Source: Acetofilamentum sp. (lineage in GTDB: Bacteria; Hydrothermota; 32-111). Taken from it: a stretch of 64,000 nucleotides of DNA. This document shows, one piece after another, positions 1-64,000 of the stretch (positions within the stretch are counted from its first letter, which is position 1; every line of letters starts with the position of its first letter). A model generated the notes under the pieces. The model was not told the DNA's origin, did not search any database, and saw only the letters and a list, made by a program, of their open reading frames with translations. Where the stretch lies: contig DYMB01000001.1 of the NCBI GenBank assembly GCA_020721805.1, positions 243,149 through 307,148 of the forward strand, written 5' to 3'. The position numbers and the translations under genes are program-made.

Positions 1-1603
1 CAAAAATGGTGGAGGTGCATTTCTTATTCCATACTTTGTTGCACTATTTGTTGCTGGAATACCACTGCTTATGATGGAAACTGCTCTAGGACAGAAATTT
101 CAGGGATCCTCTGCAAAAAGTTTTTCATCGGTATCAAAAAAATTTGAATGGCTTGGCTGGTTTGCAATATTCGTTGGAGTGATAATATGTTCATACTATG
201 CTGTTGTTCTTTCCTGGGCATTAAACTATCTTTTTTATTCTTTCAACCTTTCATGGAATACTACTGGTAGCATAAATTTTTTCTTTAACGATTTTTTAAG
301 AATTTCTCAAACCCCGTTCGATTTTTCAAAATTCAATTTTAACATATTTGCTGGACTTATTCTTATATGGTTTATATCCAGTTATGTTATTGTAAAAGGA
401 GTGAAATCTCTTGGTAAATTCAATATATTGTTATTACCCTTATCTTTTGTTATACTTCTTTTACTTTTGCTACGAGGGATAACTTTGAAAGGTTCCTTTT
501 CGGGATTGGAAAAATTCTTTACACCCGATTTTACAAAACTTCGTTCGATCAATGTCTGGCTTGAAGCTTTCTCTCAGATATTTTTTACACTATCCTTAGG
601 TTTTGGAATACTGATAGCATATGCAAGTTATAGAGATGAAAATACAGATATTGCAAACAACGCAAAGATAACCGGTTTTACAAACTCTTTGGTGGAATTT
701 CTCGCAGGTATAGCAGTTTTTTCCACAGTTGGTTTTCTTGCATTTTCCAAAAATGTTCCAATAGACTCTTTAAAACTTGGTGGTCCTGGTCTTGCTTTTG
801 TGACTTATCCTGAGGCTATATCCAATATTCCCGGCTTGCCAAATCTTTTTGGCATCATATTTTTTTTGATGCTTCTTTTCCTTGGTTTAACTTCACTTGT
901 TTCACTGATGGAGGCTGTAGTTACCGGGTTGAAGGATAAGTTCAACTTTTCAAGAAAAAAATCTGTTTTTATAATCGTAGCGGTTGATCTTTTCTTAGGG
1001 CTTTTTTATTGTTTTGGAAGTGGTTTATACTGGCTTGATATAGTAGATCACTGGATACTTTCATACGGACTTCTGGTTGTTGGACTCTTCGAAACCATAA
1101 TAGTAGGATGGATACTTGGTGCAAAGAAGTTGAGGGATTTTATAAATGAAGTTTCCGAAATAAAGATTGACAGATTTTTTGATCTCTCGATAAAATATCT
1201 TGTTCCTTTTATATTGATAATATTGATACTCTTTTCACTTTTCAACGAATTGCAAAAGCCTTATGAGGATTATCCTTTAAGTGCAAGAATATATGGAGGA
1301 TTTCTGGTTGTTATTTTTACACTTTTGGTATCTTTACTTGTGAGTAATTTTAAAAATTTTTATGATGTTTCAATATGGGGTAAATTTTATCTTTTATTCT
1401 TGATTTTTATCACATCAGTTTACTATATGATAGAAAAAACAAAAATTTTAAATGTTAAATTCAGTTTTAAATATAGCGCGCTGGTTTTCTTTTTGTTTGG
1501 ATTTATTTTACTTGTTGGGAATCTTTCATATGCTATCCATACTGCGATAAAGAATGAGAGAAAGAATAAAACGGAAGATAACACTACACCGACTACATTT
1601 TAA
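1..1603 (+). CDS. Sodium-dependent transporter, NSS/SNF (SLC6) family; 5' end truncated by the window edge
   Basis: The frame is open from nt 1. The N-terminal peptide KNGGGAFLIPYFVALFVAGIPLLMMETALGQ contains the NSS signature NGGGAFLIPY and is followed by ~11-12 hydrophobic helices. The annotated ORF at 71 is an internal Met; stop at 1601-1603. Confidence 0.8.
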   Translation, partial: KNGGGAFLIPYFVALFVAGIPLLMMETALGQKFQGSSAKSFSSVSKKFEWLGWFAIFVGVIICSYYAVVLSWALNYLFYSFNLSWNTTGSINFFFNDFLRISQTPFDFSKFNFNIFAGLILIWFISSYVIVKGVKSLGKFNILLLPLSFVILLLLLLRGITLKGSFSGLEKFFTPDFTKLRSINVWLEAFSQIFFTLSLGFGILIAYASYRDENTDIANNAKITGFTNSLVEFLAGIAVFSTVGFLAFSKNVPIDSLKLGGPGLAFVTYPEAISNIPGLPNLFGIIFFLMLLFLGLTSLVSLMEAVVTGLKDKFNFSRKKSVFIIVAVDLFLGLFYCFGSGLYWLDIVDHWILSYGLLVVGLFETIIVGWILGAKKLRDFINEVSEIKIDRFFDLSIKYLVPFILIILILFSLFNELQKPYEDYPLSARIYGGFLVVIFTLLVSLLVSNFKNFYDVSIWGKFYLLFLIFITSVYYMIEKTKILNVKFSFKYSALVFFLFGFILLVGNLSYAIHTAIKNERKNKTEDNTTPTTF

Positions 1604-1604
1604 G

Positions 1605-1685
1605 TGCCGGGGAGGGGACTTGAACCCCTATGGGAAGCCCACACGCCCCTCAAACGTGCGCGTCTGCCAGTTTCGCCACCCCGGC
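1605..1685 (-). tRNA. tRNA-Leu (anticodon GAG), type II with long variable arm
   Basis: The reverse complement folds as GCCGGGG acceptor / CCCCGGC, an E. coli Leu-like D-arm (UGGCGAAACUGGCAGACGC), anticodon stem CACGU/GCGUG with loop UUGAGGG (34-36 = GAG, G37), a GGG-CUU-CCC variable hairpin, T-arm AGGGGUUCAAGUCCCCU and discriminator A73. CCA is not encoded. Confidence 0.85.
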
Positions 1686-1689
1686 AGAA

Positions 1690-1762
<73 letters not shown>

Positions 1763-1813
1763 ATAAAAAAAAATCATACAAAAAAATTTTTAAATGTCAA
1801 TAGAAAATTTTAC

Positions 1814-1843
1814 TTGACATTATAAATCTATAGGTTCTATAAT
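1814..1843 (+). promoter_or_regulatory. Sigma70-like promoter: TTGACA, 18 nt spacer, TATAAT; -10 ends 6 nt before the ATG at 1850
   Basis: TTGACA at 1814-1819 and TATAAT at 1838-1843, both perfect hexamers. The start codon lies at 1850-1852, so the transcript would be leaderless or have a very short leader. Confidence 0.45.
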
Positions 1844-1849
1844 TTATAT

Positions 1850-4003
1850 ATGAAGGTTTTTTTAAAAATTTTACCATTTTTTCTTTTTTTGAAAATCTTT
1901 TCTTTAGATATTGGGAAAATGGACCCAACTCTTCTTTCCTATTTTTCAGAAGATTTAGGTAAAGAATTTTCTTTAATAGAGGTCAAAAGTTTACAGATAG
2001 ATTTAGAAAATTGTAAAAATGATTATAAAACTCTTTCCTACAATTTTTTTCTTGAAAATAAGGATAAGGATCTTTTACCTGTTATCTTAAAAGGTAATGT
2101 CTTAAAAATTTATCAATATGTTAGTGAGCCTTTGATAATAACTGATTCAATATTGACCGGATATGTAGATTTTATAACCCTTTCAAATATAACAGATTCT
2201 AATTTTCTGGATTACTGTGAGATTGCAAAACCTGTTTTTCAATCCTCTGATAGTGCAGCCTATTTTACAAGAATCTCACAGATGGTTAGAATGGGATATG
2301 ATGGAGAGGGTGTTAATATTTGTTTTATAGATGATGGATTCGACCCTTATTTTTTAAACAATGGTAATATCTCAAAATTTCAAATTTTATGGAACCAGAA
2401 GGGAAATAATAGTTTTCTTCCTCCGCAAGGTTTCTGGTATGGTGAAGAGGTGGATTCCACAAAGATAACTTACTACAGAATGGAGGATAGGACTGGACAT
2501 GGGACATCACTTCTTTCCATAATATCATCTGAAGGTTATTTTGTGGAAGGAATTTTAAAAAAATCTAAAATAATTGGAGTAAACACATATCCAAATACCA
2601 AAAATCTTATAGAGGGTATAAAATATCTTGTAAAAAAGGGTGAAGATTTTCAAAAACCTTTTGTTGTTTTTATGCCACTCAACTATTATTGGGGAGGGCA
2701 TAAGGGAGATGATCTGTTTGAAGATTGCTTGAAAAAACTTTTCCCACTGGAAGGTTTAAAAAGAGGTATATCGGTTCCAGCGGGAAATCTTGGTAACCTT
2801 AAAATAAATGCAACTTTAAACGAAATAGCAACAGATACATTTCAAGAAATTTTTTCAAATTCATCGGTATTGATTCTTACCGATACTTCTTATTTTCTTG
2901 ATATTGATATGATAAACGGAAACGATATCTTTTTAAGATTTTTCGTCGTGGATAATGGAGAGTTTAATATTTCAAAATGGATATCCCTAAAAGATAGTAA
3001 TGTTTTCTTTTTATATGGGCAAAACTATTTTATAGGTTTCGGTTTTAATCCAGAAAGAAAAAATTCACATTTAACTTTCCAACATGAAAATAGAGCATAT
3101 CTGGGAATACAGGTATTTAATAAAGATTTAAACGATTCTGTAGAAATGTTCATAACGAGAGGCGGAGCATTTATAAAACCTTCATATGAAAATTTTTTTG
3201 AAGGGAACTCATCTTCAACATTATGTTCTCCATCTTCAATCGAGAATGTTATCTCTTCAGGTTCATACATTTCAAGAACCAACGCTCTTATTTTTTCTTC
3301 TCAGGATACTCTTTTTAAAATATGTGGCTGGAATTCAAAAAACAAAAATAGTTTAAAACCGGATATTTTTTCTCCTGGGAAATATATATTAAGTATGAAA
3401 ATCGGAGAAAATGGAATACCTTATAAGGATAGTTCAGGCTTTTTTATGGGAACAAGTTATTCTTCAATCTTTACAGGTATAGCGCTTGTTCAACTACTTC
3501 AGGCTGATTCGAATTTAAGCGTTTATCAACTTTACCAGTTGATAAAGATCGGTGCTGATATCATTTCAGGTGATGCTTTGAATGGCTCAACATTTTCAGG
3601 TTATGGTTTTTTAAACATTTTTAGAAGTTTAAAGAGCCAATCCGTTGAAAAGTTCGAACCTCAATTTTCTGTTGAAAAAGGAAAAGATTTTATAAAAATT
3701 ATCTTGAAAAATTCTGATTATTCGATTATAGAATGTGTTAAAAAAAACTCATCCCTTAAATTTGAGAAATTCTTCAACTTTTTTGTTGACAAAAATCCTT
3801 TTATAGGGCAAAATATTTATTTGATAAAAATAAAAGATAATTCTAAAAAAATCCAGACCGTTGAATTGAGTGTTGATTTTGAAAAAGGGAAAAATAAAGA
3901 AAGAATTTTTGATATTATGGGAAGAACAGTCTTAAAAATTAAAAATAAAGGGGTTTATTTTAAAATGGATAATGGTAAAATAAAGAAAATAATAAAGTTT
4001 TGA
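1850..4003 (+). CDS. Secreted subtilisin-like (S8) peptidase with C-terminal T9SS sorting domain
   Basis: N-terminal signal peptide MKVFLKILPFFLFLKIFS. Divergent S8 triad motifs: VNICFIDDGFD (Asp), RTGHGTSLL (His), GFFMGTSYSSIFTG (Ser). The C-terminus IFDIMGRTVLKIKNKGVYFKMDNGKIKKIIKF matches a Por/T9SS C-terminal target domain. Confidence 0.6.
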   Translation: MKVFLKILPFFLFLKIFSLDIGKMDPTLLSYFSEDLGKEFSLIEVKSLQIDLENCKNDYKTLSYNFFLENKDKDLLPVILKGNVLKIYQYVSEPLIITDSILTGYVDFITLSNITDSNFLDYCEIAKPVFQSSDSAAYFTRISQMVRMGYDGEGVNICFIDDGFDPYFLNNGNISKFQILWNQKGNNSFLPPQGFWYGEEVDSTKITYYRMEDRTGHGTSLLSIISSEGYFVEGILKKSKIIGVNTYPNTKNLIEGIKYLVKKGEDFQKPFVVFMPLNYYWGGHKGDDLFEDCLKKLFPLEGLKRGISVPAGNLGNLKINATLNEIATDTFQEIFSNSSVLILTDTSYFLDIDMINGNDIFLRFFVVDNGEFNISKWISLKDSNVFFLYGQNYFIGFGFNPERKNSHLTFQHENRAYLGIQVFNKDLNDSVEMFITRGGAFIKPSYENFFEGNSSSTLCSPSSIENVISSGSYISRTNALIFSSQDTLFKICGWNSKNKNSLKPDIFSPGKYILSMKIGENGIPYKDSSGFFMGTSYSSIFTGIALVQLLQADSNLSVYQLYQLIKIGADIISGDALNGSTFSGYGFLNIFRSLKSQSVEKFEPQFSVEKGKDFIKIILKNSDYSIIECVKKNSSLKFEKFFNFFVDKNPFIGQNIYLIKIKDNSKKIQTVELSVDFEKGKNKERIFDIMGRTVLKIKNKGVYFKMDNGKIKKIIKF

Positions 4004-4015
4004 AAGGAGGTTTTT

Positions 4016-5824
4016 ATGTACAAAAAGTTTATTTTTGTTTTTCTGGTTTTATCATTTCTTCTCTCGTTTGCATATGTTGGTCCAAATGTGAAGTATCCAT
4101 TTAAACAGATTTCCTGGGTCGGTGGTTCTGGGCAGGATATTTTTACAGATGAGACAAAATTTCTTTCATCGGAAAGAATACATTTCTCTTTAAATCCTAT
4201 AACACTCGATTATATTGAGGATACTAATTTTACATTGGTATCAACATATCCTTCAGCAGCGGCAGGTAATGTTGGGACATCCAATGGCCTTTTAAATCTT
4301 AATGATACAATATTTGCTTTGGGTGGTTTAACAGCGAACCTATCTTATTCAATCAATAAAGGACAAACATGGCTTACATTTGATACATTACCAGTTAATC
4401 AAAATAATTCTGAACTTCTTACCTTTCAGAAGGTTAACGATACTATATATGTTGGTGGATACTGGGGAGCAGTAAATTTTGCTTTCATATTTAAAAGTTC
4501 AGATATGAAGACATGGGAAAATGTAACACAGCCTGACGGGGCTGCAAGAGTTTATACTATATTATATATTGGAGGTGATACATTTCTTGTAGCAGCAGGG
4601 GATCCAGATCAATCTTCCGCAGATCATGATGGACAGATCTTTAGAACGACAGATCGTTTCCAGACATATGATAAGGTTGATACACTCGGTTATGCTGCAA
4701 TCACCAATATTATAAAATATAATGGCGATACCCTTATCGCTTCAGGTGATAATATTTTATACGGTGAACCTATATTAATTTCAAAAGATAATGGAGTAAC
4801 ATGGGCAGCATCAGGTTCAGTTGACTCAGCTTTTACTTCTTCTGGTAATCCTTTTGCATTACTTTCACTTACAAAAATCGGGAATTATATTTTTACAGGA
4901 TCTTATGGTATTTTTGGTGGTGGAATTTATAGAAGCGGGGATGTTGGCAACACATGGGAGATGATGGACACTCTGAAAACAATACCTGATACCTGTGATA
5001 TAACAGGTTTTTACTCTTTTGATGGTGGCTCAACAATTTATGTCACATCAGGGCTTCCCGGTGTTTTATATAAAACTACCGATGGTGGATATACTTTCAC
5101 ATTTTGCGATTCTTTAACCGATAGTTCCGTAAAAGGTATGGTTAAACTTGGTGAACACACATATGGTGTTGGAGCAACTTCATCATCTTTAGGTGGAAAA
5201 ATCTATTATGACAGTTATTCTAAAAATGGTTATCTTGTTTCAAGTGCTATAAATATTGATAAATATGATACCATACCTGTTTCTGATTATTTTGATCTTT
5301 ATAATGTATTTATTACTTTCAATAAACCACAGTTTACAACTTTTACATTGAAAATGAGATCAGATTCCGATTCAACAATGGTAAATGCACCAGATTGGTC
5401 TTCATGTCCATCTGTAACGACATATAACAATTCTTCTAAGAATCTTACAGATATAACCTCAATAACAAATAAAGCTGGACATCATTATATTCAATATAGG
5501 ATAGATTTTACAACAACAAGGATGGAATTAACTCCATCAGTTGATTCTATATGGATAGAAAAAGTCTCAGGAATTGAGAATCTTAATCTTTTTTCAAAAG
5601 AGAATATTTCCATAACTTTTGCAAAAAATAAAGTTATCATTGATACAAAAGATCAGAGTGTAGTAAAGATTTTTGATATTGCTGGAAGAAATCTTATAAA
5701 TAGGAAACTCGTTGAAGGAAAGAATATAATAAAGACAAATATTTTACCATCAGGTAAATATATTTTAAAAGTATTTAATAATTCAAAAGAAATATACTCA
5801 AAAAGTTTCAATATTATAAAATAG
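4016..5824 (+). CDS. Secreted BNR/Asp-box repeat protein with C-terminal T9SS sorting domain
   Basis: Signal peptide. Repeated S-x-D-x-G-x-T-W Asp-box motifs: SINKGQTW, SKDNGVTW, RSGDVGNTW, TTDGGYTF. C-terminal KIFDIAGRNLINRKL...GKYILKVFNNSKEIYSKSFNIIK is T9SS-type. RBS GGAGG lies 8 nt upstream. Confidence 0.6.
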   Translation: MYKKFIFVFLVLSFLLSFAYVGPNVKYPFKQISWVGGSGQDIFTDETKFLSSERIHFSLNPITLDYIEDTNFTLVSTYPSAAAGNVGTSNGLLNLNDTIFALGGLTANLSYSINKGQTWLTFDTLPVNQNNSELLTFQKVNDTIYVGGYWGAVNFAFIFKSSDMKTWENVTQPDGAARVYTILYIGGDTFLVAAGDPDQSSADHDGQIFRTTDRFQTYDKVDTLGYAAITNIIKYNGDTLIASGDNILYGEPILISKDNGVTWAASGSVDSAFTSSGNPFALLSLTKIGNYIFTGSYGIFGGGIYRSGDVGNTWEMMDTLKTIPDTCDITGFYSFDGGSTIYVTSGLPGVLYKTTDGGYTFTFCDSLTDSSVKGMVKLGEHTYGVGATSSSLGGKIYYDSYSKNGYLVSSAINIDKYDTIPVSDYFDLYNVFITFNKPQFTTFTLKMRSDSDSTMVNAPDWSSCPSVTTYNNSSKNLTDITSITNKAGHHYIQYRIDFTTTRMELTPSVDSIWIEKVSGIENLNLFSKENISITFAKNKVIIDTKDQSVVKIFDIAGRNLINRKLVEGKNIIKTNILPSGKYILKVFNNSKEIYSKSFNIIK

Positions 5825-5837
5825 AGCATTAAGATAT

Positions 5838-5863
5838 AAGGGGTGCAAAAATTTGCACCCCTT
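5838..5863 (+). terminator. Perfect palindromic hairpin (AAGGGGTGCAAA/TTTGCACCCCTT) downstream of the BNR gene
   Basis: A 12-nt inverted repeat forms a GC-rich stem right after the stop at 5824. No clean T-tract follows, so it is a terminator-like or processing hairpin. Confidence 0.4.
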
Positions 5864-6018
5864 AAGAAAAATGTGAAAAATTTTCAACAATTTTCATTCT
5901 TTTTCTATTTCACTACTATTAAATATATATTTAAAAGAGAGTTAAAATGAAAGATGGCATGTTTTTTGCTTAAACAAGATTGTGTAAAGTTTAGTAAAAA
6001 AAATAGTAAGGAGGTAAG

Positions 6019-9000
6019 ATGAAGAAAATCTTAAATTTAATGCTTCTTTTATCTCTCCTTATTCTTTTTACCGGTGCAAAATCTTTTTCGCAAAAGAGTG
6101 TTGATTTTAACACCTCACCGGTTATGAATGAGGGGAATTTTGTGAATCCACTTGCTGATGGATTCAAATCTGTTGTAAAAGGTAAAGAGATGGTAAAAAG
6201 TTTGAAGGATCCAAACATTATCCATCTTCCTTACCATGATTTTGATGTTAGAAATGGTGAACCGAACATTCCTTCAGATTTAAGAGCAAAATCTTCAAAG
6301 GATGGATGGAACTATTACATCGTTAAATTTTCAGGTCCAGTTCTTGAAAAGTATAAGAGTGAACTTTCAAACTATGATGTTATGTTTGAATGGCCTATTC
6401 ATAACTATGGTTACATAGTTAAAATGAATGATGTCAATATTGAAAAGATTTCTAAACTTCCATATGTGAAGTTTATTTCTTTGTGGCATCCAGCCTACAA
6501 AGCCTCACCAAAATTCTTAAACTCAAAATCTGAACAAAAGAAAGAGATCGTTGTTCGTTTGTTCAGAAACGGTTCATATTATGAAGTTTTGAATTCACTT
6601 GAAAAACTTGGGGCAAGGATTATTGACAAATCTGAGCCTACGACAGCACTTGCAACTTTTCTTGTTGAAGTTCCAGAAAATATGATAGCAGAGATCGCAA
6701 AGATCAAAGATGTCTATCTTATGATGCAGTATGCAAAAAAATATCCACTAAACGATGTTGGAAGATCCATTATAATGAATGGTTCAACGACTGTTGGTGA
6801 TACTACAATATGGAAAATGGGAATTCATGGCGCCGGGCAGATAGTAAATGTAACAGATTCTGGAATTACTATTGGTCATTATGCGTTTTATGATCCATCA
6901 GTTTCACTTACAACATGGGGATATTATCCAACACATAGAAAAGTTATCGCTTATCTTCCAACCCATCCTAACTTCATTGATACATTAGATTTTGGAGATG
7001 GGAATAACCATTCATATCATGGAACACATGTAAGTGGAACTGTTGCTGGAGACGATTCTCTTCCTGGAGGAACTTCAAACTATGATGGTATAGCCAAACA
7101 TGCGAAGATACTTTTTATGGATGCTGGAAACACAGTTGATAATGGTTTGTGGATTCCAATAGATTGTTATTCAATGTTTGATACTATGTATGTTCATGGA
7201 GCAAGGATAACTTCAAACTCTTATGGGCCAGATGTTGGGACATATCCGGAACTTGGAGGAGCATATGATGAAGGATGCCAGCTGGCTGATGCCTATATGT
7301 GGGATCATAGAGATTTCAATGTTCATTTTGCTGCTGGAAATAGTGGTTCCAATGCAAAGACTATTGCTGGGACAGCCTGCGCAAAGGATGTTTATGCTGC
7401 AGGTTCACATCCTGAAAATTCAATTAACAATGTTTCTTCATTCTCTTCAAGAGGTCCAACCGCTGATGGAAGGTATGGTGTTACTTTGTTGACTCCAGGT
7501 GAAGCTGTTAGGTCAGCGGATGGTTCAACATCAGGTTCAAGTTCAAATTATAAAGATATGGATGGAACATCGATGGCAACACCATTCTCAGCAGGTGCTA
7601 TAGCATTGATTAGGGATTGGCTTGCACAGGGATTTTATCCAACTGGAACAAAAATACCTGAACACAGCATTACAAATCCATCCTCTGCTCTTATAAGAGC
7701 ACTCGCTGTAAACTCTGCAAACGATGCTGGACAGACGATCCCAAACAACGACTATGGTTTTGGTAGATTACAGTTAAACAATGCTCTATTCTTTTCAGAC
7801 ACAGCGGCACATTCACCAAAGGCTATTGTTTTTGATGATAATCATGAAGGTGTGTTAACAGGTGAATATGTTGAATATCAATTCAGTCTTACTGATACTT
7901 CTTCTGAATTAAGGGTAACACTTGTATGGACAGATTATCCGGCACCATTCTTTGGAGACAATAGTGTCACAGATACAACTCTTGTTAACGATCTTGATTT
8001 AGAGGTATACAATCCATCTGGAGCACTTGTTTCCGGAACCGACCATCTAAATACCATAGAACAGTATAGAAATACAACTCCAGCAAAAGGTATTTGGAAA
8101 GCAAGGGTTGTTGCAACAGATTGTCCTGTTTCTCCACAACCTTATGCAATCGTTGTTACATACAATCCTCTTAATGTAGCAAATGGTTCTGTAAAATTTG
8201 ATAAAGCAACTTATTCTACTATAGATTCTATAGCAACACTTATCGTAACCGATATGAATTTACCTGATAATGCTACTTTTGATATAAATGTTTACTCTCA
8301 ACTTGGTGATACAGAGTATGTCACTCTTACAGGAACAACTGGCCTATTTACTGGGACAGTTCAGATGGCTTATCAGGCAGCTATATCATCAAATGTTAAT
8401 GATGGGTACCTTGGGGTAAACAAGATTGATACTATATGGGCTATGTATAGTGATACAAACCCAGCAGAAACTTTGAGAGCAAGGGCTTTGATAGATAACG
8501 CTTCATTCACAATTTACAATGTAAGGTGCGAAAAGGCTGAAGGCACGAGGGCATTCATAGCATGGTCAACAACTGAACCCACAACAGGGAAAGTTTACTA
8601 TGGCACAACGACTTCACTTGGCTCTGAAACCGCTGAGAATCCAAACCTTGTTTATGAACACTCAGGTGACCAGGCTATAATTGTTTCTGGACTTACTCCA
8701 AATACTATCTATTATTATGATGTAGAATCTAGAGATAATAAAGGAAATAGTGTCAGGGATGACAATAATGGCTCTCATTACCAGTTTGCAACAGTAGATC
8801 TTTCAAGTGCTGACATTCTTGTTGTTGTTACCGATGATAATCTTCAAGGAGAACTTTTTGCACATCCAGAATTTTTGACTTATGCGATAGAACAAGGTGG
8901 ATGGAATTATGCCTGGTATCAGACCTCACTCAACAATTTGGGTCAGTTACCCGTTACCGATCTTTTGAGAAATTATAAGGCAATATTCTTGCAGTCAGGG

Positions 9001-10863
9001 CAGGAAAATTATCCAGAACTCACGAAACCACAGGAAGAATCTTTGAAAACATATGAAGCGGGTGGTGGAAGAATAGCGTATACTGGTCATGATTTTGGAT
9101 GGGCTATGGCTTCAAGTGATGGTTTTAGTGCTGTTGGAACAAACAGAGATGATTCGTTGTTTGTTATCAACTATATGATGGGAAGATATGTTGGTGATAT
9201 AACTGCAACCGGTAACTTCACATTATATGGTGTATCAGGTGATCCTATATCTGGTTCATATACAGGAGGTGTTCCATATAATCCATACAGACAAGGTGCC
9301 GATGGAGATTCTATGTATGGAGTTTCAAGTGCTTTTGTTGCTGGAACATCTACAAATGTTTGGAGATGGAACAATGCTTCAGGTCCAATTGTTGGAACAA
9401 AATGGGAATCAAACAACACTCTTGGAACAACAGGACAGGGTGTATGGGGCGGATATAAGACAAGGGTTATTTTCAACGCTTTTGAGATAACCCAGATAGA
9501 TACTACCGATCATACCTCAGCAACAAGAACAAATATTTTGAATAATGACCTTATCTGGCTTATAGGGCATGATCATCCTGATGTTTCAATAACATCACCA
9601 ACAACAGGCACAACATATACTACAAACACAATTTCTATAGAATGGAGTGCAACCGCTTATGGTGGTGCTGCAATAGATACAACATTCATTTACTATTCGC
9701 CTAACGGTGGTGATTCCTGGATACTTATTACTAAAGGGACAACTCTAACATCACCATACACATGGGATGTTTCAACACTTCTTAATGGAGTCAAATACAG
9801 GGTTAAGGTAAAAGTTAATGATAAAGATGTTTATCCTTCAATGAGTGGTGAAGCAACAACAGGTAACTTTACTATTTTAAGAAATGGTGGAGATTTCCTT
9901 GGTCCTATAATTTATGCTGGTTCAGTTCAGGCAAATCCATCACCTGTAGGTAACGCGGAAGGACTTGGAGTTCCAACATCATTTACTATCACAGCAACCC
10001 TTTCAGATTCAACAACCGGATTGTCAAATATTTCTGCTGCGGAATGGTCATATGGTTCAGAACCCGCACCAGCCGGTTCTGGAAATCCTATGAGTGCTGA
10101 TGATGGCACATTTGATAGTGTTATTGAAAAGGTTACAGCAAATGTTTCTTCAACAGTTGGATGGCCTGTTGGTGAAGTAAAGATTTGGGTCAGAGGTCGT
10201 GATGCTTCACCAGCAAAGAGTGCAAATAACTGGGGCGATGCATCTGAAGGATCGGTGGTAGTTGTTGATGATGCCACTACACTCACAAGGGTTCAGATGA
10301 CAGAGATATCAGCCATTTCCGATTTCAACTCCATAACCTTAAAATGGTCAACAACATCCGAAGTGAACAATGCTCAATGGATAATAGAAAAATCACTTGA
10401 TGGTAAGAATTTTGAAAAGATAGGCACATTGCTTGCAAAGAATAGACCATCAACCTATACTTTCACTGATACTAAAATAAATGGTGGCACGGTATATTAT
10501 TACAGAGTCTCCGATCTTTCAAAATCTGGTGTTAAGACAGAGCATCCAGTGATAAAAGTCGTAGCACAGGGTAAACCAAAACCTGTTTCATACGCTTTAA
10601 CACAGAATCAACCTAACCCATTTAACGATGTTACTATGATAGAGTTTGCGGTTCCAGTTAAAGGAAAGGTAAAACTTGAAGTTTACGATATAACTGGAAA
10701 ACTCGTAAAAACTCTTGTTAATGAGGTAAAGGATGTATCCTGGTATAAAGTTAGATGGGATGGTAAGGACAATTCTGGTAATCAGGTCTCTTCGGGTGTC
10801 TATTTCTACAAACTTTCAGCGTCAGATTATGAATCATCTCTTAAGATGACATACCTTAAATAA
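6019..10863 (+). CDS. Giant (1614 aa) secreted multidomain subtilase (S8) with FN3/Ig-like modules and C-terminal T9SS (FlgD-Ig-like, TIGR04183-type) domain
   Basis: RBS AAGGAGG at 6008-6014 and a signal peptide. Canonical S8 motifs: VNVTDSGI (Asp), HGTHVSGTVAG (His), FAAGNSGSN (Asn), GTSMATPFSAGAIALI (Ser). FN3-like segments follow (YYGTTTSLGSE...TPNTIYYYDV). The C-terminal LTQNQPNPFNDVTMIEF...LEVYDITGKLVKTL...WDGKDNSGNQVSSGVYFYKL is a T9SS sorting domain. Confidence 0.8.
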   Translation: MKKILNLMLLLSLLILFTGAKSFSQKSVDFNTSPVMNEGNFVNPLADGFKSVVKGKEMVKSLKDPNIIHLPYHDFDVRNGEPNIPSDLRAKSSKDGWNYYIVKFSGPVLEKYKSELSNYDVMFEWPIHNYGYIVKMNDVNIEKISKLPYVKFISLWHPAYKASPKFLNSKSEQKKEIVVRLFRNGSYYEVLNSLEKLGARIIDKSEPTTALATFLVEVPENMIAEIAKIKDVYLMMQYAKKYPLNDVGRSIIMNGSTTVGDTTIWKMGIHGAGQIVNVTDSGITIGHYAFYDPSVSLTTWGYYPTHRKVIAYLPTHPNFIDTLDFGDGNNHSYHGTHVSGTVAGDDSLPGGTSNYDGIAKHAKILFMDAGNTVDNGLWIPIDCYSMFDTMYVHGARITSNSYGPDVGTYPELGGAYDEGCQLADAYMWDHRDFNVHFAAGNSGSNAKTIAGTACAKDVYAAGSHPENSINNVSSFSSRGPTADGRYGVTLLTPGEAVRSADGSTSGSSSNYKDMDGTSMATPFSAGAIALIRDWLAQGFYPTGTKIPEHSITNPSSALIRALAVNSANDAGQTIPNNDYGFGRLQLNNALFFSDTAAHSPKAIVFDDNHEGVLTGEYVEYQFSLTDTSSELRVTLVWTDYPAPFFGDNSVTDTTLVNDLDLEVYNPSGALVSGTDHLNTIEQYRNTTPAKGIWKARVVATDCPVSPQPYAIVVTYNPLNVANGSVKFDKATYSTIDSIATLIVTDMNLPDNATFDINVYSQLGDTEYVTLTGTTGLFTGTVQMAYQAAISSNVNDGYLGVNKIDTIWAMYSDTNPAETLRARALIDNASFTIYNVRCEKAEGTRAFIAWSTTEPTTGKVYYGTTTSLGSETAENPNLVYEHSGDQAIIVSGLTPNTIYYYDVESRDNKGNSVRDDNNGSHYQFATVDLSSADILVVVTDDNLQGELFAHPEFLTYAIEQGGWNYAWYQTSLNNLGQLPVTDLLRNYKAIFLQSGQENYPELTKPQEESLKTYEAGGGRIAYTGHDFGWAMASSDGFSAVGTNRDDSLFVINYMMGRYVGDITATGNFTLYGVSGDPISGSYTGGVPYNPYRQGADGDSMYGVSSAFVAGTSTNVWRWNNASGPIVGTKWESNNTLGTTGQGVWGGYKTRVIFNAFEITQIDTTDHTSATRTNILNNDLIWLIGHDHPDVSITSPTTGTTYTTNTISIEWSATAYGGAAIDTTFIYYSPNGGDSWILITKGTTLTSPYTWDVSTLLNGVKYRVKVKVNDKDVYPSMSGEATTGNFTILRNGGDFLGPIIYAGSVQANPSPVGNAEGLGVPTSFTITATLSDSTTGLSNISAAEWSYGSEPAPAGSGNPMSADDGTFDSVIEKVTANVSSTVGWPVGEVKIWVRGRDASPAKSANNWGDASEGSVVVVDDATTLTRVQMTEISAISDFNSITLKWSTTSEVNNAQWIIEKSLDGKNFEKIGTLLAKNRPSTYTFTDTKINGGTVYYYRVSDLSKSGVKTEHPVIKVVAQGKPKPVSYALTQNQPNPFNDVTMIEFAVPVKGKVKLEVYDITGKLVKTLVNEVKDVSWYKVRWDGKDNSGNQVSSGVYFYKLSASDYESSLKMTYLK

Positions 10864-10882
10864 TATAAACTTCAATATAATA

Positions 10883-10911
10883 AAAAGCCCCCTTTGAAAG
10901 GGGGCTTTTTT
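10883..10911. terminator. Bidirectional intrinsic terminator between the convergent subtilase and lgt genes
   Basis: AAAAAGCCCCC-TTTGAAA-GGGGGCTTTTT is a GC stem flanked by an A-run and a T-run, so it works on both strands. It lies between stop codons at 10863 (+) and 10914 (-). Confidence 0.8.
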
Positions 10912-10913
10912 AT

Positions 10914-11726
10914 TTATTCTTTCTTTAATTGGATAAATCTCTTAATGAGTAGAATGAATGATACGGATACTATTAGAATTGAAGTTATCTGTGATAAGGA
11001 TAAAAATTTAAATACGAGAGCATTTTTTGAATACTCCCTTAAAAAATCAACAAAAAATCTTTCTGTTCCATATAATATAAAGAAAAGATAAAAGATGAAT
11101 CCATCAAAAAATCTTTTTTTATTGTAAAGGAAAAGAAGAAGAAAGAAAATTATTAAAGAGTAAAAAGATTCTATAAGTTGTGTTGGTATTACGGGAAGTG
11201 AATGTGTTGCGGTTCTATCTATTAATCCCTTTTCAAGTTGGTCATAGTAAGGAGGTGGTAAATGTAGAGCCGGGAATTTAACACCAAATCTATAGGATAT
11301 TTTCCCATAACAGCATCCATTTAAAAAACATCCTATTCTTCCGAAAAATATTCCAAGTGGAAAGGCTGTCATTATTATATCACCGATTTTTAGAATATCG
11401 AGTTTATTTCTTTTTATATAGATGAGACCTGCTATTATCCCACCAAAGAAGCCACCATAGAAGACCATACCACCTTCCCATATTTTAAATATGGAAAAAA
11501 GATTATCCTTATAGATGTTGAAATTTTCTAATATAAACCATAACCTTCCACCGATGATCCCGCCAACTATTATCCATACAGAAAGGTCAAAAAGAATATC
11601 TTTAGAAATCTTAGATTTTTTTGATAAATAATTTATCACGATAAGTGCTGAGAAGAAGGCTATAGCCTGCATCAAACCGTATGAATAAAGTGTGAAATTA
11701 CCAAATTGAAATATGACTCTATGCAT
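10914..11726 (-). CDS. lgt: Prolipoprotein diacylglyceryl transferase
   Basis: Lgt signature GRIGCFLNGCCYG, plus GGRLWFILENF and a G-rich helix (YGGFFGGIIAGL). Length 270 aa. Confidence 0.9.
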   Translation of the reverse strand: MHRVIFQFGNFTLYSYGLMQAIAFFSALIVINYLSKKSKISKDILFDLSVWIIVGGIIGGRLWFILENFNIYKDNLFSIFKIWEGGMVFYGGFFGGIIAGLIYIKRNKLDILKIGDIIMTAFPLGIFFGRIGCFLNGCCYGKISYRFGVKFPALHLPPPYYDQLEKGLIDRTATHSLPVIPTQLIESFYSLIIFFLLLFLYNKKRFFDGFIFYLFFILYGTERFFVDFLREYSKNALVFKFLSLSQITSILIVSVSFILLIKRFIQLKKE

Positions 11727-11727
11727 A

Positions 11728-12978
11728 TTAACCCCCTATAATTTTTTCTATATCTTTTATTCTTTTTGGTATTGAGAGCGAAAGGTTTTTATAACCATTT
11801 TTCGTAACAAGAATATCATCCTCTATTCTTATTCCAATATTCTCCTTTGGTATATATATACCCGGCTCTATCGTTAGGACCATACCATCCTTTAATTCCG
11901 GCATATATCTTGGTATCATTGAAATATCATGGGTATCAAGTCCAAGCATATGTCCAACAGAATGTGGATAATATTTTTTTAAATCCTTTTTATCCTGTAT
12001 ATATTTTAATTTTATGAGAAGTTTTGCTATAAGATCGTTTGTTTCTTCGTTTAAATCCTTTAAACTTATTCCAGGTCTTACAGAATCAATTATTTCCTCC
12101 TGAATTTCAAGAAGGGGAACATAAAGTTTTTTCTCCCTTTCTGAAAAATTTCTTTTTGGTGGAAAAACTCTTGTTATATCAGCCGAATAAAAGTTGTATT
12201 CGGCACCACAATCTATTAAAATTAGATCATCCTTTTTTACTTTTTGATTATTTGAAGTATAATGCAATGTAGCGCCATTCTTTCCTGCTGCGACTATGGA
12301 GTTGAATGCTGGAATGAAAACACCATTTTTTAAAAAAATGTATTCAAGTTCCGCCTGTATCTGATATTCATACATTTCAGGTTCACTCTTTTTCATACAG
12401 TTTATTATACCTTCTTTTGTTATATCTATTGCTTTTTGAATCGATTCTATCTCATACTCATCCTTAATAGCTCTTAAAGGATAAATAAGATTGTTTACAG
12501 GGATAAAAGATCTTATCTGTGGAAAATGTTCTCTCAATTTTGAAATTTTGTAATGAGTGAAATCAAGCAATTCCCTTACCTGTGAATTCATAAAATCAAA
12601 ATAACATATAACACCGTTGTTAACATAGTTGCCAAAATAAAAATAAAAATCCTTGTTATAATAAACATTCTCTATTCCGGTTTCTTCTTTAACCTGAATA
12701 TCCGATTTCTTTTTCCCTGTCCATACCTCATAATATGGATTATTTTCTTCCACAAAAAGCATCTCCTTCTCTTCCTTTTCTCCTTTGCAGAGTAAAAGGC
12801 TTGAGTGTGGTTCCGTAAAACCTGTTAAATAAAAAAAGTTTGAACTCTGTCTGTATATGTAATTGTTTTCATTGTTCTTTTCTTTAAACGATGCTGATTC
12901 GAGTAGAAGGATAGAATTCTTTTCCATCATTTTTAATAGTTTTTCTCTTCTCTTTTTAAAGATTTTTTTTGGAATCAT
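11728..12978 (-). CDS. pepP: Xaa-Pro aminopeptidase (M24B family)
   Basis: M24 metal-binding motifs HSVGHMLGLDTHD, TIEPGIY and IRIEDDILVT. A creatinase-like N-terminal domain is present. Confidence 0.85.
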   Translation of the reverse strand: MIPKKIFKKRREKLLKMMEKNSILLLESASFKEKNNENNYIYRQSSNFFYLTGFTEPHSSLLLCKGEKEEKEMLFVEENNPYYEVWTGKKKSDIQVKEETGIENVYYNKDFYFYFGNYVNNGVICYFDFMNSQVRELLDFTHYKISKLREHFPQIRSFIPVNNLIYPLRAIKDEYEIESIQKAIDITKEGIINCMKKSEPEMYEYQIQAELEYIFLKNGVFIPAFNSIVAAGKNGATLHYTSNNQKVKKDDLILIDCGAEYNFYSADITRVFPPKRNFSEREKKLYVPLLEIQEEIIDSVRPGISLKDLNEETNDLIAKLLIKLKYIQDKKDLKKYYPHSVGHMLGLDTHDISMIPRYMPELKDGMVLTIEPGIYIPKENIGIRIEDDILVTKNGYKNLSLSIPKRIKDIEKIIGG

Positions 12979-12988
12979 TTTTTCTCCT

Positions 12989-13762
12989 TTATAATTTAAA
13001 AATTTCGAAATTGAATCTTTTTAATATTTTTTTTAAAACATTATAACCTGTTAATATATCACCCTCTTTGTGGGAATCTGAACCTGTTGAAACTATTTTT
13101 CCACCAAAATCTTTATACATTTCAAGAATCCCTTCAGAAGGAAACTGTTCTTCACAACTATGCCTTAAACCACTTGTGTTTATTTCAAGGATTATATTCT
13201 TTTTAATTATATTTTTCAAAATGTCTTTATATTCGTTTTCATATTTTTTAAAAGTTTCAATATGGGTTTTAAATTTTGAATATTTTTTATAATAATCAAT
13301 ATGACCGAGTATTTCAAAATCACCAAAATCGATTATCTTTCTTAACTGTTTGAAATAAGGCATATAATCAACATCAAAAATATTTTCTTTATCCTCTTCT
13401 ATCATCTTTATCCAGTTTGAGATAACGATACTGTTTACGAAATGGAGGGAAACTATTCTAAAATCAAAATTGAAAGTATGAAAACTTTTTTTTATCTTTT
13501 CTTCATATTCTTTTTCATATGAGGATTCTATACCATAAAAAAGAGTTATAGTTTTAAAATATTTTTTTTTTAATATTTTAAACTCTTCAAACTGTTCTTC
13601 ACCTTTATAAAAATTACAACCAGGATCGTTTTTGTTAAAATCAAGATGATCGGTGAAAGCAAAATATTTCACATTCTTTGATATCGCTTCTTTTACCATA
13701 TCCTCCATATTTCTTTTTGAATCATAAGAGTATCTTGAATGATTATGCAAATCTGAAATCAT
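12989..13762 (-). CDS. PHP-family phosphoesterase (histidinol-phosphatase HisJ/K-like)
   Basis: N-terminal PHP motif ISDLHNHSRYSYDS and later FTDHLDF and HID histidine clusters. Length 257 aa. Confidence 0.6.
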   Translation of the reverse strand: MISDLHNHSRYSYDSKRNMEDMVKEAISKNVKYFAFTDHLDFNKNDPGCNFYKGEEQFEEFKILKKKYFKTITLFYGIESSYEKEYEEKIKKSFHTFNFDFRIVSLHFVNSIVISNWIKMIEEDKENIFDVDYMPYFKQLRKIIDFGDFEILGHIDYYKKYSKFKTHIETFKKYENEYKDILKNIIKKNIILEINTSGLRHSCEEQFPSEGILEMYKDFGGKIVSTGSDSHKEGDILTGYNVLKKILKRFNFEIFKL

Positions 13763-13824
13763 ATTTAGTTAATTTTAACTATTTTAAAGTTTTAGTCAAC
13801 AATAAGCATTCTTTAAATTAAAGA

Positions 13825-13853
13825 TTGACACAACTCATTTTATTAAATAAAAT
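13825..13853 (+). promoter_or_regulatory. Sigma70-like promoter for the serine-biosynthesis pair: TTGACA, 17 nt, TAAAAT
   Basis: TTGACA at 13825-13830 and TAAAAT at 13848-13853. RBS AAGGAGG at 13872-13878 and ATG at 13882. It sits in the divergent intergenic region opposite the PHP gene. Confidence 0.45.
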
Positions 13854-13881
13854 TATAAAATAAATTATTGAAGGAGGATTT

Positions 13882-14949
13882 ATGCATAAAAAACTTTTCA
13901 TTCCAGGGCCAACCGAAGTTGTAAAAGAGGTAAGAGAGGCGATGGCATGTGAAATGATAGGACACAGAATGAAAGAATTTTCAGATCTTTACAATCAGGT
14001 TATCCCAAAATTGCAACAGGTTCTTTATACAAAAAATGCTGTTTTACTCTTCACATCTTCAGCGACAGGCTGTATGGAGAGTGTTGTGAGAAATCTTTCA
14101 AACAAAAAGATACTTTCCTGTATGTGTGGTGCCTTTTCGGATAGATGGCATGATATCGCTATAAAGAATGGTAAAAAAGCTGATCCTTTACAGATAGAGT
14201 GGGGTAAAGCGATAAAGCCAGAGATGATCGATGAAAAATTGAAAACCGGCGAGTATGACCTTGTTACACTTGTTCATAATGAAACCTCTACTGGAGTTAT
14301 GAATCCGATTAAAGAGATAGCCGAAGTTATGAAAAAATATCCAGATGTTATCTTTGCTGTTGATGCTGTATCATCTCTTACAGGTTATAAGATAGAGGTT
14401 GATGCACTTGGGATAGATATTATACTGGCAGGTGTTCAAAAATGCTTTGCACTTCCACCAGGACTTGCGGTTATGACCGTTTCAAAGAAGGCTGCTGAAA
14501 AAGCAAAGACTGTTGAAAACAGAGGTTATTATTTTGATATAGTTGATATGCTAAAGTACCATGAAAAAGGTCAAACACCATCAACACCATCCGTATCACA
14601 TATAAATGCCTTGAATGTCCAACTCGATAGAATGCTTGCAGAAGGTATGGAGAACAGGTTCGCAAGACACAAAAAAATGGCTGATATGATATTTACCTGG
14701 GCTAAAGAGAAAGGTATAGAGGGTTTCCCTGAAAAGGGTTATGAGTCAAGGACGGTTGTTACTTTGAAAAACAATAGAAATTTCAACATATCGGAACTCA
14801 ACAAAGAGTTGGGCAAAAGAGGTAAAACCATATCAAACGGATATGGTAAATTAAAGGAGATAACTTTTAGAATAGCAGCTATGGGAGATCTGATGCCACA
14901 GGATATAAAGGAACTTCTTGATGATATTAACGATATCCTTAAAATTTAA
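13882..14949 (+). CDS. Class V (AGXT-family) aminotransferase, probably phosphoserine aminotransferase
   Basis: N-terminal LFIPGPTEV typical of the SGAT/AGXT family, with a PLP-fold aminotransferase body. It is immediately followed by and co-oriented with serA. Confidence 0.7.
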   Translation: MHKKLFIPGPTEVVKEVREAMACEMIGHRMKEFSDLYNQVIPKLQQVLYTKNAVLLFTSSATGCMESVVRNLSNKKILSCMCGAFSDRWHDIAIKNGKKADPLQIEWGKAIKPEMIDEKLKTGEYDLVTLVHNETSTGVMNPIKEIAEVMKKYPDVIFAVDAVSSLTGYKIEVDALGIDIILAGVQKCFALPPGLAVMTVSKKAAEKAKTVENRGYYFDIVDMLKYHEKGQTPSTPSVSHINALNVQLDRMLAEGMENRFARHKKMADMIFTWAKEKGIEGFPEKGYESRTVVTLKNNRNFNISELNKELGKRGKTISNGYGKLKEITFRIAAMGDLMPQDIKELLDDINDILKI

Positions 14950-14959
14950 GGAGGAGATT

Positions 14960-15859
14960 ATGAAAATTCTTGTAAGCGATAAAATATCAGATACAGCGAT
15001 AAACCAGTTAAAAAATAATGGACACAATGTTGTAGTAAAGACTGGTCTTCCACCCGAGGAACTTGAAAAAGTTATAGTTGATTTTGATTGTATTGTCGTA
15101 AGAAGTGCTACAAAGGTTAAAAAGAATATAATAGATGCTGGGAAAAATCTTAAACTCATCATAAGAGGCGGTGTGGGAGTAGATAACATAGATGTTGAAT
15201 ATGCAAAATCAAAAAATATTGAAGTGAAAAATACTCCAGCAGCATCAAGTATCTCTGTAGCCGAACTTGCGATAGGTCATATGCTATCACTTTCACGAGC
15301 ACTGACCGTTGCTGATAAATCTATGAAGGATGGAAAGTGGGAAAAGAAAAAATTTGAAGGGTATGAACTATACAAAAAGACTCTTGGAATAATAGGACTT
15401 GGAAGAATTGGAAGGGAGACGGCAAGGATGGGGTTCTATGGATTCGAGATGAAAGTAATAGGTTACGATCCCTATGTGAAAGAAGTTTCAAATCCACCTG
15501 TAAATATGGTTTCGCTTGATACTCTTTTAAAAGAATCAGATTATATCTCATTGCACCTGCCTCTGACTGATGAAACAAAACATATGATATCCATTCAAGA
15601 GTTTAAAAAGATGAAAAAGAGTGCATTTTTTGTTTCATGTGCAAGAGGTGGAATAGTTGATGAAAACGGTTTGCTTGAGGCTTTAAAAACTGGATCTATA
15701 AGGGGTGCGGCACTCGATGTTTTTGAAGTTGAACCTCCAGTGGTAAATGAACTTTTCAAACTTGAAAATTTTGTTGCAACGCCTCATATCGGAGCACAAA
15801 CCTTTGAAGCTCAGGAAAGAATCGCAGACGAGATAGTAAGTATAATTTCCGAATATTGA
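14960..15859 (+). CDS. serA: D-3-phosphoglycerate dehydrogenase, short form
   Basis: D-isomer 2-hydroxyacid dehydrogenase motifs GIIGLGRIGRETA (NAD binding) and CARGGIVDE...ALDVFEVEPP. RBS GGAGGAG lies upstream of the ATG at 14960; the longer ORF from 14918 is unlikely. Confidence 0.85.
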   Translation: MKILVSDKISDTAINQLKNNGHNVVVKTGLPPEELEKVIVDFDCIVVRSATKVKKNIIDAGKNLKLIIRGGVGVDNIDVEYAKSKNIEVKNTPAASSISVAELAIGHMLSLSRALTVADKSMKDGKWEKKKFEGYELYKKTLGIIGLGRIGRETARMGFYGFEMKVIGYDPYVKEVSNPPVNMVSLDTLLKESDYISLHLPLTDETKHMISIQEFKKMKKSAFFVSCARGGIVDENGLLEALKTGSIRGAALDVFEVEPPVVNELFKLENFVATPHIGAQTFEAQERIADEIVSIISEY

Positions 15860-15863
15860 ATGA

Positions 15864-15896
15864 TGGAGGGATCCTTTAAGGATCCCCCTTCTTTAT
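15864..15896 (+). terminator. Intrinsic terminator hairpin after serA (GGGATCC-TTTAA-GGATCCC followed by a T-rich tract)
   Basis: A GC stem followed by CTTCTTT, directly after the serA stop. Confidence 0.5.
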
Positions 15897-18633
15897 GTTA
15901 AAAGATATTTTTCATAAAATTCATAAAAAAATAGTTTTTGATAATTTTATAGATAGCCTGCTTATTTTTACTTTTTGGGGAATAACATCGTTAGTAGTTT
16001 TTGCTTTCATAGATCTATTCTTCTACCATTCTGAAAAATTATTTTTACTTTTTATTTTATCTTCTTTGATTTTTTCCTTTAAAACTTTTTTCATTTTTTT
16101 GTTAAATGAAAGAGAATCTATAAAAAGATACAATCTTTTGAATAAAAATTTGAAAAATGTCCCACTCACGATCTATGAGAATATTGAAAAAAATAATGGT
16201 TATATTGAAATTCTAATGAAGAATTTCACAGAGGATACCATAAAGAAGAGTATTTTTTATGATCAAAAAAGAAGGGAGACGATTGTTAGAAAAAATTTTT
16301 TTATCCTTTCAGTTTTTTTGATTTTAATAATAATGTTTCCGTTAGTTTTTACCAACTTTTTTAATTTGACTGAAAAAATTGTTGTTTTGAAAGATTGCTC
16401 AAACAAGGTTAAGATTCTTTCATTCAACTATGGTAGCATAGTTGGAAAACTTCTTGTGACAAACGGTTCAGAATTTTTTCCCTATATCGATGGTATGGAT
16501 TATCCTTACGGTTTAAAGATCTTTTTCGTTGGTCCAAAAGTTCAATCGAATATTTTACCTGTGAAACTTTTGAAAGGTTTTAAAATAGATTCCATATCAA
16601 GTCTTGTTAAACCTTTAAAATATACAGGAGTAAAAAATTATAATGTATCCGGAAATATTTTTGATCTCCCTGAATTCTCAGATGTTGATGTTAAAATATC
16701 TTTTAACGACCAGACCCATCGGAAAATATTTTTTAAAAATTTATCCTCCGATAGTGTATATAAAATTTTTAAAGGGAAATATTCAGATTCGATTAAAATG
16801 AATGTTGTTAAAGATAACACTCCACAAGTTTTAATTCTGATGGATAAAAAAGATATTTCAGCAAAAAAATATTTAACGATACCTGTTATGTTTAAAGATG
16901 ATTACGGTATAGATTCTTTATATTTGATTTTGAAAAAAAATGATGATTCTCTAACTAAGGGATACAAATTTTATGGTCTTGATACCATTTTAATTTTTTC
17001 TTTAGATATGGAATCACTTACAGATTGTGAACAATTATATTTCAAGGGGAAAGATAACAATCCTGAAAGAAGACAACTCGGTTTTTCAGAAAGATTATAT
17101 TTAAAAGAAAACTTTTTGTTATCTTCAATTTATGATTCAACATATGTCAAAAACGAGTTTTTAAAAGATATTGATAGATTCTCTGAAAATGTTTACGATA
17201 TATTAACAAGGAAAGATAATTCGAATCTTGAAAAAAAGATCGAGGAGTATAGAGAAAGACTGAACGAATTGAAGGAGAATATTGAAAATGTTAAGAAGGA
17301 AATTAAAGATCTATCAGAATATAAAATACCAGATAAAATTTATAAAGGGATGTTTGAAATTAAAAAAGAGATAGAAAAACTTGATAAAAATTTACTTTCA
17401 AAACTTGATTCGATTTTGAAGAGTTCAAAAAAGATAGAAAACGATTTTGAAAGAAAAGAGATCCTCGAAAAAATAAAAAATCAGGACAGTTTAATCCAAA
17501 AAAATTTAGAAGAATTAAAAAAAATGATAAAGGATCTTAACACGCTTTTTTTACTGAACCAGATGAGGGAAGATATAGAAAAACTTTTACAGAAACAGGA
17601 TTCTATCATATCCAATGAAAACATAAAAGGTCAAGAAGAGATAACACGGTCTCTGGGAAAAATGAAAGAAAAAAGTTTAAAAGATTTGCAACTGAACGAA
17701 TTTGAAAAACCTATTGACGAAACATATAAACTTTCAAAAAAATCAGAAAAAGATCTTTCGGAACGAAAGAGAGTAAAAGAAAAATTGGAAAACTTAAAAA
17801 AGGATCTTGAGAAAAAAATTGAACAACTTGAGGGCAGCGAAAAAAGATATGATAAATATCTTGTAATATATTCTATACTTTTCATAAATGAGATTGTTGA
17901 TAGCACACAGGATAGGGAATTGATAAACGATCTGTATATGTCAATAATAGATTATGTTGATGAAAGCCCAACATCACCTTTGACAATACTTTTAAAAACA
18001 GCACAGAGGATTGTGGTTTTAAGTGAAGGTGATTTCACATCATTAAAAAAACATAACCTTTCTATAATTCTTTATCTTTTAAAAGAGAATCCATCAGGTG
18101 AATCTACCGGTTCTATGGAGGATATATCTGAAAAATTGTCAAAGATATCAGAAGAACAGATGAAGATCTCTCAGACACTCTGGGAAATGTTCAATAAAAG
18201 CGAAATTTCAAAAGATATGCTTGATATGCTTTCTGATCTTGAAAAAAAACTTTCTCAAAAGATGAAGGAAATTGGAGAAAAAACTGGAGATGATGTTGGT
18301 GAAAACATATCATCACTTGCTGATTCTTTGAAAGATGTATCGGAAGAGTTAAAAAAAGGAAATCTTGACGAAGAGATTCTAAAAAAACAGGAAAGAGTTT
18401 TAAAGAGGATGTTGAATTTAACAAAATCGATATACAGAAAAGGAATAGAGGAAAAAAGGGAGAGTAAAACTGGAAAAGATTACAACCTCCCATTCAGACT
18501 TATCACGCCGGAAGATTTTGGTTATAAAAAATATTGGGAATTGAAAAAAAAATATAAAAATATTTATGATTTTAAAAGAAAAGAATGGATACCTCTTTTA
18601 AAACTTTATTACAGGGAACTTATAAATGAATAG
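15895..18633 (+). CDS. Hypothetical 912 aa membrane-anchored coiled-coil protein (possibly DUF4175-like)
   Basis: Two N-terminal TM helices (LLIFTFWGITSLVVFAFIDLFF, LFLLFILSSLIFSFKTFFIFLL) and a third at ~aa 135. A beta-rich central region is followed by ~430 aa of K/E-rich heptad coiled coil. No enzymatic motif recognised. Confidence 0.5.
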   Translation: MLKDIFHKIHKKIVFDNFIDSLLIFTFWGITSLVVFAFIDLFFYHSEKLFLLFILSSLIFSFKTFFIFLLNERESIKRYNLLNKNLKNVPLTIYENIEKNNGYIEILMKNFTEDTIKKSIFYDQKRRETIVRKNFFILSVFLILIIMFPLVFTNFFNLTEKIVVLKDCSNKVKILSFNYGSIVGKLLVTNGSEFFPYIDGMDYPYGLKIFFVGPKVQSNILPVKLLKGFKIDSISSLVKPLKYTGVKNYNVSGNIFDLPEFSDVDVKISFNDQTHRKIFFKNLSSDSVYKIFKGKYSDSIKMNVVKDNTPQVLILMDKKDISAKKYLTIPVMFKDDYGIDSLYLILKKNDDSLTKGYKFYGLDTILIFSLDMESLTDCEQLYFKGKDNNPERRQLGFSERLYLKENFLLSSIYDSTYVKNEFLKDIDRFSENVYDILTRKDNSNLEKKIEEYRERLNELKENIENVKKEIKDLSEYKIPDKIYKGMFEIKKEIEKLDKNLLSKLDSILKSSKKIENDFERKEILEKIKNQDSLIQKNLEELKKMIKDLNTLFLLNQMREDIEKLLQKQDSIISNENIKGQEEITRSLGKMKEKSLKDLQLNEFEKPIDETYKLSKKSEKDLSERKRVKEKLENLKKDLEKKIEQLEGSEKRYDKYLVIYSILFINEIVDSTQDRELINDLYMSIIDYVDESPTSPLTILLKTAQRIVVLSEGDFTSLKKHNLSIILYLLKENPSGESTGSMEDISEKLSKISEEQMKISQTLWEMFNKSEISKDMLDMLSDLEKKLSQKMKEIGEKTGDDVGENISSLADSLKDVSEELKKGNLDEEILKKQERVLKRMLNLTKSIYRKGIEEKRESKTGKDYNLPFRLITPEDFGYKKYWELKKKYKNIYDFKRKEWIPLLKLYYRELINE

Positions 18634-19936
18634 AAATAAAAAGATAATTTTTATTTTTTTTCTTTTTCTTTCCTTTATTGGTCTTCTGGCAAAGGGAATA
18701 GAGGAAATTGTTAAAGATGGCGATTTTAAGATAATACTTAAAGAACTGGATGCATCTTCAAAAAAAGATAATATTTTGAAAATTATATTTTTAAATAGGG
18801 AGAGTTTTAAAAAACCTGATTATGAATATTTTTTGAGAAATCTGATAAAAAGGGATGGTGTTGTGGAAATCTACCTTTCATTATTCAAAAAGGATCGGAT
18901 AAAAGAGAATGAATATATTATATTTCTAAAATATTTTAAGGATAAAAATGATAAAAAATTATATTATGATTATATAGTTAGATTTTCTGATGAAAAAAAT
19001 CTTGATTACAAAAAATTGAGTGCTCAATTTGCAGCGGAGAGTAGACTTGAAGATCTATACGAACTGTTGCCCAATCACAACAGGTTAAAAGTTTACATTG
19101 CAGCAAGGCTCTTGTATAAAACAGGGAAGGAAGAATTTTCTAAATATATTTCAAAGAGTGGGAAAGAAAATATTCTGGACATATTTGAATCTGGCATCCT
19201 TAGTATGCAGAACAAAATTTTAATTTTAGAAAATGCTAAAAATAAAAATGTTATAGATAATAAACTGTCAGAAGATATCTTTAAGATATCTTTCTATGAT
19301 TTTAAAAAAGATTATACCGAATTTTTAAAAAATTCGAAATATGAGTTTTCGTATAGGAATTTTCGAAAAGTTTTTAAAAGTGAAGAGACATATTTATCAA
19401 GAGAGGATTCTTACTTCTATCCTTTGACACTTCTTTTTTTAAACAATTTCAATGATTTAAAGATTTTTCTTGAAAAGGATAAAACGATCGATCCTGAAAG
19501 AAGAATATATGTTTCTTTTCTTTTGAATCTTTTTTTATCAGATGAAGAAAGATCTTTTGATAACCTTATTAAACTTCTTTCATCTGGAGTTGATGATTTT
19601 GTAAAGTTAAGTGCTCTTGAATTTTATTTGGTTTCTAAAAAAATAAATGATGGAAAATTCCTGCAATACTATTTGATGGGTGATAGAGAGAATATGAAAC
19701 CCTTTATAAAAAGTATAGGGAAAAATTCTATTTTTTATTATGAGATGCTTGTAGAGGAAAAAAGATTTGATGAAATTAAACTTTTTAAATTTAAAAATTT
19801 TGAAAATGAGGCACTTATGACACAGATACTTGTTTACGATATAAAGAATGGTATGGTTGATAAATATGATATCGAAGAGTTTTTAAAAAAGTATCAGAAG
19901 AGTCCTTTTAAAAATCTGTTTATCAAATATTTATGA
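18626..19936 (+). CDS. Hypothetical secreted alpha-helical protein, 436 aa
   Basis: Signal peptide MNRNKKIIFIFFLFLSFIGLLA. Start overlaps the upstream stop (ATGAATAG). Helical-repeat-like composition with no recognised motif. Confidence 0.45.
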   Translation: MNRNKKIIFIFFLFLSFIGLLAKGIEEIVKDGDFKIILKELDASSKKDNILKIIFLNRESFKKPDYEYFLRNLIKRDGVVEIYLSLFKKDRIKENEYIIFLKYFKDKNDKKLYYDYIVRFSDEKNLDYKKLSAQFAAESRLEDLYELLPNHNRLKVYIAARLLYKTGKEEFSKYISKSGKENILDIFESGILSMQNKILILENAKNKNVIDNKLSEDIFKISFYDFKKDYTEFLKNSKYEFSYRNFRKVFKSEETYLSREDSYFYPLTLLFLNNFNDLKIFLEKDKTIDPERRIYVSFLLNLFLSDEERSFDNLIKLLSSGVDDFVKLSALEFYLVSKKINDGKFLQYYLMGDRENMKPFIKSIGKNSIFYYEMLVEEKRFDEIKLFKFKNFENEALMTQILVYDIKNGMVDKYDIEEFLKKYQKSPFKNLFIKYL

Positions 19937-21147
19937 AAAAAATATTTATAATTTTAATTTTTATTTCTTTAAAAATTTATCCTTACATTTTTATTCCTAT
20001 GGATGAAGAGCAGTCCGATCATCTCAGATCGTATGGTGTTGTTTTTAGAGCCTTGGAAGATAATGTTAAGGTAGAGTGGCTTTTAAACTACAGGGGAGGT
20101 AGTTTTATAATTCTATCAGATCTTTATGAAAAAGATTGTATAAAGAATGGTGTTCTTTTTTACAACATTTCTCAGGAGAGAAGGGAATATTTTAACTCTT
20201 TATGTGAAAAGATGGTTCTTCTCGAAAAAGCTCCAAAATTGGCAGTTTATTCTCCACCTGATAAGGAACCATGGGATGATGCTGTAACACTTGTTCTTGA
20301 TTATGTTGGGATAAAATATGATGTTATTTATGATAGGGAAGTGTTGAACGGAAAGATTTTTGAATACGATTGGTTGCATCTTCATCATGAAGATTTTACA
20401 GGGCAGTTTGATAGATTCTATATTTCTTCCTTTTATCAACCCTGGTTTAGAAAGATGTATAATATGAACAAACAGATAGCAAAAGACCTTGGTTATGATA
20501 AATACTGGAAAGTCAAAAGGGATGTGGCGGCGCAGATAAAAACTTATGTTTCAAATGGTGGATTTTTGTTTGCGATGTGTTCAGGGACGAATACTCTTGA
20601 TCTTGCATTATCGTTAGGTTATCAGGATATTATACCTTCAATACTCGATAACGATGGAACCCAACCGCCCACACCCGACTATTCGAAAACACTCGCATTT
20701 GAAAATTTTATGCTTAACGATAAACCTGACATTCAAATGGATGATATAGACTATGAACCTTCAGATAAAATGTCGTGGGAGAATAAAAAGTTTAAATTGA
20801 AAAAATTCTCACCAAAATTTGATCTCGTGGAAACGATGTTGACTCAGAACCATACCCAATTCATAAATGAATTTCTTGGAAGAACAACATCCTTTGATAA
20901 GAAAAAAATAAAAAAGAATGTCGTGATACTCGCTGATAGTTATGACCCGAAATATGCCAAATACATACATGGTTTTTTCAAAGATGGTTTTTTTACCTTT
21001 CTTGCAGGGCATGATCCTGAAGATTATGTTCACTATGTAAACGATCCACCAACTGATTTGCAATATTTTAAAAACTCTCCGGGATACAGACTCATTCTGA
21101 ACAATGTTCTTTTCCCCGCATCAAGGGAGAAAAAAAAGAAGACATAA
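19933..21147 (+). CDS. Hypothetical secreted protein, 404 aa, possibly class I glutamine-amidotransferase-like (DUF4159/ThuA-like) fold
   Basis: Signal peptide. The segment GGFLFAMCSGTNTLD resembles the nucleophile-elbow Cys of the GATase1/DJ-1 superfamily. ATGA overlap with the upstream gene. Confidence 0.4.
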   Translation: MKKIFIILIFISLKIYPYIFIPMDEEQSDHLRSYGVVFRALEDNVKVEWLLNYRGGSFIILSDLYEKDCIKNGVLFYNISQERREYFNSLCEKMVLLEKAPKLAVYSPPDKEPWDDAVTLVLDYVGIKYDVIYDREVLNGKIFEYDWLHLHHEDFTGQFDRFYISSFYQPWFRKMYNMNKQIAKDLGYDKYWKVKRDVAAQIKTYVSNGGFLFAMCSGTNTLDLALSLGYQDIIPSILDNDGTQPPTPDYSKTLAFENFMLNDKPDIQMDDIDYEPSDKMSWENKKFKLKKFSPKFDLVETMLTQNHTQFINEFLGRTTSFDKKKIKKNVVILADSYDPKYAKYIHGFFKDGFFTFLAGHDPEDYVHYVNDPPTDLQYFKNSPGYRLILNNVLFPASREKKKKT

Positions 21148-21148
21148 C

Positions 21149-22288
21149 CTATTTTTTCTGCTCGATAATTTTTTTATAAAATTTTTCTATTTTGATTATA
21201 ACATTCTCCCATGAATATTCTTTTGATTTAATCAATCCATTTTTTCTGAAGAATGCTCTTTTGTTTTCATCCTCTGTTAACTCGATGAGTTTTGATAAGA
21301 GTTCAGAGTCATCTTCATTGTTGAAAAGCAATCCATCCTTTTTGTCATCTATAACCTGAGAGTATCCATGGATTCTGGATGCTATTATCGGGGTTCCGCA
21401 GGACATCGCTTCAAGTAATACTATGCCGAAAGATTCACCCCCAAGTGCAGGTGAACAATATATGTCCGCTGTCCTATAGTATTTTGGTATATCCTCTTTT
21501 TTCACATAACCTGTAAAGATTACAGATTTTTCTATACCATATCTTCTCACAAGATCTTTTGCAGTTTTTTCAAGTGGTCCTTTACCAGCGATAATGAGTT
21601 TAGCCTCATTCTTTATTTTGACGAATCTGTTAAAAACATCTATTATTTTTAAAACACCCTTCCTTAAGTCAAGTCTTCCAAGAAAAAGTATTTTGGGAAA
21701 ACCTTCAATATTAAAATTTTCACCTCTTTCAGTAAAAAAATCGGTATCAACTCCTGCCGGGATTATCTCATACTCTCCAGGGAAATAAGGTTCCATTGCT
21801 AATTTCGCAGTCTGTGATATGGCAAGATAACCTGATATTTTGTTAAGATATTTTTTATAAACCATTTTAAAAATAGAGGAACCTGATTTGTAAAATTTAA
21901 ATCCAGCATTTAAAAATGCAGCTATATTTATGCTATTTGAAAAATGTAATGCAAAAAAAGATAAGGATGGAAAGAATGGTCCGTTTAGATGTATTATATC
22001 AAAATAATTTTTATTGAGAAAATTTTTTACCGATGGGTAGATATCCGTTCCAAAAGCCATTGTTGCATAGGATCTGTTCAAAGGTATCATCAAAACCTTT
22101 CCAAACCTGACAACCCTATCCTCATCCGTCTGATTCTTATAATTTGTTGTTAATATGGTTACATCGTTGCCATTCTTTTTCAAATATTTTGAAAGGTAAT
22201 ATGTATACTCGGAAACTCCGGATGGATATGGATAATATGGATCCGAAACCACAAGTATTTTTAAATTTTTTTTATCTTTTTTCATCAT
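21149..22288 (-). CDS. Glycosyltransferase family 4 (GT-B)
   Basis: C-terminal GT4 motif EAMSCGTPIIASRIHGYSQVI...DGLLF with E-x7-E-like signature. Length 379 aa. Confidence 0.8.
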   Translation of the reverse strand: MMKKDKKNLKILVVSDPYYPYPSGVSEYTYYLSKYLKKNGNDVTILTTNYKNQTDEDRVVRFGKVLMIPLNRSYATMAFGTDIYPSVKNFLNKNYFDIIHLNGPFFPSLSFFALHFSNSINIAAFLNAGFKFYKSGSSIFKMVYKKYLNKISGYLAISQTAKLAMEPYFPGEYEIIPAGVDTDFFTERGENFNIEGFPKILFLGRLDLRKGVLKIIDVFNRFVKIKNEAKLIIAGKGPLEKTAKDLVRRYGIEKSVIFTGYVKKEDIPKYYRTADIYCSPALGGESFGIVLLEAMSCGTPIIASRIHGYSQVIDDKKDGLLFNNEDDSELLSKLIELTEDENKRAFFRKNGLIKSKEYSWENVIIKIEKFYKKIIEQKK

Positions 22289-23594
22289 AAAAATCTTTTC
22301 CTGAAAGGTATTCGAATAGAATCGGTTCTTTCATTTTTACAATATCAGATATGGTATTTGAAATATCTCTTATCTCCCACTGTGCATGTTTATCCGATCT
22401 GAGACGGACAAAATGATAGATCTCTCTAACATTCATTTTTAGAATAACTTTTCTTTTTGTAGAGTTGAGCACGGCATATTTGTAAAGTAGAGGATTCTTG
22501 CCATAAAGTGATAATGAGAGTTCTTTGCTTTCCAGAGCAAGGTTTAACAACTTTTTTTCAAAGGGAGTATTCTTTAAAGTTTCAGGGATAACAGGTTTAG
22601 AGTTTATATCGTAACCCTGAGTTATTATTGTAGCCATTCTATGTCTTTTCAATTGAGCGTAACATGATGCTGAACATGATATTAGAAATGTGAAATCAAC
22701 AAGTTCAAACTCTCTTGGAGGTTTATCAAAAGATTTTAAATTTTTAAAAATATTTTTTATAAAATTCTTTTTTGAATTTTCATCGTAATTCTTGATGGAA
22801 AGATTTTTACCCTCCCTGTGGAAAAGATATGATGAGATAATTCTTTTAAATCCATCATAATCATATTTTAAAAGTTTAACACTTTTTTTTAAAGTAGATC
22901 CTTTGGGTATGTTTTCAAGATCTTTGAATTTTTCATCGGGTTGAGTGTACTTTATTATTGATGGGGAGAGTCTTGTCGATTCTTTTTCAAGTTCGTTTGC
23001 AATGTTGTAAAGTTCAACAATGTTTTGACTTTTCAATCTTGAGATCATATATTCAAGAGTTCTACCGTTAAGAGTCATACCACACTGTGTTAGGGTTGAT
23101 AATGGTAAAAAATATCTGGAATCTTCATTGGATGTTTGTCTATCATTTTTCTGGTTTAAATACTCATAGGATTTTTCATAAAGTTGAAAACATCTTTTGT
23201 TAAAATTGACAAATTTTTCAAGTAGATCTTTATCATCCTTCAATTCGTATGGGATTATAAAACCTGTATGTGTGTTGACATATCTCTGTGATTTTTCGGT
23301 AAAGGCTGCAAGTCTATGGTGTTGTATATATTCTATCGCTAACCTTGATATATCAACAAGATCAAAATTAAAGACAGCATGTTCAGCTATCGATGAGTGT
23401 CCGAGTTGAAAAACAATTTTTTCATTGGATCTTCTTGCGTTGACTATATCCTTTGCGGATTCTTCCCTTAACTCCTTTATACTCTTTGAAGATCTTGATA
23501 TCCTTGCATATGCTGCACATAGAGTTTCAGGTGTTTTTATATAACGATCACCAAATTCTCTATCATAGTTGAAACCTGAAAGTTCCACCTTCAT
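22272..23594 (-). CDS. thyX: FAD-dependent thymidylate synthase, tandem-domain form
   Basis: The first half contains HSSIAEHAVFNFDL...YIQHHRLAAFTEKSQRY, which aligns to the ThyX signature. The second half repeats an RHR-like motif (LKRHRMATI). Length 440 aa. Confidence 0.7.
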   Translation of the reverse strand: MKVELSGFNYDREFGDRYIKTPETLCAAYARISRSSKSIKELREESAKDIVNARRSNEKIVFQLGHSSIAEHAVFNFDLVDISRLAIEYIQHHRLAAFTEKSQRYVNTHTGFIIPYELKDDKDLLEKFVNFNKRCFQLYEKSYEYLNQKNDRQTSNEDSRYFLPLSTLTQCGMTLNGRTLEYMISRLKSQNIVELYNIANELEKESTRLSPSIIKYTQPDEKFKDLENIPKGSTLKKSVKLLKYDYDGFKRIISSYLFHREGKNLSIKNYDENSKKNFIKNIFKNLKSFDKPPREFELVDFTFLISCSASCYAQLKRHRMATIITQGYDINSKPVIPETLKNTPFEKKLLNLALESKELSLSLYGKNPLLYKYAVLNSTKRKVILKMNVREIYHFVRLRSDKHAQWEIRDISNTISDIVKMKEPILFEYLSGKDFYDEKR

Positions 23595-25564
23595 CTTTTC
23601 CCCAGCATATTTAAAAATTCTGACTCAGAAATGATCTTTACTTTAAGTTTTTTCGCCTTATCAAGTTTCGATCCGGGATTTTCACCCATTATGAGATAGT
23701 TGGTCTTTGTTGATACATTTTCAGAGAAGTTACCGCCATTTTCAATTATAATGTTTTTTATCTCATCCCTTTTAAAATTTTTCAGGGTTCCAGTTATGAC
23801 GAAAAGGATACCTTTTAGAACCTCAGATTTTTTATCTTTTTCTATTTTTATTTTACAGGACAGAAGATCTTTGATGAGATTTATATTCCCTTGATTTTTA
23901 AAAAACATCTGAATGTTTCTGACTGTCTCATCGCCGATACCTTCAATACCTTTAAGTTTTTCATAATCGCTATTCATAAGTTCATCTATAGAGTCAAAAA
24001 CTTCGGCAAGTTTTTCCGAAAGAAATTCTCCAACATTTTTTATCCCGAGTGAATAGATGAATCTTTTGAGTGTTGTTTTTTTTGAATTCTCAATTGAATT
24101 TAAAATATTGTTTGCACTCTTTTCTTTGATCCTTGGTATCTGAAAAAGTTTTTCTTTTGTCAGTCTGTAAATGTCAGGTATGGTTTTTATAAGATCGTAT
24201 TGAAGTAATTTTTTTACCATCATTTCACCAAGGTTTTCGATGTTCATAGCCTTTTTTGAACAGAAATGTATTATGGATAATTCTATCTGTGCAGGGCAAT
24301 TCTTGTTGATACATCTTAAAGCGACTTCGTCTTCATATTGTATCAAGGGTTGTCCACAGGAAGGGCATATGGTAGGTTTTGATATTTTTATCTCGGTTCC
24401 ATCTCGTTTATCGTTAAGAACTCTTATGATCTTTGGTATTATTTCCCCACTCTTTTCTATCTCAACATGATCGTTAATTTTTATATCGAGTCTTTCTATC
24501 TCATCAAAATTGTGAAGAGTTGCCCTTTTTACGGTTGAACCTGAAATGTATACAGGGTCAAGATTAGCCACCGGTGTTATTATTCCTGTTCTTCCCACTT
24601 GAAATGATACATATAAAAGTTTTGTTATACTCCTTTCAGGTTCATATTTAAAAGCGAAAGCCCATTTTGGTGATTTTGAAGTGTATCCTATTATATCTCT
24701 TAAATAAAGTTGATTTATCTTTATTACGATACCATCCGTTTCATATGGTAGAGTGTCCCTATCGGTTTTGAATTTTTCTTTTATATCCAGAACTTCAAGA
24801 ATATTCTTTGCGATATAATACTTTTCAACAATGGGAATTCCAAAAGATTTTAAAATTTCAAGAGTTTCGGTATGGGTTGATGCAAGATCAGTTATAACGG
24901 TGTGTATTCTTATTGAAAGACCTCTTCTTGCAACCTCTTTTGGTGCAAGAAGTTTCAAGGTTCCAGATGCCGCATTTCTTGCATTGGAGAATGGATATTT
25001 TTCAATCAATTTTGAAAATCTTTCCTTTGTGAAAAAGACCTCTCCTCTAACTATGAGTTCACCTTTGTATTCCGTGTTCAAAACGAGGGGTAGTTCCCTT
25101 ATGGTTTTAATGTTTGCCGAAACATCATCACCGATATTACCATCACCTCTCGTAAGACCTTTAAAAAATTTAGAATCCCTGTAGATTATCGAAACGGCAG
25201 CCCCATCTATTTTTGGCTCAACCGTGTATGTGTAGTTATCTTTAACCGATGTTTTTATCCTTTTATCAAATTCAAGGATTTCCCTATCCGAATATGTGTT
25301 TTCAAGTGATAACATTCTTGGGTTATGGGAAAATTTTTCAAAATTCTCTATATTCTTTTCTGATACCCTCTGGGTCGGGGAGAATTGAGAATAAAACTGT
25401 GGATATTTCTTTTCAAGTTCAAGCAGCTGGTGGTAAAGTTTATCATATTCGTAATCATCGATTAAAGGATCGTTTAAAACATAATAATGGTAATCATATT
25501 TTTCTATGATCTTACGGAGTTGTTCTATTCTTTCCCTAATCACATTATCATTTATTTTTACCAT
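23591..25564 (-). CDS. ligA: NAD-dependent DNA ligase
   Basis: Adenylation motif KIDGAAVS (KxDG), an OB fold, a Zn-finger Cys cluster (CPSCGQPL...C..C), HhH and a C-terminal BRCT domain. Length 657 aa. Confidence 0.9.
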   Translation of the reverse strand: MVKINDNVIRERIEQLRKIIEKYDYHYYVLNDPLIDDYEYDKLYHQLLELEKKYPQFYSQFSPTQRVSEKNIENFEKFSHNPRMLSLENTYSDREILEFDKRIKTSVKDNYTYTVEPKIDGAAVSIIYRDSKFFKGLTRGDGNIGDDVSANIKTIRELPLVLNTEYKGELIVRGEVFFTKERFSKLIEKYPFSNARNAASGTLKLLAPKEVARRGLSIRIHTVITDLASTHTETLEILKSFGIPIVEKYYIAKNILEVLDIKEKFKTDRDTLPYETDGIVIKINQLYLRDIIGYTSKSPKWAFAFKYEPERSITKLLYVSFQVGRTGIITPVANLDPVYISGSTVKRATLHNFDEIERLDIKINDHVEIEKSGEIIPKIIRVLNDKRDGTEIKISKPTICPSCGQPLIQYEDEVALRCINKNCPAQIELSIIHFCSKKAMNIENLGEMMVKKLLQYDLIKTIPDIYRLTKEKLFQIPRIKEKSANNILNSIENSKKTTLKRFIYSLGIKNVGEFLSEKLAEVFDSIDELMNSDYEKLKGIEGIGDETVRNIQMFFKNQGNINLIKDLLSCKIKIEKDKKSEVLKGILFVITGTLKNFKRDEIKNIIIENGGNFSENVSTKTNYLIMGENPGSKLDKAKKLKVKIISESEFLNMLGKR

Positions 25565-28500
25565 GACAGTTTTTATATTTTTTTCCGGAACCGCAGAAAC
25601 ATGGATCGTTTCTTCCTATCTTTTTTGAAGTATTTACAATAGGCTTCAGTTTGGCCGGGTTTTCATCAGTTATGTTTGAAATATTTTTTTTAATCGTTTC
25701 AACCATCTTCAATTCTTTTCTTTTTATTTCCATTTTTTCAAACGAAGAAAGGAATTTTTGTGCAAAATCTTTAAAAAGGTTATCCATAAAATCACTGAAA
25801 AGTTGATATGCTTCCCTTTTAAATTCTATCAAAGGATCCCTCTGGGCATATCCTCTCAAAAATATTCCTTCCTTTATGGCATCAAGTTCGTAAAGTTGTT
25901 CTATCCATAGATTGTCTATACTATGTATAAACATATTTGATATGTTAAAAACCAGTATATCGGTTCTTTCAAAAAATGGAGAGATTTTTTCGTCGAATAT
26001 CTCTTTGATGCTTTTTAGTATATTTTCCAGTAAAAGATTACGGGGAATCTCTTCTTCTTTAGTCTTTATTGAAACTCTGAAATTGTTGATTAAAAATTCG
26101 TTTATTATTCCAAGTTCATCACCGCTAACCTGATTTTGAAAATTCTTTTCAACAAATTCTTTTACTACCTGGTTAATATTTTCAATTATATAGTCATAGA
26201 TGATTTTAAAATTATCTTTAAAGGTTTGATAAACTGTATCGTTAACCAATTTGAAAAAGTTTTCATCTATGTTTTCAAAAGAGAGTTCTTTTATTTTTTC
26301 ACAGTTCAAGATTATCGAAAGTTCTCTGATCTTTTCAGATTTTAGATTCTCATCATCCGTTTTTAAGAATTGATCTTTAAAATTCAAAAGAGTTTTCAAA
26401 AAAAGTTCTTTGTCAAGATATTCAATCGGAGGTTTTTTTTCAAGGAAAAAATTCCTTATCTGATAAACAACCTCTCTCTGCTTATTTATAACATCATCGT
26501 ATTGGAGTAGATATTTTCTTCTTTCAAAATTTAAAGATTCGATTTTTTTCTGAGCGTTTTCTATAGACGATGTTAGAAGTTTGTGGGATATGTTAACATC
26601 TTTTGATGAAAAGGATTCAAGCCTCTTTATGAGATCACTTATTCTTTCATTTCCAAATATTCTCATCAGATCATCTTCAAGTGAAACGGTAAAAAGGGAT
26701 GAACCGGGATCCCCCTGTCTCCCAGATCTGCCTCGTAGTTGTCTATCTATTCTTCTTGATTCATGTTTTTCAGTTCCAAGAACAAATAAACCCGGAGAAA
26801 AAGCAAGCACTGGTTTTCCATTTTTGTCGAATTCTACAAAAACTTTTCTGTTTTCAAAATCCTCTGGGTTGGTTATTTCAATACAGAATTTTGTGTTATC
26901 TGTTAGAAAAGAATCATCATCGGTTATCAATATTTTATTTTTTTCATTTTTTTCGTATGTAAAATATATAGATTTATCTTTAAGATATGGATCATTTTTA
27001 AGAATAAAATCTATATACTCTTTTGAGAGATCGTATCTATAAACTATAACAGGTTCTTTTGTTAGTTTTTCCTTAACAAAGAGAGCTTGCATCAAGCAAC
27101 TTCTTTCGGGTAACATCTTTATGGTTTGTCCGAGTTTGATATCGGTTCCTCTACCAGCCATATTTGTTGCAACGGTTATGGCTCCCTGAAGACCCGCTTC
27201 AGCAATTATCTTTGCCTCTTTTTCATGGTATCTTGCATTTAAAATATTGTATTTTAAAGTTTTACCCTGATTATCCTTTCTGTTTTTTAAAAATGAATCA
27301 AGATACTCACTCGATTGAACCGATGCGGTTCCGACAAGTATCGGTATCCCAGCATTGTGGAGTTTATTGATAAGATCTATAACATATTTTATCTTTTCAT
27401 CTTTTCTTATGAAAATAATATCGTTGTAATCTTTTCTTATAACCTTTTTGTTTGTTGGAATAACTATAACAGGTAATTTGTATATATGTAAAAATTCATC
27501 CTGTTCGGTTTCAGCGGTTCCAGTCATTCCAGAAAGTCTTTCAAACATTCTGAAAAGATTCTGCAAAGTTATTGTAGCGAGTGTTTTGGTCTCCTCTTCT
27601 ATTCTCACATCTTCCTTTGCTTCTATAGCTGAATGGAGTCCTTCAGAGAATCTTCTTCCGGGCATCAGTCTTCCGGTATGCTCATCCACTATTACAACTT
27701 TTCCATTCTGAACTATATATTCAACATCTTTTTCGAAAAGGGTGTAAGCCTTTAAAAGTTGATGTAAAGCATGTATCTGTTCACTTTTTAAAATGTATTG
27801 TTGCATTATTTGGTTTTTCTGTTTGTTTTTTTCAGCGGGATCTTCAACAGTTTCATCTATATTTTTTAATTCTGTGGAAAGTTCAGGTGTTTTAAAAAAT
27901 TCTTTATCACCATATATCTTTTCAAAATAATCTTCCCCTTTATCGGTGATAGTTATCCCACCACTCTTCTCATCTATCGAATAGAGGAGTTCCTCATCAA
28001 GTGTATGTAAAATTTTATCTCTTATAAAAATATTTTCCATTTTTTCCATTTTTGCGATGATCTCTGAATTGTTTAGAAGATCTGTAATCTCCTTCATCTT
28101 TGGGAAACCCCTTTTTGCAGATAAAAATAGTTTTATCGCATCATCCTCTTTACCTTCTTCAAAAGTTCTTTTTGCTTTTTGAAAAATATTTTTTACGATT
28201 TCCTTTTGTGTCCTAACGAACTGATTTACAGATGGATTCAAACTCCTATAGAGTTGTTCTGTTCTTTTTTCCTCCGGATCTCCAAAAGGATAACCTGAAA
28301 TTATAAGTGGGGTTCTTGCCTCATCTATCAAAACAGAGTCAACCTCATCTATTATAGCATAGTAAAAGTTCTCTCTCAAAACCTTGTCGGATCTTTGAAA
28401 AGCCATGTTGTCTCTTAAATAATCAAATCCAAATTCATTGTTGGTAACATAGGTTACATCACAGTTATAGTTTTTTCTTCTTTCCTCTGGTGTCATTCCC

Positions 28501-29018
28501 ATCTGGATCAAGCCAACCGAAATCCCAAGTCTTTCAAATACTGGAAACATCCATGCTTTATCCCTCTTTGCAAGATAGTCGTTAACAGTTATAAGGTATG
28601 CACCTCTTTTTTTAAGTGAATGCAAATATAAAGGCATAACAGCTACAAGTGTTTTACCTTCACCTGTTGCCATCTCAACTATGTTTCCTTCAAAAAGTGC
28701 AGCGGATCCCAACAGTTGAACATCGAAAGGAACCATATCCCATACGAATTTCATATCCTCATATGTGTATTCAAATTTTTCATCGTAGAGTTTTTTCATC
28801 ACATATTTTACCAGAGCAAAGGATTCAACGATCATCTCTGAAGGATTCTCTCCATCCTCTATCCTCTTTATGAATTCATAGGTTTTCTTTTTTGGATCAA
28901 GCAAGGGATCCTTTAAGTATATTTCATAGGTTTCGTTTATCTTTTCAACCAGTCTATCGTACTCTTTTAATTTTTTTTGAGAGTAGGAAGGGAAAATTTT
29001 TTTAAACAAGTTTAGCAT
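25548..29018 (-). CDS. secA: Preprotein translocase ATPase SecA, long FCB-type
   Basis: N-terminal MLNLFKKIF typical of SecA. Walker A MATGEGKT, SGMTGTAETE, and a C-terminal zinc-binding tail CFCGSGKKYKNCHG. Length 1156 aa, with large PPXD/NBD2 insertions. Confidence 0.92.
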   Translation of the reverse strand: MLNLFKKIFPSYSQKKLKEYDRLVEKINETYEIYLKDPLLDPKKKTYEFIKRIEDGENPSEMIVESFALVKYVMKKLYDEKFEYTYEDMKFVWDMVPFDVQLLGSAALFEGNIVEMATGEGKTLVAVMPLYLHSLKKRGAYLITVNDYLAKRDKAWMFPVFERLGISVGLIQMGMTPEERRKNYNCDVTYVTNNEFGFDYLRDNMAFQRSDKVLRENFYYAIIDEVDSVLIDEARTPLIISGYPFGDPEEKRTEQLYRSLNPSVNQFVRTQKEIVKNIFQKAKRTFEEGKEDDAIKLFLSAKRGFPKMKEITDLLNNSEIIAKMEKMENIFIRDKILHTLDEELLYSIDEKSGGITITDKGEDYFEKIYGDKEFFKTPELSTELKNIDETVEDPAEKNKQKNQIMQQYILKSEQIHALHQLLKAYTLFEKDVEYIVQNGKVVIVDEHTGRLMPGRRFSEGLHSAIEAKEDVRIEEETKTLATITLQNLFRMFERLSGMTGTAETEQDEFLHIYKLPVIVIPTNKKVIRKDYNDIIFIRKDEKIKYVIDLINKLHNAGIPILVGTASVQSSEYLDSFLKNRKDNQGKTLKYNILNARYHEKEAKIIAEAGLQGAITVATNMAGRGTDIKLGQTIKMLPERSCLMQALFVKEKLTKEPVIVYRYDLSKEYIDFILKNDPYLKDKSIYFTYEKNEKNKILITDDDSFLTDNTKFCIEITNPEDFENRKVFVEFDKNGKPVLAFSPGLFVLGTEKHESRRIDRQLRGRSGRQGDPGSSLFTVSLEDDLMRIFGNERISDLIKRLESFSSKDVNISHKLLTSSIENAQKKIESLNFERRKYLLQYDDVINKQREVVYQIRNFFLEKKPPIEYLDKELFLKTLLNFKDQFLKTDDENLKSEKIRELSIILNCEKIKELSFENIDENFFKLVNDTVYQTFKDNFKIIYDYIIENINQVVKEFVEKNFQNQVSGDELGIINEFLINNFRVSIKTKEEEIPRNLLLENILKSIKEIFDEKISPFFERTDILVFNISNMFIHSIDNLWIEQLYELDAIKEGIFLRGYAQRDPLIEFKREAYQLFSDFMDNLFKDFAQKFLSSFEKMEIKRKELKMVETIKKNISNITDENPAKLKPIVNTSKKIGRNDPCFCGSGKKYKNCHGKNK

Positions 29019-30891
29019 CCATTATCTCCTGTAATTTTTCATAGATTCCATTCTCATCCAATTTTTCGATTTCCCTTAAAATTTTTTGTGTTCCCATTTC
29101 AACAAATTTATCATCTATACCCAAATTTATGACTATATTTTTGAGTTTTCTGTAACTTAAAATCCTTGAAACATATTCTCCCATACCACCTGAAAGTATG
29201 TTTTCTTCAACCGTTAATATAACTTCATTATTCCTTATTCTGGAAAGAAGGAGTTCAATATCAAAAGGTTTAACGAATCTTGCGTTTATCAGAACAGGAG
29301 AGAAGTTATACTTTTCTTTGAATTTCAGAGCGGCATTTTTTGCTGGATAGACGGTGTTTCCAATCGCAACGATTATTATTTTTTCTCCTTCAAGTAGAAT
29401 CTCACCTTTTCCAAAAGATATATCTTTAATCTCACCTGAAATATCTACACCGTATCCTTCACCTCTTGGGTATCTTAAAGCTATCGGTCCCTTATCGTAT
29501 TCAAGTCCAAGTTTAATCATACTCCTGAGTTCATCCTCATCTTTTGGAGACATTATAACCATATCCGGAACAGTTCTTAAATATGAAAGATCAAAGATTC
29601 CGTGATGGGTAGGCCCATCATCACCAACTATACCTGCACGATCGAGAACAAAGAAAATATTCCTTTTCATAAGTGATGCATCATGTATCAGTTGATCGTA
29701 GGATCTTTGAAGAAATGTTGAATATATCGCGCAAACAGGTTTATATCCCTGAAGTGATAAGCCAACGGAAAAAAGAACAGCATGCCCTTCAGCGATCCCA
29801 ACATCGAAAAATCTTTTTGGAAAAGCATCCCTGAAATATGATAGCCCTGTTCCATCTGGCATGGCTGCGGTTATGGCTACTATTCTATCATTATTTTTTG
29901 AAAGTTCCGTCAAAGTTTTTCCAAAGACATCGGTATATTTCACACAGCCTTTACTTTTTTCACATGAACCTGTCTCTTTATCGAATATCGATATCCCATG
30001 AAATTTTACAGGATTTTTTTCCGCAAATATATATCCTCTACCTTTTTGTGTTATAGTATGTATAAGTATAGGTGATGGATAATTTTTTGCATATCTTAAG
30101 GTTGCTATGAGTTCTTCAATTTTATGGCCATCGAGTGGTCCTATATATCTTAAGCCAAACTCTTCAAAGAATATTGTTGGAATGAAAAAATTTTTTAAAG
30201 ATTCTTTCATTCTTCTTGAAAGATCCCTTGTCTTGTTACCAAGACTGGAAGGTAGTTTACCCATCAACTGCCACAGATCGCTCTTCAGATTAGTATATGC
30301 GTGGGTTCTTTGCAATTTGTTTAAATATTGGGAAATTCCACCAACATTTTCTGATATTGACATCTTGTTATCGTTTAAAATCACTATAATTTTATTTTTC
30401 AGGTTTGCAAGGTTGTTTAAAGCCTCGTAAACCAACCCATTTGTCATGGCACCGTCTCCTATAAGAACGACTATGTCAAAATTTTCTTTTTTCAGATCTC
30501 TCGCAACAGCCATTCCAAGTGCTGCGGAAAGGGATGTCCCTGCATGACCAACCGTGAGATGGTCATATTCACTTTCAAAAATATTGTTGAATCCGCTTAA
30601 ACCTTTATATGTCCTTAAAAGGTTAAAACGATCCTTTCTTCCAGTAAGTATTTTGTGTGCATAGGACTGATGCCCAACATCGAAAATGAACTTATCTTTT
30701 GGAGAATCGAAAACATAGTGCATCGCTATGATAATTTCTATCGCACCTAGAGATGGAGCAAGATGCCCTCCTGTTTTTGATGTGTTTTCAATGATAAAAT
30801 ATCTCAGATCACTTGCGAGTTGGTATAGTTCATCGATAGATAAATTTTTTAAATCTTTTGGTGTATTAACTTTTTGCAATATATTATCCAT
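29002..30891 (-). CDS. dxs: 1-deoxy-D-xylulose-5-phosphate synthase
   Basis: ThDP motifs GHQSYAHKILTGR and GDGAMTNG...N, plus transketolase-like pyrimidine and C-terminal domains. Length 629 aa. Confidence 0.9.
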   Translation of the reverse strand: MDNILQKVNTPKDLKNLSIDELYQLASDLRYFIIENTSKTGGHLAPSLGAIEIIIAMHYVFDSPKDKFIFDVGHQSYAHKILTGRKDRFNLLRTYKGLSGFNNIFESEYDHLTVGHAGTSLSAALGMAVARDLKKENFDIVVLIGDGAMTNGLVYEALNNLANLKNKIIVILNDNKMSISENVGGISQYLNKLQRTHAYTNLKSDLWQLMGKLPSSLGNKTRDLSRRMKESLKNFFIPTIFFEEFGLRYIGPLDGHKIEELIATLRYAKNYPSPILIHTITQKGRGYIFAEKNPVKFHGISIFDKETGSCEKSKGCVKYTDVFGKTLTELSKNNDRIVAITAAMPDGTGLSYFRDAFPKRFFDVGIAEGHAVLFSVGLSLQGYKPVCAIYSTFLQRSYDQLIHDASLMKRNIFFVLDRAGIVGDDGPTHHGIFDLSYLRTVPDMVIMSPKDEDELRSMIKLGLEYDKGPIALRYPRGEGYGVDISGEIKDISFGKGEILLEGEKIIIVAIGNTVYPAKNAALKFKEKYNFSPVLINARFVKPFDIELLLSRIRNNEVILTVEENILSGGMGEYVSRILSYRKLKNIVINLGIDDKFVEMGTQKILREIEKLDENGIYEKLQEIMDAKLV

Positions 30892-30902
30892 TATTTCTCC
30901 AT

Positions 30903-31331
30903 CTATTTAAAAATTATGGCTATTATTATACCAAGTAGTGAACCGAATAAAACTTCTATAGGGGTATGCCCAAGAAACTCCATCAATCTTTTTTCTTTAA
31001 ACTTGTGTTCCATTTGGAAATCTTCTATTATTTTGTTTAAAACCTGAGCCTGTTTCCCAGCAGACCTTCTTAAACCTGCAGCATCATACATTATCACCGA
31101 TGAAAAGAATGCTGCTATTGAAAAATATAGTGAATTGAATCCACCATAGAATCCTACAAGAGTTGTAAGGGTTGCTGATGTTGAAGCATGTGAACTTGGC
31201 ATTCCACCTGTTTCAAAGAATCTTTTAAAATTTATTTTTTTATACTGTTTGTAATATGTGATAACCTTTATAAATTGCGCGGTAAAACCACTAAGGAGTG
31301 TTAATAATAAAATTTTTACAGTTAACATCAA
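30903..31331 (-). CDS. Divergent PAP2 family membrane protein (YuiD/acid-phosphatase/vanadium-haloperoxidase-related)
   Basis: GGMPSSHAS motif characteristic of DUF212/YuiD. Length 142 aa, with 3-4 TM helices. Confidence 0.7.
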   Translation of the reverse strand: MMLTVKILLLTLLSGFTAQFIKVITYYKQYKKINFKRFFETGGMPSSHASTSATLTTLVGFYGGFNSLYFSIAAFFSSVIMYDAAGLRRSAGKQAQVLNKIIEDFQMEHKFKEKRLMEFLGHTPIEVLFGSLLGIIIAIIFK

Positions 31332-32233
31332 TTTATCCTTGTTAAAAATATATCTATTATTTTTTCCAATCTTCCTGTTGTAATTTCCATTTTTTTTATG
31401 TATTTCAATGCTCTATCTGCCTCTTTTCTTGCGAATTCTTTTGCTTGCTTGAGATCGAATAAATTCACATAGGTTAATTTGTTTTGTTTCTGATCCTTCC
31501 CAGCTGTTTTACCTAAAACACTTGAAGATGAAGTCATATCAAGGATATCATCGATTATCTGGAAAAGAAGACCAGCATGTAAACCGAGTCTTTCAAGTAA
31601 ATTTATTTTTTGTTCATCGTACCCAAGAAGTATAGAGGGAAGTGTAAAACTGGCTTGTATCATCGCAGCAGTTTTTTTTGTATGAATGAAGTTCAATGTT
31701 TTTATATCCTTTTTAAAATAATCACTCTTAGTATCCACAAATTGACCTGCTACCATTCCTTTCATTCCACTTGCTTTTATGAGTTTTTCTAATCCTGAAA
31801 CAATATACTCATATTCTGTTTTTGTTTTTAAAAAAGTTTCTATAGCATATGCGAATAGAGCATCACCTGCAAGTATAGCGGTTGTTTCATCATATTTTTT
31901 ATGAAGAGTGGGTTTTCCTCTTCTCAAGTCATCATTATCCATTGATGGAAGATCATCATGGATCAGAGAGTAGGTATGTATCATCTCTATTGAGCATGCA
32001 GCAGGAAGAAGATCTTTTGTTCTTCTTGTTTCTCCAAGTTCGTCCAGAACGGTAAGAAAGATTATCGGTCTTAACCTTTTCCCACCGGCTGAAATTGAAT
32101 AATACATAGCCTCATATAACCTTTTAGTGAACTTATCCTCTCTTATAAAATATTTTTTAAGATTTTCCTCTATAAGTTTTTTCTTTTTTTCTAAATAAAG
32201 TTCAAATTCACTCTTCATCTTCGTTCTCTTCAA
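31328..32233 (-). CDS. ispA: Polyprenyl (farnesyl/geranylgeranyl) diphosphate synthase
   Basis: First aspartate-rich motif LIHDDLPSMDNDDLRRG (DDxxxxD) and second aspartate-rich motif FQIIDDILD. Conserved xseB-ispA-dxs neighbourhood. Confidence 0.9.
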   Translation of the reverse strand: MKRTKMKSEFELYLEKKKKLIEENLKKYFIREDKFTKRLYEAMYYSISAGGKRLRPIIFLTVLDELGETRRTKDLLPAACSIEMIHTYSLIHDDLPSMDNDDLRRGKPTLHKKYDETTAILAGDALFAYAIETFLKTKTEYEYIVSGLEKLIKASGMKGMVAGQFVDTKSDYFKKDIKTLNFIHTKKTAAMIQASFTLPSILLGYDEQKINLLERLGLHAGLLFQIIDDILDMTSSSSVLGKTAGKDQKQNKLTYVNLFDLKQAKEFARKEADRALKYIKKMEITTGRLEKIIDIFLTRIN

Positions 32234-32420
32234 CTATTTTTTTTATCTTCTCTTCATAAAATTTTATCTTTTCTTCAACTTCTTTTATAAGTTTAATTCC
32301 TTTTTCATACATTTCAATAGATTTTTTAATATCAATATTTTCATCCTTTAAAATTTTTACGATCTCTTCAATCTCCTTTATCTTATCTTCTAATTTTTCG
32401 TTTTTTGTTTCTTCGTTCAT
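32208..32420 (-). CDS. xseB: Exodeoxyribonuclease VII small subunit
   Basis: 70 aa helical protein; IEEIVKILKDENIDIKKSIEMYEKGIKL matches XseB. Located between xseA and ispA. Confidence 0.85.
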   Translation of the reverse strand: MNEETKNEKLEDKIKEIEEIVKILKDENIDIKKSIEMYEKGIKLIKEVEEKIKFYEEKIKKIVEENEDEE

Positions 32421-33751
32421 ATTTTCTCCTCTTTTATTTTTTTCACTTCGCTTTGAACAACTCCATCACTTAAAATTATATCTATATTTGAATTTATCTT
32501 TATGTTCTTTATTGAGTTTATCGTATTTTTTTGAGCATCCACAACTATCGAATATCCTCTTTTGAGTATCTGGGAAGGGTTTAAATTAACAAGTGAATCT
32601 TTCAACATTTTAAGATCTTTTGTAAGAAGGCTAAATCTATTTTTTAAATCAAGGGTCATCTGATTTTTCATCATAGATATAAAATTTTTCTTTTCCACTA
32701 TTTTTAAAAGAGGGGAGTATTTTAAAATGGTATTCTTCAACAGATCTTTTCTATTTTTATAATCGTTTATTTTTTTGTTTAAAATGCTCTCCATCTCTTC
32801 AAGCAAAAATCCTATTTTTTCCTTTTTTTTGTTTATCGGAACGATTGTGGATATAAAAAATGTTTTTTTCAAACTTGAAAATGTTTGCTTCTTGTTGGTA
32901 ATTTTCTTTATTAAATCCCTTTTGAGTTCAATTTCTGATCTGGTCAAAAAATCAAGAATATCATCAACATTTTTAACTATAATTTCAGCGGCAGCGGAGG
33001 GTGTTGGTGCCCTTAGATCAGATACGAAATCACATATTGTAAAATCTGTCTGATGGCCGACCGCAGATACTACAGGTATTTTTGATTTTGCGATTTCTCT
33101 TGCGAGTCTTTCATCGTTGAACACGAAAAGATCTTCAAAGGATCCACCACCTCTTGCTATTATTATCAGATCAACATTTTTTTTTCTGTTAAAATATTTT
33201 AATCCTTTTATGATACTCTTTTCACTTCCCTCACCCTGCACCGATGCTGGATACAGGTATTTTTTTAAATAGGGTGCCCTTCTTTTTAATATGTTTAAGA
33301 TATCATGTAAAACTGAACCAGTTTGAGAAGTTATAATCCCTATGGATAGAGGGTAGATTGGTAAAGGTTTCTTTCTTTCAGAAGAGAACAATCCTTCTTT
33401 TTCAAGTTTTTCTTTTAGTTTCAAAAATTTTTCATACAGTTCTCCAACACCTGACAATTTTATATCTTCAACTATTATCTGATACTGACCCTGTTTCTCA
33501 TACACCGTAAGATGCCCTTTTATCAAAACTTTATTCCCATCTTTAAAACTTTTATCAATTTTTGTTGATCTCCAGATTATACATTTTATAAGAGAATCTT
33601 CATCTTTTATTGAAAAATAGATATGACCTGATGGACTTTCGCTCCAATTGGTAATTTCACCTGTTATTTTGAAATTGGATGGAAAATTATCCTCTATAAG
33701 GTTTTTTAAAATTTCGGTTATCTGTGTAACCGTGTAAATTTTATCTTCCAT
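32417..33751 (-). CDS. xseA: Exodeoxyribonuclease VII large subunit
   Basis: N-terminal OB fold TVTQITEILKNLIEDNFPSNFKITGEITNW...GHIYFSIKDE and catalytic core IARGGGSFEDL. Length 444 aa. Confidence 0.9.
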   Translation of the reverse strand: MEDKIYTVTQITEILKNLIEDNFPSNFKITGEITNWSESPSGHIYFSIKDEDSLIKCIIWRSTKIDKSFKDGNKVLIKGHLTVYEKQGQYQIIVEDIKLSGVGELYEKFLKLKEKLEKEGLFSSERKKPLPIYPLSIGIITSQTGSVLHDILNILKRRAPYLKKYLYPASVQGEGSEKSIIKGLKYFNRKKNVDLIIIARGGGSFEDLFVFNDERLAREIAKSKIPVVSAVGHQTDFTICDFVSDLRAPTPSAAAEIIVKNVDDILDFLTRSEIELKRDLIKKITNKKQTFSSLKKTFFISTIVPINKKKEKIGFLLEEMESILNKKINDYKNRKDLLKNTILKYSPLLKIVEKKNFISMMKNQMTLDLKNRFSLLTKDLKMLKDSLVNLNPSQILKRGYSIVVDAQKNTINSIKNIKINSNIDIILSDGVVQSEVKKIKEEKI

Positions 33752-34577
33752 ATTCTTTTTTCAAGATCAAAAGATTTTGGAAAAGCGTTGCAACGGTTAC
33801 GGGTCCTATACCTCCTGGAACCGGGGTATAAGCACTTGATAATGGATAGGTATCGCTAAAGATATCTCCAACGATTTTTCCATCATAATAGTTTATCCCA
33901 ACATCTAAAAGTATAGGTTTATTTGTACCTATAAAATCACCTGTTAGAAAGAAGGGTTTCCCAATAGCGGAAACTATTATATCAGCATTTTTTGTAAATG
34001 ATTTTATCTCCTTTGATTTTGAGTGAAGAACAGTCACAGATGCACCGCCATCTCTTTTGGAAAGAAAGAGAAGAGCAAGCGGTTTACCAACTATTTCAGA
34101 TCTTCCCAGTATAACAACATTTTTACCTGTAAAATCTAAATTTTCATACTTTAGAGTCTGTATAACCGCAGATGCTGTCGATGGTGCTATGATGAAATTA
34201 TCGGTTATCAGTTTTCCATAGTTTTTTAGAGTTATACAATCCACATCCTTTTTATAATCGAGTATCTGGGATATTTTTTTAAGATCTATTCTTTCTGGTA
34301 AAGGTTTTTCGATTATTATTCCATCAAGTTCTTTTGAGTTTGAAATATTTTCGATCTCATTTAAAAAATCCTCGTTTGAGATATTCTCATCATAGTTGAA
34401 AAGTTTTATGTTTATAAAATAATCTTTTGCTATTTTGATTTTGGATTTTATATATGAAATTGTTGAAGGGGAGTTGCCAATATAAACTACACCAAGGTTT
34501 GGTTTATATTTTTTAAAATCTTCTAAATTTTTTTCAAGTATCAATTGTGAGATCCTTTTACCATCAATCCGATACAT
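33741..34577 (-). CDS. folD: Bifunctional 5,10-methylene-THF dehydrogenase/cyclohydrolase
   Basis: Motifs VVILGRSEIVGKPLALLF, GASVTVLHSKS and ADIIVSAIGKP. Length 278 aa. Confidence 0.9.
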   Translation of the reverse strand: MYRIDGKRISQLILEKNLEDFKKYKPNLGVVYIGNSPSTISYIKSKIKIAKDYFINIKLFNYDENISNEDFLNEIENISNSKELDGIIIEKPLPERIDLKKISQILDYKKDVDCITLKNYGKLITDNFIIAPSTASAVIQTLKYENLDFTGKNVVILGRSEIVGKPLALLFLSKRDGGASVTVLHSKSKEIKSFTKNADIIVSAIGKPFFLTGDFIGTNKPILLDVGINYYDGKIVGDIFSDTYPLSSAYTPVPGGIGPVTVATLFQNLLILKKEYGR

Positions 34578-35349
34578 ACCTGAATATCCTTTCTATTTTT
34601 ACAGTTTTAAAACTATTTTTATCTATCTGTAAAAAAACGGCTGATAGTATCATATTATTTTTTGCAACTTCTAGCCTTTGTGGTATCTGATAGAGGTTCT
34701 TTTTCAATGCACTTTCTTTTTCAAATCCTATTATCGAGTTGAAACTACCAGTCATACCAACATCGGTTATAAAACCTGTTCCGTTCTCAAGTATTCTTTC
34801 ATCGGAAGTCTGACAATGTGTATGTGTTCCAATAACTGCGGAGACTCTACCATCAAGGAAAAACCCAAAAGATTGTTTTTCTGCGGTAGCTTCAGCATGA
34901 AAATCAACTATCCTTATCATACTGCTATTTTCAGAAAGATATATATCAACAGTTTTAAATGGACAATCAATAGGTTGCATAAATATTCTTCCACACAGAT
35001 TCAAAACTTCAATTTCTATATCGTTACACTTAAATTTTGAAACACCTTTTCCAGGAAGTTCTGAACTATAATTCATAGGCCTTAGTATTCTTGGGTCGGT
35101 TAAAAGTTCAACATATTCTTTATTGTCCCATACATGGTTTCCAGTTGTAATACATCCTATACCCATTGAAAACAAAAAATCTGTTGTTTTTTTAGTTATA
35201 CCAAAACCTCCGGCAATATTTTCTCCATTAGCGATTATGAAATCAGGTTTGTATATTTCCTTTAGATTTTTTATATCCTTTGAAAGAGCGTTTCTTCCAG
35301 TTTTCCCGATAATATCACCTATAAAAAGTATATTTATATTATTTTGCAT
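34564..35349 (-). CDS. ymdB: YmdB-family metallophosphoesterase (2',3'-cyclic-nucleotide phosphodiesterase, TIGR00282)
   Basis: [21 protein letters not shown] and GNHVWD calcineurin-like motifs. Adjacent to rny, as in Bacillus. Confidence 0.8.
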
Positions 35350-36919
35350 AATCTATAGCTCTCGTTTCTCTTATAATAGTTACCTTTATCTGTCCTGGAT
35401 ATTTTAACTCCTGTTCTATTCTTCTTGCTATCTGATGGGATAGTTCTTCAGCTTCAGCATCGGTTATCTGTTCAGGAATAACCATAACCCTTATTTCTCT
35501 TCCAGCCTGTATGGCATAAGCTTTTTCAACACCGTTGAAACTGTTAGCTATTTCCTCGAGTTTTTCGAGTCTTTCTATATAAGCCTCAAGAGTCTCCCTT
35601 CTTGCTCCCGGTCTTGCTCCGGATATCGCATCAGCTGTAGATACGAGAATCGATATCAGGTTATTTGGTTCAACATCTCCATGATGACTTTCGATAGCGT
35701 TTATCACTATCTGATCCTCGCCATATTTTTTTGCAAGTTCTGAACCTATTTTTGTATGGGTTCCTTCAAAATTTTGATCAACCGCTTTTCCTATATCATG
35801 AAGGAGACCAGCCCTTTTCGCAATATAACTGTTTTCAATTTCAAGTTCATCAGCCATCATGGCAGCAAGGTATGCAACCTCTTTGGAATGTTGTAAAACA
35901 TTTTGTCCATAACTTGTTCTATATTTTAACCTTCCTATAAGTTTTATCATCTCCGGATGCATATTGGATATGTTGAGTTCAACAAGTGTTTCTTCACCTA
36001 TATTCTTTATATTCTCTTCCATCTCTTCAAAGGTTTTTTTAACTATCTCTTCAATCCTTGTTGGTTGTATCCTGCCATCGGAGATTAGTTTTATAAGTGA
36101 TAATCTTGCCACCTCTCTCCTTACCGGATCGAATCCGGAGAGTGTAACAGCATCAGGAGTGTCATCTATTATAACTTCAACACCAGTAGAGTTTTCAAAA
36201 GTTCTTATATTCCTTCCTTCCCTTCCTATTATTCTTCCCTTCATTTCCTCATTTGGCAGGTTCACAACGCTTACCGTAGATTCCACTACATGGTCTGTTG
36301 CGGATCTCTGTATGGCGAGTGTTATAATCTCCTTTGCTTCCTTCTGTGCTTTTTGTAAAGTATCCTCTTTTATCTGTTTTATCATATTTGCCGCTTGGAG
36401 TTTTGCTTCGGTTTCAAGATTCTGCATAAGTATTTTTATAGCCTCATCTTTTGACATTTGAGCTATCTGCTCAAGTTTTTTATTCTCTTCTTCTAAAAGT
36501 TTTGTTAATCTTTCATTTTTTGCCTTAACAGTCTTTTCTTTAAGAAAAAGTTCCCTTTCCCTTTGTAAAAGATTGGTTTCCTTTTTAGTTAAGAGTTCAT
36601 TCTTCTTTTCTATATTTTTTTCCCGATCCTCTATCGATTGTTCGGATCTTCTCAATTCGTTTCTTTTTTCTCTCAACTGTTTTTCAAATTGTTCATTTTT
36701 TCTGGCTATCTCCTCTTTGGTTTCAAGTAATGATAACCTTTTTTGTGCTTCAATCTCTCTTTTCGCGTCCTTGAGTATCTTTTTCGATGTTTCATCAGCA
36801 TCCTTCAATTTATTTTTGATACTTATTTTACCAATAAGGTAACCAACAAAATATCCAAGAATGCCAAGGATCAAAGTCAAGAGAGTTCCAATTATAATGA
36901 TCAATAATTTTGGATCCAT
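35339..36919 (-). CDS. rny: Ribonuclease Y
   Basis: N-terminal TM helix, coiled coil, KH domain ([15 protein letters not shown]) and HD domain (LLHDIGKA...HH). Length 526 aa. Confidence 0.9.
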
Positions 36920-36924
36920 AAATT

Positions 36925-37115
36925 TTCTCCTTAAAATAAAATCCCCGCCAATACCGTGTGGATTATTTGCTTGAGCCCTTAAAATAAGGGGGGTATCGTT
37001 TAGACACTTTCACACCAATTCCCAAAAAGGGAATTTTGCTGATAGTGCCATCAGATTCCCAAAACTCAAATGTTGGTTCAGCAAATTATACCATCACGAA
37101 TACAGCAGGGATATA
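36925..37115 (-). ncRNA. ssrS: Candidate 6S RNA (SsrS), ~190 nt, GC-rich structured RNA directly downstream of zapA
   Basis: A 200-nt ORF-free interval with GC content well above the local background. The predicted 5' end AUCCCUGCUGUAUUCGUG pairs with the 3' end CACACGGUAUUGGCGGGGAU as a closing stem. An apical hairpin GGGAAUCUGAU-GGCACU-AUCAGCAAAAUUCCC and asymmetric central bubble strands are present. Synteny matches E. coli zapA-ssrS. Confidence 0.4.
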
Positions 37116-37119
37116 TAAA

Positions 37120-37386
37120 CTATTCTATTTTATCTAAAATTTTATTCAGTTTATTCTCAATCTCTTCATATTTTTTTTGCAGAGTAAAATATTTGTCTAT
37201 TATATTCAAAGATGCTATCACAACGATTTTTTCATATTTCTGTCCTGTATTCTCTTTTGCTATATTTTTTATTTCCTCATTTAAAAAATCTGCAACCTTT
37301 TTGGTATATTCTTCATCGACATCAGTTTTTATGAAAAAATCTTTACCAAAAATATTTAAAGTTATTTCTTTCTGGTCATTCCCCAT
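37120..37386 (-). CDS. zapA: Cell division protein ZapA
   Basis: 88 aa. NIFGKDFFIKTDVDEEYTKKVADFLNEEI...IVVIASLNIIDKY matches the ZapA fold, followed by a C-terminal coiled coil. Confidence 0.75.
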   Translation of the reverse strand: MGNDQKEITLNIFGKDFFIKTDVDEEYTKKVADFLNEEIKNIAKENTGQKYEKIVVIASLNIIDKYFTLQKKYEEIENKLNKILDKIE

Positions 37387-37404
37387 AGTTTATATTCCCT
37401 GTCT

Positions 37405-37587
37405 TCAAAGATCCTCGATTTTTTTCAAAATCTCTTCAAGTTTTTTGATAGCTTCTTTTTCACTCGTTTCTTTTTCTTTTAATTTTTCATTTAAAAGATT
37501 CTTTTCCTTTTCAAGTTCTTTTATCCTTAAATTTGATTTTTCTATATATTCACTCAGTTTTTCAATCTTTTCAAGAAAATTGTTCAT
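37405..37587 (-). CDS. Small coiled-coil protein (ZapB-like / DUF904-like), 60 aa
   Basis: Entirely heptad coiled coil (LEKIEKLSEYIEKSNLRIKELEKEKNLLNEKLKEK), immediately upstream of zapA. Confidence 0.4.
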   Translation of the reverse strand: MNNFLEKIEKLSEYIEKSNLRIKELEKEKNLLNEKLKEKETSEKEAIKKLEEILKKIEDL

Positions 37588-37618
37588 ACATACTCCATTC
37601 TATTATCTTAAAGTATTT

Positions 37619-38305
37619 TCACCTCTTGTCAACATTTAAATTTTCTCTTAATTTTTTAGGAATGTTTTCATTTGTTATCAAAATTTCCTTCTCTGTTGTA
37701 AATAGAGAGGATGCCCCTTTATTCCCATATCCTGAAACGGTCAATCTATAATCATCTAGTTTTATTCTAAGAGAGTTAAAAATGGGAATTTCAGAACAAT
37801 AATATATTGAATCGTTGTTCACTTTTACTGGAAATACTATATAGTTGTCATTGTTTAGATTAAACGATCTCCAGTTTGTCGAATCGACATGATTTATCCA
37901 TATCATTATATTGGATATAGGTGAATCGAAAATAAAATTTCCACCGGGATTTACAAATTTGAGCGGTGTCTCACTGTTATATTGAACTTTAAAAGTATCT
38001 ATTAGATAATTATCCTTTATATTATGGAATGTTTTTATCTTTAAAGTTTCCTGTGAAGTTATATAATCTGTTTCAAGTGAAAAACCATCGGATTTTAGAT
38101 CAAGAAGCAAAAATCTTACATGGAATGAGTCGTAAGGAATAGAATCCTTAACATATTCAACAAACTGCCCTGTGGACAATGGTAATGGGTTAAAAATCCT
38201 AACCTGATTTTTTTTATCTATGCAATTTATAAAAAGCAGCAAAAATAAAAGATAACTAAACCGATTTAGCGATCTTAACAAGTTCTTTAAAAATATCTGG
38301 TTCAT
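37619..38305 (-). CDS. Hypothetical lipoprotein-like secreted protein
   Basis: N-terminal MNQIFLKNLLRSLNRFSYLLFLLLFINC resembles a signal peptide plus lipobox Cys, with a beta-rich body. The start is uncertain and the 5' end overlaps the rplT 3' end by >=24 nt in another frame. Confidence 0.4.
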   Translation of the reverse strand: MNQIFLKNLLRSLNRFSYLLFLLLFINCIDKKNQVRIFNPLPLSTGQFVEYVKDSIPYDSFHVRFLLLDLKSDGFSLETDYITSQETLKIKTFHNIKDNYLIDTFKVQYNSETPLKFVNPGGNFIFDSPISNIMIWINHVDSTNWRSFNLNNDNYIVFPVKVNNDSIYYCSEIPIFNSLRIKLDDYRLTVSGYGNKGASSLFTTEKEILITNENIPKKLRENLNVDKR

Positions 38306-38606
38306 GTATAGCCATCTCTGATAACTGTTTTCTATCAAGAAATATGTTAGATTTTTTCAATCCATTTATAAATTTTGAATATGATATATTGTTATTTCTG
38401 CAAGCTATATTGATCCTTGTTATCCATAATGATCTTGTTTCAGATTTTTTCTTTTTTCTATCCCTGTATGCATAGACCAGAGCTTTTGTTGCTGCAGATC
38501 TTGCTGATTTATATGCGTTTGATTTTTTACCGAAGGAACCTGAACTTCTTTTAATCCATTTTTTTCTTTTTTCTCTAGTTATCTGTGAATTCTTGACTCT
38601 TGTCAT
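38256..38606 (-). CDS. rplT: 50S ribosomal protein L20
   Basis: MTRVKNSQITREKRKKWIKRSSGSFGKKSNAYKSARSA...RDRKKKKS... is a clear L20. Confidence 0.92.
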   Translation of the reverse strand: MTRVKNSQITREKRKKWIKRSSGSFGKKSNAYKSARSAATKALVYAYRDRKKKKSETRSLWITRINIACRNNNISYSKFINGLKKSNIFLDRKQLSEMAIHEPDIFKELVKIAKSV

Positions 38607-38622
38607 CTCTTCCTCCTATGAA

Positions 38623-38817
38623 TTAATTGTGCAATACCATCTTTATAGATTTAACATTGGTTTTATCGACAGTGGTCCCCCTTCTTAATTTTCTTTTTCT
38701 TTTTGAAGTTTTTTTGGTTAATATATGGGACTTATAGGCTCTCTGTCTTTTTATTTTTCCCTTTTTTGTCAATTTAAATCTTTTGGCTACCGTCTTCTTT
38801 GTTTTCAATTTTGGCAT
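38623..38817 (-). CDS. rpmI: 50S ribosomal protein L35
   Basis: [36 protein letters not shown]. The true start is the internal Met of the longer ORF. Confidence 0.9.
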
Positions 38818-39364
38818 TTGTTTCCTCCTGGTTTTTCTTTTTCTTTTGTCCATCCTTTATGAAAGAAAACATCTGAAAAATTCTTCTTCCTTCAATTTTG
38901 GGTTCACTTTCTGGTATAGCGATATCTGATACCATCTTCTTTACCTTTTCAAGTATTTTTGTTCCATCATCTATATGTTGCATTTCTCTACCTCTGAACT
39001 TAACAACGAATCTGACTTTATATTTTTTTTCAAAAAATTTTTTTGCCTGATTGATCTTTATTTCAAGATCATGTTCAAAAATTGAAGGCCTGAATTGAAT
39101 CTCCTTGACCTCAATCTGGTGTAGGTTTTTCTTTGCGTTCTTTTCTTTTTTAGTCAACTCATAGATATATTTCCCAAAATCCATTATTCTTACAACAGGG
39201 GGATTGGCGTTTGGAGCCACCTCTACAAGATCAAGGGATGATTCTTCCGCTTTTTTTAAAGCTTCAGAGATTGGGAGTACGCCAAGTGGTTCTCCATTCT
39301 CTCCTATCAATCTTACCTCTTTTGACTTTATCTGATTGTTTACCCTTACATTCTTTGTATTGAT
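38774..39364 (-). CDS. infC: Translation initiation factor IF-3, probable non-AUG (AUC) start
   Basis: [25 protein letters not shown] aligns to the IF3 N-domain and EGRRIFQM to the C-domain. RBS AAGGAGG (complement of 39371-39377) lies 5 nt upstream of the in-frame AUC at 39364-39362. The ORF-track GTG at 39403 lies upstream of the RBS. The 3' end overlaps rpmI by 44 nt. Confidence 0.8.
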
Positions 39365-39473
39365 ACATACCTCCTTTAAAAAAATAAAAGGTGGCAAAAC
39401 CACCCTTCTTTAATTTTCATTTTTAGCCTCTTTGCTAACGCTTAAGGCGAGAAGCGGTGTTTTGCTTCTTCTT

Positions 39474-41414
39474 TTATAGGTTTTCATAGAAAAGTTTCAA
39501 AAACTCTTCTATACTCTTTTTTCCAACATCACCTTTACCTTTTATCCTAACGCTAACTTTATTTTCATCACTCTCTTTTTTACCTACTATAAGCATAAAA
39601 GGTATATTTTCCTCTTCACATCTTTTTATCTTATTGTTTATCTTTTCGTTTCCATCGTCGATTTTATATCTTATATTCTTTTCATAAAATATTTTACCTA
39701 TATTGTTTGCATAGTCAACAGAATTGTTTGAAATCGTTAAAATAGCTATTTGTACGGGTGAAAGCCATAATGGAAATTTGCCAGCATAATTTTCGATCAA
39801 ACCACCTATAAACCTTTCAAGTGAACCCAACAATGCTCTATGTATCATATAAACATAATGCTCTTTGTTGTCTTTATCAACAAAAGTTACATTGAACCTT
39901 CTTGGAAGGTTAAAATCGAACTGTATAGTTGGTCCCTGCCATTTTCTTCCAATTGCATCTTCAAGTTTTATATCTATTTTTGGTCCGTAGAATACAGCTT
40001 CTCCAGGCATCTCTTTAAATTCAATTCCCTTTTTAAAAAGTATATCTTTTAAACTGTTTTGGGCAAACTCCCATTCTTCTAAAGTACCAGCGTATTTATC
40101 TTTAAAATTGATATCCATCGTTGATAGTTCGACATCAAACTTCTTATAACCAAATTTTTGAATCATAAAAACTGCAAAATCGTATACTTTCTCAATTTCA
40201 TCTTTCAACTGTTGGGGTGTGCAGAATATATGGCCATCATCCTGTGTAAATCCTCTTACTCTTAACAATCCATGTAATGTGCCACTTCTTTCATACCTGT
40301 AGACAGTTCCAAGTTCAGCAAATTTAACTGGAAGATCTTTGTATGAATGTAACTTTGTCTGATAAAGAAGTATATGCAATGGACAATTCATAGGTTTTAA
40401 AACATATTCCTCATCATCTATCTTAAAAATATACATATTCTCCTTGTAAAAATCATAATGCCCAGATGTTTTCCAGAGGTTTGCTTTTGAAATATGTGGA
40501 GTTATAACAAGTTTGTAACCTCTTTTTAAATGTTCATCTTTCCAGAACCTTTCTATTATATCCCTTATGATTCCTCCATTTATGTTCCAGAAAACAAGCC
40601 CAGGACCTGATTGATCGAATATGTTGTAAATGTTTAACTTTTTGCCCAGAATTCTATGATCCCTTTTTGATGCTTCTTCTATTTTGATCAAATGGTTTTC
40701 AAGCATGCTTTTTTCTGGGAAGGATATACCATATATTCTTGTTAGCATCTCTTTCTTTTCATCCCCTCTCCAGTATGCACCAGCAGAGGAGAGTAGTTTG
40801 AAATGTTTTATATAGCCTGTTGATGGGAGATGTGGGCCTCTACATAGATCAACGAATCTATAATCGAACCTCTTTGAATAGTTTTCATAATAGGTTAAAT
40901 TTTCAGATTCTATATTCTCCACAAGTTCAACTTTAAATTTTTCACCCAGTTCTTTATACTTTTTTAAAAGTTCTTCTTTTTTTATTTCAACCCTTTTGAA
41001 TTGAATATTTTCTTGAACAAGTTTTGCCATTATATCTTCTATCTTTGCAATTTCGTTTTCTGAAAATTTGTAATCTATAAATTCAAAATCATAATAGAAT
41101 CCAGATTCTATTGAAGGTCCTATAGCAAGTTTCACATATTTATCATCACCTTTAATTTCTTTTATAAAAATTTTTACAGCCATAGCGAGAAGATGAGATG
41201 TTGAATGCCAGAAAATCTCTCTACCTTTTTGTAAATAAAAATCAACCAGTGTTATGATGGAAGAATCTTCAATCTCTCTAGAAAGATCGAATAAAAAATT
41301 ATTCTTCTCAAAAGCGAAAAAATTCTCTGCTGAAAAATCTTTTGAATCTTTTAAATAATCCAGACAGGAATATCCTTTTTTATAATCGAAATCTTTACCG
41401 TTAATTTTTATCAT
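39474..41414 (-). CDS. thrS: Threonyl-tRNA synthetase
   Basis: TGS domain (MIKINGKDFDYKKG), class II core (HRALLGSLERFIG; motif 3) and anticodon-binding domain. The ORF-track start at 41474 would overlap tRNA-Val, so the Met at 41414 is preferred. Confidence 0.9.
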   Translation of the reverse strand: MIKINGKDFDYKKGYSCLDYLKDSKDFSAENFFAFEKNNFLFDLSREIEDSSIITLVDFYLQKGREIFWHSTSHLLAMAVKIFIKEIKGDDKYVKLAIGPSIESGFYYDFEFIDYKFSENEIAKIEDIMAKLVQENIQFKRVEIKKEELLKKYKELGEKFKVELVENIESENLTYYENYSKRFDYRFVDLCRGPHLPSTGYIKHFKLLSSAGAYWRGDEKKEMLTRIYGISFPEKSMLENHLIKIEEASKRDHRILGKKLNIYNIFDQSGPGLVFWNINGGIIRDIIERFWKDEHLKRGYKLVITPHISKANLWKTSGHYDFYKENMYIFKIDDEEYVLKPMNCPLHILLYQTKLHSYKDLPVKFAELGTVYRYERSGTLHGLLRVRGFTQDDGHIFCTPQQLKDEIEKVYDFAVFMIQKFGYKKFDVELSTMDINFKDKYAGTLEEWEFAQNSLKDILFKKGIEFKEMPGEAVFYGPKIDIKLEDAIGRKWQGPTIQFDFNLPRRFNVTFVDKDNKEHYVYMIHRALLGSLERFIGGLIENYAGKFPLWLSPVQIAILTISNNSVDYANNIGKIFYEKNIRYKIDDGNEKINNKIKRCEEENIPFMLIVGKKESDENKVSVRIKGKGDVGKKSIEEFLKLFYENL

Positions 41415-41428
41415 ACAATTTATAACAT

Positions 41429-41502
41429 TGGGCGGTACTGGAGTCGAACCAGTGACCTCTTGCATGTCAAGCAAGCACTCTGACCATCTGAGCTAACCGC
41501 CC
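41429..41502 (-). tRNA. tRNA-Val (anticodon GAC)
   Basis: Reverse complement GGGCGGUUAGCUCAGAUGGUCAGAGUGCUUGCUUGACAUGCAAGAGGUCACUGGUUCGACUCCAGUACCGCCCA; anticodon loop UUGACAU. Confidence 0.9.
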
Positions 41503-41504
41503 CT

Positions 41505-41576
41505 CGTCTCCAACGGGAGTTGAACCCGTGTCGCAGCCTTGAAAGAGCTGTGTCCTAACCACTGGACGATGGAGAC
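41505..41576 (-). tRNA. tRNA-Glu (anticodon UUC)
   Basis: Reverse complement GUCUCCAUCGUCCAGUGGUUAGGACACAGCUCUUUCAAGGCUGCGACACGGGUUCAACUCCCGUUGGAGACG; anticodon loop CUUUCAA. Confidence 0.88.
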
Positions 41577-41577
41577 A

Positions 41578-42069
41578 TTATTTGTTTTTATGTGTTTTAA
41601 AATATATATTTCTAAAAACTTCGTTTTCCAGAAGAGCATCGTTTATTAAAAACCAGTTTTCAACTTCTCTGTTTGTACTTGCTATCCTCTCAGCGAGAAC
41701 CTCTGAAAGATTTAAGAAAAGTTTTGCTGCAATTTTACTGGAACCGTTTACAAGTTCTTCAATATTATCTCTTGAGATAACATAAAGATCCAGAATCGTA
41801 TTTGAAAGAACATTTGCTGACCTATATTCACCTCTTAAAATTCCCATCTCTCCAAAAAAATCACCTCTGCTTAGTGTTGCAAGATGAATTTTTTTACCTT
41901 TTCTTTCAATGAAAATTTCAACCTCACCATTTTGAATCAAAAAAAGTTCATTACCCCTATCTCCCTCTTTAAAGATAAAAACATTTGGTTGAAATCTTCT
42001 TATTTTCATAAAGGAAAGAAACCGGTCAATTTCATCTTTTTCAAAATTTGTAAAGAGCCTTGATTGCAT
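41578..42069 (-). CDS. Stand-alone cyclic-nucleotide-binding (cNMP/CAP-family) domain protein, 163 aa
   Basis: cNMP-binding beta-roll motifs IFKEGDRGNELFLIQNGEVEI and GDFFGEMGIL, with no HTH. RBS AGGAGA 5 nt upstream of the ATG. Flanked within 1-22 nt by tRNA-Glu and tRNA-Lys. Confidence 0.75.
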   Translation of the reverse strand: MQSRLFTNFEKDEIDRFLSFMKIRRFQPNVFIFKEGDRGNELFLIQNGEVEIFIERKGKKIHLATLSRGDFFGEMGILRGEYRSANVLSNTILDLYVISRDNIEELVNGSSKIAAKLFLNLSEVLAERIASTNREVENWFLINDALLENEVFRNIYFKTHKNK

Positions 42070-42091
42070 AAAAATCTCCTTAGATATAGTT

Positions 42092-42164
42092 TGAGCCGTA
42101 CTGGATTCGAACCAGTGACCCCCTGCTTAAAAGGCAGATGCTCTACCTACTGAGCTAACGGCCC
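42092..42164 (-). tRNA. tRNA-Lys (anticodon UUU)
   Basis: Reverse complement GGGCCGUUAGCUCAGUAGGUAGAGCAUCUGCCUUUUAAGCAGGGGGUCACUGGUUCGAAUCCAGUACGGCUCA; G2-U71 wobble, anticodon loop CUUUUAA. Confidence 0.88.
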
Positions 42165-42184
42165 AAAAAATTTTAGGAAAAATT

Positions 42185-42212
42185 ATTATATAAATTATTT
42201 TAAAATTGTCAA
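42185..42212 (-). promoter_or_regulatory. Consensus sigma70 promoter (TTGACA, 16 nt, TATAAT) on the minus strand for the tRNA-Lys/cNMP/tRNA-Glu/tRNA-Val operon
   Basis: -35 TTGACA is the complement of 42207-42212. -10 TATAAT is the complement of 42185-42190. Predicted transcription start ~14 nt upstream of the tRNA-Lys 5' end. Confidence 0.5.
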
Positions 42213-42436
42213 TAGAAATTTTTTCATTTCATATTTTTTTCTACACCATATTATAAGGATAATATTAATAATTATAAAAAATGAAACATTATTTAAGTAT
42301 ATCTTTTTTTAAGAGTTAAGAGTTAAAACTTTTAAATAACAATTTCACCTATATTTCTTATAAAAATTTTTTGACAAAGATATGTTGATTTTTTCGCTAC
42401 TTAGAAAAATTAAAAGTTTTTTTTGAAAAAAATCTC

Positions 42437-42464
42437 TTGACAAAAATAAAAAAAAGAATATATT
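42437..42464 (+). promoter_or_regulatory. Sigma70-like promoter (TTGACA, 16 nt, TATATT) driving a short transcript
   Basis: TTGACA at 42437-42442 and TATATT at 42459-42464. A strong terminator lies ~60 nt downstream. Confidence 0.4.
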
Positions 42465-42470
42465 GTTCTA

Positions 42471-42531
42471 AATACCAATCTCATATTCCCTCCCTAACCG
42501 GTTGGCCTCGCTTCCAACCGGGTTTTTTTTT
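42471..42531 (+). ncRNA. Predicted ~60-nt small RNA with C-rich (UUCCCUCCCU) single-stranded region ending in an intrinsic terminator
   Basis: An ORF-free transcript bounded by a promoter and the terminator CCGGUUGG-CCUCGCUU-CCAACCGG + U9 (42498-42531). The CCUCCC motif is complementary to Shine-Dalgarno GGAGG. Confidence 0.35.
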
Positions 42532-42572
42532 ATGGTGAGATATGATCGTAATAAACTTATAAGTTCTATACT

Positions 42573-42600
42573 TGACAACTAATGAAATATTGTTATAATA
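42573..42600 (+). promoter_or_regulatory. Sigma70 consensus promoter (TTGACA, 16 nt, TATAAT) for the yceD-rpmF-plsX-fab operon
   Basis: TTGACA at 42573-42578 and TATAAT at 42595-42600. The ORF-track start at 42582 would lie inside the promoter, so the Met at 42609 is preferred. Confidence 0.5.
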
Positions 42601-42608
42601 AAAAACTT

Positions 42609-43049
42609 ATGATAGAGATAAATGTATTATCTTTACCTGTTGGAATTTCAGAACAGAAGTTTCAATGGGTAATAAGAAAAGATGAATATGATTTTTTTAA
42701 TGAGGATGTTTACATAAATGGATTTTTTCATATAAACAATATTCATGGCAGACAGATAGAATTTAATGGAAAAATAGAGTTTGAAATTCAACTTGTCTGC
42801 GATAGGTGTTTGAAAAAGTTTAAAAAAAAAATTGAGGAGAATGTCATTTTTATATTAAAAAAAGATTATATAGGAGATGATATCGATATTATAAGTTTTA
42901 ACGATTTTTATTGCAATATAACTGATTTTGTAAAGGATCTGGTTATAACATCACTACCAATTAAGGTTCTTTGTGATGAAAACTGTAAAGGAATCTGTCC
43001 TGGATGTGGTGTTAACCTGAATGAAGAAAAGTGTAAATGTAATCTTTAG
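42609..43049 (+). CDS. yceD: YceD/DUF177 family protein (23S rRNA accumulation protein)
   Basis: C-terminal CDRC...C..C..C..C Cys cluster. Conserved position immediately upstream of rpmF-plsX. Confidence 0.7.
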   Translation: MIEINVLSLPVGISEQKFQWVIRKDEYDFFNEDVYINGFFHINNIHGRQIEFNGKIEFEIQLVCDRCLKKFKKKIEENVIFILKKDYIGDDIDIISFNDFYCNITDFVKDLVITSLPIKVLCDENCKGICPGCGVNLNEEKCKCNL

Positions 43050-43057
43050 GAGGAAAA

Positions 43058-43243
43058 ATGTCTGTTCCAAAAAGAAGAAATTCAAGAACAAGAGGTAGAA
43101 AGAGAAGAACACACTGGAAACTTTTTAAACCATCTCTTACGGTTTGTTCACACTGTGGAGCTTTAACAAGAGCACATGCAGTGTGTCCTTCCTGTGGTTA
43201 TTATAAAGGGAAAGAATTTATAACTATTAAAAAAGAGGTATAA
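43058..43243 (+). CDS. rpmF: 50S ribosomal protein L32
   Basis: MSVPKRRNSRTRGRKRRTH...CSHCG...CPSCGYYKGKE is L32 with a zinc ribbon. RBS GGAGG lies upstream. Confidence 0.92.
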   Translation: MSVPKRRNSRTRGRKRRTHWKLFKPSLTVCSHCGALTRAHAVCPSCGYYKGKEFITIKKEV

Positions 43244-44286
43244 TGAGAATAGTTCTTGATGCTATGGGAGGAGATGTTGGAATAAGTGTAAACATGGCTG
43301 GTGCATACATAGCATCAAAGAGATTGGAAAAGAGTGATACTATAATTTTTGTTGGTGATAAAGATAAAATATATAATCTACTAAAACAAAAATATGAAGA
43401 TTTTCCCATAAAATATGAGATAGTTGGTTCAGAGAATGATATATCTATGGATGATTCTCCAACATGGGCTCTACTCAACAGAGAAGATTCTTCAGTCTCA
43501 AAGGGTCTTGATATTATAGGTAAAAAAGAAGCGGATGCTTTCTTTTCACCAGGAAATACTGGTGTTGTGCTAGCCTTTACATTAAAAAAGGTTGGAAGGA
43601 TAAAGGGTGTGATAAGACCAGCCCTTGGATTCACTTTTCCTATTGGAAAACATCCATTGATTCTAGATCTTGGTGCTACACCTGATCCCAAACCAGAAAA
43701 TCTTTATCAGTTTGCTTTGATCGGAAAAGAATATATGAAGATTATGAGAAACATCAAAGATCCTTTGGTTGGTTTATTGTCCATAGGAGAGGAAGATTCC
43801 AAAGGTTCGGTAATATATCAAAAAGCTTTTGAACTTATACAGAATGATAAATCTATAAACTTTTATGGTAACATAGAAGGTGGTGATTTTTTTACCGATA
43901 AGGTGGATATCATAGTTACCGATGGTTTTACAGGTAATATAATATTAAAGTTTGCTGAGGGTATGATCCACTGGGTTAAAGATAATTTAAAAAATTCTTT
44001 AAGACCTTTTCCTTTGGCACTCACAGGTCTTATTTTATCCTCTCCGGGAATTTTAGGTTTACCTTTCTTTTATTTTTCAATAAAAAAATTTTTAAGGAAA
44101 GCCAGTTATGATGAATATGGAGGAGCACCTCTTCTTGGAGTTAATGGGGTTGTTCTTATAGGACATGGTAAATCGAATCCAAAAGCTGTTGCGAGCGGTA
44201 TTTTAAATGCAAAGTATATTGCATCAGGAAAACTTGTTGAAAATTTAAAAGAAGTTTTTGAAAGGAGTAATAGTGAAGAAGATTAA
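43243..44286 (+). CDS. plsX: Phosphate acyltransferase
   Basis: MRIVLDAMGGD N-terminus and GNTG motif. TAATG overlap with rpmF. Confidence 0.9.
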   Translation: MRIVLDAMGGDVGISVNMAGAYIASKRLEKSDTIIFVGDKDKIYNLLKQKYEDFPIKYEIVGSENDISMDDSPTWALLNREDSSVSKGLDIIGKKEADAFFSPGNTGVVLAFTLKKVGRIKGVIRPALGFTFPIGKHPLILDLGATPDPKPENLYQFALIGKEYMKIMRNIKDPLVGLLSIGEEDSKGSVIYQKAFELIQNDKSINFYGNIEGGDFFTDKVDIIVTDGFTGNIILKFAEGMIHWVKDNLKNSLRPFPLALTGLILSSPGILGLPFFYFSIKKFLRKASYDEYGGAPLLGVNGVVLIGHGKSNPKAVASGILNAKYIASGKLVENLKEVFERSNSEED

Positions 44287-45253
44287 AATAATAGCGACAG
44301 GCTCATATCTTCCCGAAAAAATTTTGACCAACGATGATCTCTCAAAAATGGTTGATACAAACGATGAATGGATAACACAGAGAACAGGTATAAAAAATAG
44401 ACATATAGCCGATAAAAATCAGGCTACAAGCGATCTTGGTGTTATAGCTGCAAAAAGGTGTTTTGAAACTTATGGAATTGAACCTGAAACCATAGATGCT
44501 ATCATTTTTGCTACTGTAACTCCAGACAAACTTTTCCCTTCAACAGCCATATATGTTCAAAAATCTCTTGGAATTTTAAATGTTCCAGCATTTGATATCT
44601 CAGCCGCTTGTTCTGGATTCATATATGGATTATCCGTTGCAGGTGGTCTTATAAACTCAACATCTATGAAAAGGATACTTGTATTTGGAGGTGAGACTCT
44701 ATCCAAAGTTACAAACTGGGAGGACAGATCCACATGTGTTCTTTTTGGAGATGGAGTTGGGGTTGCTGTTGTTGAAGAATCTTTTGATGAATCTGGTATC
44801 ATTTCAGTATATATAGGTGCCGATGGGAATATGGAATATCTTCTTCATCAACCAGCAGGAGGTTCAAGGAATCCAGCGACATTTGAAACCGTTGAAAAAA
44901 AATTACACACCATACATATGGCTGGAAATGAGGTTTATAAATTTGCCGTGAATACAATGCAGATGGCTGCCGAAAAGGCACTTGAACTTGCCAAGATAAC
45001 TTCTCAGGATATAAAATGGTTTATCCCGCATCAGGCTAATATAAGAATAATCGATACGACAGCAAAGTATTTAAAAGTCCCTAAGGAAAAAGTTTTCGTC
45101 AACATTGATAAAACCGCAAACACCTCAGCTGGATCGATACCGATAGCCCTGGATCAAATGAACAGGGAAGGGCTTTTGAAAAAAGGAGATCTGATCCTTA
45201 TTGATGCTTTTGGAGCAGGTTTCACCTGGGGAGCAGCTGTAATAAGGTGGTAG
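44273..45253 (+). CDS. fabH: 3-oxoacyl-ACP synthase III
   Basis: Active-site AACSGF (Cys), H and N of the triad, and the GAGF C-terminus. GTG start at 44273 preceded by AAGGAG is preferred; the ATG at 44258 is the alternative. Confidence 0.88.
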   Translation: MKKIKIIATGSYLPEKILTNDDLSKMVDTNDEWITQRTGIKNRHIADKNQATSDLGVIAAKRCFETYGIEPETIDAIIFATVTPDKLFPSTAIYVQKSLGILNVPAFDISAACSGFIYGLSVAGGLINSTSMKRILVFGGETLSKVTNWEDRSTCVLFGDGVGVAVVEESFDESGIISVYIGADGNMEYLLHQPAGGSRNPATFETVEKKLHTIHMAGNEVYKFAVNTMQMAAEKALELAKITSQDIKWFIPHQANIRIIDTTAKYLKVPKEKVFVNIDKTANTSAGSIPIALDQMNREGLLKKGDLILIDAFGAGFTWGAAVIRW

Positions 45254-45254
45254 A

Positions 45255-46160
45255 GTGAAAAATGTTTTAATGTTCCCAGGTCAGGGCTCTCAGTATGTCG
45301 GTATGGCTTCCGATCTGTATGAATACGATGAGGTGAAAAGACTTTTTGACCAAACTTCTCAGATAATCAATGATGATATAGCAAAAATAATGTTTTCAGG
45401 TCCAGATGAACTTCTTACCGAGTCAAAAAACGCTCAGGTGGCAATACTTTTACATTCCTTTTCAGTTTTTTCTCTTATGAAGGATAGAATAAAATTTGAT
45501 GCTGTATGTGGACATTCTCTTGGTGAATATACAGCTTTACTGGTATCTGGGGTTTTTGATTTTAAAAGTGCCGTGGAACTTGTAAGAAAGAGAGGCGAAC
45601 TGATGAGTTATGCTGGTTTGAAAGCAAAGGGCAGTATGGCTGCCGTTATAGGTCTTTCACCTTTGATAATTGAAGATGTTCTTTCTAAAATAGAAGGGGT
45701 TGTTATAGCCAATTATAATGGTGATCAACAAACCGTTATTTCTGGAACAGTTGAGGGTATTCAAAACGCAACTGAAATACTTTCCAAAAAAGGAGCAAGA
45801 AGGGTTGTAAAACTTAATGTCTCAGGTGCCTTTCATTCTCCTCTTATGGATTATGCGTATAGAGAGTTTGCCGATTTTATAGATAGATATGAATTCAATA
45901 AACCGAAATCATATGTCTTAATGAATGTTTCAGCCAATTTTGAAAATGATCCCACTAAAATCAGAGAACTGTTGAAAAAACAGATAATAAGTCCGGTAAA
46001 ATGGACACAGATAATGAGAAATCTTATAGATAACGGTTATGGTAATTTTTACGAAATGGGACCATCTAAAGTTTTATCTGGTATTTTGAAAAAGATAGAT
46101 TTAGAAAAAAGATCTTCTTCTTTTGAAAAGAAGGATGAAATATTAAATTTTAAGGAGTGA
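45255..46160 (+). CDS. fabD: Malonyl CoA-ACP transacylase
   Basis: FPGQGSQ and GHSLGEYTAL (active Ser) motifs. Probable GTG start. Confidence 0.9.
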   Translation: MKNVLMFPGQGSQYVGMASDLYEYDEVKRLFDQTSQIINDDIAKIMFSGPDELLTESKNAQVAILLHSFSVFSLMKDRIKFDAVCGHSLGEYTALLVSGVFDFKSAVELVRKRGELMSYAGLKAKGSMAAVIGLSPLIIEDVLSKIEGVVIANYNGDQQTVISGTVEGIQNATEILSKKGARRVVKLNVSGAFHSPLMDYAYREFADFIDRYEFNKPKSYVLMNVSANFENDPTKIRELLKKQIISPVKWTQIMRNLIDNGYGNFYEMGPSKVLSGILKKIDLEKRSSSFEKKDEILNFKE

Positions 46161-46162
46161 AT

Positions 46163-46903
46163 ATGGAATTTAAAGGTAAAAATGTTATAGTTACAGGTGG
46201 AATCAGAGGTATAGGTAGAAGCATAGCTTTAAATTTTGCAAAGGAAGGTGCCGATATTATAATTTTTGATATGATTGAAGAAGGGAAGGATGAGTTGAAA
46301 GGGCTGATTGAAGATTACGGGGTAAGATTTGAATATTTTAAAGTTGATGTATCCAATTACTCTGAAGTGGAAAAAGTTGTAGATCTATTGATAGAAAAAT
46401 ATCAAAAAATAGATTTTCTTATAAACAATGCTGGTATAACGAAAGATAATCTTTTGATAAGTATGCAGGAAACCGATTGGGATAAAGTTATTTCTGTCAA
46501 TTTAAAAGGGACTTTCAACTGTTCAAAAAATGTTGTAAAATATATGATAAAAAAAAGATACGGTGCTATAGTAAATATTTCTTCTGTAATAGGTATAATG
46601 GGAAACAAAGGACAAGCGAATTATGCAGCGAGTAAGGCTGGAATAATCGGATTTACAAAATCACTAGCCAAAGAAGTTGGATTGAGAAATATAAGAGTGA
46701 ACGCGATAGCCCCTGGTTTTATAGAAACTGATATGACTAAAGTTCTACCTCAGGAAGTTATAAATGAATATTCCAAACTGATACCGATGGGAAGAATGGG
46801 AAAACCGGATGATGTTGCCAACCTTTGTTTATTTCTTTGTTCGGAAAGATCAAATTATGTTACCGGTCAGGTTATTCACTGTGATGGCGGTATGTTAATG
46901 TAA
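46163..46903 (+). CDS. fabG: 3-oxoacyl-ACP reductase
   Basis: SDR: TGGIRGIG, NNAG, YAASKAG. RBS AAGGAG 5 nt upstream of the ATG at 46163. Confidence 0.9.
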   Translation: MEFKGKNVIVTGGIRGIGRSIALNFAKEGADIIIFDMIEEGKDELKGLIEDYGVRFEYFKVDVSNYSEVEKVVDLLIEKYQKIDFLINNAGITKDNLLISMQETDWDKVISVNLKGTFNCSKNVVKYMIKKRYGAIVNISSVIGIMGNKGQANYAASKAGIIGFTKSLAKEVGLRNIRVNAIAPGFIETDMTKVLPQEVINEYSKLIPMGRMGKPDDVANLCLFLCSERSNYVTGQVIHCDGGMLM

Positions 46904-46922
46904 AATAAATAAGGAGGTATTG

Positions 46923-47162
46923 ATGTCTCAGGTTTATGAAACAGTGAAAAAATTGTTGGTCGAAAATCTTTCAATCGATGAAGGTAAAATCAATGAAAAT
47001 GCTAACATTATGCAAGATCTTGGTGCTGATTCTCTCGATCTTATGGATCTTGTAAATGAACTTGAAAAGATCTATTCTATCAAGATTCCCCAGGAAGATT
47101 ATGCTAATTTGAAAACTGTTGGAGATGTAACGAAGTATATAGAAGGGAAAATAGCAAAATAA
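46923..47162 (+). CDS. acpP: Acyl carrier protein
   Basis: DLGADSLDLMDLV phosphopantetheine-attachment site. RBS AAGGAGG at 46911-46917. Confidence 0.92.
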   Translation: MSQVYETVKKLLVENLSIDEGKINENANIMQDLGADSLDLMDLVNELEKIYSIKIPQEDYANLKTVGDVTKYIEGKIAK

Positions 47163-47170
47163 AGATAAAC

Positions 47171-47196
47171 GATGAAGTGGGTTCTCCCACTTCATC
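47171..47196 (+). promoter_or_regulatory. Perfect 11-bp stem-loop (GATGAAGTGGG-TTCT-CCCACTTCATC) between acpP and fabF; candidate partial terminator, processing site or mRNA stabiliser
   Basis: The inverted repeat begins 9 nt after the acpP stop and is not followed by a T-tract. The fabF RBS follows. Confidence 0.5.
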
Positions 47197-47212
47197 AACA
47201 TGGAGACAAAAT

Positions 47213-48448
47213 ATGAAGAGAGTTGTAATTACAGGTTTGGGTGTTTTATCTTCAATAGGGAACAATATCGATGAGTTTTCAAAAAATCTGTTTGCTGGTG
47301 GTAGTGGAATAACCAGAATAACAAAATTTGATGCAACAGGTTTTCCATCGATGATCGCTGGTGAAGTAAAAAATTTTAACCCTGAATTTATCTTTAACAA
47401 AAAAGAACAAAGAAGACTTGACCTCGTTACCCAATATAGTCTCTATGTTTGTGATGAGGCTATTAAAAATTCTTCAATAGATTTTAACTCAAGCGATCTT
47501 GACAGGATCGGGGTGATAATAGCATCCGGAATAGGTGGAGTTAAAACATGGGAAAAACAACACTCATTATTTTTGTCTGAAGGAGTTGATAGGTTGAGTC
47601 CATTCTTTATTCCTATGATGATAATAAATTCCTCTTCAGGAAATGTAGCCATAAAATATAAATTAAAAGGACCAAACTATTCTGTTGTATCGGCATGTGC
47701 TTCAAGTGGACATGCGATAGCTGATGCTTACAATCACATAATTCTTGATAATGCCGATGTTATGATATGCGGAGGTGCTGAAGCATCGATAACGCCACTC
47801 TCCGTAGGCGGATTCATAGCCTTACAGGCTTTATCAACGAAAAACGATATACCACAAAAAGCATCAAGACCATTTGATGCAACAAGGGATGGTTTCGTAA
47901 TAGCTGAAGGAGCGGCAGTTTTAATTCTTGAGAGTCTTGAGCACGCTTTGAAAAGAAATGCTCCCATATTAGCAGAAATTACAGGTTATGGTGTAAACGA
48001 TGATGCATACCATATAACCGCACCAGATGAATCAGGCGAAGGACCTTCAAAATGTATGTTACTCGCAATCAAAAGAAGTGGAAAGAGTGTTGAGGATGTT
48101 GATTATATAAATGCACATGGAACTTCAACAAAATTGAATGATCAGATAGAGACACTTGCTATAAAAAAGGCTCTAAAGGAAAAAGCATACGATGTAAACA
48201 TCTCCAGTACAAAATCTATGCATGGTCATATGCTTGGAGCAGCAAGTGCCGTTGAGGCTGTCGCAACGATACTTTCGATAAAAAATGGAATAATCCCACC
48301 AACCATAAATTATGAAAATAAAGACCCTAACTGTGATCTCAACTATACACCCAATTATGCTATAAAAAAGGATATAAAGTTTGCTCTTTCAAATTCTTTT
48401 GGTTTTGGTGGACATAATGTAACTCTTGCTTTTGCCAGGTATGAATGA
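47213..48448 (+). CDS. fabF: 3-oxoacyl-ACP synthase II
   Basis: MKRVVITGLG start, active-site Cys SACASSGHA, two His, and a GFGGHN C-terminus. RBS GGAGA upstream of the ATG at 47213. Confidence 0.9.
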   Translation: MKRVVITGLGVLSSIGNNIDEFSKNLFAGGSGITRITKFDATGFPSMIAGEVKNFNPEFIFNKKEQRRLDLVTQYSLYVCDEAIKNSSIDFNSSDLDRIGVIIASGIGGVKTWEKQHSLFLSEGVDRLSPFFIPMMIINSSSGNVAIKYKLKGPNYSVVSACASSGHAIADAYNHIILDNADVMICGGAEASITPLSVGGFIALQALSTKNDIPQKASRPFDATRDGFVIAEGAAVLILESLEHALKRNAPILAEITGYGVNDDAYHITAPDESGEGPSKCMLLAIKRSGKSVEDVDYINAHGTSTKLNDQIETLAIKKALKEKAYDVNISSTKSMHGHMLGAASAVEAVATILSIKNGIIPPTINYENKDPNCDLNYTPNYAIKKDIKFALSNSFGFGGHNVTLAFARYE

Positions 48449-49097
48449 TATTCTTCTTGTTGAAAAGTTTAAAAAAAAAACCGGAATAGATTTTGAAAAT
48501 ACACAACTTTTAAAAGAATCGATAACACACAGATCAAACGGTGATAGCGGGTCCTATGAGAGACTCGAATTTCTTGGAGATTCTATTCTTTCATTTTTAA
48601 CATCCCTTTATCTTTATAAAAAAAATAAAGATTTTTCAGAGGGAGAACTTTCAAAAAAAAGGAGTGAAATAGTTAACAGGGAGAATCTCGCCTTTGTATT
48701 TGACAAACTCAACCTGGATGAGATTATCATAGCTGATAGAAAATCTTTAAAAACTCTACCAGATTCTATAAAGGAAGATGTTGTGGAATCTATTTTTGGA
48801 GCGATATATCTTGAAAAAGGATTAAGGGGAGTAAAAAAATTTTTTAAACTTCTTCTTAAAAATTCAAGAGAAATTTCAGATGAGTTCTATGCGAAAAATC
48901 AACTACAGGAACTATCCCTGGTGAAATTTAAAAAATTGCCTTTGTTTAAAACTGAAGTTTACAGTAATGAAAAGTTTAAGTGTAAAGTTTATCTTGATGG
49001 TAAATATTATGCTCAATCTGTTGGTAAGACAAAAAAAGAGAGCGAAAAAAAAGCAGCAAAAAATGCTTTAAAGAAGATATATAAGGAGAGTGTATGA
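48441..49097 (+). CDS. rnc: Ribonuclease III
   Basis: RNase III signature ERLEFLGDSIL and a C-terminal dsRBD. Overlaps the fabF stop by 8 nt. Confidence 0.88.
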   Translation: MNDILLVEKFKKKTGIDFENTQLLKESITHRSNGDSGSYERLEFLGDSILSFLTSLYLYKKNKDFSEGELSKKRSEIVNRENLAFVFDKLNLDEIIIADRKSLKTLPDSIKEDVVESIFGAIYLEKGLRGVKKFFKLLLKNSREISDEFYAKNQLQELSLVKFKKLPLFKTEVYSNEKFKCKVYLDGKYYAQSVGKTKKESEKKAAKNALKKIYKESV

Positions 49098-49888
49098 ATA
49101 TTGTAGTTTGTATAAAACAGGTTCCAGATACGAGTCAGATGAAGTTTGATCCTGAAACGAAGACTATAAAAAGAGAGGGGGTTGAAAATATAGTTAATCC
49201 TTTCGATCTTTATGCTGTTGAAGAGGCACTAAGGATAAAGGAAAAGTTTTTCCCGGATGCTACCATAACTGCGATATCGATGGGTCCAAAACAGGCTGAA
49301 AACGCTTTAAGGGAAGTTGTCTCAATGGGTGTGGATAAAGCGATACTTTTATCAGACAAGTCATTTGCCGCATCCGATACACTCGCAACCAGTTATGTTC
49401 TCTCTGAGGCTATAAAAAAATTGGGTGATGTTAAACTTGTGCTTTTTGGAAAAATGGCTATAGATGGGGATACCGCACAGGTTGGTCCGGAGGTCGCCGC
49501 CCTTTTGGATATACCTCAAATAACATTTGTAAGAAAAATAGTTGAAATAACAAAAGATCATATCATAGCACAAAGAGGTATGGAGGATGGTTTTGAAACT
49601 TTGAAGGTCAGTTTACCGGCCGTGATAACATGTATAAAGGAACTCAATGAACCAAGACTTCCATCCCTGAGAGGAAAGATAAGGGCAAAAAAAGAGGATA
49701 TACCCGTATGGGATGCAAACTATTTAAATATAGATCTTGAAAGATGTGGCTTCAAAGGATCCCCCACATGGGTTACAAAAGCTTTCACACCAACGATTCA
49801 GAAGGAGAATATAATATTCAACGACGAGGATCAAAACAAGAATGTTGAAAATCTTATAAATGAACTTAAAAAGAAATCTATACTTTAA
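49094..49888 (+). CDS. etfB: Electron transfer flavoprotein beta subunit
   Basis: MNIVVCIKQVPDTSQMKFDPETKTIKREGVENIVNPFDLYAVEEALRIKE is a typical EtfB/FixA start. ATGA overlap with rnc. Confidence 0.88.
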   Translation: MNIVVCIKQVPDTSQMKFDPETKTIKREGVENIVNPFDLYAVEEALRIKEKFFPDATITAISMGPKQAENALREVVSMGVDKAILLSDKSFAASDTLATSYVLSEAIKKLGDVKLVLFGKMAIDGDTAQVGPEVAALLDIPQITFVRKIVEITKDHIIAQRGMEDGFETLKVSLPAVITCIKELNEPRLPSLRGKIRAKKEDIPVWDANYLNIDLERCGFKGSPTWVTKAFTPTIQKENIIFNDEDQNKNVENLINELKKKSIL

Positions 49889-49897
49889 GGAGTATAT

Positions 49898-50893
49898 ATG
49901 GATTTAAAAGAATATAAAGGCGTTCTGGTTTACATTGAAACAAGGTTTGGAAAAATTGAAAAAGTTTCATTTGAACTTCTTAACAAGGGAAGAGAACTTG
50001 CTGATAAAAAGAGAGTTGATCTGACTAGTCTTATAATAGGTTATGATGTTGAAAAATTTTCAGATGAACTCATAAAAAAGGGTTCGGATAAAGTTATACT
50101 TGTTGATGATGAAAGGCTAAAAGATTTTGTGGATTCAACATATTCCAATATTGTTGTTGATGTTGTAAAAAAGTATAAACCTGAAATCTTTATAGCGGGT
50201 TCAACAAATATAGGTAGATCTCTATTCCCAAGAGTTTCCGCAAAACTTTTAACAGGTCTTACAGCAGATTGTACCGAACTTGATATAGATCCAGAGGATG
50301 GGAAACTGTTGCAAACAAGACCAGCCGCAGGTGGATCGATAATGGCTACGATCGTAACTCCAAACAGAAGACCACAGATGGCAACCGTAAGACACAAAGT
50401 CTTTAAAGAGGCGATTATGGATCCGAAAAGAACCGGAATAGTCGAAAGGTTCTCTATAGAGGAAAGAATGATAGATAAAAGGGTCGAGTATCTTGGTTTC
50501 GAAAAAGATGAAACTCAGACTGTAAACCTTTCAGATGCTGATATCATAGTATCTGGTGGAAGAGGTTTAAAATCAAAAGATAATTTTAGTTTAATATTTG
50601 AACTGGCTGGTCTTCTTAACGGTGCCGTAGGTGCTTCAAGACCCTGTATAGATGATGGATGGTTACCATTCTCCCATCAGGTCGGTCAGACAGGTAAAAC
50701 GGTTTCTCCAAAACTTTATCTGGCTGTTGGAATATCTGGAGCCATACAGCATCTTGCAGGTATGAAATCTTCCGAAACTATAATCGCTATAAATAAGGAC
50801 CCAAACTCCCCAATTTTTCAGGTGGCTGATTATGGAATAGTTGGTGATCTTTTTGAGGTTGTGCCACTTCTTATAAAAAAGTTGAAAAGATGA
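49898..50893 (+). CDS. etfA: Electron transfer flavoprotein alpha subunit
   Basis: FAD-binding C-terminal domain: VSGGRGLKS, GASRPCIDDGW, QVGQTGKTVSPKLYLAVGISGAIQHLAGM. Confidence 0.88.
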   Translation: MDLKEYKGVLVYIETRFGKIEKVSFELLNKGRELADKKRVDLTSLIIGYDVEKFSDELIKKGSDKVILVDDERLKDFVDSTYSNIVVDVVKKYKPEIFIAGSTNIGRSLFPRVSAKLLTGLTADCTELDIDPEDGKLLQTRPAAGGSIMATIVTPNRRPQMATVRHKVFKEAIMDPKRTGIVERFSIEERMIDKRVEYLGFEKDETQTVNLSDADIIVSGGRGLKSKDNFSLIFELAGLLNGAVGASRPCIDDGWLPFSHQVGQTGKTVSPKLYLAVGISGAIQHLAGMKSSETIIAINKDPNSPIFQVADYGIVGDLFEVVPLLIKKLKR

Positions 50894-51597
50894 AAAAATA
50901 TTCAATAAGTGCGATGTTTCCCTGCTATAATGACAGGGAAACCATAAGTTTACTTATTGATAAGGTGAATTCAAAATTAAAACAATTTGCAGATGATTAC
51001 GAGATAATAGTTGTTGATGATTTTTCCACTGATGGTTCAAGAGAGATTTTACTTGAAAAATCAAAAGAGAATAAAAAGTTGAGATTGATCTTCCATGATA
51101 AAAATTTAGGCTATGGTTTAACGATAAGGGATGGATTGTTAAATGCTAAATTTCCCTATTTTTTTTATACAGATGGTGATGGGCAGTATGATCCTGATGA
51201 AATAGAAAAACTGATAAAATTTCTTGATGATGATATGGCCCTTGTTAACGGATATAAGATTTTAAGGAGGGATCCATTTTACAGGATAATAATAGGAAGA
51301 CTCTATAACCTTTTTATGAAATTTTTTTTTGGAATAAAACTTAAAGATATCGATTGTGATTTCAGGATAATTAAAAAAGATATCTTTAAAGATGAAAAAT
51401 TTATTTCAACCTCTGGAACCATATGTGTTGAAATGGTAAAAAAGATCGAATTGAAAAAGGGAAAGATAAAAGAGGTTGGTGTAAACCATTACAACAGAGA
51501 ATATGGTAATTCACAGTTTTTCAATTTTAAAAGATTATTTTTTGTTAGTTTTCATATTTTGATTTTATGGTATAATATTGTAGGTAAAAGGAGATAA
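50890..51597 (+). CDS. GT2 polyprenol-phosphate sugar synthase (DPM1/ArnC/CsbB-like)
   Basis: GT-A motifs VVDDFSTDGS and DGDGQYDP (DxD), with a C-terminal amphipathic/TM segment. ATGA overlap with etfA. Confidence 0.8.
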   Translation: MKKYSISAMFPCYNDRETISLLIDKVNSKLKQFADDYEIIVVDDFSTDGSREILLEKSKENKKLRLIFHDKNLGYGLTIRDGLLNAKFPYFFYTDGDGQYDPDEIEKLIKFLDDDMALVNGYKILRRDPFYRIIIGRLYNLFMKFFFGIKLKDIDCDFRIIKKDIFKDEKFISTSGTICVEMVKKIELKKGKIKEVGVNHYNREYGNSQFFNFKRLFFVSFHILILWYNIVGKRR

Positions 51598-51601
51598 TTT
51601 T

Positions 51602-52579
51602 ATGAAAACAAAAAAAATAAAATCTGTTCTTATAACCGGTGGTTTAGGTTTCATAGGTTTAAACCTTTCACAGTTTTTTATTCAAAAGGGGATTGAAGTT
51701 TTTGTTCTCGATTCAAAGAATGAAAATTCTGGTTATAACGAATTTCATCTACTTACCCTTAAGAAAAAAGGTTTGACTATAATTGAGGGGACGATAGGTA
51801 ATATTCATAAGCATAGAGAAATATTGAAAAATGTTGATTCTGTTGTTGACCTTGCCGGACTTATAGGACATCTTGATTCTATGAAAAATCCACTTGCTGA
51901 TATAGAGAATAATACTGTTGAACATATTAGATTTCTTGAAAATATCAAAGGATTTAAAATCTCTAAAATAGTTTACACTTCTACAAGACAGGTTTATGGG
52001 AAACAGGAGAAGATGCCTGTTGATGAAAATGCCACTGTAAAACCTCTTGATTTCAACGGGATCAACAAATATTCGACTGAATCATATTATTCGATATATT
52101 CAAAACACTTAAACTTTGATGTCGTGATTTTGAGATTATCAAACATATATGGTGAAGGTATGCATATAAGGGATAAAAGGTTATCATTTTTGGGTTGGTT
52201 TATGAACAGGATCATAACAAATAATCCTATAGAAATTTTTGGTGATGGCTTAAATGTTAGAGATCTTCTCTATGTTGGAGATCTTGTAAATACAATATAC
52301 AATTCACTTGTTATGGATGTTTCCGGAATTTTCAATGTTGGTTCAGATAAAACATTCACTCTTAAAAGAATTGCCGAAATTCTTGTTGATTTGAATCCTA
52401 AATCTTCAATAATCTATGTTCCCTTTCCTGACGTTTTGAAAAACATAGATATTGGTTCTTTTATAATAGATAATTCGAAAGCAAAAAATCTACTTGAACA
52501 CAGAGAAATTGTTAGTATAGAGGAAGGGTTGAAAAAAACTTATGAATACTTCCAAAAATATAAAGGATATTATCTATGA
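51602..52579 (+). CDS. NAD-dependent epimerase/dehydratase (extended SDR) acting on a nucleotide sugar
   Basis: Rossmann motif VLITGGLGFIGLNL. Length 325 aa. Sits in a sugar-modification cluster. Confidence 0.75.
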   Translation: MKTKKIKSVLITGGLGFIGLNLSQFFIQKGIEVFVLDSKNENSGYNEFHLLTLKKKGLTIIEGTIGNIHKHREILKNVDSVVDLAGLIGHLDSMKNPLADIENNTVEHIRFLENIKGFKISKIVYTSTRQVYGKQEKMPVDENATVKPLDFNGINKYSTESYYSIYSKHLNFDVVILRLSNIYGEGMHIRDKRLSFLGWFMNRIITNNPIEIFGDGLNVRDLLYVGDLVNTIYNSLVMDVSGIFNVGSDKTFTLKRIAEILVDLNPKSSIIYVPFPDVLKNIDIGSFIIDNSKAKNLLEHREIVSIEEGLKKTYEYFQKYKGYYL

Positions 52580-53643
52580 TACCTTTTACTCAATTGAACA
52601 GGAATAAAGAGGAATTTAAAAGAATAAAAAAAGAACTGGATAATTTTTATAAAAAAGGGAAGTTTATTCTTGGAGATTATAACAGTGAGTTTGAAAATCT
52701 TTTTGGAAAGTTTATAGGTAAAAAATATGTTGTTGGAACAGGTAACGCAACCGATTCTTTATATCTTATCCTTAGAATATTAAAAGCCAAAAAGGTTGGA
52801 GTGTGCGCTTCGAGTCCTTTACCATGTGGACAGGCGATAAAAATGGCTGGTTGTGAGATGGTTCTTTTTGATACCTATCCAGATTCAGGATTGGTTAATA
52901 TCGAGCAGTTTCAAAAATCTAGAAAAAAAATAGATCTCTTTCTTGCGGTTCATCTATATGGACAGGCTGAAAGGATTGAAATATTGAAAGATGTTTGTGA
53001 TAGAAAGGGAATAGTTCTTGTTGAGGATTGTTCACAATCAATAGATACCTATATCGATGGGAAACATACAGGCTCCAACTCTGTCTTGTCAGCATTTTCA
53101 TTCTATCCAACGAAAAATTTAGGATGCTATGGTGATGGGGGAGCTATTGCAACAGATGATTTTAAATTGTACACAATGCTTCAAAAGATGAGAAATTATG
53201 GTCAGAAAGAGATATACTCTTCAGAAATGGAAGGGATAAACAGTAGACTCGATGAAATTCAGGCACTCGTTTTAATTGAAAAACTTAAAAGTCTAAAGAA
53301 AAAAAATGACAAAAGAAGGGAAATAATAAGGAAATATTATGATGGAATAAAAAATAAATATGTATCTTTTCCTTCGGAAAGATATTATAAAACTTCAAAT
53401 GGTCATATCTTCCCAATATTTTCACAAAGAAGGGATCAACTTAAAGAGCATCTTTTAAAACAGGGTATAATCACAGCGATCCATTATCCTTATCCTTTAC
53501 ATAAACAAAAATATTTTTATCAGGATATAATTTTGAAAAACTCGGAAAAACTTTCAAAAAGAGAACTTTCACTACCGATTTTTCCTGAAATGACGGATAA
53601 TGAGGTTTTAGAGGTTATAAAAGGAGTAAACTCTTTTAAATGA
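52576..53643 (+). CDS. DegT/DnrJ/EryC1/StrS (ArnB-like) PLP-dependent sugar aminotransferase
   Basis: Signature AFSFYPTKNLGCYGDGGAIATDD, containing the PLP-Lys region. Confidence 0.85.
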   Translation: MIPFTQLNRNKEEFKRIKKELDNFYKKGKFILGDYNSEFENLFGKFIGKKYVVGTGNATDSLYLILRILKAKKVGVCASSPLPCGQAIKMAGCEMVLFDTYPDSGLVNIEQFQKSRKKIDLFLAVHLYGQAERIEILKDVCDRKGIVLVEDCSQSIDTYIDGKHTGSNSVLSAFSFYPTKNLGCYGDGGAIATDDFKLYTMLQKMRNYGQKEIYSSEMEGINSRLDEIQALVLIEKLKSLKKKNDKRREIIRKYYDGIKNKYVSFPSERYYKTSNGHIFPIFSQRRDQLKEHLLKQGIITAIHYPYPLHKQKYFYQDIILKNSEKLSKRELSLPIFPEMTDNEVLEVIKGVNSFK

Positions 53644-54359
53644 GAAACAAAGAATTTGATAATGTTTTTAAAATTGAAGAGAACCATTTCTGGTTTATCA
53701 ACAAAAGAAGAATCGTTGATTTTTATTTGAAAAAATATTATAAAGATGGTTTGATACTCGACTCAGCATGTGGAACTGGAAGGGATATAAAAGATTTAAA
53801 GGATGCGATAGGAATGGATTATAGTTTCGATGGTTTACTACTGGCTTACAATTATTGCAAAAGTTTGGTTAACGGTGATGCAAACTTTTTACCTTTTAAA
53901 GATAAAACTTTTTCAATTATTTTTTCGTTCGATTTAATACAACATAAAAGTATTGATATAGATAAAGTTTTAAGAGAGTATAACAGAGTTTTAAAGAAGG
54001 GTGGATATGTTTTTTTGAACCTTCCAATGTTTAACTTTTTATATAGTAATCATGATAATGTTGTTGAAACTTCAAAAAGATTTTCTACCAGAGATTTTAA
54101 AATTTTTAAATCTTATGGTTTTACCATCAAAGAAAAATCTTTCTGGAATTTTTTATTTTTCCTTCCTATAATTTTTTATAGAAAGGTAATATCAAATTTT
54201 TTATCATATGATGAATATTCCGATGTTAGACCTCTTAAACCTTCTATGAATAAAGTTTTTGATAGACTGTTTAAATTTGAATTTTTTCTTTTCAAAATGG
54301 GTTTTATTCCTGTTGGAGTTTCATCATTTGTTGTTTTAAGTAAACAGGTTGACCTATAA
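53640..54359 (+). CDS. Class I SAM-dependent methyltransferase
   Basis: Motif I ILDSACGTGRD and motif post-I/II (LKKGGYVFLN). ATGA overlap with the aminotransferase. Confidence 0.7.
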   Translation: MRNKEFDNVFKIEENHFWFINKRRIVDFYLKKYYKDGLILDSACGTGRDIKDLKDAIGMDYSFDGLLLAYNYCKSLVNGDANFLPFKDKTFSIIFSFDLIQHKSIDIDKVLREYNRVLKKGGYVFLNLPMFNFLYSNHDNVVETSKRFSTRDFKIFKSYGFTIKEKSFWNFLFFLPIIFYRKVISNFLSYDEYSDVRPLKPSMNKVFDRLFKFEFFLFKMGFIPVGVSSFVVLSKQVDL

Positions 54360-54382
54360 TTTTTCAATATTATAATAAAAAT

Positions 54383-56500
54383 ATGATAAGAATATTGAAA
54401 AAGACGATTTTTCTATTTTTTTTCATCCTTTTCTTTTTTAAAATTTTCACAGGTTATGGTATAATTGATGGAGATTTTCTTGATGAATATGTCCCTAAAT
54501 TTTTTCTTTTAAAAAATTCTTTTCACTCTTTTAAATTCCCTATTTATGAAAAATCTTTTGGATTAGGTTTTCCCATATACAAAGATATACAATCCGGCAT
54601 TTTTTATCCATTAAACTGGCTTGTAATGTTACCTTTTGATTTTATGTTTATGGTTCATATTATTATTCTGTTAAATGTTTTGATACTATTTTTTGGTATC
54701 TATAAACTTTTAAAAAGGTTAAAAATTGAAAATGACTTTTCTTTATTACTTTCGCTTATTTTTACCTTTTCTTCTTTTACGATCTCCCATATTCCACACT
54801 ATACCATAATCGCTTCTCTTACCGTCCTGCCTTATGTTTTAATTTCGCTTATAGATTTTTTCGAAAAACAAAATAAAAAAAGTTTTATACTTACAGTTAT
54901 CCTCTTTTTGCTTCAATTAGCAGCGGGGCATCCTCAGATATTTTTTTACACTCTTCTACTTTCCTTTTTTATTTTTTTAATACGGTACAGAAACTTTAAA
55001 AATTTTCTTTATCTTTTTATACTATTATTCTTCTCTTTCTTTGTTTCACTCTTTATCATAATCCCAACTTTTGAAGTATTCAAATTCTCATACAGAATGG
55101 ATCTTAACTATAACACTATTCCTGTGAAATATTTGATTTTAACACTCTTTCCAGATCTTTTTGGCGGAGTTTCAACAATTTTTAAAAGAGCGTATGATGG
55201 TTTGTCAAATATAAATGAAACTTCATTTTATTTTTCTTTACTCTTCTTTTTTTCACTATCCTTTTCGATATATGATATTTTTGTTAACGGAAACCTGAAA
55301 AGTTTAAAAAAATATTTATTACCACTCTTTTTTCTATCAATATCTTTTCTGGATTTTATCTATTTAAAAATTTTTTTAACACCCTATAGGGCTCTATCAA
55401 TTTCGATAGGCATTTTTCTTTTACTCTTTTTACCAGAAATGTTGAAAAAAATGGAAAAAAAGTTTTTACTCTTTTCAATTCTTTTTTTTACCTTCCTACT
55501 TCTTTTTATTTTGTTGAGAAGTTTTTCATTTAGAAGATATATGATAACAATTTTATTTTTTATATGCTATATCTTGTTTTTTCATTTTGTGTGGTTAAAA
55601 GAAGATTATGGGAAAGATTTTAAAATCTTATTTCTTTCTGTTATCATACTTTTGGATCTCTTTGTTTTAACAGGTAATATTATAAAATTTGAAAAAATGG
55701 AAAAAATAAAAAATGTTCCATACGATGAACTTTCGGGTAAGTATATTTTAACCTTTATACCTGAAGATATACTCTTTTATAAAGAGTATATAAAAGAATA
55801 TTTTGATGTTTACGATCTTGAAGTTCTAAAAAAATATTCAACATATGGTAACAGAGGGATATACTATTCATCATATTCTTTCAACCTATATCAAAATTTT
55901 ACTTTTAAAAAGTATGTTGAATTTTTTGATGATCCATCCATAATGACGGGTGGTTTTTCAAATCTCAATTTTATACTCAATCCTCTTTATCTGGATTATG
56001 ATTATGTTTTTGTTCCCGATGTTCCTATAATACTTAAAGTTAAAGATTTTTTGAGAATCGATTTCAAAACTGGATTCAGGGATACTCTGTTAATTTTTTA
56101 TGATGGGGATTTTGATGGTCTTGAACCTTTACCCATAAAGGAGCCATACCTGAAAGATATAAAGGATTTAAAAAGTTCTATAATCTATGTTGAAAAGGAT
56201 TTAAGGTTTTTCGGGAAAGGTGAAATTTATATGATTAAAAAATTGAATACCGGTAAAATACTCCATTTTCCATACATTTTTGAAAATTCTGGTTTTGAAA
56301 CTCTTTCAAAAGATCCTTTTTATCTTTTCAAAAAGAATGGTGAAAGAAAAAATAAAAATTATATAACAAATCCTGTTGATGGCAGTTTTGTTGATGAAAA
56401 AAGACTCAAGTTTATTCCCTACGATCTTTTAATGGGATTTCTCGTTTCAATTATTTCCTTTATCGTTTTATTATATTATTCAAAAAAGGAGTTTGGATGA
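54383..56500 (+). CDS. Polytopic GT-C-fold membrane glycosyltransferase (ArnT/PMT/YfhO-like), 705 aa
   Basis: >=12 predicted TM helices. First extracytoplasmic loop carries a DE motif (GIIDGDFLDEYVP) as in GT-C polyprenol-P-sugar transferases. Large C-terminal soluble domain. Downstream of the GT2 synthase. Confidence 0.6.
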   Translation: MIRILKKTIFLFFFILFFFKIFTGYGIIDGDFLDEYVPKFFLLKNSFHSFKFPIYEKSFGLGFPIYKDIQSGIFYPLNWLVMLPFDFMFMVHIIILLNVLILFFGIYKLLKRLKIENDFSLLLSLIFTFSSFTISHIPHYTIIASLTVLPYVLISLIDFFEKQNKKSFILTVILFLLQLAAGHPQIFFYTLLLSFFIFLIRYRNFKNFLYLFILLFFSFFVSLFIIIPTFEVFKFSYRMDLNYNTIPVKYLILTLFPDLFGGVSTIFKRAYDGLSNINETSFYFSLLFFFSLSFSIYDIFVNGNLKSLKKYLLPLFFLSISFLDFIYLKIFLTPYRALSISIGIFLLLFLPEMLKKMEKKFLLFSILFFTFLLLFILLRSFSFRRYMITILFFICYILFFHFVWLKEDYGKDFKILFLSVIILLDLFVLTGNIIKFEKMEKIKNVPYDELSGKYILTFIPEDILFYKEYIKEYFDVYDLEVLKKYSTYGNRGIYYSSYSFNLYQNFTFKKYVEFFDDPSIMTGGFSNLNFILNPLYLDYDYVFVPDVPIILKVKDFLRIDFKTGFRDTLLIFYDGDFDGLEPLPIKEPYLKDIKDLKSSIIYVEKDLRFFGKGEIYMIKKLNTGKILHFPYIFENSGFETLSKDPFYLFKKNGERKNKNYITNPVDGSFVDEKRLKFIPYDLLMGFLVSIISFIVLLYYSKKEFG

Positions 56501-59238
56501 TGAAAAAAATATTATTATTTTTTGTCATATCGTTGCAGATTATGCTTTATGCGAATAAGACCAACAGGGCTGATTATTATTTTGATGTTGAACTTGATGA
56601 TAAAAACAGGATAATAAGAGGTTATGCTGATATCGTTTACAAAAATTTTACTCAGGATACTTTAAAAGATATGGTTTTTCATCTTTATGCCAACCTTTTT
56701 AGAAAGGATGGTGATTTTTTAAAAAGAAAAATAAAATCGTCCTGGGAAGGTTATACACGGATAGATTCGATACTCGAAGAGAATGAAAGAAACGATTCTT
56801 TTAGAGTTGATAAAACTCTTGGATACTTGAAATTGAAAAATTATATTTTGCCTTATGATTCTTTAAAACTGAGAATATATTTTGAAAATAAAGTTCCATA
56901 TCCATTTTTAAGGGAGGGCTATTCGAAAGGAGAGTACAATATTTCGCAATGGTATCCAAAGGTTGCTGTTTATAAAGATGGTAAATGGGCTCAATTTCAG
57001 GCAAGCAGAGAGAGTGAATTTTTCAACGAGTATGGTGATTATTATCTGAAAATAAGGTTGCCAAAAAAATATTTTCTTTTTGGAACCGGGGATGCCATCT
57101 ATCCTGATGAGGATAAAAAGTTTCTCGACTCCCTTCTTTATGATGAAAAATTGAAATACAAAATGAACACAAACGATTCTTTAAAAATAGTTGAACTTCA
57201 CGCTTTGAATGTTAACGATATGGCTTTTATTCTTGTAAATGATTTTTCCTATCTGAAGAAAGAAAAGAACGGAATAACAGTTGAAATAGCTTGTAGAAAG
57301 AGAAATTTTAAATATTACAAAGAACTTATTGAAAAGGTCCACGGGATACTGGATTTCTATTCCAACCTCTATTTCCCATATCCATATTCAAAAATCACCA
57401 TAGTCGATGGGCTGTTGAGAGCAGGTGGAGGTATGGAATATCCCCAGTTTATAGTTATGGGTCCTATTTTATCTATAGATAGAAAGTTTAGAAATATAGT
57501 AAGGTATGAATACCTTGAGGATGTTATTTCCCATGAAATCGCACATCAATGGTTTTATCTAATGATAGGATCAAATGAGGCGATGGAACCTTTTCTGGAT
57601 GAAGGTTTTGCAACATATTCACAGATAACCTATATGGAAAATAGGTATGGTGAAAAAAACCAGTTAACACTTTTTAATAGAAAAGTTTACGATCTCTTTA
57701 CAACACATTATTTGAATTTTTTAAATTTACAGAAAAACAAAAAGGGTGTGCCTATAAACTATTCTTCCTTTGATACTAAAAAAGATAATTATACCATTTT
57801 CTATTCAAAGGGATATCTGATAATTAAGAAAATTGAAGATATCGTCTTGAAGGATAGTTTTAAAATTTATATTAAAGATTTTTTTAAAGAGTACAAATTT
57901 ACTCATCCAAGTATAGATGAGTTTTTTAAATTTATTAACGAGAGGAGTGGTGGAAAATATCAACATTCTTTAAAATCTCTTCTTTATGAAAATATTTATA
58001 CCGATTACTGTTTTGAAAAAATTTCACAGGGAAAGGAAAAGAATAAGTATGTCTTGAAAAATCTTTATCCCATAGATCTACCGGTTGATGTAAAATTTAT
58101 TATGAAGGATGGAGAATCTTTCGTTAAAAGAGTTGATGTGCAAAAGGATACCATAATGTTTGAAAAGAAGTCGATGAGTAATATAACGATAGATCCAGAA
58201 AAGAGTTCTCTCGATATAAACTATTTTAACAATTCCATAAAACCCCAGTTTAAAATTCACACATTCTTTGAAATTTTTGAGATAGATAAAAACAATCTTT
58301 ATTTTTATCCATTCTTTGATTACACGATTCTTGACAAATTCACTCCGGGTGTTAAAACAAAAATTTTTGATCTTTTAAAAATATCATCCCCATATTTCAA
58401 CCTGATCGGAGATTATTCTATAGATATTTTTACAGGTTATAACATAAAAAATGAGAGTTTCTATTTGAAATTTGATTTAAACACTTTTCAGGAAAACAGA
58501 GTTGGTAATGGAATCTACTTGAAATATTCAAAAGAGTTTGTAAACTTCACACCAAAATTTTTCTATTTTCTTAACGAAAAGGATTTTGGTCAAAATATAT
58601 TGATATCTTACAATTTTAGAAAAAGTTTATCTCCATCAGATTATTATATATACCTTTTCCCACAAGGGAAAATAGGATCTATGGATCTTAACTATAATTT
58701 TTATAAAAATTTATCCCAAGGTAAAATAAGAGGGGAAATTAGTCTTAACTTCTATGATAAAATAATATATTCTGATTTTAATTCAGTGGATTTAAAAACT
58801 GGTTTAAACTATGATTTTAATTTAAGTAGATTTAATATAGATCTGGGTTATGATTTTGAATTTTTAAAGGGAGAAAATAATAGCCTGACATCTATAAATT
58901 TATATTCCAGAAGATGGAGTTTTTTTGATCGTTACACTTTGAATTTTTCAAACTATCCTATCACTCTAAACGATATAGCCGGAGGATATGGGTATCTTAC
59001 TGATACGACCCAGACCTTTAAATATTTGAATAGATTCAGAGTCAAGATAAACTTTATATATCAAGATTTAATTATCGCTGGAAAAGATAAGCCTGAAATA
59101 TTTTATCAAACCGGATTGATTTTTAATTTCTTTGATCTTATGACATTGCAGATACCTCTTTACAATAAAGATAAGGGTTTTATAGTTAAAGATAGATTAG
59201 ATATGCTTTTCGATTTTAAATTTATAAAAAACTTTTGA
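56497..59238 (+). CDS. M1-family zinc metallopeptidase (gluzincin) fused to a C-terminal ~350-aa outer-membrane beta-barrel-like domain
   Basis: Signal peptide MMKKILLFFVISLQIMLYA. Zinc motif HEIAHQWFYLMIG...E (HExxH + E) and GGMEYP exopeptidase-like motif. The C-terminal third is Y/F/N-rich amphipathic beta strands and ends ...DMLFDFKFIKNF with a C-terminal Phe, an OMP beta-signal. ATGA overlap with the GT-C gene. Confidence 0.6.
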   Translation: MMKKILLFFVISLQIMLYANKTNRADYYFDVELDDKNRIIRGYADIVYKNFTQDTLKDMVFHLYANLFRKDGDFLKRKIKSSWEGYTRIDSILEENERNDSFRVDKTLGYLKLKNYILPYDSLKLRIYFENKVPYPFLREGYSKGEYNISQWYPKVAVYKDGKWAQFQASRESEFFNEYGDYYLKIRLPKKYFLFGTGDAIYPDEDKKFLDSLLYDEKLKYKMNTNDSLKIVELHALNVNDMAFILVNDFSYLKKEKNGITVEIACRKRNFKYYKELIEKVHGILDFYSNLYFPYPYSKITIVDGLLRAGGGMEYPQFIVMGPILSIDRKFRNIVRYEYLEDVISHEIAHQWFYLMIGSNEAMEPFLDEGFATYSQITYMENRYGEKNQLTLFNRKVYDLFTTHYLNFLNLQKNKKGVPINYSSFDTKKDNYTIFYSKGYLIIKKIEDIVLKDSFKIYIKDFFKEYKFTHPSIDEFFKFINERSGGKYQHSLKSLLYENIYTDYCFEKISQGKEKNKYVLKNLYPIDLPVDVKFIMKDGESFVKRVDVQKDTIMFEKKSMSNITIDPEKSSLDINYFNNSIKPQFKIHTFFEIFEIDKNNLYFYPFFDYTILDKFTPGVKTKIFDLLKISSPYFNLIGDYSIDIFTGYNIKNESFYLKFDLNTFQENRVGNGIYLKYSKEFVNFTPKFFYFLNEKDFGQNILISYNFRKSLSPSDYYIYLFPQGKIGSMDLNYNFYKNLSQGKIRGEISLNFYDKIIYSDFNSVDLKTGLNYDFNLSRFNIDLGYDFEFLKGENNSLTSINLYSRRWSFFDRYTLNFSNYPITLNDIAGGYGYLTDTTQTFKYLNRFRVKINFIYQDLIIAGKDKPEIFYQTGLIFNFFDLMTLQIPLYNKDKGFIVKDRLDMLFDFKFIKNF

Positions 59239-59300
59239 TTTATATATTGACTTAACCCCATTATTTATATATATTAAAAAAATAAAACGAAGGAGCATAT

Positions 59301-60581
59301 ATGAAAAAATCAACTTTCATTATATTTTTTTTAATTTGTATAATTATAATTTTGTTGATAAATTCTGTAATAATTTTAAAGTTTTCTCCTTCAAAGGAAA
59401 AAGGCATGGAAACTAATATTAAGGATATTTTAACAAAGGAGAGAATAGAATCTGGTTTTAGCATCGCAGATGTGATAAGCAATGCTGTTCTTGAACCTTT
59501 ACTTTATGAGGATGAAGCACCAATAATGGATATTGTTGTGAATACTGTAAAAAATTCAAACGGTTTATTAGATTATATAATAGTTATCGATGATAAAGGG
59601 CTCGTCTTTGGTGATTCAAAACAGCCCTTGAATGTTTTAAAACCTTTTAACGATCCTTCTATAAACCTTTTGAAAAGTGAAAACAGGCAGGTTCAGGATA
59701 AAGGAAAAGATTATTACGATCTGGGGCTTTCTATAAAAACTGGTGATAAGAAGAGAGGTGAAATACATCTTGGTTTGAAAAAGGTTTCATTTGAAGAAAA
59801 AACGGAAAAATCTTCTGGCTCGTCTATAATTATTGTAGGGATAACATTTATTCTTGGTATCGTTTTGGCTTTAATATTCTCATTAACAATCTCTTCGAAA
59901 CTTTCAGAAGGGAAGGATTTTGTCAATTTAAGGTCTGCGAAGATAGATGGATTAAGAAAACAGGAAGATGAATTGCAAAAAAGTTTAGCATCCAAAAATA
60001 ATGAGATCAAAAGTAAAGAACAAAAAATATCTGAACTTGAAAAGAAGATAAAGGAGACAGGTTCAAAATATGATGAGGTCGATAGAATAATAAGGGAGAG
60101 CGAACAGGAAATTGAGGAAAAAAAGAAACAGGTAGAGTTTTATGAGAATAAAATATCTGAACTTGTAGAAAAACAAAAAAGTTTAAAAGAGCAGATAGAT
60201 AAGGTAAAAGAGAACGAAACCATCAATGTTGAAGCGGAAAAACTTAAAAATCAGATATCCAATCTTGAAATTCAACTTCAGCAGATAATAAATAATATCG
60301 AAGCGAAAAGAAATGAGGAAAAGAATCTTCTGGAAAGAATAAATCAACTTAAGACACAGGCTTCTTCCATACCTCAGAATGGAAGCATAGGTGCTGTGAT
60401 AGGCACTGAACTGGAAAAGAAAAAGAAAGAGGAATTTGAAATAACACAGAGAATAGTTGCAAAAAGGAAAGAAGAAATAGCCATATCACAAAGGCTTGAA
60501 TTAAAAAGAAAAAAAGAACTTGAACTTACAGGACGTTTGGAAATGCTCGAAAAGAAATTAAAAGAGATGGGGAATGGTTGA
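59301..60581 (+). CDS. Hypothetical bitopic membrane protein with a periplasmic sensor-like domain and a cytoplasmic coiled coil, 426 aa
   Basis: TM1 FIIFFLICIIIILLINSVIIL, ~150 aa extracytoplasmic domain, TM2 IIIVGITFILGIVLALIFSL, then ~230 aa K/E-rich coiled coil. No kinase/HAMP/GGDEF output recognised. RBS AAGGAG upstream. Confidence 0.5.
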   Translation: MKKSTFIIFFLICIIIILLINSVIILKFSPSKEKGMETNIKDILTKERIESGFSIADVISNAVLEPLLYEDEAPIMDIVVNTVKNSNGLLDYIIVIDDKGLVFGDSKQPLNVLKPFNDPSINLLKSENRQVQDKGKDYYDLGLSIKTGDKKRGEIHLGLKKVSFEEKTEKSSGSSIIIVGITFILGIVLALIFSLTISSKLSEGKDFVNLRSAKIDGLRKQEDELQKSLASKNNEIKSKEQKISELEKKIKETGSKYDEVDRIIRESEQEIEEKKKQVEFYENKISELVEKQKSLKEQIDKVKENETINVEAEKLKNQISNLEIQLQQIINNIEAKRNEEKNLLERINQLKTQASSIPQNGSIGAVIGTELEKKKKEEFEITQRIVAKRKEEIAISQRLELKRKKELELTGRLEMLEKKLKEMGNG

Positions 60582-60585
60582 ACTT

Positions 60586-63036
60586 ATGGAAGAATTAAAA
60601 AAAATAGAGGAAAAATGGAATAAAAGATGGAAAGAACTTTCCCTTCAAAAATTTAAAGGTGAAAGTGATAAAAAGAAATTTTATTTACTTGAAATGTTTG
60701 CTTATCCTTCGGGTGATCTTCATATGGGACATCTTAGGAATTATGTTATCGGTGATGTTCTTCACAGGTTTTTACTTATGAACGGGTATGATGTATTACA
60801 TCCAGTTGGGTGGGATGCTTTTGGTCTTCCTGCTGAAGGGGCAGCGATAAAAAGAGGAATATCTCCAGATAAGTGGACATACAACAATATTGGTATTTCA
60901 TCTTCAACTCTTAAAAAGATGGGACTTTTATACGATTGGGATAGAGAGGTTATCACATGCAGGGAAGATTACTATAAATGGACACAATGGATTTTTTTAA
61001 AGATGTATGAAAATGGTCTTGTTTACAGAAAAAAATCTTATGTAAACTGGTGTCCATCCTGTCAAACTGTTTTGGCTAACGAACAGGTTATCAATAACAA
61101 ATGCTGGAGATGCTCAAGCGAAATTACTAAGAAGGAACTTGAACAGTGGTATTTCAAAATCACATCCTATGCTCAGAAGTTGCTTGATGGTCTTGAAGAT
61201 TTGAAAGATTGGCCTGAAAATATAAAAACGATGCAGAAAAACTGGATTGGAAGATCTGAGGGTCTTCTAATAGATTTTCAAGTAAAGGGAACGGATCTTA
61301 AAATAAAAGTTTTTACAACAAGACCAGATACTATATATGGGGTGACATTCCTTGCAATAGCACCTGAACATGATCTTATAAAAATATTGAAATTTGATGA
61401 TGATAAAAAAGAGATGATTTTAAAATATATTGAGGATTCCATAAAAAAAAGTGAGATAGAGAGAAGTTCAACAGAGAAAGAAAAGAGTGGAGTATGGAGT
61501 GGTCTATACTGTATAAATCCTGTAAACGGAAGGGAAGTGAAGTTATTCATATGTGATTATGTTTTATCAGGATATGGAACAGGCGCGGTGATGGGAGTTC
61601 CAGCACACGATCAAAGAGATTTCGAATTCGCTCAGAAGAATGGTATAGAGATCATCCAGGTTATAAAACCAAAAGATTATGAGTGGGATTTTTCAAAAGG
61701 AGCGTATGTAGAGGATGGGATAACTTTAAATTCCGAACAGTTTTCAAATATGGAATCTTCTCTTATGAAAGAGAAAATTACCGATTTTATCGAAGAAAAA
61801 GGTTATGGGAAAAGGAGTGTTACTTATAGATTGAGGGATTGGCTAATATCCCGTCAAAGATATTGGGGCGCTCCCATTCCGATGATACATTGTGAAAGAT
61901 GTGGTATCGTCCCGGTACCCGAAAAGGATCTACCTGTTCGTTTACCAGATTCATCTGAAATCGATTTTACTCCAAAAGGAAAATCTCCATTGGAAAGTCA
62001 TAAAAGTTTTATGAATGTTAAATGTCCCATATGTGGGAATGATGCTTTAAGGGATCCAGATACTATGGATACCTTTGTTGACTCCTCCTGGTATCAGTTG
62101 AGATATGCCGATCCGAAGAATGATGAAAAGATTTTCGAAAAAGAACTTGTGGATAAATTTTTACCTGTTGATATGTATATAGGTGGTGCGGAACATGCCA
62201 ATGGTCATCTTATATATTTTAGATTTATAACAAAAGTTTTAAAAGATCTTGGATACCTTTCTTTCGATGAACCTGCACTTGCTCTTTTCAATCAGGGAAT
62301 GATAATGGATAAGAATGGAAATGTTATGTCAAAATCAGCGGGTAACGCTGTCCCTGTGGGACCATTCGTTGACAGATATGGAACCGATGTCGCAAGGGGA
62401 ACGGAACTATTTATAGGTCCCGCTGGAAAGGATGCTTTATGGTCAGAGGATGGTGTTATCGGTATTTCGAGATTTCTTGAGAGGTTGAAGAATTTCGCAT
62501 TCAAATATAATAAAAATATTGTAAAGGATTATACTCCACAAAACGATATAGAAAAAATGATTTTTGTAAAATTGAATAAAACAATAAAGCAGGTTGGTGA
62601 CGATATCCGTAATTTCAGTCATAACACGGCTTTAGCCTCAATGATGGAACTTTTAAACCTTCTTTATAAAGAGGAAAAAAATCTTTCATTTGAGTTTCTC
62701 AATTTTATAATATATAAATACACCCAGATAATATCACCCTTTATTCCACATTTAGCAGAGGAAATATATGAGGGATTCAATGAAAAGGATTCTATATTTC
62801 TTACCACATGGCCTGAATACGATAAAAACTTTCTGATGGAGGATAATGTTACAATAGTTGTTCAGATAGATGGCAAAATAAGAGACAGGCTTGTTGTCCA
62901 GAGGGATACGGATAAAGAGGAGATATTTAAATCGGTTATTCTTAACGAAACTGTAAAAAAATATCTGAAAGATAAAGAAATTGAAAAATATGTTTATGTT
63001 CCCAATAGGTTGATAAATTTGATTTTAAAAAAGTGA
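60586..63036 (+). CDS. leuS: Leucyl-tRNA synthetase
   Basis: HIGH motif (HMGHLRNY), KMSKS motif (VMSKSAGN) and CP1 editing domain. The N-terminus MEELKKIEEKWNKRW matches LeuS starts; the ATG at 60574 is the alternative. Confidence 0.92.
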   Translation: MEELKKIEEKWNKRWKELSLQKFKGESDKKKFYLLEMFAYPSGDLHMGHLRNYVIGDVLHRFLLMNGYDVLHPVGWDAFGLPAEGAAIKRGISPDKWTYNNIGISSSTLKKMGLLYDWDREVITCREDYYKWTQWIFLKMYENGLVYRKKSYVNWCPSCQTVLANEQVINNKCWRCSSEITKKELEQWYFKITSYAQKLLDGLEDLKDWPENIKTMQKNWIGRSEGLLIDFQVKGTDLKIKVFTTRPDTIYGVTFLAIAPEHDLIKILKFDDDKKEMILKYIEDSIKKSEIERSSTEKEKSGVWSGLYCINPVNGREVKLFICDYVLSGYGTGAVMGVPAHDQRDFEFAQKNGIEIIQVIKPKDYEWDFSKGAYVEDGITLNSEQFSNMESSLMKEKITDFIEEKGYGKRSVTYRLRDWLISRQRYWGAPIPMIHCERCGIVPVPEKDLPVRLPDSSEIDFTPKGKSPLESHKSFMNVKCPICGNDALRDPDTMDTFVDSSWYQLRYADPKNDEKIFEKELVDKFLPVDMYIGGAEHANGHLIYFRFITKVLKDLGYLSFDEPALALFNQGMIMDKNGNVMSKSAGNAVPVGPFVDRYGTDVARGTELFIGPAGKDALWSEDGVIGISRFLERLKNFAFKYNKNIVKDYTPQNDIEKMIFVKLNKTIKQVGDDIRNFSHNTALASMMELLNLLYKEEKNLSFEFLNFIIYKYTQIISPFIPHLAEEIYEGFNEKDSIFLTTWPEYDKNFLMEDNVTIVVQIDGKIRDRLVVQRDTDKEEIFKSVILNETVKKYLKDKEIEKYVYVPNRLINLILKK

Positions 63037-63758
63037 ACTATTTTGTGATTTGTGAGTTTGATGGTAGAAAGTTTGAGGGATGGCAGAGTCAACCATCCAA
63101 AAATACTATTCAGGATAAAATTGAGGATGCTCTTTCAAAGATTCTTAATGAAAAGATAAAAGTTGTTGGTGCGGGTAGAACAGATAGTGGTGTTTCAGCC
63201 TATAGATATCCTCTTTCATTTAAAACTGAAAAAAAAATAATAGATAAAAAGAGTTTTCTTCACGGTCTTAATTCCATCGTTGATAGAAAGATTTTTTTTT
63301 ATTCGGTAAAAGAGGTTGATGAAAATTTTTCAGCAAGATTTTCATGCAGGATGAGGATTTACAGGTATTATGTTTATAATGGCAACAGCCCTTTGAAAAA
63401 AGATTTCCACTGGCAGATCGATTACAGATTGGACATTGAAAAAATGAAAAAGTTTTTAGAGGATATTAAGGGAAGACACGATTTTTCATCTTTTTGCCGA
63501 AAGAAATCTTTACTTGAAAACAATATTGTAACATTGAGTTTAAGTGAAATAAAGGCTAAAGGTAGAGAGATAATTTTCACATTTGGTGCAGATAGATTTC
63601 TTCACAATATGGTGAGGTTTCTTGTTGGTTCAGCGATAGATATCGGGCGCGGAAAGGTGAATTTTTCAGCGAATGAATTACTTAAATTGAAAAATGTAAA
63701 ATATGCGGGCAAATTGGCTCCAGCCGAGGGGCTTATTTTTTATAAAGCTTACTATTGA
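63033..63758 (+). CDS. truA: tRNA pseudouridine(38-40) synthase
   Basis: FDGRKFEGWQSQ N-terminus and catalytic GAGRTDSGVSA. Probable GTG start overlapping the leuS stop (GTGA). Confidence 0.85.
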   Translation: MNYFVICEFDGRKFEGWQSQPSKNTIQDKIEDALSKILNEKIKVVGAGRTDSGVSAYRYPLSFKTEKKIIDKKSFLHGLNSIVDRKIFFYSVKEVDENFSARFSCRMRIYRYYVYNGNSPLKKDFHWQIDYRLDIEKMKKFLEDIKGRHDFSSFCRKKSLLENNIVTLSLSEIKAKGREIIFTFGADRFLHNMVRFLVGSAIDIGRGKVNFSANELLKLKNVKYAGKLAPAEGLIFYKAYY

Positions 63759-63771
63759 AGGAGGTTCTTTA

Positions 63772-64000
63772 TGAAATTTTTTATTGATAGTGCTAACCTT
63801 GATGAGATAAAAGATCTTGCAAATCAGGGGATAGTGGATGGTGTAACAACCAATCCAACCCTTATCGCAAAAGAAATAAAAAGAACTGGTAAAAAGATGG
63901 AAGAGATAATAAAAGAAATATCGATTATAGTCAAAGGACCAATTTCTGCAGAGGTTTTATCAAATGAATATCAGGGTATGATAGATGAGGCTGTAAAACT
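63772..64000 (+). CDS. Transaldolase / fructose-6-phosphate aldolase family (3' truncated by window edge)
   Basis: [35 protein letters not shown] is a typical short-form TalC/Fsa N-terminus. RBS GGAGG at 63761-63765. Confidence 0.8.

Follow-up and report, generated by a model that had tools for sequence, protein, structure and literature searches.

A three-gene cluster for a predicted DUF4175-family membrane protein, a TPR-like solenoid and a secreted GATase1-like protein in an uncultured WOR-3 bacterium

Layout of the three genes

The window analysed here, a stretch of 64,000 nucleotides, carries three overlapping plus-strand genes of an uncultured WOR-3 bacterium, designated P1, P2 and P3. 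Together with a hairpin upstream they are laid out as follows:

15868..15886, + strand: GC-rich, terminator-like hairpin between the stop codon of a serA-like gene and the start codon of P1
15895..18633, + strand: P1, 912 aa; probable inner-membrane protein, a divergent and shortened member of the DUF4175 family
18626..19936, + strand: P2, 436 aa; predicted secreted all-alpha repeat protein (TPR-like solenoid), lineage-restricted
19933..21147, + strand: P3, 404 aa; predicted secreted GATase1-like protein of a large, unnamed, FCB-wide family

The positions and sizes of the three ORFs given in the first-pass annotation agree with the ORF calls and translations, and the presence of identical or related trios in other assemblies confirms that they are real genes. 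The same annotation described both joins as ATGA-type overlaps. This is correct for P2/P3, which share 4 nt (ATGA); however, P1 and P2 overlap by 8 nt (ATGAATAG), and their junction is therefore not strictly of the ATGA type. WOR-3 relatives keep the overlapping-gene trio though their P2 is only ~47% identical, and in a more distant relative the P1-P2-P3 trio is kept with different flanks. The hairpin, of putative function, has eight pairs, five of them GC, and a T-rich tail; two relatives (loci L008 and L010) have a hairpin at the equivalent place with different stem sequences. None of the three proteins has a Pfam or NCBIfam match at threshold.

The P1 and P2 proteins

The following parts can be distinguished in P1:

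15955..16353, + strand: predicted TM helices, residues 21-39, 49-67 and 135-153
16372..17082, + strand: non-helical (beta-rich) extracytoplasmic region, residues ~160-396
17083..17964, + strand: helical or coiled-coil-like stalk, residues ~397-690
18094..18624, + strand: conserved C-terminal domain, residues 734-910, in common with DUF4175-type proteins

P1 contains three N-terminal hydrophobic 19-mers (Kyte-Doolittle 19-residue windows of 2.2-2.9) and none further downstream, in agreement with the three TM helices initially proposed for the 912-aa protein. A K/R-rich loop separates TM2 from TM3, and in the topology that we infer everything beyond the TM helices would be periplasmic. By composition, the beta-rich region is Pro/Gly-containing and aromatic-rich, and its motifs P-x-Y-(T/S) and DDYG are common to DUF4175 proteins according to the hhalign columns. 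The stalk is Pro/Gly-poor and K/E-rich, with 34% K+E from ~397 to 660, and includes two stretches, of 82 and 93 residues, free of Pro and Gly; its similarity to SMC/Rad50 coiled-coil regions is weak. Within the C-terminal domain the motif Q-x-R-V/I-L-x-R-M-L occupies invariant alignment columns, and the domain matches a 1118-aa protein of locus L004 (BLASTP E 3e-10).

Against the Pfam DUF4175 model (PF13779), P1 scores 11.7 bits (E 0.062, residues 287-351), below the gathering score of 27.3 bits, and the P1 relative P0123 has no PF13779 match. A profile of P1 and its relatives was compared by hhalign with a profile of DUF4175 proteins whose members pass PF13779 at 37.6-45.5 bits; the two align over 675 columns, covering P1 residues 217-912, with a probability of 99.9% and an E of 8.5e-32. 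In addition, phmmer relates P1 to DUF4175 proteins of ~1100 aa at E 8e-10 to 1e-5. The profile homology to threshold-passing proteins supports the DUF4175 likeness noticed in the first-pass annotation and indicates that P1 is a shortened, divergent DUF4175-family protein.

P2 has a single N-terminal hydrophobic segment, and its AF2 model (pLDDT 84.4) is all-helical, with 27 post-signal helices. Its best fold matches are TPR/PPR solenoids and are weak (E 0.03-0.3). The sequence has no match in Pfam, TPR repeats included, and no homology was detected between P2 and the TPR proteins of related clusters by hhalign (probability 0.4%). The P2 family comprises only 11 representatives in 1.84 billion proteins. 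The slot of P2 between the DUF4175 protein and P3 is occupied by a TPR protein in other phyla. From the predicted structure, P2 appears to be a secreted TPR-like alpha-solenoid; for both P2 and P3, export is predicted because of their N-terminal hydrophobic segments.

Fold, family and conserved residues of P3

P3 has more than 8000 homologous proteins, distributed FCB group-wide, with an identity of ~47-50% between phyla. The P3 sequence matches nothing in Pfam, NCBIfam or the PDB, and a literature search found no experiments on any member of the family. The protein starts with one hydrophobic, signal-like segment. When its AF2 model (pLDDT 83.8, pTM 0.87) was searched with Foldseek, 26 structures matched with an E of at most 0.001; almost all are GATase1-like, including 2gk3, 3fij, 6vtv, 7d4r and the GH42 middle domain, with target-normalised TM values of ~0.5. 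The matches to STM3548, the GH42 middle domain, lin1909, PuuD and SpuA range from E 2e-6 to 1e-3, and those to the ThuA-like structures 1t0b and 4jqs (E 1.5-1.6e-3) lie just beyond the 0.001 cut-off. Structure prediction thus points to a class I glutamine-amidotransferase-like (GATase1-like) fold for P3, as had been suspected. The following elements are of interest in this fold:

20377..20406, + strand: HLHHEDFTGQ, invariant loop, residues 149-158, after strand 147-150, at the GATase1 oxyanion-loop position
20557..20586, + strand: GGFLFAMCSG, putative nucleophile elbow (strand-Cys216-helix), residues 209-218
21007..21027, + strand: GHDPEDY, with His360 and Glu363 as candidates for the triad, residues 359-365, after strand 352-357
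21130..21144, + strand: KKKKT, C-terminal tail with a terminal Lys-Thr invariant across phyla

The GGFLFAMCSG sequence had been singled out as nucleophile-elbow-like, an idea that hinged on the conservation of its putative catalytic Cys. In the AF2 model, DSSP places Cys216 at such an elbow, between strand 211-215 and helix 218-228, and the residue is kept in all 205 homologues, so the refutation that the first-pass annotation foresaw, a Cys that varies among homologues, does not apply. His360 is equally invariant (205/205) and Glu363 nearly so (204/205). In the model and the 205-sequence alignment, the secondary-structure context of Cys216, His360 and Glu363 matches the canonical GATase1 triad positions, and the three residues look like an intact cysteine-hydrolase triad. 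However, the mean pLDDT of residues 361-370 is 59, so the geometry of the candidate triad is tentative; the two invariant loops of P3 have mean pLDDT values of 58 and 59. The motif H360-D-P-E363 is also one residue longer than the canonical H-P-E. In the HLHHEDFTGQ loop, H149, H152, E153, D154, F155, G157 and Q158 are found in 205/205 homologues, although this motif was itself among the patterns used to search for the loci. Besides the HxHHED cluster of this loop, H30, H307, H367 and several Asp are also invariant. At the C-terminus K403 is conserved in 203 and T404 in 205 of the 205 sequences, and one might speculate that the Lys-Thr tail is a docking peptide.

The possibility that P3 is itself a DUF4159 protein, as the first-pass annotation suggested, was rejected. 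P3 has no DUF4159 match in Pfam, hhalign aligns only 16 columns at a probability of 42%, and a single one of 28 P3 homologues reaches E 0.1 against DUF4159 (PF13709). Moreover, true DUF4159 proteins (~220 aa, 217-228 bits) are encoded by separate genes within the orthologous clusters. The GGFLFAMCSG stretch is the only part of P3 that aligns with DUF4159 and BPL_N; when the register is extended by eye, the Asp of the DUF4159 sequence GGFLHADDNYG falls where P3 has its Cys.

Orthologous clusters and a possible envelope complex

Consistent with the earlier reading of the neighbourhood, a Pfam scan of 43 of the ORFs of at least 150 aa, which left aside the ligase gene, the SecA gene and four ORFs that were short or overlapping, found no MoxR, DUF58, vWA/BatA or DUF4159 gene in the 64-kb window. 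Searches by phmmer that took MoxR, DUF58 and DUF4159 as queries and every window ORF of at least 80 aa as target also found none. In other phyla, the cluster order is DUF4159-DUF4175-TPR-P3. Among the 59 loci with enough upstream flank, nine have this arrangement and seven more have TPR-P3. P3 stands alone in 37, mostly from Bacteroidota, and therefore does not need adjacent P1 and P2 genes. In Latescibacterota the DUF4159-DUF4175-TPR-P3 cluster is followed by MoxR-DUF58, and MoxR, with or without DUF58, adjoins P3 in three species. Since the cluster contains DUF4159 elsewhere, and MoxR-DUF58 in Latescibacterota, and the window is without them, the view of the trio as a stripped-down system holds, in the sense that it is a reduced variant of the FCB-group DUF4159-DUF4175-TPR-P3 cluster.

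On balance, we favor the reading that the trio is a conserved unit encoding an envelope complex, a reduced form of the FCB cluster, with P3 as the catalytic part. In such a complex P1 would be anchored in the inner membrane, with its beta-rich domain, helical stalk and C-terminal domain projecting into the periplasm, and P2 would be an adaptor linking P1 and P3, possibly through the invariant C-terminal Lys-Thr tail of P3. P3 may then be an amidohydrolase or acyl-transferase with a Cys-His-Glu triad, whose target would be an amide or gamma-glutamyl-type bond in some component of the envelope, with peptidoglycan stem peptides as the foremost candidate. Assembly or remodelling of the complex may fall to a MoxR-DUF58 chaperone pair whose genes lie elsewhere in the genome.

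Many members of the P3 family bear the name asparagine synthetase B in NCBI and UniRef, which would make P3 a cytoplasmic glutamine-dependent amidotransferase. However, the family matches no asparagine synthase, class II GATase or other Pfam/NCBIfam model, its fold is class I GATase-like with the synthetase domain absent, and P3 has an N-terminal export signal and does not match the AsnB sequences of the PDB. The chance that the name is right is negligible; it is effectively refuted and regarded as a propagated misannotation. A different reading, which we doubt more than we believe, takes P3 as non-enzymatic, a module for assembly or for the binding of a ligand or metal, and the trio as a structural or sensing envelope scaffold. 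The models for it are the GH42 middle domain and ThuA-like, DUF4159 and GldG/IFT52-type GATase1-like domains, and non-catalytic GATase1-like domains are indeed among the top structural matches. The invariant HxHHED, H30, H307, H367 and several Asp are atypical of glutaminases, and the motif is H-D-P-E in place of H-P-E; the low confidence of the active-site loops would be expected with a cofactor missing, and DUF4159 aligns at the elbow with an Asp (by eye) opposite the Cys of P3. Against this stands one Cys kept in 205/205 exported proteins from more than 10 phyla, exactly at the nucleophile elbow and paired with an invariant His/Glu past the last strand, for which catalysis is the simplest explanation. 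The fold matches also include the catalytic enzymes PuuD, SpuA and lin1909.

The trio and the DUF4159-DUF4175-TPR-P3 cluster could also be independent of MoxR-DUF58; the arrangement in Latescibacterota would then be coincidental, and the system not of a "Bat/MoxR type". Only three of the 59 loci, all from one phylum, have MoxR or DUF58 within 10 kb of P3, the pair is absent from the window and from Marinimicrobia-type clusters, and none of the orthologous clusters examined showed a vWA membrane protein of the BatA type. However, the three Latescibacterota species have MoxR after P3 on the same strand despite their differing neighbourhoods, and in other phyla an operon of the Rhizobium RL3499-RL3502 type reportedly combines DUF4175 and DUF4159 with MoxR-DUF58. 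We consider such independence improbable.

As to the envelope complex as a whole, trio conservation, the P1-DUF4175 match, the clusters, the fold and conserved residues of P3, the export segments and the helical repeat of P2 were counted in its favor. Counted against it were the absence of MoxR, DUF58, vWA and DUF4159 from the window, the weak P2 matches, the lack of sequence homology between P2 and the TPR proteins, the low-confidence P3 loops, H-D-P-E, the invariant HxHHED, which hints at metal binding, the non-catalytic nature of several of the best P3 structural matches, and the 37/59 loci with P3 alone.

A bolder form of the envelope-complex reading, which we put forward tentatively and think rather unlikely, is that P3 is the periplasmic Cys-His-Glu effector, carried on a TPR/solenoid adaptor and a DUF4175 stalk, of an FCB-wide envelope-maintenance machine that is serviced by MoxR-DUF58 where present. 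If true, envelope clusters of the DUF4159/DUF4175/MoxR type would gain a first enzymatic activity together with its substrate. In several bacteria, MoxR-DUF58-linked clusters, such as Bat operons and DUF4159/DUF4175 clusters, are associated with phenotypes of stress and of the envelope. The very large secreted P3 family, its misannotation corrected, regularly accompanies DUF4175 and TPR proteins, in one phylum also MoxR-DUF58, and offers a concrete, testable catalytic candidate; the window trio defines a minimal three-gene version of a widespread envelope cluster. Because P3 homologues exist in a cultured organism, Caldithrix abyssi, and in genera some of whose members are genetically tractable (Pedobacter, Flavobacteriia), the hypothesis is directly testable.

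Among known systems, the Bat (Bacteroides aerotolerance) or MoxR-DUF58-vWA-TPR operons likewise bring together membrane proteins, TPR proteins and proteins of unknown function in envelope-associated clusters with a link to MoxR-DUF58, and operons of this type give stress and envelope defects whose mechanism is unknown (PMC5700661, PMC11834572). In contrast, the window and the orthologous clusters examined lack a vWA/BatA-type protein, P3 clusters adjoin MoxR-DUF58 in Latescibacterota only, and P3 is so far no described component of a Bat operon. With DUF4175 proteins, P1 shares the N-terminal TM helices, the large extracytoplasmic region and the C-terminal motif, the homology spanning ~700 residues; however, P1 is ~200 residues shorter and sub-threshold in Pfam, and, whereas DUF4175 proteins adjoin DUF4159 and occur in MoxR-DUF58 neighbourhoods, P1 has no DUF4159, MoxR or DUF58 neighbour within the window. 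Compared with the GATase1 superfamily (Peptidase C26/PuuD/SpuA, ThuA-like, STM3548-like, GH42 middle domain, DUF4159), P3 is predicted to have a similar core fold, with a Cys at the elbow between strand and helix and with His and Glu past the last core strand. It differs in an extra N-terminal alpha/beta domain of ~80 residues, large insertions, H-D-P-E rather than H-P-E, the invariant HxHHED loop, the export signal, the invariant C-terminal Lys-Thr and the absence of any family HMM match. Finally, the best fold match of P2, not significant at E 0.03, is the TPR superhelix of IFT70, whose partner in the matched structure, IFT52, has an N-terminal GATase1-like (GIFT) domain. As an analogy only, with no sequence relationship, a solenoid and a GATase1-like protein are thus partnered there much as P2 and P3 are here.

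The three-gene operon and its neighbourhood

Three ORFs occur on the forward strand at exactly the positions claimed in the first-pass annotation, and none of their products has a Pfam or NCBIfam match at threshold:

15895-18633, + strand: ORF for P1, 912 aa
18626-19936, + strand: ORF for P2, 436 aa
19933-21147, + strand: ORF for P3, 404 aa

The ATGA-type overlaps proposed for the operon hold for P2/P3, which share a 4-nt ATGA, and not for P1/P2, whose overlap measures 8 nt (ATGAATAG). A JGI metagenome contig is identical to the window, and the closest relatives with a name belong to candidate division WOR-3. The genes flanking the trio are housekeeping genes, namely a serC-like aminotransferase and a serA-like dehydrogenase upstream and, in convergent orientation downstream, a GT4 glycosyltransferase, ThyX, DNA ligase and SecA. 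The longest serA-like ORF begins at TTG and overlaps serC by 32 nt (14918-14949); its true start is uncertain, because gene calls on identical public contigs start later (299 or 312 aa vs 313 aa). The serA-like stop codon and the start codon of P1 are separated by 35 nt (15860-15894), and a GC-rich hairpin lies in this gap. Its position before P1 is kept in two relatives (L008, 7240-7267; L010, 7235-7264), but the stem sequences differ (GGGATCC/GGATCCC, GGGGGAT/ATCCCCC, GGGGGGACA/TGTCCCCC); among the three copies, only that of the window has a T-rich tail. The hairpin may terminate or attenuate transcription, or may serve P1 as a translational element.

No MoxR, DUF58, vWA or DUF4159 gene turned up in the 64-kb window when 43 of its ORFs of 150 aa or longer were scanned with Pfam, and phmmer searches with bona fide MoxR, DUF58 and DUF4159 queries found none among all window ORFs of at least 80 aa. 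The absence of MoxR/DUF58/BatA genes, noted at first reading, is thus confirmed over 64 kb. The + strand gene run at 49.9-63.8 kb was rejected as a MoxR/DUF58/BatA operon, because its genes are those for ETF, sugar-modifying enzymes, an M1 peptidase and LeuRS; the remaining regions of the window were rejected likewise and hold housekeeping genes. Three ORFs remained without a Pfam match at the thresholds applied: 54383-56500 (705 aa, upstream of and overlapping the M1-peptidase gene), 59301-60581 (426 aa) and 37619-38338 (239 aa). In addition, the 440-aa ThyX homologue (22272-23594, - strand) looks, from its two Thy1 domain matches, like a tandem-duplicated flavin-dependent thymidylate synthase. 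Three large secreted proteins are encoded in a row at 1850-10863: S8 subtilases of 717 and 1614 aa, the latter with a C-terminal FlgD_ig/T9SS sorting domain, and between them a 602-aa protein whose Por_Secre_tail match is weak. These features indicate type IX secretion cargo in this WOR-3 genome.

The membrane protein P1 and the helical protein P2

P1 contains three hydrophobic segments (residues 21-39, 49-67 and 135-153), followed by a region with Pro and Gly that extends to about residue 396 and then by a Pro/Gly-poor stretch in which Lys and Glu together make up 34%; this stretch matched SMC/Rad50 coiled-coil regions only weakly. The Pfam DUF4175 model scores 11.7 bits on P1, which is sub-threshold. 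The C-terminal 180 residues of P1 match (E 3e-10) the C-terminus of a protein of 1118 aa encoded on a Marinimicrobia-type contig; that protein itself scores 38 bits on DUF4175, above threshold. With P1 as query, phmmer retrieved nine DUF4175-type proteins, each roughly 1100 aa long (E 8e-10 to 1e-5). When profiles built from six WOR-3 P1 proteins and from ten DUF4175-type proteins were compared by hhalign, 675 columns were aligned (probability 99.9%, E 8.5e-32). This alignment bears out the DUF4175-like character first suggested for P1, despite the low Pfam score, and P1 is a shortened, divergent DUF4175-family protein.

P2 begins with one hydrophobic, signal-like segment, past which its AF2 model (pLDDT 84.4) is an all-helical repeat of 27 helices. 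The P2 family is tiny, with 9 matches in a word-indexed search and 11 cluster representatives in 1.84 billion in an exhaustive profile search. In the PDB, the top fold matches of P2 are TPR/PPR-type solenoids throughout (IFT70, APC/C subunits), none of them significant (E at least 0.03). Neither BLASTP nor hhalign (probability 0.4%) detected homology between P2 and the TPR proteins that occupy the same slot in other phyla. The equivalence of P2 to these proteins is therefore one of position and fold class only.

P3, a large family with a class I amidotransferase-like fold

P3 also starts with one hydrophobic, signal-like segment. More than 8000 homologues were scored among the matches listed, and WOR-3 P3 shares 46-53% identity with proteins of many other groups. 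Carriers include Marinimicrobia, Calditrichota, KSB1, Latescibacterota, Cloacimonadota, Zixibacteria and Ignavibacteria, as well as Flavobacteriia, Sphingobacteriia and Bacteroidales. Only two database names occur, 'hypothetical protein' and 'asparagine synthetase B'. The latter is found family-wide in NCBI and UniRef (for example WP_006928631.1 of Caldithrix abyssi) without HMM, fold or domain support. Neither P3 nor the family profile gave a Pfam, NCBIfam or meaningful PDB sequence match, and therefore the name is unsupported; the fold class is wrong for AsnB as well, and the annotation, which was rejected, looks like a propagated error. Definition of this family, which is large, lacks a Pfam or NCBIfam model and has a candidate triad and an unsupported name, is the most useful by-product of the analysis.

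The AF2 model of P3 (pLDDT 83.8, pTM 0.87) gave 26 Foldseek matches at E ≤0.001, nearly all to class I glutamine-amidotransferase-like folds, including STM3548, the GH42 middle domain, lin1909, PuuD and SpuA; ThuA-like structures lie just above the cut-off. The GATase1-like fold suspected from sequence is hence borne out. In the model, Cys216 (GGFLFAMCSG) sits between strand 211-215 and helix 218-228, and His360 and Glu363 (GHDPEDY) come after strand 352-357, so that the three candidate residues are at the canonical topological positions of a GATase1 triad. Loss of the Cys among homologues had been named as a refuting observation; across 205 aligned homologues Cys216 is invariant (205/205), as is His360 (205/205), and Glu363 is present in 204/205. 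In the main rival explanation, P3 would be a GATase1-like module that has no catalytic role and perhaps binds metal. The motif of P3 reads H-D-P-E, in contrast to the canonical H-P-E, and both invariant loops are of low confidence in the model (mean pLDDT ~58-59). A further motif, HLHHEDFTGQ, is essentially invariant in the 205 homologues, a conservation that is partly built in because HLHHEDFT was among the search patterns for collecting loci. The Lys-rich C-terminus (residues 400-404, window 21130-21144) is also conserved, with K403 in 203/205 and T404 in 205/205 homologues from more than 10 phyla; such a Lys-Thr tail, unusual for an exported protein, suggests a docking peptide.

P3 had initially been taken as the DUF4159 component. 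This assignment fails: DUF4159 is a gene of its own in the clusters, and the hhalign alignment of the two covers only 16 columns (probability 42%), confined to the helix-strand stretch preceding the elbow. When the register was extended by eye into GGFLHADDNYG of DUF4159, an Asp fell opposite the P3 Cys. Judged by these alignments, P3 and DUF4159 are distant relatives at most and clearly distinct genes.

Gene context and a reduced envelope cluster

On the Marinimicrobia-type contig, P3 is the last gene of the order DUF4159 (226 aa)-DUF4175 (1118 aa)-TPR (641 aa)-P3. Gene context was surveyed at 59 loci, each with 7 kb or more of sequence upstream, from species-representative genomes and further contigs.

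Gene arrangements at the P3 loci surveyed
Full cluster, DUF4159-DUF4175-TPR-P3: 9/59
DUF4175 with P3, other arrangements: 2/59
TPR-P3: 7/59
DUF4175-P2-P3, WOR-3 clade including the window: 3/59
P3 alone, mostly Bacteroidota, often after dnaB: 38/59

WOR-3 relatives retain the overlapping trio at ~47% P2 identity, and a more distant relative (L092) retains it with both flanks different; no hidden DUF4159 gene was found in the 800-nt gap upstream of the trio at L092. An apparent 1070-aa TPR-P3 fusion in an Ignavibacteriales MAG (L017, 8030-11242) was discarded as an assembly or masking artefact, its ORF crossing a masked N run, and long N-terminal extensions of P3 at L013, L024 and L041 as ORF over-extension in high-GC DNA. 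In two unrelated lineages a HemN/HemW-like radical-SAM gene is found directly upstream, either of P3 with a 4-nt overlap (L001, 8886-10004) or of TPR-P3, where it seems to share its reading frame with the TPR ORF (L016, Calditrichaceae, 6550-7650).

MoxR adjoins P3 at 3/59 loci, one each with the full cluster (L089), another DUF4175 arrangement (L040) and P3 alone (L036). One Latescibacterota chromosome carries DUF4159 (228 bits)-DUF4175 (45.5 bits)-TPR-P3-MoxR (AAA_3, 208 bits)-DUF58 (166 bits), and a second species of this phylum DUF4175-TPR-P3-(HEAT/PhyH)-MoxR-DUF58. In a third, P3-MoxR is followed by a MurD-like Mur ligase (L036, 11199-13570), a single Latescibacterota case that is compatible with a peptidoglycan link but may be coincidence. 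The MoxR link to the cluster comes from one phylum.

The 'stripped-down system' first proposed holds: the window trio is a lineage-specific, reduced form of an envelope cluster found across the FCB group, with a core of DUF4175 membrane protein, helical-repeat adaptor and P3. P1 would be anchored in the inner membrane, its beta-rich domain and long helical stalk projecting into the periplasm. P2 would bridge P1 and P3, possibly via the invariant C-terminal tail of P3; this recognition is proposed because TPR domains often bind C-terminal peptides. P3, taken as catalytic, would act on an envelope substrate as an amidohydrolase or transferase that depends on its cysteine. Should the genome encode MoxR-DUF58 elsewhere, the pair would serve as assembly chaperone, a role proposed for MoxR systems generally (PMC3893208, PMC5700661).

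Literature searches on DUF4159 and DUF4175 gave almost nothing, and no work dealing with P3, DUF4159 or DUF4175 proteins of this type was found; a 'DUF4175' mention for A. baumannii AdvA was dropped as a lead, as it refers to a short stretch near the N-terminus of a protein of cell division. For Bat/MoxR operons, stress and envelope phenotypes have been published, with no mechanism (PMC5700661, PMC11834572). The interpretation in the first-pass annotation was largely right, erring only in equating P3 with the DUF4159 component, and the trio is a new variant within a class of systems that is known though uncharacterised.

Follow-up and report, generated by a model that had tools for sequence, protein, structure and literature searches.

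The gap between zapA and rny, on the minus strand of the window (by which we mean the whole 64,000-nucleotide stretch of DNA analyzed), raises the question of whether it encodes a free-standing structured RNA, and whether that RNA is the 6S (SsrS) RNA that the initial annotation had proposed there. From the zapA stop codon (TAG, 37122–37120) to the rny start codon (ATG, 36919–36917), the gap corresponds exactly to positions 36920–37119. Both flanking gene assignments hold up on comparison with Pfam, and the immediate gene context is as follows:

37405–37587, minus strand: 60-residue coiled-coil ORF, directly upstream of zapA, in the position occupied by ZapB in other lineages
37120–37386, minus strand: zapA, 88 residues, PF05164 (E = 2.3e-16)
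35339–36919, minus strand: rny (RNase Y, 526 residues), RNase_Y_N (E = 7e-49), plus KH and HD domains
34564–35349, minus strand: ymdB-like phosphoesterase gene, PF13277 YmdB (E = 8e-100), sharing 11 nt with the end of rny

A folD gene (THF dehydrogenase/cyclohydrolase) follows ymdB with a 14-nt overlap in the rny-ymdB-folD stretch (33741–35349, minus strand). The GC content of the gap had been described as visibly above the background; the excess is real, though modest (37.5% for the gap and 40.7% for the 177-nt RNA described below, compared with 31.9% for the window, 24.3% for zapA, and 35.7% for rny), and ~6% of 177-nt windows equal or exceed the RNA in this respect. The claim that the gap contains no ORF is correct for the minus strand, on which no ORF of at least 40 residues was found, but not for the plus strand, where a 189-residue mechanical ORF (37070–37639) begins inside the gap and runs antisense to zapA; it is taken to be a shadow ORF.

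A search of the entire window with the Rfam 15 models, each at its gathering threshold, returned five tRNA genes and one match to the 6S RNA model RF00013, and nothing else. The RF00013 comparison, which had itself been suggested as a check, gave a score of 70.6 bits (gathering score 46.4 bits, E = 6.4e-12) over model positions 1–187 of 187, on the strand and at the coordinates predicted:

36938–37114, minus strand: 6S/SsrS RNA gene, 177 nt, full-length RF00013 match (RNA nucleotide n is coordinate 37115 − n)

The 6S-Flavo model (RF01685), at its own gathering score of 85 bits, has no match in the window. The 177-nt RNA has a minimum free energy (MFE) of −65.4 kcal/mol, compared with −41.4 ± 3.8 kcal/mol for 200 dinucleotide shuffles (z = −6.26), none of which folds as well (0/200). 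Its length lies within the range expected of 6S RNAs (~160–200 nt), and a rod is obtained in the MFE, centroid, and alifold structures and in the folds of homologues. We assign the interval 36920–37119, with a probability of roughly 0.93, to a 6S (SsrS) RNA of a low-GC WOR-3-clade bacterium. The gene is an ordinary member of a well-known family, because the public Rfam model detects it, as standard Rfam-based annotation would. The assignment has little significance beyond correct annotation, i.e. showing that an uncultured WOR-3-clade lineage of low GC content has a canonical 6S RNA; the earlier reading does illustrate that a 6S RNA can be recognized from sequence and synteny alone.

The RNase Y proteins most closely related to that of the window (78–87% identity) are encoded by eight metagenome-assembled genomes (MAGs) labelled candidate division WOR-3, 'TA06 32_111' or 'bacterium', and an RF00013 match (58–74 bits) lies just upstream of rny in all eight. 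Five more contigs came from metagenomes scanned for two invariant blocks of the RNA. The RNA lies between zapA and rny in 8/8 of the related genomes, and metagenomes supply three more distinct sequences with the same arrangement; the comparison set used below comprises 11 distinct sequences drawn from genome loci, metagenome contigs and the window, the window sequence being unique in the set. One related locus, L004, appeared to lack the RNA, having been missed in multi-locus Rfam scans both at the gathering score and at E ≤ 0.05. This absence was a filter artefact: a search of 351 nt recovered the match (58.4 bits, at 2796–2972 of the locus), which shows that Rfam speed filters can drop true matches in AT-rich sequence. 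The same locus has, further upstream, a sub-threshold match at 421–522 to the ribosomal protein L20 leader (RF00558, 42.9 bits compared with a gathering score of 58.7).

The blocks that are invariant among the 11 homologues are AUCCCUGC, UUUGCUGAACCAACA, AAGGG, UCA, GCAAAU, CACACGGU, and GCGGGGAUUUU. The pattern of conservation is RNA-like, with invariant single-stranded or bubble-flanking blocks alternating with variable, compensating stems; the neighboring zapA, by contrast, shows third-codon-position wobble. That the gap might be no more than a GC-rich spacer with a fortuitous fold and no RNA function would be in keeping with the modest GC excess and with the ~6% of windows that are as GC-rich. 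The Rfam E value of 6e-12, the failure of any of 200 shuffles to fold as well, and the retention of invariant blocks and compensatory changes at RNase Y identities of 78–87%, where zapA wobbles, reduce the likelihood of such a coincidence to a negligible level.

The 177-nt RNA folds as a canonical 6S rod, with a GC-rich closing stem, a short helix, a large bubble, and a long apical stem. Its elements are, in order along the RNA:

37095–37112, minus strand: closing stem, 5′ arm, nt 3–20, AUCCCUGCUG...UCGUG, pairing with nt 157–174
37071–37085, minus strand: invariant block UUUGCUGAACCAACA, nt 30–44, predicted product-RNA template and 5′ arm of the bubble-flanking helix
37061–37074, minus strand: central bubble, 5′ strand, nt 41–54, AACAUUUGAGUUUU, unpaired in the Rfam and alifold consensus
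36991–37060, minus strand: apical stem, nt 55–124
37017–37035, minus strand: terminal hairpin AUUCCC-UUUUU-GGGAAU, nt 80–98
36976–36990, minus strand: central bubble, 3′ strand, hairpin CCCUUA-UUU-UAAGGG, nt 125–139, in the MFE structure
36966–36977, minus strand: bubble-flanking helix, 3′ arm, nt 138–149, GGCUCAAGCAAA
36941–36958, minus strand: closing stem, 3′ arm, nt 157–174, CACGG...UGGCGGGGAU

The complementarity of the two ends, described in the original proposal, is genuine: AUCCCUGC (nt 3–10) pairs with GCGGGGAU (nt 167–174), and the CGUG (nt 17–20)/CACG (nt 157–160) extension pairs as well. Across the 11 sequences, helices 1 and 2 of the closing stem are 96–97% paired, with changes on both sides at two pairs. 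The bubble-flanking helix (helix 3), in which UUUGCUGAACC pairs with GGCUCAAGCAAA, consists of 10 pairs, all invariant and 100% paired; because it never varies, it is uninformative for or against structure. The central bubble has strands of 14 nt and 13 nt. The CCCUUA-UUU-UAAGGG hairpin of its 3′ strand shares the GGG with the bubble-flanking helix, such that the two compete, and the pairing potential of the hairpin is largely kept in the homologues; the modelled structures have the potential for a helix plus a competing 3′-strand hairpin, as a 6S RNA requires. At the base of the apical stem, helix 4 (GGGAAUC, nt 55–61, with GAUACCC, nt 118–124) is 100% paired and has two compensatory pairs. 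Apical helices 5 and 6 are 71–77% paired in the MAFFT alignment of the 11 sequences; this lower pairing is probably due in part to misalignment between two subclades, and when folded independently 11/11 sequences gave the same rod.

Two further pairings were rejected. The apical hairpin of the initial annotation (GGGAAU/AUUCCC with an inner CUGAU/AUCAG) can be drawn for the window sequence but is not a conserved fold, since only 67% of its cells are paired in the 11 homologues, no more than in shuffles. In the supported fold GGGAAUC has GAUACCC as its partner, and AUUCCC pairs instead with the GGGAAU that follows it, in the terminal hairpin. An extra internal-loop helix (nt 22–29/150–156) occurs in the MFE structure of the window RNA, and its register is not kept in the homologues.

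Covariation had also been put forward as a check, and the homologue alignment does contain compensatory changes in the 6S rod. In the 11-sequence alignment 90% of the cells of the canonical fold are paired, compared with 86% for shuffles and 33–49% for slid partners. Nine pairs are changed on both sides (6/500 shuffles reach nine), and the covariation score of 0.171 is reached by 0/500 shuffles, values that derive from only 11 closely related sequences in which 24/47 pairs never vary. The compensatory changes are located in three places: the outer closing stem, the GGGAAUC/GAUACCC helix, and the mid-portion of the apical stem. No covariation signal comes from the bubble-flanking helix or from most of the closing stem, because these pairs are invariant in the clade.

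Comparison of E. coli K-12 ssrS with RF00013 (139.8 bits) places its nt 44 at model position 45, which corresponds to C43 (37072) of the window RNA. We take U44 of E. coli 6S RNA to be the pRNA start site. The block aligned to the U44 region is invariant in all 11 distinct homologues, and by analogy the invariant UUUGCUGAACCAAC is predicted to be the product-RNA template, giving a product that would begin 5′-GUUGGUUCAGCAAA. If the RNA acts as do the 6S RNAs of E. coli and B. subtilis, its bubble would mimic an open promoter, and the RNA would fill the active site of the housekeeping sigma-RNA polymerase holoenzyme and dampen transcription as growth slowed. During outgrowth the 6S RNA would serve the polymerase as a template, with synthesis starting opposite C43 (37072). 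Synthesis of the product RNA would then unzip the flanking helix, allowing the CCCUUA...UAAGGG hairpin to form and the polymerase to be released.

The position of the element immediately ahead of rny permits a different reading, namely that it acts in cis as the 5′ leader of rny mRNA, for instance as an autoregulatory target of RNase Y or as a stability element, and is no free-standing RNA. The element directly adjoins the rny ribosome-binding site, without an intervening terminator, and 6S RNA and rny are neighbors in WOR-3, Calditrichia, and Flavobacteriaceae alike. However, the element matches a trans-acting RNA family over its full length and above threshold; a whole gene, ygfA, lies between the homologous RNA and rny in three other loci (L023, L052, and L069, see below); E. 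coli ssrS has no adjacent rny; and the strongest conservation is found in the bubble/template region, not beside the ribosome-binding site. A leader function in place of a 6S function is very unlikely on this evidence. Because there is no terminator between the 6S gene and rny, rny must nonetheless be transcribed through the 6S gene, and the origin of the 6S RNA has to be considered together with the transcription of its neighbors. The elements concerned are:

37605–37632, minus strand: candidate operon promoter, TTGACA, 16-nt spacer, TAAGAT (10/12 matches in the promoter scan)
36927–36941, minus strand: 3′ tail UUUUAUUUU, then the rny ribosome-binding site AAGGAG (36932–36927)

The spacing on both sides of the RNA is tight. 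The zapA stop codon is 5 nt ahead of the 6S 5′ end, the AAGGAG of rny begins 5 nt past the modelled 3′ end, and the rny start codon follows 18 nt past that end. A terminator scan of the minus strand found no terminator-like site, and there is no separate terminator hairpin at the 6S 3′ end. The sequence GGGGAUUUU is invariant in the homologues, and the invariant U-run past the closing stem could cause partial termination. The candidate promoter at 37605–37632, of near-consensus sigma-70 type, overlaps the 3′ end of a 239-residue gene and lies upstream of the 60-residue (ZapB-like, see below) ORF. A block consisting of CTTGACAA...TAnnAT...GGAG, then ATG, is conserved there in 9/9 relatives, with an invariant −35 hexamer (alignment A3, columns 57–100); this TTGACA/TAnnAT pair is the only conserved promoter-like element. 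In the 3′ region of zapA no conserved −35/−10 pair was found, and third-codon-position variation is ordinary. Two other promoter candidates were discarded. Within zapA, the scan gave only a 9/12 site (37199–37170), where the alignment shows ordinary codon wobble; a TATAAT inside the 6S gene (nt 24–29), considered as a conserved rny promoter, occurs in the window only and is absent from the relatives.

The possibility that a true 6S RNA is made from a promoter of its own, with a −10 element TAGAAT (37127–37122) over the 3′ end of zapA, has also to be weighed; the RNA would in that case be a primary transcript, some transcription terminating at the U-run and the rest reading through to rny. The homologues have a weak −10-like hexamer (TAGAAT, TAAAAT or TTAAAT) that ends ~7–8 nt short of the RNA 5′ end; the 6-nt GTTTAT spacer does not vary despite being non-coding, and GGGGAUUUU is likewise invariant. 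Against this, the −35 is poor (CTGAAT or CTTAAC, 2–3/6) and no more conserved than coding requires, the promoter scan did not report 37127–37122, and the hexamer falls under the constraint of the final zapA codons and stop codon, and its key A at position 2 is lost in two loci (L001 and L009). Moreover, the closing stem encloses ~160 nt, unlike a typical terminator hairpin. An RNA with its own proximal promoter is possible but unlikely.

The tight spacing and the lack of a conserved promoter or terminator of its own imply instead that the 6S RNA is probably processed from an operon transcript initiated at the conserved promoter ahead of the ZapB-like ORF. In such a scheme one transcript from the TTGACA/TAnnAT promoter would carry zapB-like, zapA, 6S, rny, ymdB, and perhaps folD, and ribonucleases would excise the 6S RNA, leaving an rny mRNA with a very short leader. 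Processing of an ssrS-ygfA transcript in E. coli offers a comparison (PMC7641849, citing Kim & Lee 2004 and Chae et al. 2011). A stronger version, in which the 6S gene is obligately embedded in an ancient zapB-like, zapA, 6S, (ygfA), rny, ymdB array and RNase Y releases the RNA, seems improbable as a whole; that release depends on RNase Y may be so, and is speculative. If correct, it would mean that one transcript couples an RNA that sequesters polymerase, the proteins of the Z-ring, and the principal nuclease of RNA decay, and that excision of the 6S RNA also sets the 5′ end, hence the stability, of the rny mRNA. Detection of only a continuous zapA-rny transcript had been named as a result that would speak against a 6S RNA. 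This is not a valid criterion, because a 6S RNA without its own conserved promoter or terminator is probably processed from such a transcript; the discriminating question is whether a discrete, stable species of ~177 nt accumulates.

The initial annotation had drawn attention to the same gene order in E. coli, and this comparison is sound, ssrS of strain K-12 lying 41 nt downstream of zapA. In the window zapA is likewise upstream of the 6S gene, the downstream ygfA is absent, and rny follows directly. RF00013 and 6S-Flavo matches next to rny or one gene away from it were found in the following loci, with positions given within each:

L023 1912–2090, L052 494–690, L069 1070–1247: RF00013 matches (60–78 bits) in Deltaproteobacteria and Thermodesulfobacteriota MAGs
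L050 2058–2995: Calditrichia MAG, with pheT, a coiled-coil ORF, a ZapA-like ORF, 6S, and rny; RF00013 score 45.7 bits, under the 46.4 threshold
L078 2838–2945, L066 2113–2221: Flavobacteriaceae, 6S-Flavo RF01685 (~108 bits), directly upstream of rny

In L023, L052, and L069, ZapA is followed by 6S, 5-formyl-THF cyclo-ligase (ygfA), and RNase Y, in that order, with ZapB ahead in L023 and L069; this arrangement bridges the proteobacterial zapA-ssrS-ygfA and the WOR-3 zapA-ssrS-rny arrays. In the Calditrichia locus the ZapA-like ORF was recognized by visual inspection of its sequence; the 6S candidate there is probably genuine and missed by the curated threshold. In L078, the Flavobacteriaceae locus in which ORFs were checked, ZapB-like and ZapA ORFs are followed by 6S-Flavo and rny, which suggests that 6S-Flavo is a positional counterpart of 6S RNA. 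The 60-residue ORF of the window gave no significant ZapB match against Pfam, only weak coiled-coil matches. ORFs in the same position match ZapB (PF06005, cut-off 31.5 bits) above the cut-off in L069 (43.0 bits, E = 6.5e-11) and below it in L023 (27.8 bits, E = 3.6e-06) and L078 (20.5 bits, E = 6.9e-04); the window ORF is probably a divergent ZapB-like protein. No 6S match was found near rny in ~45 Clostridia and Treponema loci, nor within 3 kb upstream of rny in L008 (Hydrothermales), where a large ORF overlaps the rny start.

A ZapB-ZapA-SsrS-(FAU1/YgfA) array has been described for the beta- and gamma-proteobacteria (PMC7641849), and adjacency of ygfA and 6S RNA for several proteobacterial classes and Firmicutes (PMC9130861); none of the papers searched mentions 6S RNA together with WOR-3. 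The loci described here extend the zapA-6S link of beta- and gamma-proteobacteria to distant phyla, a modest comparative observation, and show that in several distant phyla rny adjoins the 6S gene or stands one gene further on. A folate enzyme gene, folD, is present in the same apparent operon of the window although ygfA is absent, which may be coincidence.

The closest well-known counterpart is E. coli ssrS. Both RNAs match RF00013 over its full length and have a closing stem, a bubble-flanking helix, a central bubble, a 3′-strand hairpin, and an apical stem; in the Rfam alignment CCCUUA-UUU-UAAGGG of the window aligns with the hairpin region CCUUGAACCAAGG of E. coli. Both genes also lie immediately after zapA and before a co-directional protein gene, consistent with read-through. 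The window RNA differs in being shorter and less GC-rich (177 nt and 41% GC, compared with 183 nt and 55% GC in E. coli) and in scoring 70.6 as opposed to 139.8 bits. The downstream gene is rny in the window and fau/ygfA in E. coli. The distance from zapA is 5 nt in the window, compared with 41 nt, such that there is no room for an intergenic promoter, and the first nucleotide of the predicted product RNA would be G (opposite C43), compared with A in E. coli. Relative to the ZapB-ZapA-SsrS-(FAU1/YgfA) array (PMC7641849), the window shares a small coiled-coil protein, ZapA, and 6S RNA, all co-directional. In contrast to that array, it has neither ygfA nor an EVE-domain gene, RNase Y and YmdB being present instead; it belongs to the WOR-3 clade, not to Proteobacteria; and its coiled-coil ORF is below Pfam significance for ZapB.

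6S-Flavo of Bacteroidota, regarded by its discoverers as performing the 6S function (PMC2864571), occupies in L078 the same zapA-rny slot as the window 6S RNA, but is described by a separate and much shorter model (108 positions), whereas the window RNA matches RF00013. With respect to B. subtilis 6S-1/6S-2 (bsrA, bsrB), a shared feature is that both organisms use RNase Y, not RNase E. Maturation of the B. subtilis 6S RNAs involves 5′ trimming and 3′ exonucleolytic trimming, with RNase J1 as the key processing enzyme and no specific role assignable to RNase Y (PMC10578484, compared here for 6S processing and decay only).

In many Clostridia/Eubacterium loci, an opposite-strand T-box leader that belongs to the divergent gene is located just upstream of rny:

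~2460–2750 (579–778 in L033), minus strand: T-box leader, RF00230 (93–105 bits), in L011, L013, L019, L020, L024, L026–L028, L030, L032–L034, L036, and L067

The remaining features on the upstream side of the window locus, and the tRNA genes, are:

37619–38338, minus strand: 239-residue ORF between rplT and the ZapB-like ORF, without a Pfam match (E up to 10)
38256–41474, minus strand: upstream ORFs
41429–41576, 42092–42164, and 1605–1762, minus strand: tRNA genes

The 239-residue ORF sits where the arrangement in L050 predicts pheS and pheT. Judged by their sequences alone, the ORFs further upstream are putative rplT, rpmI, infC, and thrS genes. Because these mechanical ORFs overlap (putative rpmI with infC, and putative thrS with the tRNA at 41429–41502), their true start codons are probably further in.

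Follow-up and report, generated by a model that had tools for sequence, protein, structure and literature searches.

Small RNAs (sRNAs) directed against the translation initiation regions of mRNAs are known from several Firmicutes. LhrC represses translation by pairing with Shine-Dalgarno (SD) regions, and it shares this anti-initiation-region design with RsaE/RoxS, an RNA of ~100 nt that carries several C-rich regions distributed over two or three hairpin loops. The csRNAs, which range from 87 to 151 nt in length, are driven by CiaR-box promoters. In Streptococcus, these multi-copy csRNAs hold an anti-SD and an anti-AUG sequence in an unpaired region located between two stem-loops (PMC3091779).

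Here we analyse a short promoter-to-terminator unit on the plus strand of a 64,000-nt stretch of DNA (the window), together with its counterparts in genomes and metagenome contigs of candidate division WOR-3/TA06. Bacteria of this group are known only from metagenomes, and the unit represents a cleanly delimited sRNA candidate under very strong selection. A full-text search, itself uninformative in this respect, revealed no described small RNAs in WOR-3/TA06, and a search for the sequence of this one gave no relevant paper. We consider it fairly probable that the unit constitutes a gene in its own right, confined to one WOR-3/TA06 clade and encoding a trans-acting regulatory RNA of ~60 nt whose 5' arm may mirror the initiation region of selected mRNAs. 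The total invariance of the RNA is its main unexplained feature.

Anatomy of the promoter-to-terminator unit

The unit is located between a divergent tRNA-Lys gene (42091-42165, minus strand), which has a 12/12 promoter of its own, and the genes yceD-rpmF-plsX-fabH-fabD. Its promoter, TTGACA-16-TATATT (42437-42464), agrees with the consensus at 11 of 12 positions and has a 16-nt spacer. The -35 hexamer TTGACA (42437-42442, plus strand) is the same in all homologs, where it occupies positions 98-103 of a ten-sequence alignment (A1). The -10 hexamer TATATT (42459-42464, plus strand) is retained in nine of the ten aligned homologs, the remaining one, L016, having TATAAT in a shifted arrangement (homologous and matching loci are denoted by L numbers throughout). 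Ten promoter matches of at least 11/12 are present in the window, compared with 4.1 +/- 2.2 in first-order Markov simulations, and because most of them precede genes or tRNAs, consensus sigma-70 promoters are in use in the source organism. A lone 11/12 match is nevertheless weak evidence against chance, and it is the comparative evidence presented below that is decisive.

We infer that transcription begins at an A at 42470-42472, 6-8 nt past the -10 hexamer, and ends within the U-run, which would yield a transcript of ~59-62 nt (42470-42531, plus strand). The 5' arm of this RNA, AAAUACCAAUCUCAUAUUCCCUCCCUAA (42470-42497, plus strand), is a putative seed and is unpaired in both the minimum-energy and the centroid folds. 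It contains an anti-start-codon CAU (42482-42484) and an anti-SD sequence, CCCUCCCU (42488-42495), both on the plus strand and both predicted to be unpaired. The second of these forms part of the C-rich motif UUCCCUCCCU (42486-42495), which in the DNA (TTCCCTCCCT, 42486-42495) is the sole exact copy within the 64-kb window. Read directly, the reverse complement of the arm is UUAGGGAGGGAAUAUGAGA, that is, an SD followed by a spacer and AUG.

The arm is followed by a terminator hairpin (42498-42521, plus strand), in which CCGGTTGG (42498-42505) and CCAACCGG (42514-42521) form an 8-bp stem with six G-C pairs around the 8-nt loop CCTCGCTT (42506-42513). In the RNA this loop, CCUCGCUU, carries a second small C-rich motif (CCUC). 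The U-tract of the intrinsic terminator (42523-42531, plus strand) is preceded by G42522 and consists of nine T in the window and of eight or nine in the homologs; between 41000 and 44000 the hairpin at 42498-42521 is the only terminator-like site. Folding of the 61-nt RNA left the first 27 nt unpaired and gave a hairpin of -14.1 kcal/mol that accounts for 85% of the ensemble (z = -2.7 relative to shuffled sequences), with no antiterminator alternative predicted. On this model the 5' arm is predicted to be single-stranded. The promoter, intrinsic terminator and C-rich motif that made up the original prediction are thus all present, the motif being misplaced in that description only in that it had been assigned to a loop and actually sits in the single-stranded 5' region.

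Further upstream, 66 nt before the -35 hexamer, lies a conserved TTGACAAA element (42371-42378, plus strand; A1 positions 32-39) that is invariant in all ten aligned homologs. Possible readings of it are a second promoter, an operator or another site for a regulator, and what is left of a tandem copy. In most homologs, GATAYT is found ~19 nt downstream of TTGACAAA. Separately, we observed that in the group of loci around L006 the bases that come after the element (GAAATACCGATACT) resemble the 5' end of the sRNA (AAATACCAATCTC).

Conservation of the unit among WOR-3/TA06 relatives

Homologous loci in WOR-3/TA06 genomes and metagenome contigs were located principally through the proteins encoded by neighbouring genes, which makes the loci obtained in this way unbiased as to the RNA sequence. 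A search with PlsX returned five loci in WOR-3/TA06 metagenome-assembled genomes at 80-82% identity, and an identical 61-nt block was present in L001-L004, in the first two of these at the position it has in the window. A search with the cNMP-binding protein, whose orthologues ranged from 100% down to 51% identity, revealed the identical 61-nt block in L006-L009 and L028-L031 and part of it in L033, where the contig ends after nucleotide 17 of the unit and those 17 nt are identical. An exact 19-mer scan of JGI metagenomes, which is biased to copies identical in the 19-mer and leaves room for variants, gave five true homologs, all of them invariant. It added L014, L015, L016 and L018, the last being one and the same record as L028 (Ga0172375_10032705), while L020 corresponds to the L003 contig. 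In the four loci added, the 40 nt outside the 19-mer pattern are identical as well.

Across some seven to nine distinct lineage/context groups, the block at 42472-42530 is 100% identical, and every true homolog carries the same ATACCAATCTCATATTCCCTCCCTAACCGGTTGGCCTCGCTTCCAACCGGG followed by T8-9. In A1, TTGACA(AAA) and TATA(T)T are invariant on either side of a variable 16-nt spacer, and identity extends from ~6 nt past the -10 hexamer to the end of the T-run, with flanks that are about half identical or less. Such a pattern, with hexamers fixed, the spacer free and the edges of the block sharp, therefore identifies a real gene and not a chance arrangement. Conservation among relatives had been set beforehand as a test of the original prediction, which came through it with an invariant block, and the concern that its hexamers were chance matches in AT-rich DNA is countered by their persistence beside a diverged spacer.

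The degree of this conservation becomes apparent when the window is compared with L006. Between these two loci, ThrS is 64% and the cNMP-binding protein 61% identical at the protein level, tRNA-Lys, tRNA-Glu and tRNA-Val are 89%, 95% and 87% identical, respectively, and the sRNA is identical at 59 of 59 positions (100%). Some of the differences in tRNA-Lys are compensatory and fall in the anticodon stem. If the sRNA diverged like the tRNAs, by ~10% on average, all 59 positions would stay free of differences with a probability of ~0.002 for the window-L006 pair alone. Judged by these identities, selection on the sRNA is stronger than on the neighbouring tRNAs, and the alignment as a whole gives evidence that purifying selection acts very strongly on all transcribed bases. 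As no base varies among the homologs, the seed is indistinguishable from the remaining RNA, and no covariation was obtainable for the hairpin.

The known distribution of the unit is narrow, because it is absent at the orthologous tRNA-Lys/cNMP locus in L010-L012, L023-L027 and L032 (51-58% identity of the cNMP-binding protein). Neither extra nor diverged copies were found in the window or at any homologous locus examined, viral contigs contained no copy, and a search with the Pyr_excise glycosylase encoded next to the unit in L016 gave only matches of <=58% identity in unrelated organisms and no new homolog.

An exact complement of the arm, TTAGGGAGGGAATATGAGA, was seen as the SD and start of a gene at L013 (1734-1752), L017 (73-91, minus strand) and L019 (9673-9691, minus strand). 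These are chance matches of the 19-mer scan from other, unrelated organisms, and they show the sRNA arm to be a faithful anti-initiation-region sequence. On L017, a contig with 23-27% GC, TTAGGGAGGGAATATGAGA leads a lipoprotein-like ORF.

Proposed function, total invariance and changing neighbours

The unit has the general attributes of an sRNA gene, namely a promoter and terminator of its own and a conservation that is independent of flanking genes. We propose a trans-acting RNA that occludes initiation regions, because the unpaired 5' half combines an anti-AUG (CAU) with an anti-SD sequence (CCCUCCCU). A sigma-70-type promoter, TTGACA-16-TATATT, would start transcription at an A at ~42470-42472, the intrinsic terminator would end it in the U-run at 42523-42531, and the product would consist of a 27-nt single-stranded 5' arm and the terminator hairpin. 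Within the arm, CAU-AUU-CCCUCCCU is the antisense image of an initiation region composed of GGGAGGG, a short spacer and AUG. From this likeness we infer both the mechanism and the kind of target: the arm would pair with the SD and start codon of selected G-rich mRNAs and block 30S binding, resulting in translational repression, possibly accompanied by mRNA decay.

The source organism uses SD-led genes, and its usual SD is AAGGAG(G). With this sequence CCCUCCCU shares only the 5 bp of GGAGG:CCUCC, and it is a much better match to (A)GGGAGGG(A). Since AAGGAG(G) sites pair over 5 bp only, the sRNA probably singles out sites of the (A)GGGAGGG type and does not block SDs in general. The complementarity of the C-rich motif to GGAGG, as originally noted, is real, but pairing over so few positions weakens the accompanying expectation of many AAGGAGG targets.

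When 33 start regions of the window were scanned, the best interaction was predicted for fabG at 46163 with UUAAGGAGUGAAUAUGGAAUU (-17.6 kcal/mol, z = -2.6), a value as expected for the best of 33. L001-L005 and L014 keep the complementarity, an A-to-G change among them leaving a G-U pair in place, and the start region itself, UUAAGGAGUGA(A/G)UAUGGA, is conserved (46140-46170 in the window and ~6900-6930 in L001-L004). The gene belongs to the plsX-fab cluster and is 3.6 kb away from that of the sRNA, on its downstream side. As a putative target, fabG is only a lead. A GGGAGGG at codons 8-10 of plsX in L001-L005 was considered as a target as well and rejected, as it is not conserved in the window.

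In base-pairing sRNAs it is usually the seed alone that is fixed, which is why invariance over 59 nt is unusual; it is a hint that other or further constraints act on the RNA, and one has to ask what keeps all 59 bases fixed. One answer, which we regard as unlikely, is a real small RNA of housekeeping grade that is constrained throughout by protein or ribosome binding and not mainly by mRNA pairing. It might, for instance, act as a decoy for an RNA-binding protein of the poly-C or KH type, or imitate or compete for the 16S 3' end. Such a role would fit an RNA with 59 of 59 positions invariant where the tRNAs differ by 5-13% and ThrS by 36%, and with a terminator loop and stem that never vary, as a constraint on the seed alone would not predict. 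However, no partner protein gene travels with the unit, whose neighbours change freely, its shape is the simplest that an sRNA can have, a single-stranded arm plus terminator, and no Rfam housekeeping family matches. We give a slightly smaller chance still to a core, near-essential RNA of the WOR-3 clade, constrained at each of its nucleotides and more tightly than the neighbouring tRNAs, for example a global translation governor that would titrate G-rich initiation regions or a partner, either the ribosome or an RNA-binding protein; if true, an uncultivated phylum would have a new class of housekeeping-type small RNA. To remain identical across family-level divergence is in itself unusual for a bacterial sRNA and makes the RNA a useful clade marker.

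Around the invariant transcribed block, four distinct downstream contexts were observed. In the window, L001, L002 and L014, the unit is followed by yceD. In L003 and L004, a 2.8-kb cassette of two genes, encoding a family-2 glycosyltransferase and, on the minus strand, a membrane protein, separates the terminator from yceD; in both loci (470-3300 in each) it begins exactly after the T-run of the sRNA, and it is missing from L014 (9630-9700), whose upstream sequence is that of L004. In the L006 group, tRNA-Lys and the sRNA are separated by a gene for a 160-aa membrane protein, and a convergent mutS comes next, whereas in L016 the unit lies among unrelated genes and is followed by a convergent Pyr_excise glycosylase gene. 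With the region invariant, the hexamers kept while the spacer varies and the downstream gene exchanged, the earlier description of a stand-alone, non-coding unit of ~60 nt is borne out, and the boundaries and autonomy of the gene are evident from the aligned loci.

The borders of the sRNA gene look like insertion/deletion hot spots. Cassettes are gained or lost exactly at its 3' edge (L004 vs L014) and at its 5' side (L006 group), which recalls the integration of islands beside small RNA and tRNA genes and could suggest that the block is a DNA-level element, such as a recombination/attachment or protein-binding site, with a conservation unrelated to transcription. We find this very improbable, given that the inserted cassettes contain no integrase or recombinase and that a transcript is the simpler explanation for an invariant 59-nt block whose limits are set exactly by a conserved promoter and a terminator.

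The exchange of neighbours also bears on the idea of a cis-acting 5' leader or attenuator controlling read-through into yceD-rpmF-plsX, for which the argument is the position of the unit in the window, 80 nt upstream of yceD and on the same strand. Its probability is close to nil in our estimation: a conserved 12/12 promoter with an extended -10 serves yceD itself, the 2.8-kb cassette parts the unit from yceD in L003 and L004, the convergent orientation of the next gene in the L006 group and L016 leaves nothing to attenuate, and the fold offers no antiterminator. No constant, co-oriented and promoterless downstream gene was found, and because the unit is preserved whichever gene follows it, it is neither leader nor attenuator.

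The flanking genes have features of their own. The promoter of yceD (42572-42611) reads TTGACA-16-TGTTATAAT, a perfect 12/12 match with an extended -10 that is conserved among the loci. The conserved ATG of yceD at 42609, only 9 nt past the -10, is not preceded by an SD, which gives the yceD-rpmF mRNA the look of a leaderless or nearly leaderless transcript; the start called mechanically for this ORF, at 42582, falls inside the promoter and is not kept in L001-L004. The glycosyltransferase gene that follows the sRNA in L003 and L004 has a similar layout, TATAAT-N7-ATG. On the other side of the unit, a conserved block (39474-42165 in the window, minus strand, and 2908-6489 in L006) comprises tRNA-Lys, the cNMP-binding-domain protein, which is a stand-alone protein of 163 aa, tRNA-Glu, tRNA-Val, thrS, infC, rpmI and rplT. 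The long ORF call for thrS (start at 41474) overlaps tRNA-Val, so the true start is further in.

The interval had been described as devoid of ORFs, which is not strictly the case, as mechanical ORFs overlap it, but is correct in substance: neither the ORF list nor A1 reveals a conserved ORF on either strand of the unit. On the plus strand, we rejected an ORF at 42437-42538, which starts in the promoter, and another at 42502-42582, which extends into unconserved DNA, both of them without an SD. A minus-strand ORF at 42484-42410 (MRLVF...) was rejected because its frame is not kept among homologs. Judged by reading frames, the unit is non-coding. It is as hard to credit as the leader reading that this last ORF, short and hydrophobic and with a textbook SD and ATG at its start (GGGAGGG-N4-ATG), is the functional element and the plus-strand RNA its cis-antisense antitoxin (a type I toxin-antitoxin or SymR-like pair), as its conservation ends after codon 5, the adjoining stretch that separates the block from the -10 measures 5, 6 or 7 nt depending on the homolog and so breaks the frame, no conserved minus-strand promoter lies downstream of the T-run, the conserved hexamer pattern fits a promoter and not codons, and no conserved small ORF is found on the opposite strand. 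The leader and toxin-antitoxin readings are essentially excluded.

Comparison with described small RNAs

The reading we favour, an independent gene for a trans-acting regulatory RNA, can be set beside the known families. Across the whole window, Rfam 15 contains no family that matches the sRNA unit at the gathering threshold; elsewhere in the window, a 6S RNA (RF00013) was recognised at 36938-37114 on the minus strand with 70.6 bits, over its gathering score. A 541-nt search around the unit gave six sub-threshold matches at E <= 10, four of them to sRNA genes. The best was LhrC (RF00616), at 27.4 bits against a gathering score of 110 (E = 0.05 in the 541-nt search), followed among the sRNAs by ncr982 of Bacillus (RF02454; 18.8 bits, cut-off 50), MmgR/suhB (alpha-r8, RF00519; 16.8 bits, cut-off 41) and CyaR (14.7 bits, cut-off 47). 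The other two were a PyrR binding site over the unit (21 bits vs 54) and a truncated 39-nt match to ARRPOF, located elsewhere in the searched stretch and not on the unit. The alignments of LhrC and ncr982 to the unit pair a single-stranded C-rich motif with the terminator layout. Taken together, these sub-threshold matches indicate convergent design and no family membership.

The likeness to LhrC consists of a UCCC-type single-stranded motif just upstream of an ACCGG-stemmed terminator, with a C-rich terminator loop in both RNAs. LhrC, however, has a 5' hairpin and a length of ~110 nt, whereas the WOR-3 RNA lacks this hairpin and measures ~60 nt, and LhrC is a five-copy family of Listeria, in contrast to the single copy per contig found here in an unrelated phylum. 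With ncr982, the RNA shares the arrangement of a UUCCUCC-type single-stranded sequence directly before the terminator; for this family and for MmgR/alpha-r8, scores under the cut-off point to convergent design, not homology.

The resemblance to RsaE/RoxS (RF01820) of the Bacillales, to which the RNA had originally been likened, is one of concept only, in that unpaired C-rich motifs face G-rich SD regions. No Rfam match to RsaE/RoxS was obtained at E <= 10, and the WOR-3 RNA, with one predicted hairpin and one main motif, is not a member of that family.

In the arrangement of its elements, the RNA also recalls the streptococcal csRNAs: an anti-SD sequence and a CAU are adjacent and unpaired, in the WOR-3 RNA as CAU-AUU-CCCUCCCU, an arrangement that in both implies occlusion of the initiation region (PMC3091779). 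It differs from them in its single hairpin, its TTGACA -35 and its single copy. No csRNA family of Rfam matched at E <= 10, and the stem-loops, CiaR-driven promoter and sequence similarity that characterise csRNAs were not found.

By this comparison, the unit represents a family of sRNAs that is new but functionally of a known type, present in an uncultivated phylum and unusually conserved. This suggests that the combined anti-SD and anti-AUG design known from the Firmicutes, in LhrC, RsaE/RoxS and the csRNAs, arose independently in a distant bacterial lineage.

What the first reader, a model, noticed from the sequence alone, without database searches (positions are those of the whole stretch)
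56497..59238. M1 zinc aminopeptidase fused to its own C-terminal outer-membrane beta-barrel
The N-terminal ~520 aa carry an unambiguous gluzincin M1 signature (HEIAHQW...E, GGMEYP) behind a signal peptide. The C-terminal ~350 aa have the composition and alternating-hydrophobic periodicity of an OMP beta-barrel and end in ...FDFKFIKNF with a terminal Phe (BAM beta-signal). A peptidase covalently anchored in the outer membrane by its own barrel is not a described architecture for the M1 family. The gene is translationally coupled (ATGA) to the GT-C glycosyltransferase upstream. It could be a surface-displayed peptidase or a glycosylation target, or both.
Basis: partly seen in the sequence, partly recalled or inferred. 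Interest (0 to 1): 0.7.

Follow-up and report, generated by a model that had tools for sequence, protein, structure and literature searches.

The report
M1 peptidase fused to Omp85-type barrel
This gene encodes a zinc peptidase permanently joined to an outer-membrane barrel of the same kind that bacteria use to build their outer membrane, a combination that turns out to be widespread in one large group of bacteria but that I could not find described anywhere.

Summary
Window 56497-59238 (+) is one uninterrupted 913-aa ORF. It has a Sec signal peptide, an M1 zinc-peptidase module with all catalytic residues (res ~24-500), a small beta-sandwich (504-565), a conserved junction (566-598) and a transmembrane beta-barrel (599-907).

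There is no POTRA domain and no Pfam match to the barrel. In this clade the Omp85 L6 and beta13 motifs are degenerate.

The fusion is a family: at least 1,455 clusters at 50% identity, in WOR-3, Zixibacteria, Fidelibacterota and Bacteroidota. Every short hit I inspected was a truncated M1 fusion. GXMEN is replaced by GGMEYP.

By homology the peptidase joins beta1, where POTRA joins BamA, so a periplasmic location is more likely than surface display (inferred). The glycosyltransferase linkage is real but clade-specific.

Verdict: a new variant of a known kind, of moderate to high interest.

The parts
56497..59238 (+). Whole gene: 913-aa M1 peptidase / Omp85-type barrel fusion (stop codon included)
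   Evidence: Single ORF. A 100%-identical protein is in the NCBI collection and colinear homologues are 890-1030 aa. Full-length AF2 model has pLDDT 88.8 and pTM 0.85.
56497..56553 (+). Sec signal peptide, residues 1-19 (MMKKILLFFVISLQIMLYA), SPase-I type, no lipobox
   Evidence: Read from the sequence. Modelled as a helix at 2-18. Homologues have equivalent N-terminal hydrophobic leaders followed by a conserved mature N-terminus, TNRADY or WQQxVxY.
56566..57294 (+). M1 domain I (N-terminal beta domain), residues ~24-266
57298..57996 (+). M1 catalytic (thermolysin-like) domain, residues ~268-500
   Evidence: Pfam PF01433 at residues 279-485, E=2.2e-20. PDB sequence hits to APN, ERAP2 and PSA at 1e-11 to 1e-9.
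57427..57444 (+). GGMEYP (res 311-316), the family's variant of the GXMEN exopeptidase motif (Asn to Tyr)
   Evidence: Aligns to GAMENW of aminopeptidase N. G312, M313, E314, Y315 and P316 are invariant in 54 sequences. GGMEYP occurs in 148 of 188 full-length members and GxMEN in none.
57532..57603 (+). Zinc site HEIAH(346-350)-X18-E369
   Evidence: H346, E347, H350 and E369 are invariant and align to HELAHQW...NEGFA of APN. HExxH-X18-E is found in 175 of 188 members.
57802..57804 (+). Tyr436, equivalent of the M1 transition-state-stabilising tyrosine (FYSKG)
   Evidence: Invariant and aligned with SYSKG of APN. The catalytic role is taken from established M1 enzymology, not tested here.
58006..58191 (+). 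Small six-stranded beta-sandwich, residues 504-565. It occupies the position of M1 domain III and is not a POTRA domain.
   Evidence: AF2 secondary structure shows strands 504-511, 515-522, 530-536, 541-546, 552-556 and 560-565 with no helices. No POTRA Pfam hit.
58192..58290 (+). Conserved junction, residues 566-598, carrying the family signature IDP...NN (D566, N578, N579)
   Evidence: D566 is in 52 of 54 sequences, N578 in 51 of 54 and N579 in 54 of 54. An NN junction motif is found in 165 of 188 members.
58291..59217 (+). Omp85-type transmembrane beta-barrel, residues 599-907, about 16 membrane strands
58873..59022 (+). Long L6-like loop, residues 793-842, with an internal hairpin (813-826) and a degenerate lid-lock motif AGGYGY where relatives have (L/M)RG(Y/F)
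   Evidence: Strand and loop map. The alignment shows GDGNMRGYQ, ALRGAV or SRGFGF in relatives.
59056..59082 (+). beta13-like strand IYQDLIIAG, residues 854-862: a degenerate FxDxG motif in which only D857 is kept
   Evidence: D857 is in 50 of 54 sequences and relatives have FADAG or FxDxG. hhalign aligns this strand to FWDMG of BamA and FVDSG of TamA.
54383..56500 (+). Upstream 705-aa polytopic membrane protein (GT-C-like, weak evidence), translationally coupled by ATGA. It is context, not part of the protein.
   Evidence: ORF and overlap. Sub-threshold Pfam hits to YfhO (0.0042), DUF6541 (0.0049) and GT-C_AftD (0.03). The same arrangement is found in L002 and L003.

Best explanation
The gene encodes a Sec-exported outer-membrane protein with two covalently joined modules.

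(1) The first is a catalytically competent M1-family zinc peptidase. It consists of M1 domains I and II plus a small beta-sandwich. It lacks the helical lid domain IV, so it resembles the two-domain M1 enzymes. Its exopeptidase motif is altered from GXMEN to GGMEYP.

(2) The second is a POTRA-less, divergent member of the Omp85 superfamily of 16-stranded barrels.

The barrel is inserted into the outer membrane and serves mainly as a permanent anchor. In this clade the Omp85 L6 and beta13 lid-lock motifs have decayed, which argues against an active insertase or translocase role. The peptidase joins strand beta1 at the point where POTRA5 joins BamA. It therefore most probably hangs from the inner face of the outer membrane into the periplasm. 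There its lid-less active site could cleave peptides or unfolded envelope proteins close to the membrane.

Shown here: the single ORF, intact catalytic residues, a closed Omp85-like barrel, and family-wide conservation of the fusion. Inferred: outer-membrane insertion, periplasmic orientation, the anchor role, and the substrate class.

For: PlpD is a patatin-Omp85 fusion whose enzyme domain is periplasmic by experiment (PMC11116518). The same window encodes proteases with T9SS sorting domains, so this organism has a separate route for exporting proteases.

The family is large and coherent. There are 1,455 50%-identity clusters, and all ten short hits inspected were fragments that include sequence upstream of the barrel.
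Against: No coordinates were available, so I could not inspect barrel closure, the position of L6, or which face the M1 module occupies. Orientation rests on homology and loop-length parity.

The barrel matches no Pfam, NCBIfam or PDB sequence profile directly. The whole-family profile against BamA is not significant (P=0.022 to 0.15). Significance comes only from the 12-sequence motif-bearing subgroup, which does not include the window protein itself.

The strand count of 16 depends on treating 813-826 as a loop hairpin rather than as two membrane strands.

There is no experimental datum on localisation, activity or substrates for any family member. The conserved operon link to a GT-C-like protein in this clade is not explained by this model.
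Confidence: 0.6

Rival explanations
1. Surface-displayed peptidase. The Omp85-type barrel acts like a type Vd or two-partner translocator and exports its own N-terminal M1 module to the cell surface. There the module digests external peptides or proteins, possibly after release.
For: Omp85-family barrels (TpsB/FhaC) do translocate polypeptides, and FhaC is among the structural hits. Heinz & Lithgow considered surface delivery for the enzyme-Omp85 fusions they found (PMC4104836). WOR-3 and Bacteroidota are protein and peptide foragers with many exported proteases.
Against: The prototype for this idea, PlpD, was shown to keep its enzyme domain in the periplasm (PMC11116518). There is no POTRA domain, which TpsB and type Vd proteins use for translocation. 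The L6 and beta13 motifs are degenerate in this clade. The passenger would be a ~570-residue, three-domain zinc enzyme. No helical or extended pore-spanning linker is predicted, only a 33-residue junction. The organism uses T9SS sorting domains for its exported proteases, and this protein has none.
Confidence: 0.2
2. Working Omp85 machine with a built-in processing enzyme. The barrel still functions as an insertase or translocase for some client, and the M1 module replaces POTRA as a client-binding or N-terminal-trimming station.
For: Most distant family members retain the canonical lid-lock motifs (L/M)RG(Y/F) and FxDxG, which are needed for BamA function. The fusion has been kept across several phyla, which suggests the two halves work together. 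In E. coli the periplasmic zinc peptidase BepA works at BAM on LptD (PMC8423444, abstract seen).
Against: The window protein's own clade has lost the Arg of L6 and the F and G of beta13. No partner or client gene is conserved next to it across the family. No POTRA domain is present.
Confidence: 0.12
3. Glycosylation target or partner of the upstream GT-C-like enzyme. The operon makes an undecaprenyl-linked amino sugar that the GT-C-like protein transfers onto this protein, or the two proteins act together on an envelope glycoconjugate.
For: The ATGA or 8-nt overlap with the ~700-aa polytopic protein is conserved, as is the upstream GT2, epimerase, DegT-aminotransferase and methyltransferase cassette, in relatives at 59% and 35% identity.
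Against: The linkage is absent in other WOR-3 and Bacteroidota family members. GT-C identity is below Pfam thresholds, with no NCBIfam or PDB hit. The cassette resembles lipid or polysaccharide modification pathways as much as protein glycosylation. In one contig the GT-C-like gene is broken while the M1 gene is intact.
Confidence: 0.1
4. Not a real barrel or fusion. The C-terminal region is a soluble beta-sandwich such as an ERAP-like domain, or the ORF is an assembly or frameshift artefact joining two genes.
For: No sequence family matches the C-terminal region. The structure is only predicted.
Against: An identical protein and hundreds of colinear homologues come from independent assemblies and sources. 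Two confident AF2 models agree. Two structure-comparison methods put Omp85 transmembrane barrels first. There is Omp85-specific profile signal with negative controls. The shorter hits are truncated M1 fusions, not separate barrel genes.
Confidence: 0.02

Closest known systems
Omp85 superfamily barrels (BamA, TamA, Sam50, Toc75, TpsB/FhaC)
   Different: There is no POTRA domain and no match to PF01103 or PF03865. Sequence identity is about 5-12%. The lid-lock motifs are degenerate in the window protein's clade. The N-terminal module is an enzyme.
PlpD/FplA patatin-Omp85 proteins (so-called type Vd) and the 'Metallo' (PF00149) and WD40 Omp85 subfamilies of Heinz & Lithgow 2014
   Same: A non-POTRA functional or enzymatic domain is fused N-terminally to an Omp85-type barrel. 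For PlpD the enzyme domain is periplasmic and the barrel acts as a scaffold (PMC11116518; PMC4104836).
   Different: The enzyme is a different class, an M1 zinc peptidase. PlpD keeps one POTRA domain and this protein has none. The barrels of those subfamilies are recognisable by the Pfam Omp85 model and this one is not. The phyletic range also differs: this family was found only in FCB-group lineages.
Two-domain M1 metallopeptidase of Deinococcus radiodurans (M1dr, PDB 6a8z) and LTA4H / cold-active aminopeptidase type short M1 enzymes
   Different: Those enzymes are soluble. This protein carries GGMEYP in place of the GXMEN motif, has a signal peptide, and ends in a membrane barrel.
Classical (type Va) autotransporter proteases
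   Same: An N-terminal protease followed by a C-terminal outer-membrane barrel in one polypeptide.
   Different: Autotransporters have a 12-stranded barrel (PF03797) with an alpha-helical pore-spanning linker. Here there are about 16 strands, no such Pfam hit and no predicted linker helix. No autotransporter barrel appears among the listed structural hits.

Membership tests
Peptidase family M1 (gluzincins) | HEXXH-X18-E zinc-binding motif | tested here: met
   HEIAH 346-350 plus E369. Invariant in 54 sequences, aligned to APN, present in 175 of 188 family members.
Peptidase family M1 (gluzincins) | Match to the Peptidase_M1 catalytic-domain profile above the curated threshold | tested here: met
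   PF01433: 73.7 bits against a cut-off of 27.7, E=2.2e-20, residues 279-485.
Peptidase family M1 (gluzincins) | GXMEN exopeptidase motif (Asn and Glu position the substrate N-terminus) | tested here: not met
   The motif is GGMEYP. The Glu is kept and the Asn is replaced by Tyr, which is invariant in the 54-sequence alignment. No GxMEN occurs in 188 members. Aminopeptidase specificity is therefore not assured.
Peptidase family M1 (gluzincins) | Catalytic tyrosine and the domain I + II fold | tested here: met
Peptidase family M1 (gluzincins) | C-terminal helical ERAP1_C-type domain IV (present in the four-domain members) | tested here: not met
   No such Pfam hit. The model shows a beta-sandwich and then the barrel. 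Two-domain M1 enzymes also lack this domain (6a8z; PMC10343166 refs 83-84).
Omp85 superfamily | 16-stranded transmembrane beta-barrel of Omp85 topology | tested here: met
Omp85 superfamily | At least one N-terminal POTRA domain | tested here: not met
   No PF07244 hit. The segment before the barrel is an all-beta sandwich plus a short junction, not a beta-alpha-alpha-beta-beta unit. The recognised noNterm, WD40 and 'Metallo' subfamilies also lack POTRA (PMC4104836).
Omp85 superfamily | L6 (V/I/L/M)RG(F/Y/W) and beta13 (F/G)xDxG lid-lock motifs | tested here: inconclusive
   Present in distant family members (GDGNMRGYQ, ALRGAV; FADAG) but degenerate in the window protein (AGGYGY; YQDLI, with only D857 kept).
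Omp85 superfamily | Sequence-profile match to Omp85/ShlB barrel models | tested here: inconclusive
   There is no Pfam or NCBIfam hit for the window protein or for 30 family barrels, and no PDB sequence hit. In hhalign the whole family against the BamA+TamA profile gives P=0.022, while the motif-bearing subgroup gives P=8.8e-6 with clean negative controls.
Type Va autotransporter | 12-stranded C-terminal barrel (PF03797) with an alpha-helical linker through the pore | tested here: not met
Type Vd (PlpD-like) | Patatin passenger + one POTRA + Omp85 barrel | tested here: not met
   Only the enzyme-plus-Omp85-barrel logic is shared. There is no patatin and no POTRA domain.
T9SS cargo | C-terminal Por_Secre_tail / CHU_C sorting domain | tested here: not met
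   Absent from this protein but present in neighbouring S8 proteases in the same window.

The most novel reading that the evidence does not exclude
The M1-barrel proteins form a previously unrecognised, POTRA-less subfamily of the Omp85 superfamily. Earlier surveys missed it because its barrel escapes the Pfam Omp85 model. It is a widespread, vertically maintained envelope protease of the FCB superphylum, in which an Omp85 barrel positions a lid-less zinc peptidase at the outer membrane. In this reading it acts on nascent or misfolded outer-membrane or surface proteins, as a built-in quality-control or maturation protease of envelope biogenesis rather than a nutritional peptidase.
Probability: 0.3. 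Interest if true: 0.75.

Novelty: new variant of a known kind. Interest (0 to 1): 0.6.

Why it matters
Omp85 proteins are the core machines that build outer membranes in bacteria, mitochondria and chloroplasts. Recent work on PlpD showed that evolution also reused this barrel as a scaffold for enzymes. This finding adds a peptidase-bearing, POTRA-less version that is abundant, with at least 1,455 clusters at 50% identity. It spans WOR-3, Zixibacteria, Fidelibacterota/Marinimicrobia and Bacteroidota, including cultivable species, yet databases label it only 'M1 family metallopeptidase'.

It widens the known range of the Omp85 superfamily. It gives a natural series in which the lid-lock motifs are kept in some clades and lost in others. 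It also points to an outer-membrane-tethered protease that could be tested for a role in envelope protein quality control or peptide processing in a group that includes major gut and environmental bacteria. For the M1 family, it shows a membrane-barrel-anchored branch with a consistently altered exopeptidase motif.

Tried and rejected
1. Direct sequence annotation of the barrel found nothing. This covered Pfam and NCBIfam on the window protein, Pfam on 30 family barrels, and a PDB sequence search with the family profile at E<=10.

2. hhalign of the whole-family barrel alignment against single E. coli BamA or TamA aligned only the FxDxG/beta13-16 region, at E~0.14, which is not significant.

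3. A genome-contig scan meant to collect diverse BamA barrels returned only Enterobacteriaceae at >=81% identity. The Omp85 reference profile therefore stayed shallow (Neff ~1.9).

4. The afdb50 fold library was not available. I could not see how AFDB or UniProt entries with this barrel are annotated, or find non-M1 neighbours by structure.

5. I looked for the barrel alone or with other partners. All ten short hits inspected (380-549 aa) lack a signal peptide and include sequence upstream of the barrel. They are 5'-truncated fragments of M1 fusions.

6. I looked for a conserved gene neighbourhood across the family and found none beyond the window's own WOR-3 clade.

7. I tested whether the 912-aa ORF at 15895-18633 is a paralogue. 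It is not, and it has no Pfam hit.

8. Rejected hypotheses: a type Va autotransporter, an ERAP-like domain IV or soluble sandwich, a lipoprotein (no lipobox Cys), T9SS cargo (no sorting domain), and a two-gene or frameshift artefact.

9. The terminal Phe as a BAM beta-signal is true for this protein but not conserved (66 of 188 members), so it is weak evidence.

10. Nine literature searches found no description of an M1-Omp85 or M1-barrel fusion. The library lacks most subscription journals, so this is absence of evidence only.
Full report
**1. The observation**

Window 56497-59238 (+) is a single 913-aa ORF. Its ATG overlaps the TGA of the upstream 705-aa ORF (…GGATGATGAAA…), and an AAGGAG-like ribosome-binding site lies just upstream.

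The N-terminus, MMKKILLFFVISLQIMLYA|NK, is a standard Sec signal peptide without a lipobox. Pfam Peptidase_M1 matches residues 279-485 at E=2.2e-20. The remaining 393 C-terminal residues match nothing in Pfam or NCBIfam.

GGMEYP (311-316), HEIAH (346-350), E369 and Y436 align residue for residue with GAMEN, HELAH, NEGFA and YSKG of aminopeptidase N. They are invariant in a 54-sequence alignment that goes down to 21% identity.

The C-terminal third is rich in F, Y and N, and the protein ends …FDFKFIKNF.

**2. The C-terminal region**

I made a full-length AlphaFold2 model from the 54-sequence alignment (pLDDT 88.8, pTM 0.85). I also made an independent model of residues 570-913 from a 30-sequence alignment (pLDDT 87.6, pTM 0.82). 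Both give the same picture.

After the M1 catalytic helices come three elements:
- a six-stranded sandwich (504-565);
- a short junction (566-598);
- a run of 9-15-residue antiparallel strands (599-907).

Most strands show a dyad hydrophobic pattern. Turns of 2-4 residues on one side alternate with longer loops on the other. These include a 14-residue loop with a short helix and a 50-residue loop that contains a hairpin. If that hairpin is counted as part of the loop, there are 16 membrane strands.

**3. Homology to Omp85 or only resemblance**

Direct profile searches fail. The family alignment, however, shows the hallmark Omp85 motifs in the more distant members. These are GDGNMRGYQ or ALRGAV in the long loop, which corresponds to L6 (V/I/L)RG(F/Y). 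There is also FADAG or FxDxG two strands later (beta13), followed by GxGxxxxL…P.

Single-sequence hhalign against E. coli BamA and TamA picks exactly these strands, but is not significant.

I then compared the 12 motif-bearing family barrels with a BamA+TamA barrel profile. The result was score 47.7, P=8.8e-6, probability 83%, over 296 aligned columns that span essentially the whole barrel.

| Target | hhalign score | P |
|---|---|---|
| BamA+TamA barrel profile | 47.7 | 8.8e-6 |
| TamA alone | 32.7 | 7e-4 |
| BamA alone | 30.6 | 0.0019 |
| Reversed BamA+TamA profile | 17.7 | 0.19 |
| LptD, FhuA, LamB, OmpF | 13-15 | 0.46-0.71 |
| 20 column shuffles of the BamA+TamA profile | 10-16 | 0.31-0.93 |

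I conclude that the barrel is a divergent member of the Omp85 superfamily. There are two caveats. The reference profile is shallow. The window protein's own clade has degenerate motifs: AGGYGY instead of RGY, and YQDLI instead of FxDxG, with only D857 retained.

There is no POTRA domain. The pre-barrel domain is all-beta.

**4. A family, not a one-off**

The big-database search found an identical protein, relatives at 59% identity from 'candidate division TA06/WOR-3' MAGs, and Stahlbacteria/WOR-3 proteins at 33-41%. It also found hundreds of 890-1030-aa proteins from WOR-3, Zixibacteria, Marinimicrobia/Fidelibacterota and Bacteroidota, including Saprospiraceae, Crocinitomicaceae and the cultivated Aurantibacillus circumpalustris. 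In all of these, only PF01433 is annotated.

A profile of the barrel alone, searched against 1.84 billion representatives, finds 1,455 clusters at E<=1e-3. Among the best 150, most are 850-1050 aa with the barrel at the C-terminus. All ten shorter hits I inspected lack a signal peptide and include sequence upstream of the barrel, so they are truncated fusions. I saw no stand-alone barrel and no other fusion partner.

Among 188 full-length members:
- 175 have HExxH-X18-E;
- 148 have GGMEYP;
- none has GxMEN;

The junction motif IDP…NN is nearly universal.

**5. Context**

In the window the gene closes a co-directional string: plsX-fabHDG-fabF, rnc, etfBA, then a GT2, an NAD-dependent epimerase/dehydratase, a DegT-type aminotransferase, a SAM methyltransferase and the 705-aa polytopic protein. 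The 705-aa protein's only hits are sub-threshold matches to GT-C families (YfhO, DUF6541, AftD).

The cassette and the start/stop overlap are conserved in relatives at 59% and 35% identity. They are absent around family members from another WOR-3 lineage and from Bacteroidota, which sit among unrelated housekeeping genes. The glycosyltransferase link is therefore real but specific to this clade. It cannot explain the family.

The window also encodes S8 proteases with type IX secretion sorting domains. This organism therefore has a dedicated route for exporting proteases, and the M1 protein lacks that signal.

**6. Most likely mechanism**

Shown:
- a Sec signal peptide;
- an M1 module with every catalytic residue conserved but without the lid domain IV, and with Asn changed to Tyr in the exopeptidase motif;
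- an Omp85-type barrel;
- strict conservation of the fusion.

Inferred: the barrel is inserted into the outer membrane and tethers the enzyme.

The homology mapping puts the M1 module at the N-terminus of beta1, where POTRA5 joins BamA. The long loops fall on the opposite face from the 2-4-residue turns. The module is therefore most likely periplasmic.

The decay of the lid-lock motifs in this clade suggests an anchor rather than a working translocase. The lid-less active site and the altered GXMEN motif suggest a substrate range broader than, or different from, classical N-terminal trimming. The role of the GXMEN Asn in exopeptidase specificity is established for aminopeptidase A (reference cited in PMC10343166).

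My estimates are about 0.9 for the architecture, about 0.65 for periplasmic orientation, and lower for any specific substrate.

**7. Rivals**

- Surface display by self-translocation: 0.2.
- A still-functional Omp85 machine with a processing peptidase: 0.12. This is attractive for the clades that keep RGY and FxDxG.
- A target or partner of the GT-C-like enzyme: 0.1. This is not exclusive of the others.
- An artefact or soluble domain: 0.02.

**8. Comparison with what is known**

Heinz & Lithgow (PMC4104836) defined ten Omp85/TpsB subfamilies. Their non-POTRA fusions carry WD40, patatin or PF00149 ('Metallo') domains, plus a noNterm group. M1 (PF01433) is not among them. Their survey depended on Pfam detection of the barrel, which fails for this family.

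Later papers repeat that classification (PMC11358297). The recent Bacteroidota BAM structure paper does not mention a peptidase fusion.

None of the nine completed literature searches found an M1-barrel fusion. Because many journals are missing from the library, this is suggestive rather than proof.

I file the protein as a new variant of two known kinds: an M1 peptidase, and an enzyme-bearing, POTRA-less Omp85-superfamily protein. Strict membership of 'Omp85 family' in the Pfam/POTRA sense is not met. Membership of the structural and evolutionary superfamily is supported.

**9. Verdict**

The functional suggestions, surface display and glycosylation target, are not supported by what could be tested. 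Interest is 0.6: the architecture was apparently overlooked and is widespread and directly testable in cultivable Bacteroidota, but it extends known principles rather than breaking them.

Noticed in passing
window 50890-56500: There is an Arn-like sugar-modification cassette directly upstream of the target: a GT2 glycosyltransferase, an NAD-dependent epimerase/dehydratase, a DegT/EryC1 aminotransferase, a SAM methyltransferase and a 705-aa polytopic GT-C-like protein. The genes are tightly packed or overlapping. The cassette is conserved in relatives L001-L003. Its acceptor (lipid A, glycan or protein) is unknown.
   Followed up: partly
window 59301-60581: A 426-aa protein with an N-terminal TM segment, a weak Cache-like region, a second TM segment and a ~230-residue coiled coil (only SMC-like low-complexity hits). 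It lies immediately downstream of the target. A 427-aa gene occupies the same position in L001 and L002 but not in L003.
   Followed up: partly
window 15895-21147: A low-GC block (about 26% against ~32% for the window) holds three consecutive same-strand ORFs of 912, 436 and 404 aa with no Pfam match. The 912-aa ORF is not a paralogue of the target, despite its near-identical length.
   Followed up: partly
window 1850-10863: A cluster of exported proteins. A 717-aa protein and a 1614-aa protein are S8 subtilases. The 1614-aa one carries fn3/Big domains and a T9SS C-terminal sorting domain (Por_Secre_tail/CHU_C). A 602-aa protein has a weak Por_Secre_tail match (E=3.5e-4, below the Pfam cut-off). 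The organism therefore appears to be diderm with type IX secretion.
   Followed up: no
L001 5868-8008 versus L002 5891-8008: Two contigs encode the identical 914-aa M1-barrel protein. In the JGI contig L001 the upstream GT-C-like gene is called as a 328-aa remnant plus a small opposite-strand ORF, instead of the intact 705-aa gene seen in L002. This could be a frameshift, a pseudogene or an assembly error.
   Followed up: no
L005 10081-10830 (Aurantibacillus circumpalustris CP121197): In this Bacteroidota genome the stop codon of the M1-barrel gene overlaps the start of a 249-aa PF00149 Metallophos gene. Heinz & Lithgow found the same domain fused to Omp85 barrels in their 'Metallo' subfamily. 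This may be coincidence.
   Followed up: no
window 41429-42165 and 1604-1763: Small tRNA clusters on the minus strand (Val-Glu, Lys; Leu-Phe). The cumulative GC skew turns around 42 kb, where gene orientation switches from minus to plus.
   Followed up: no
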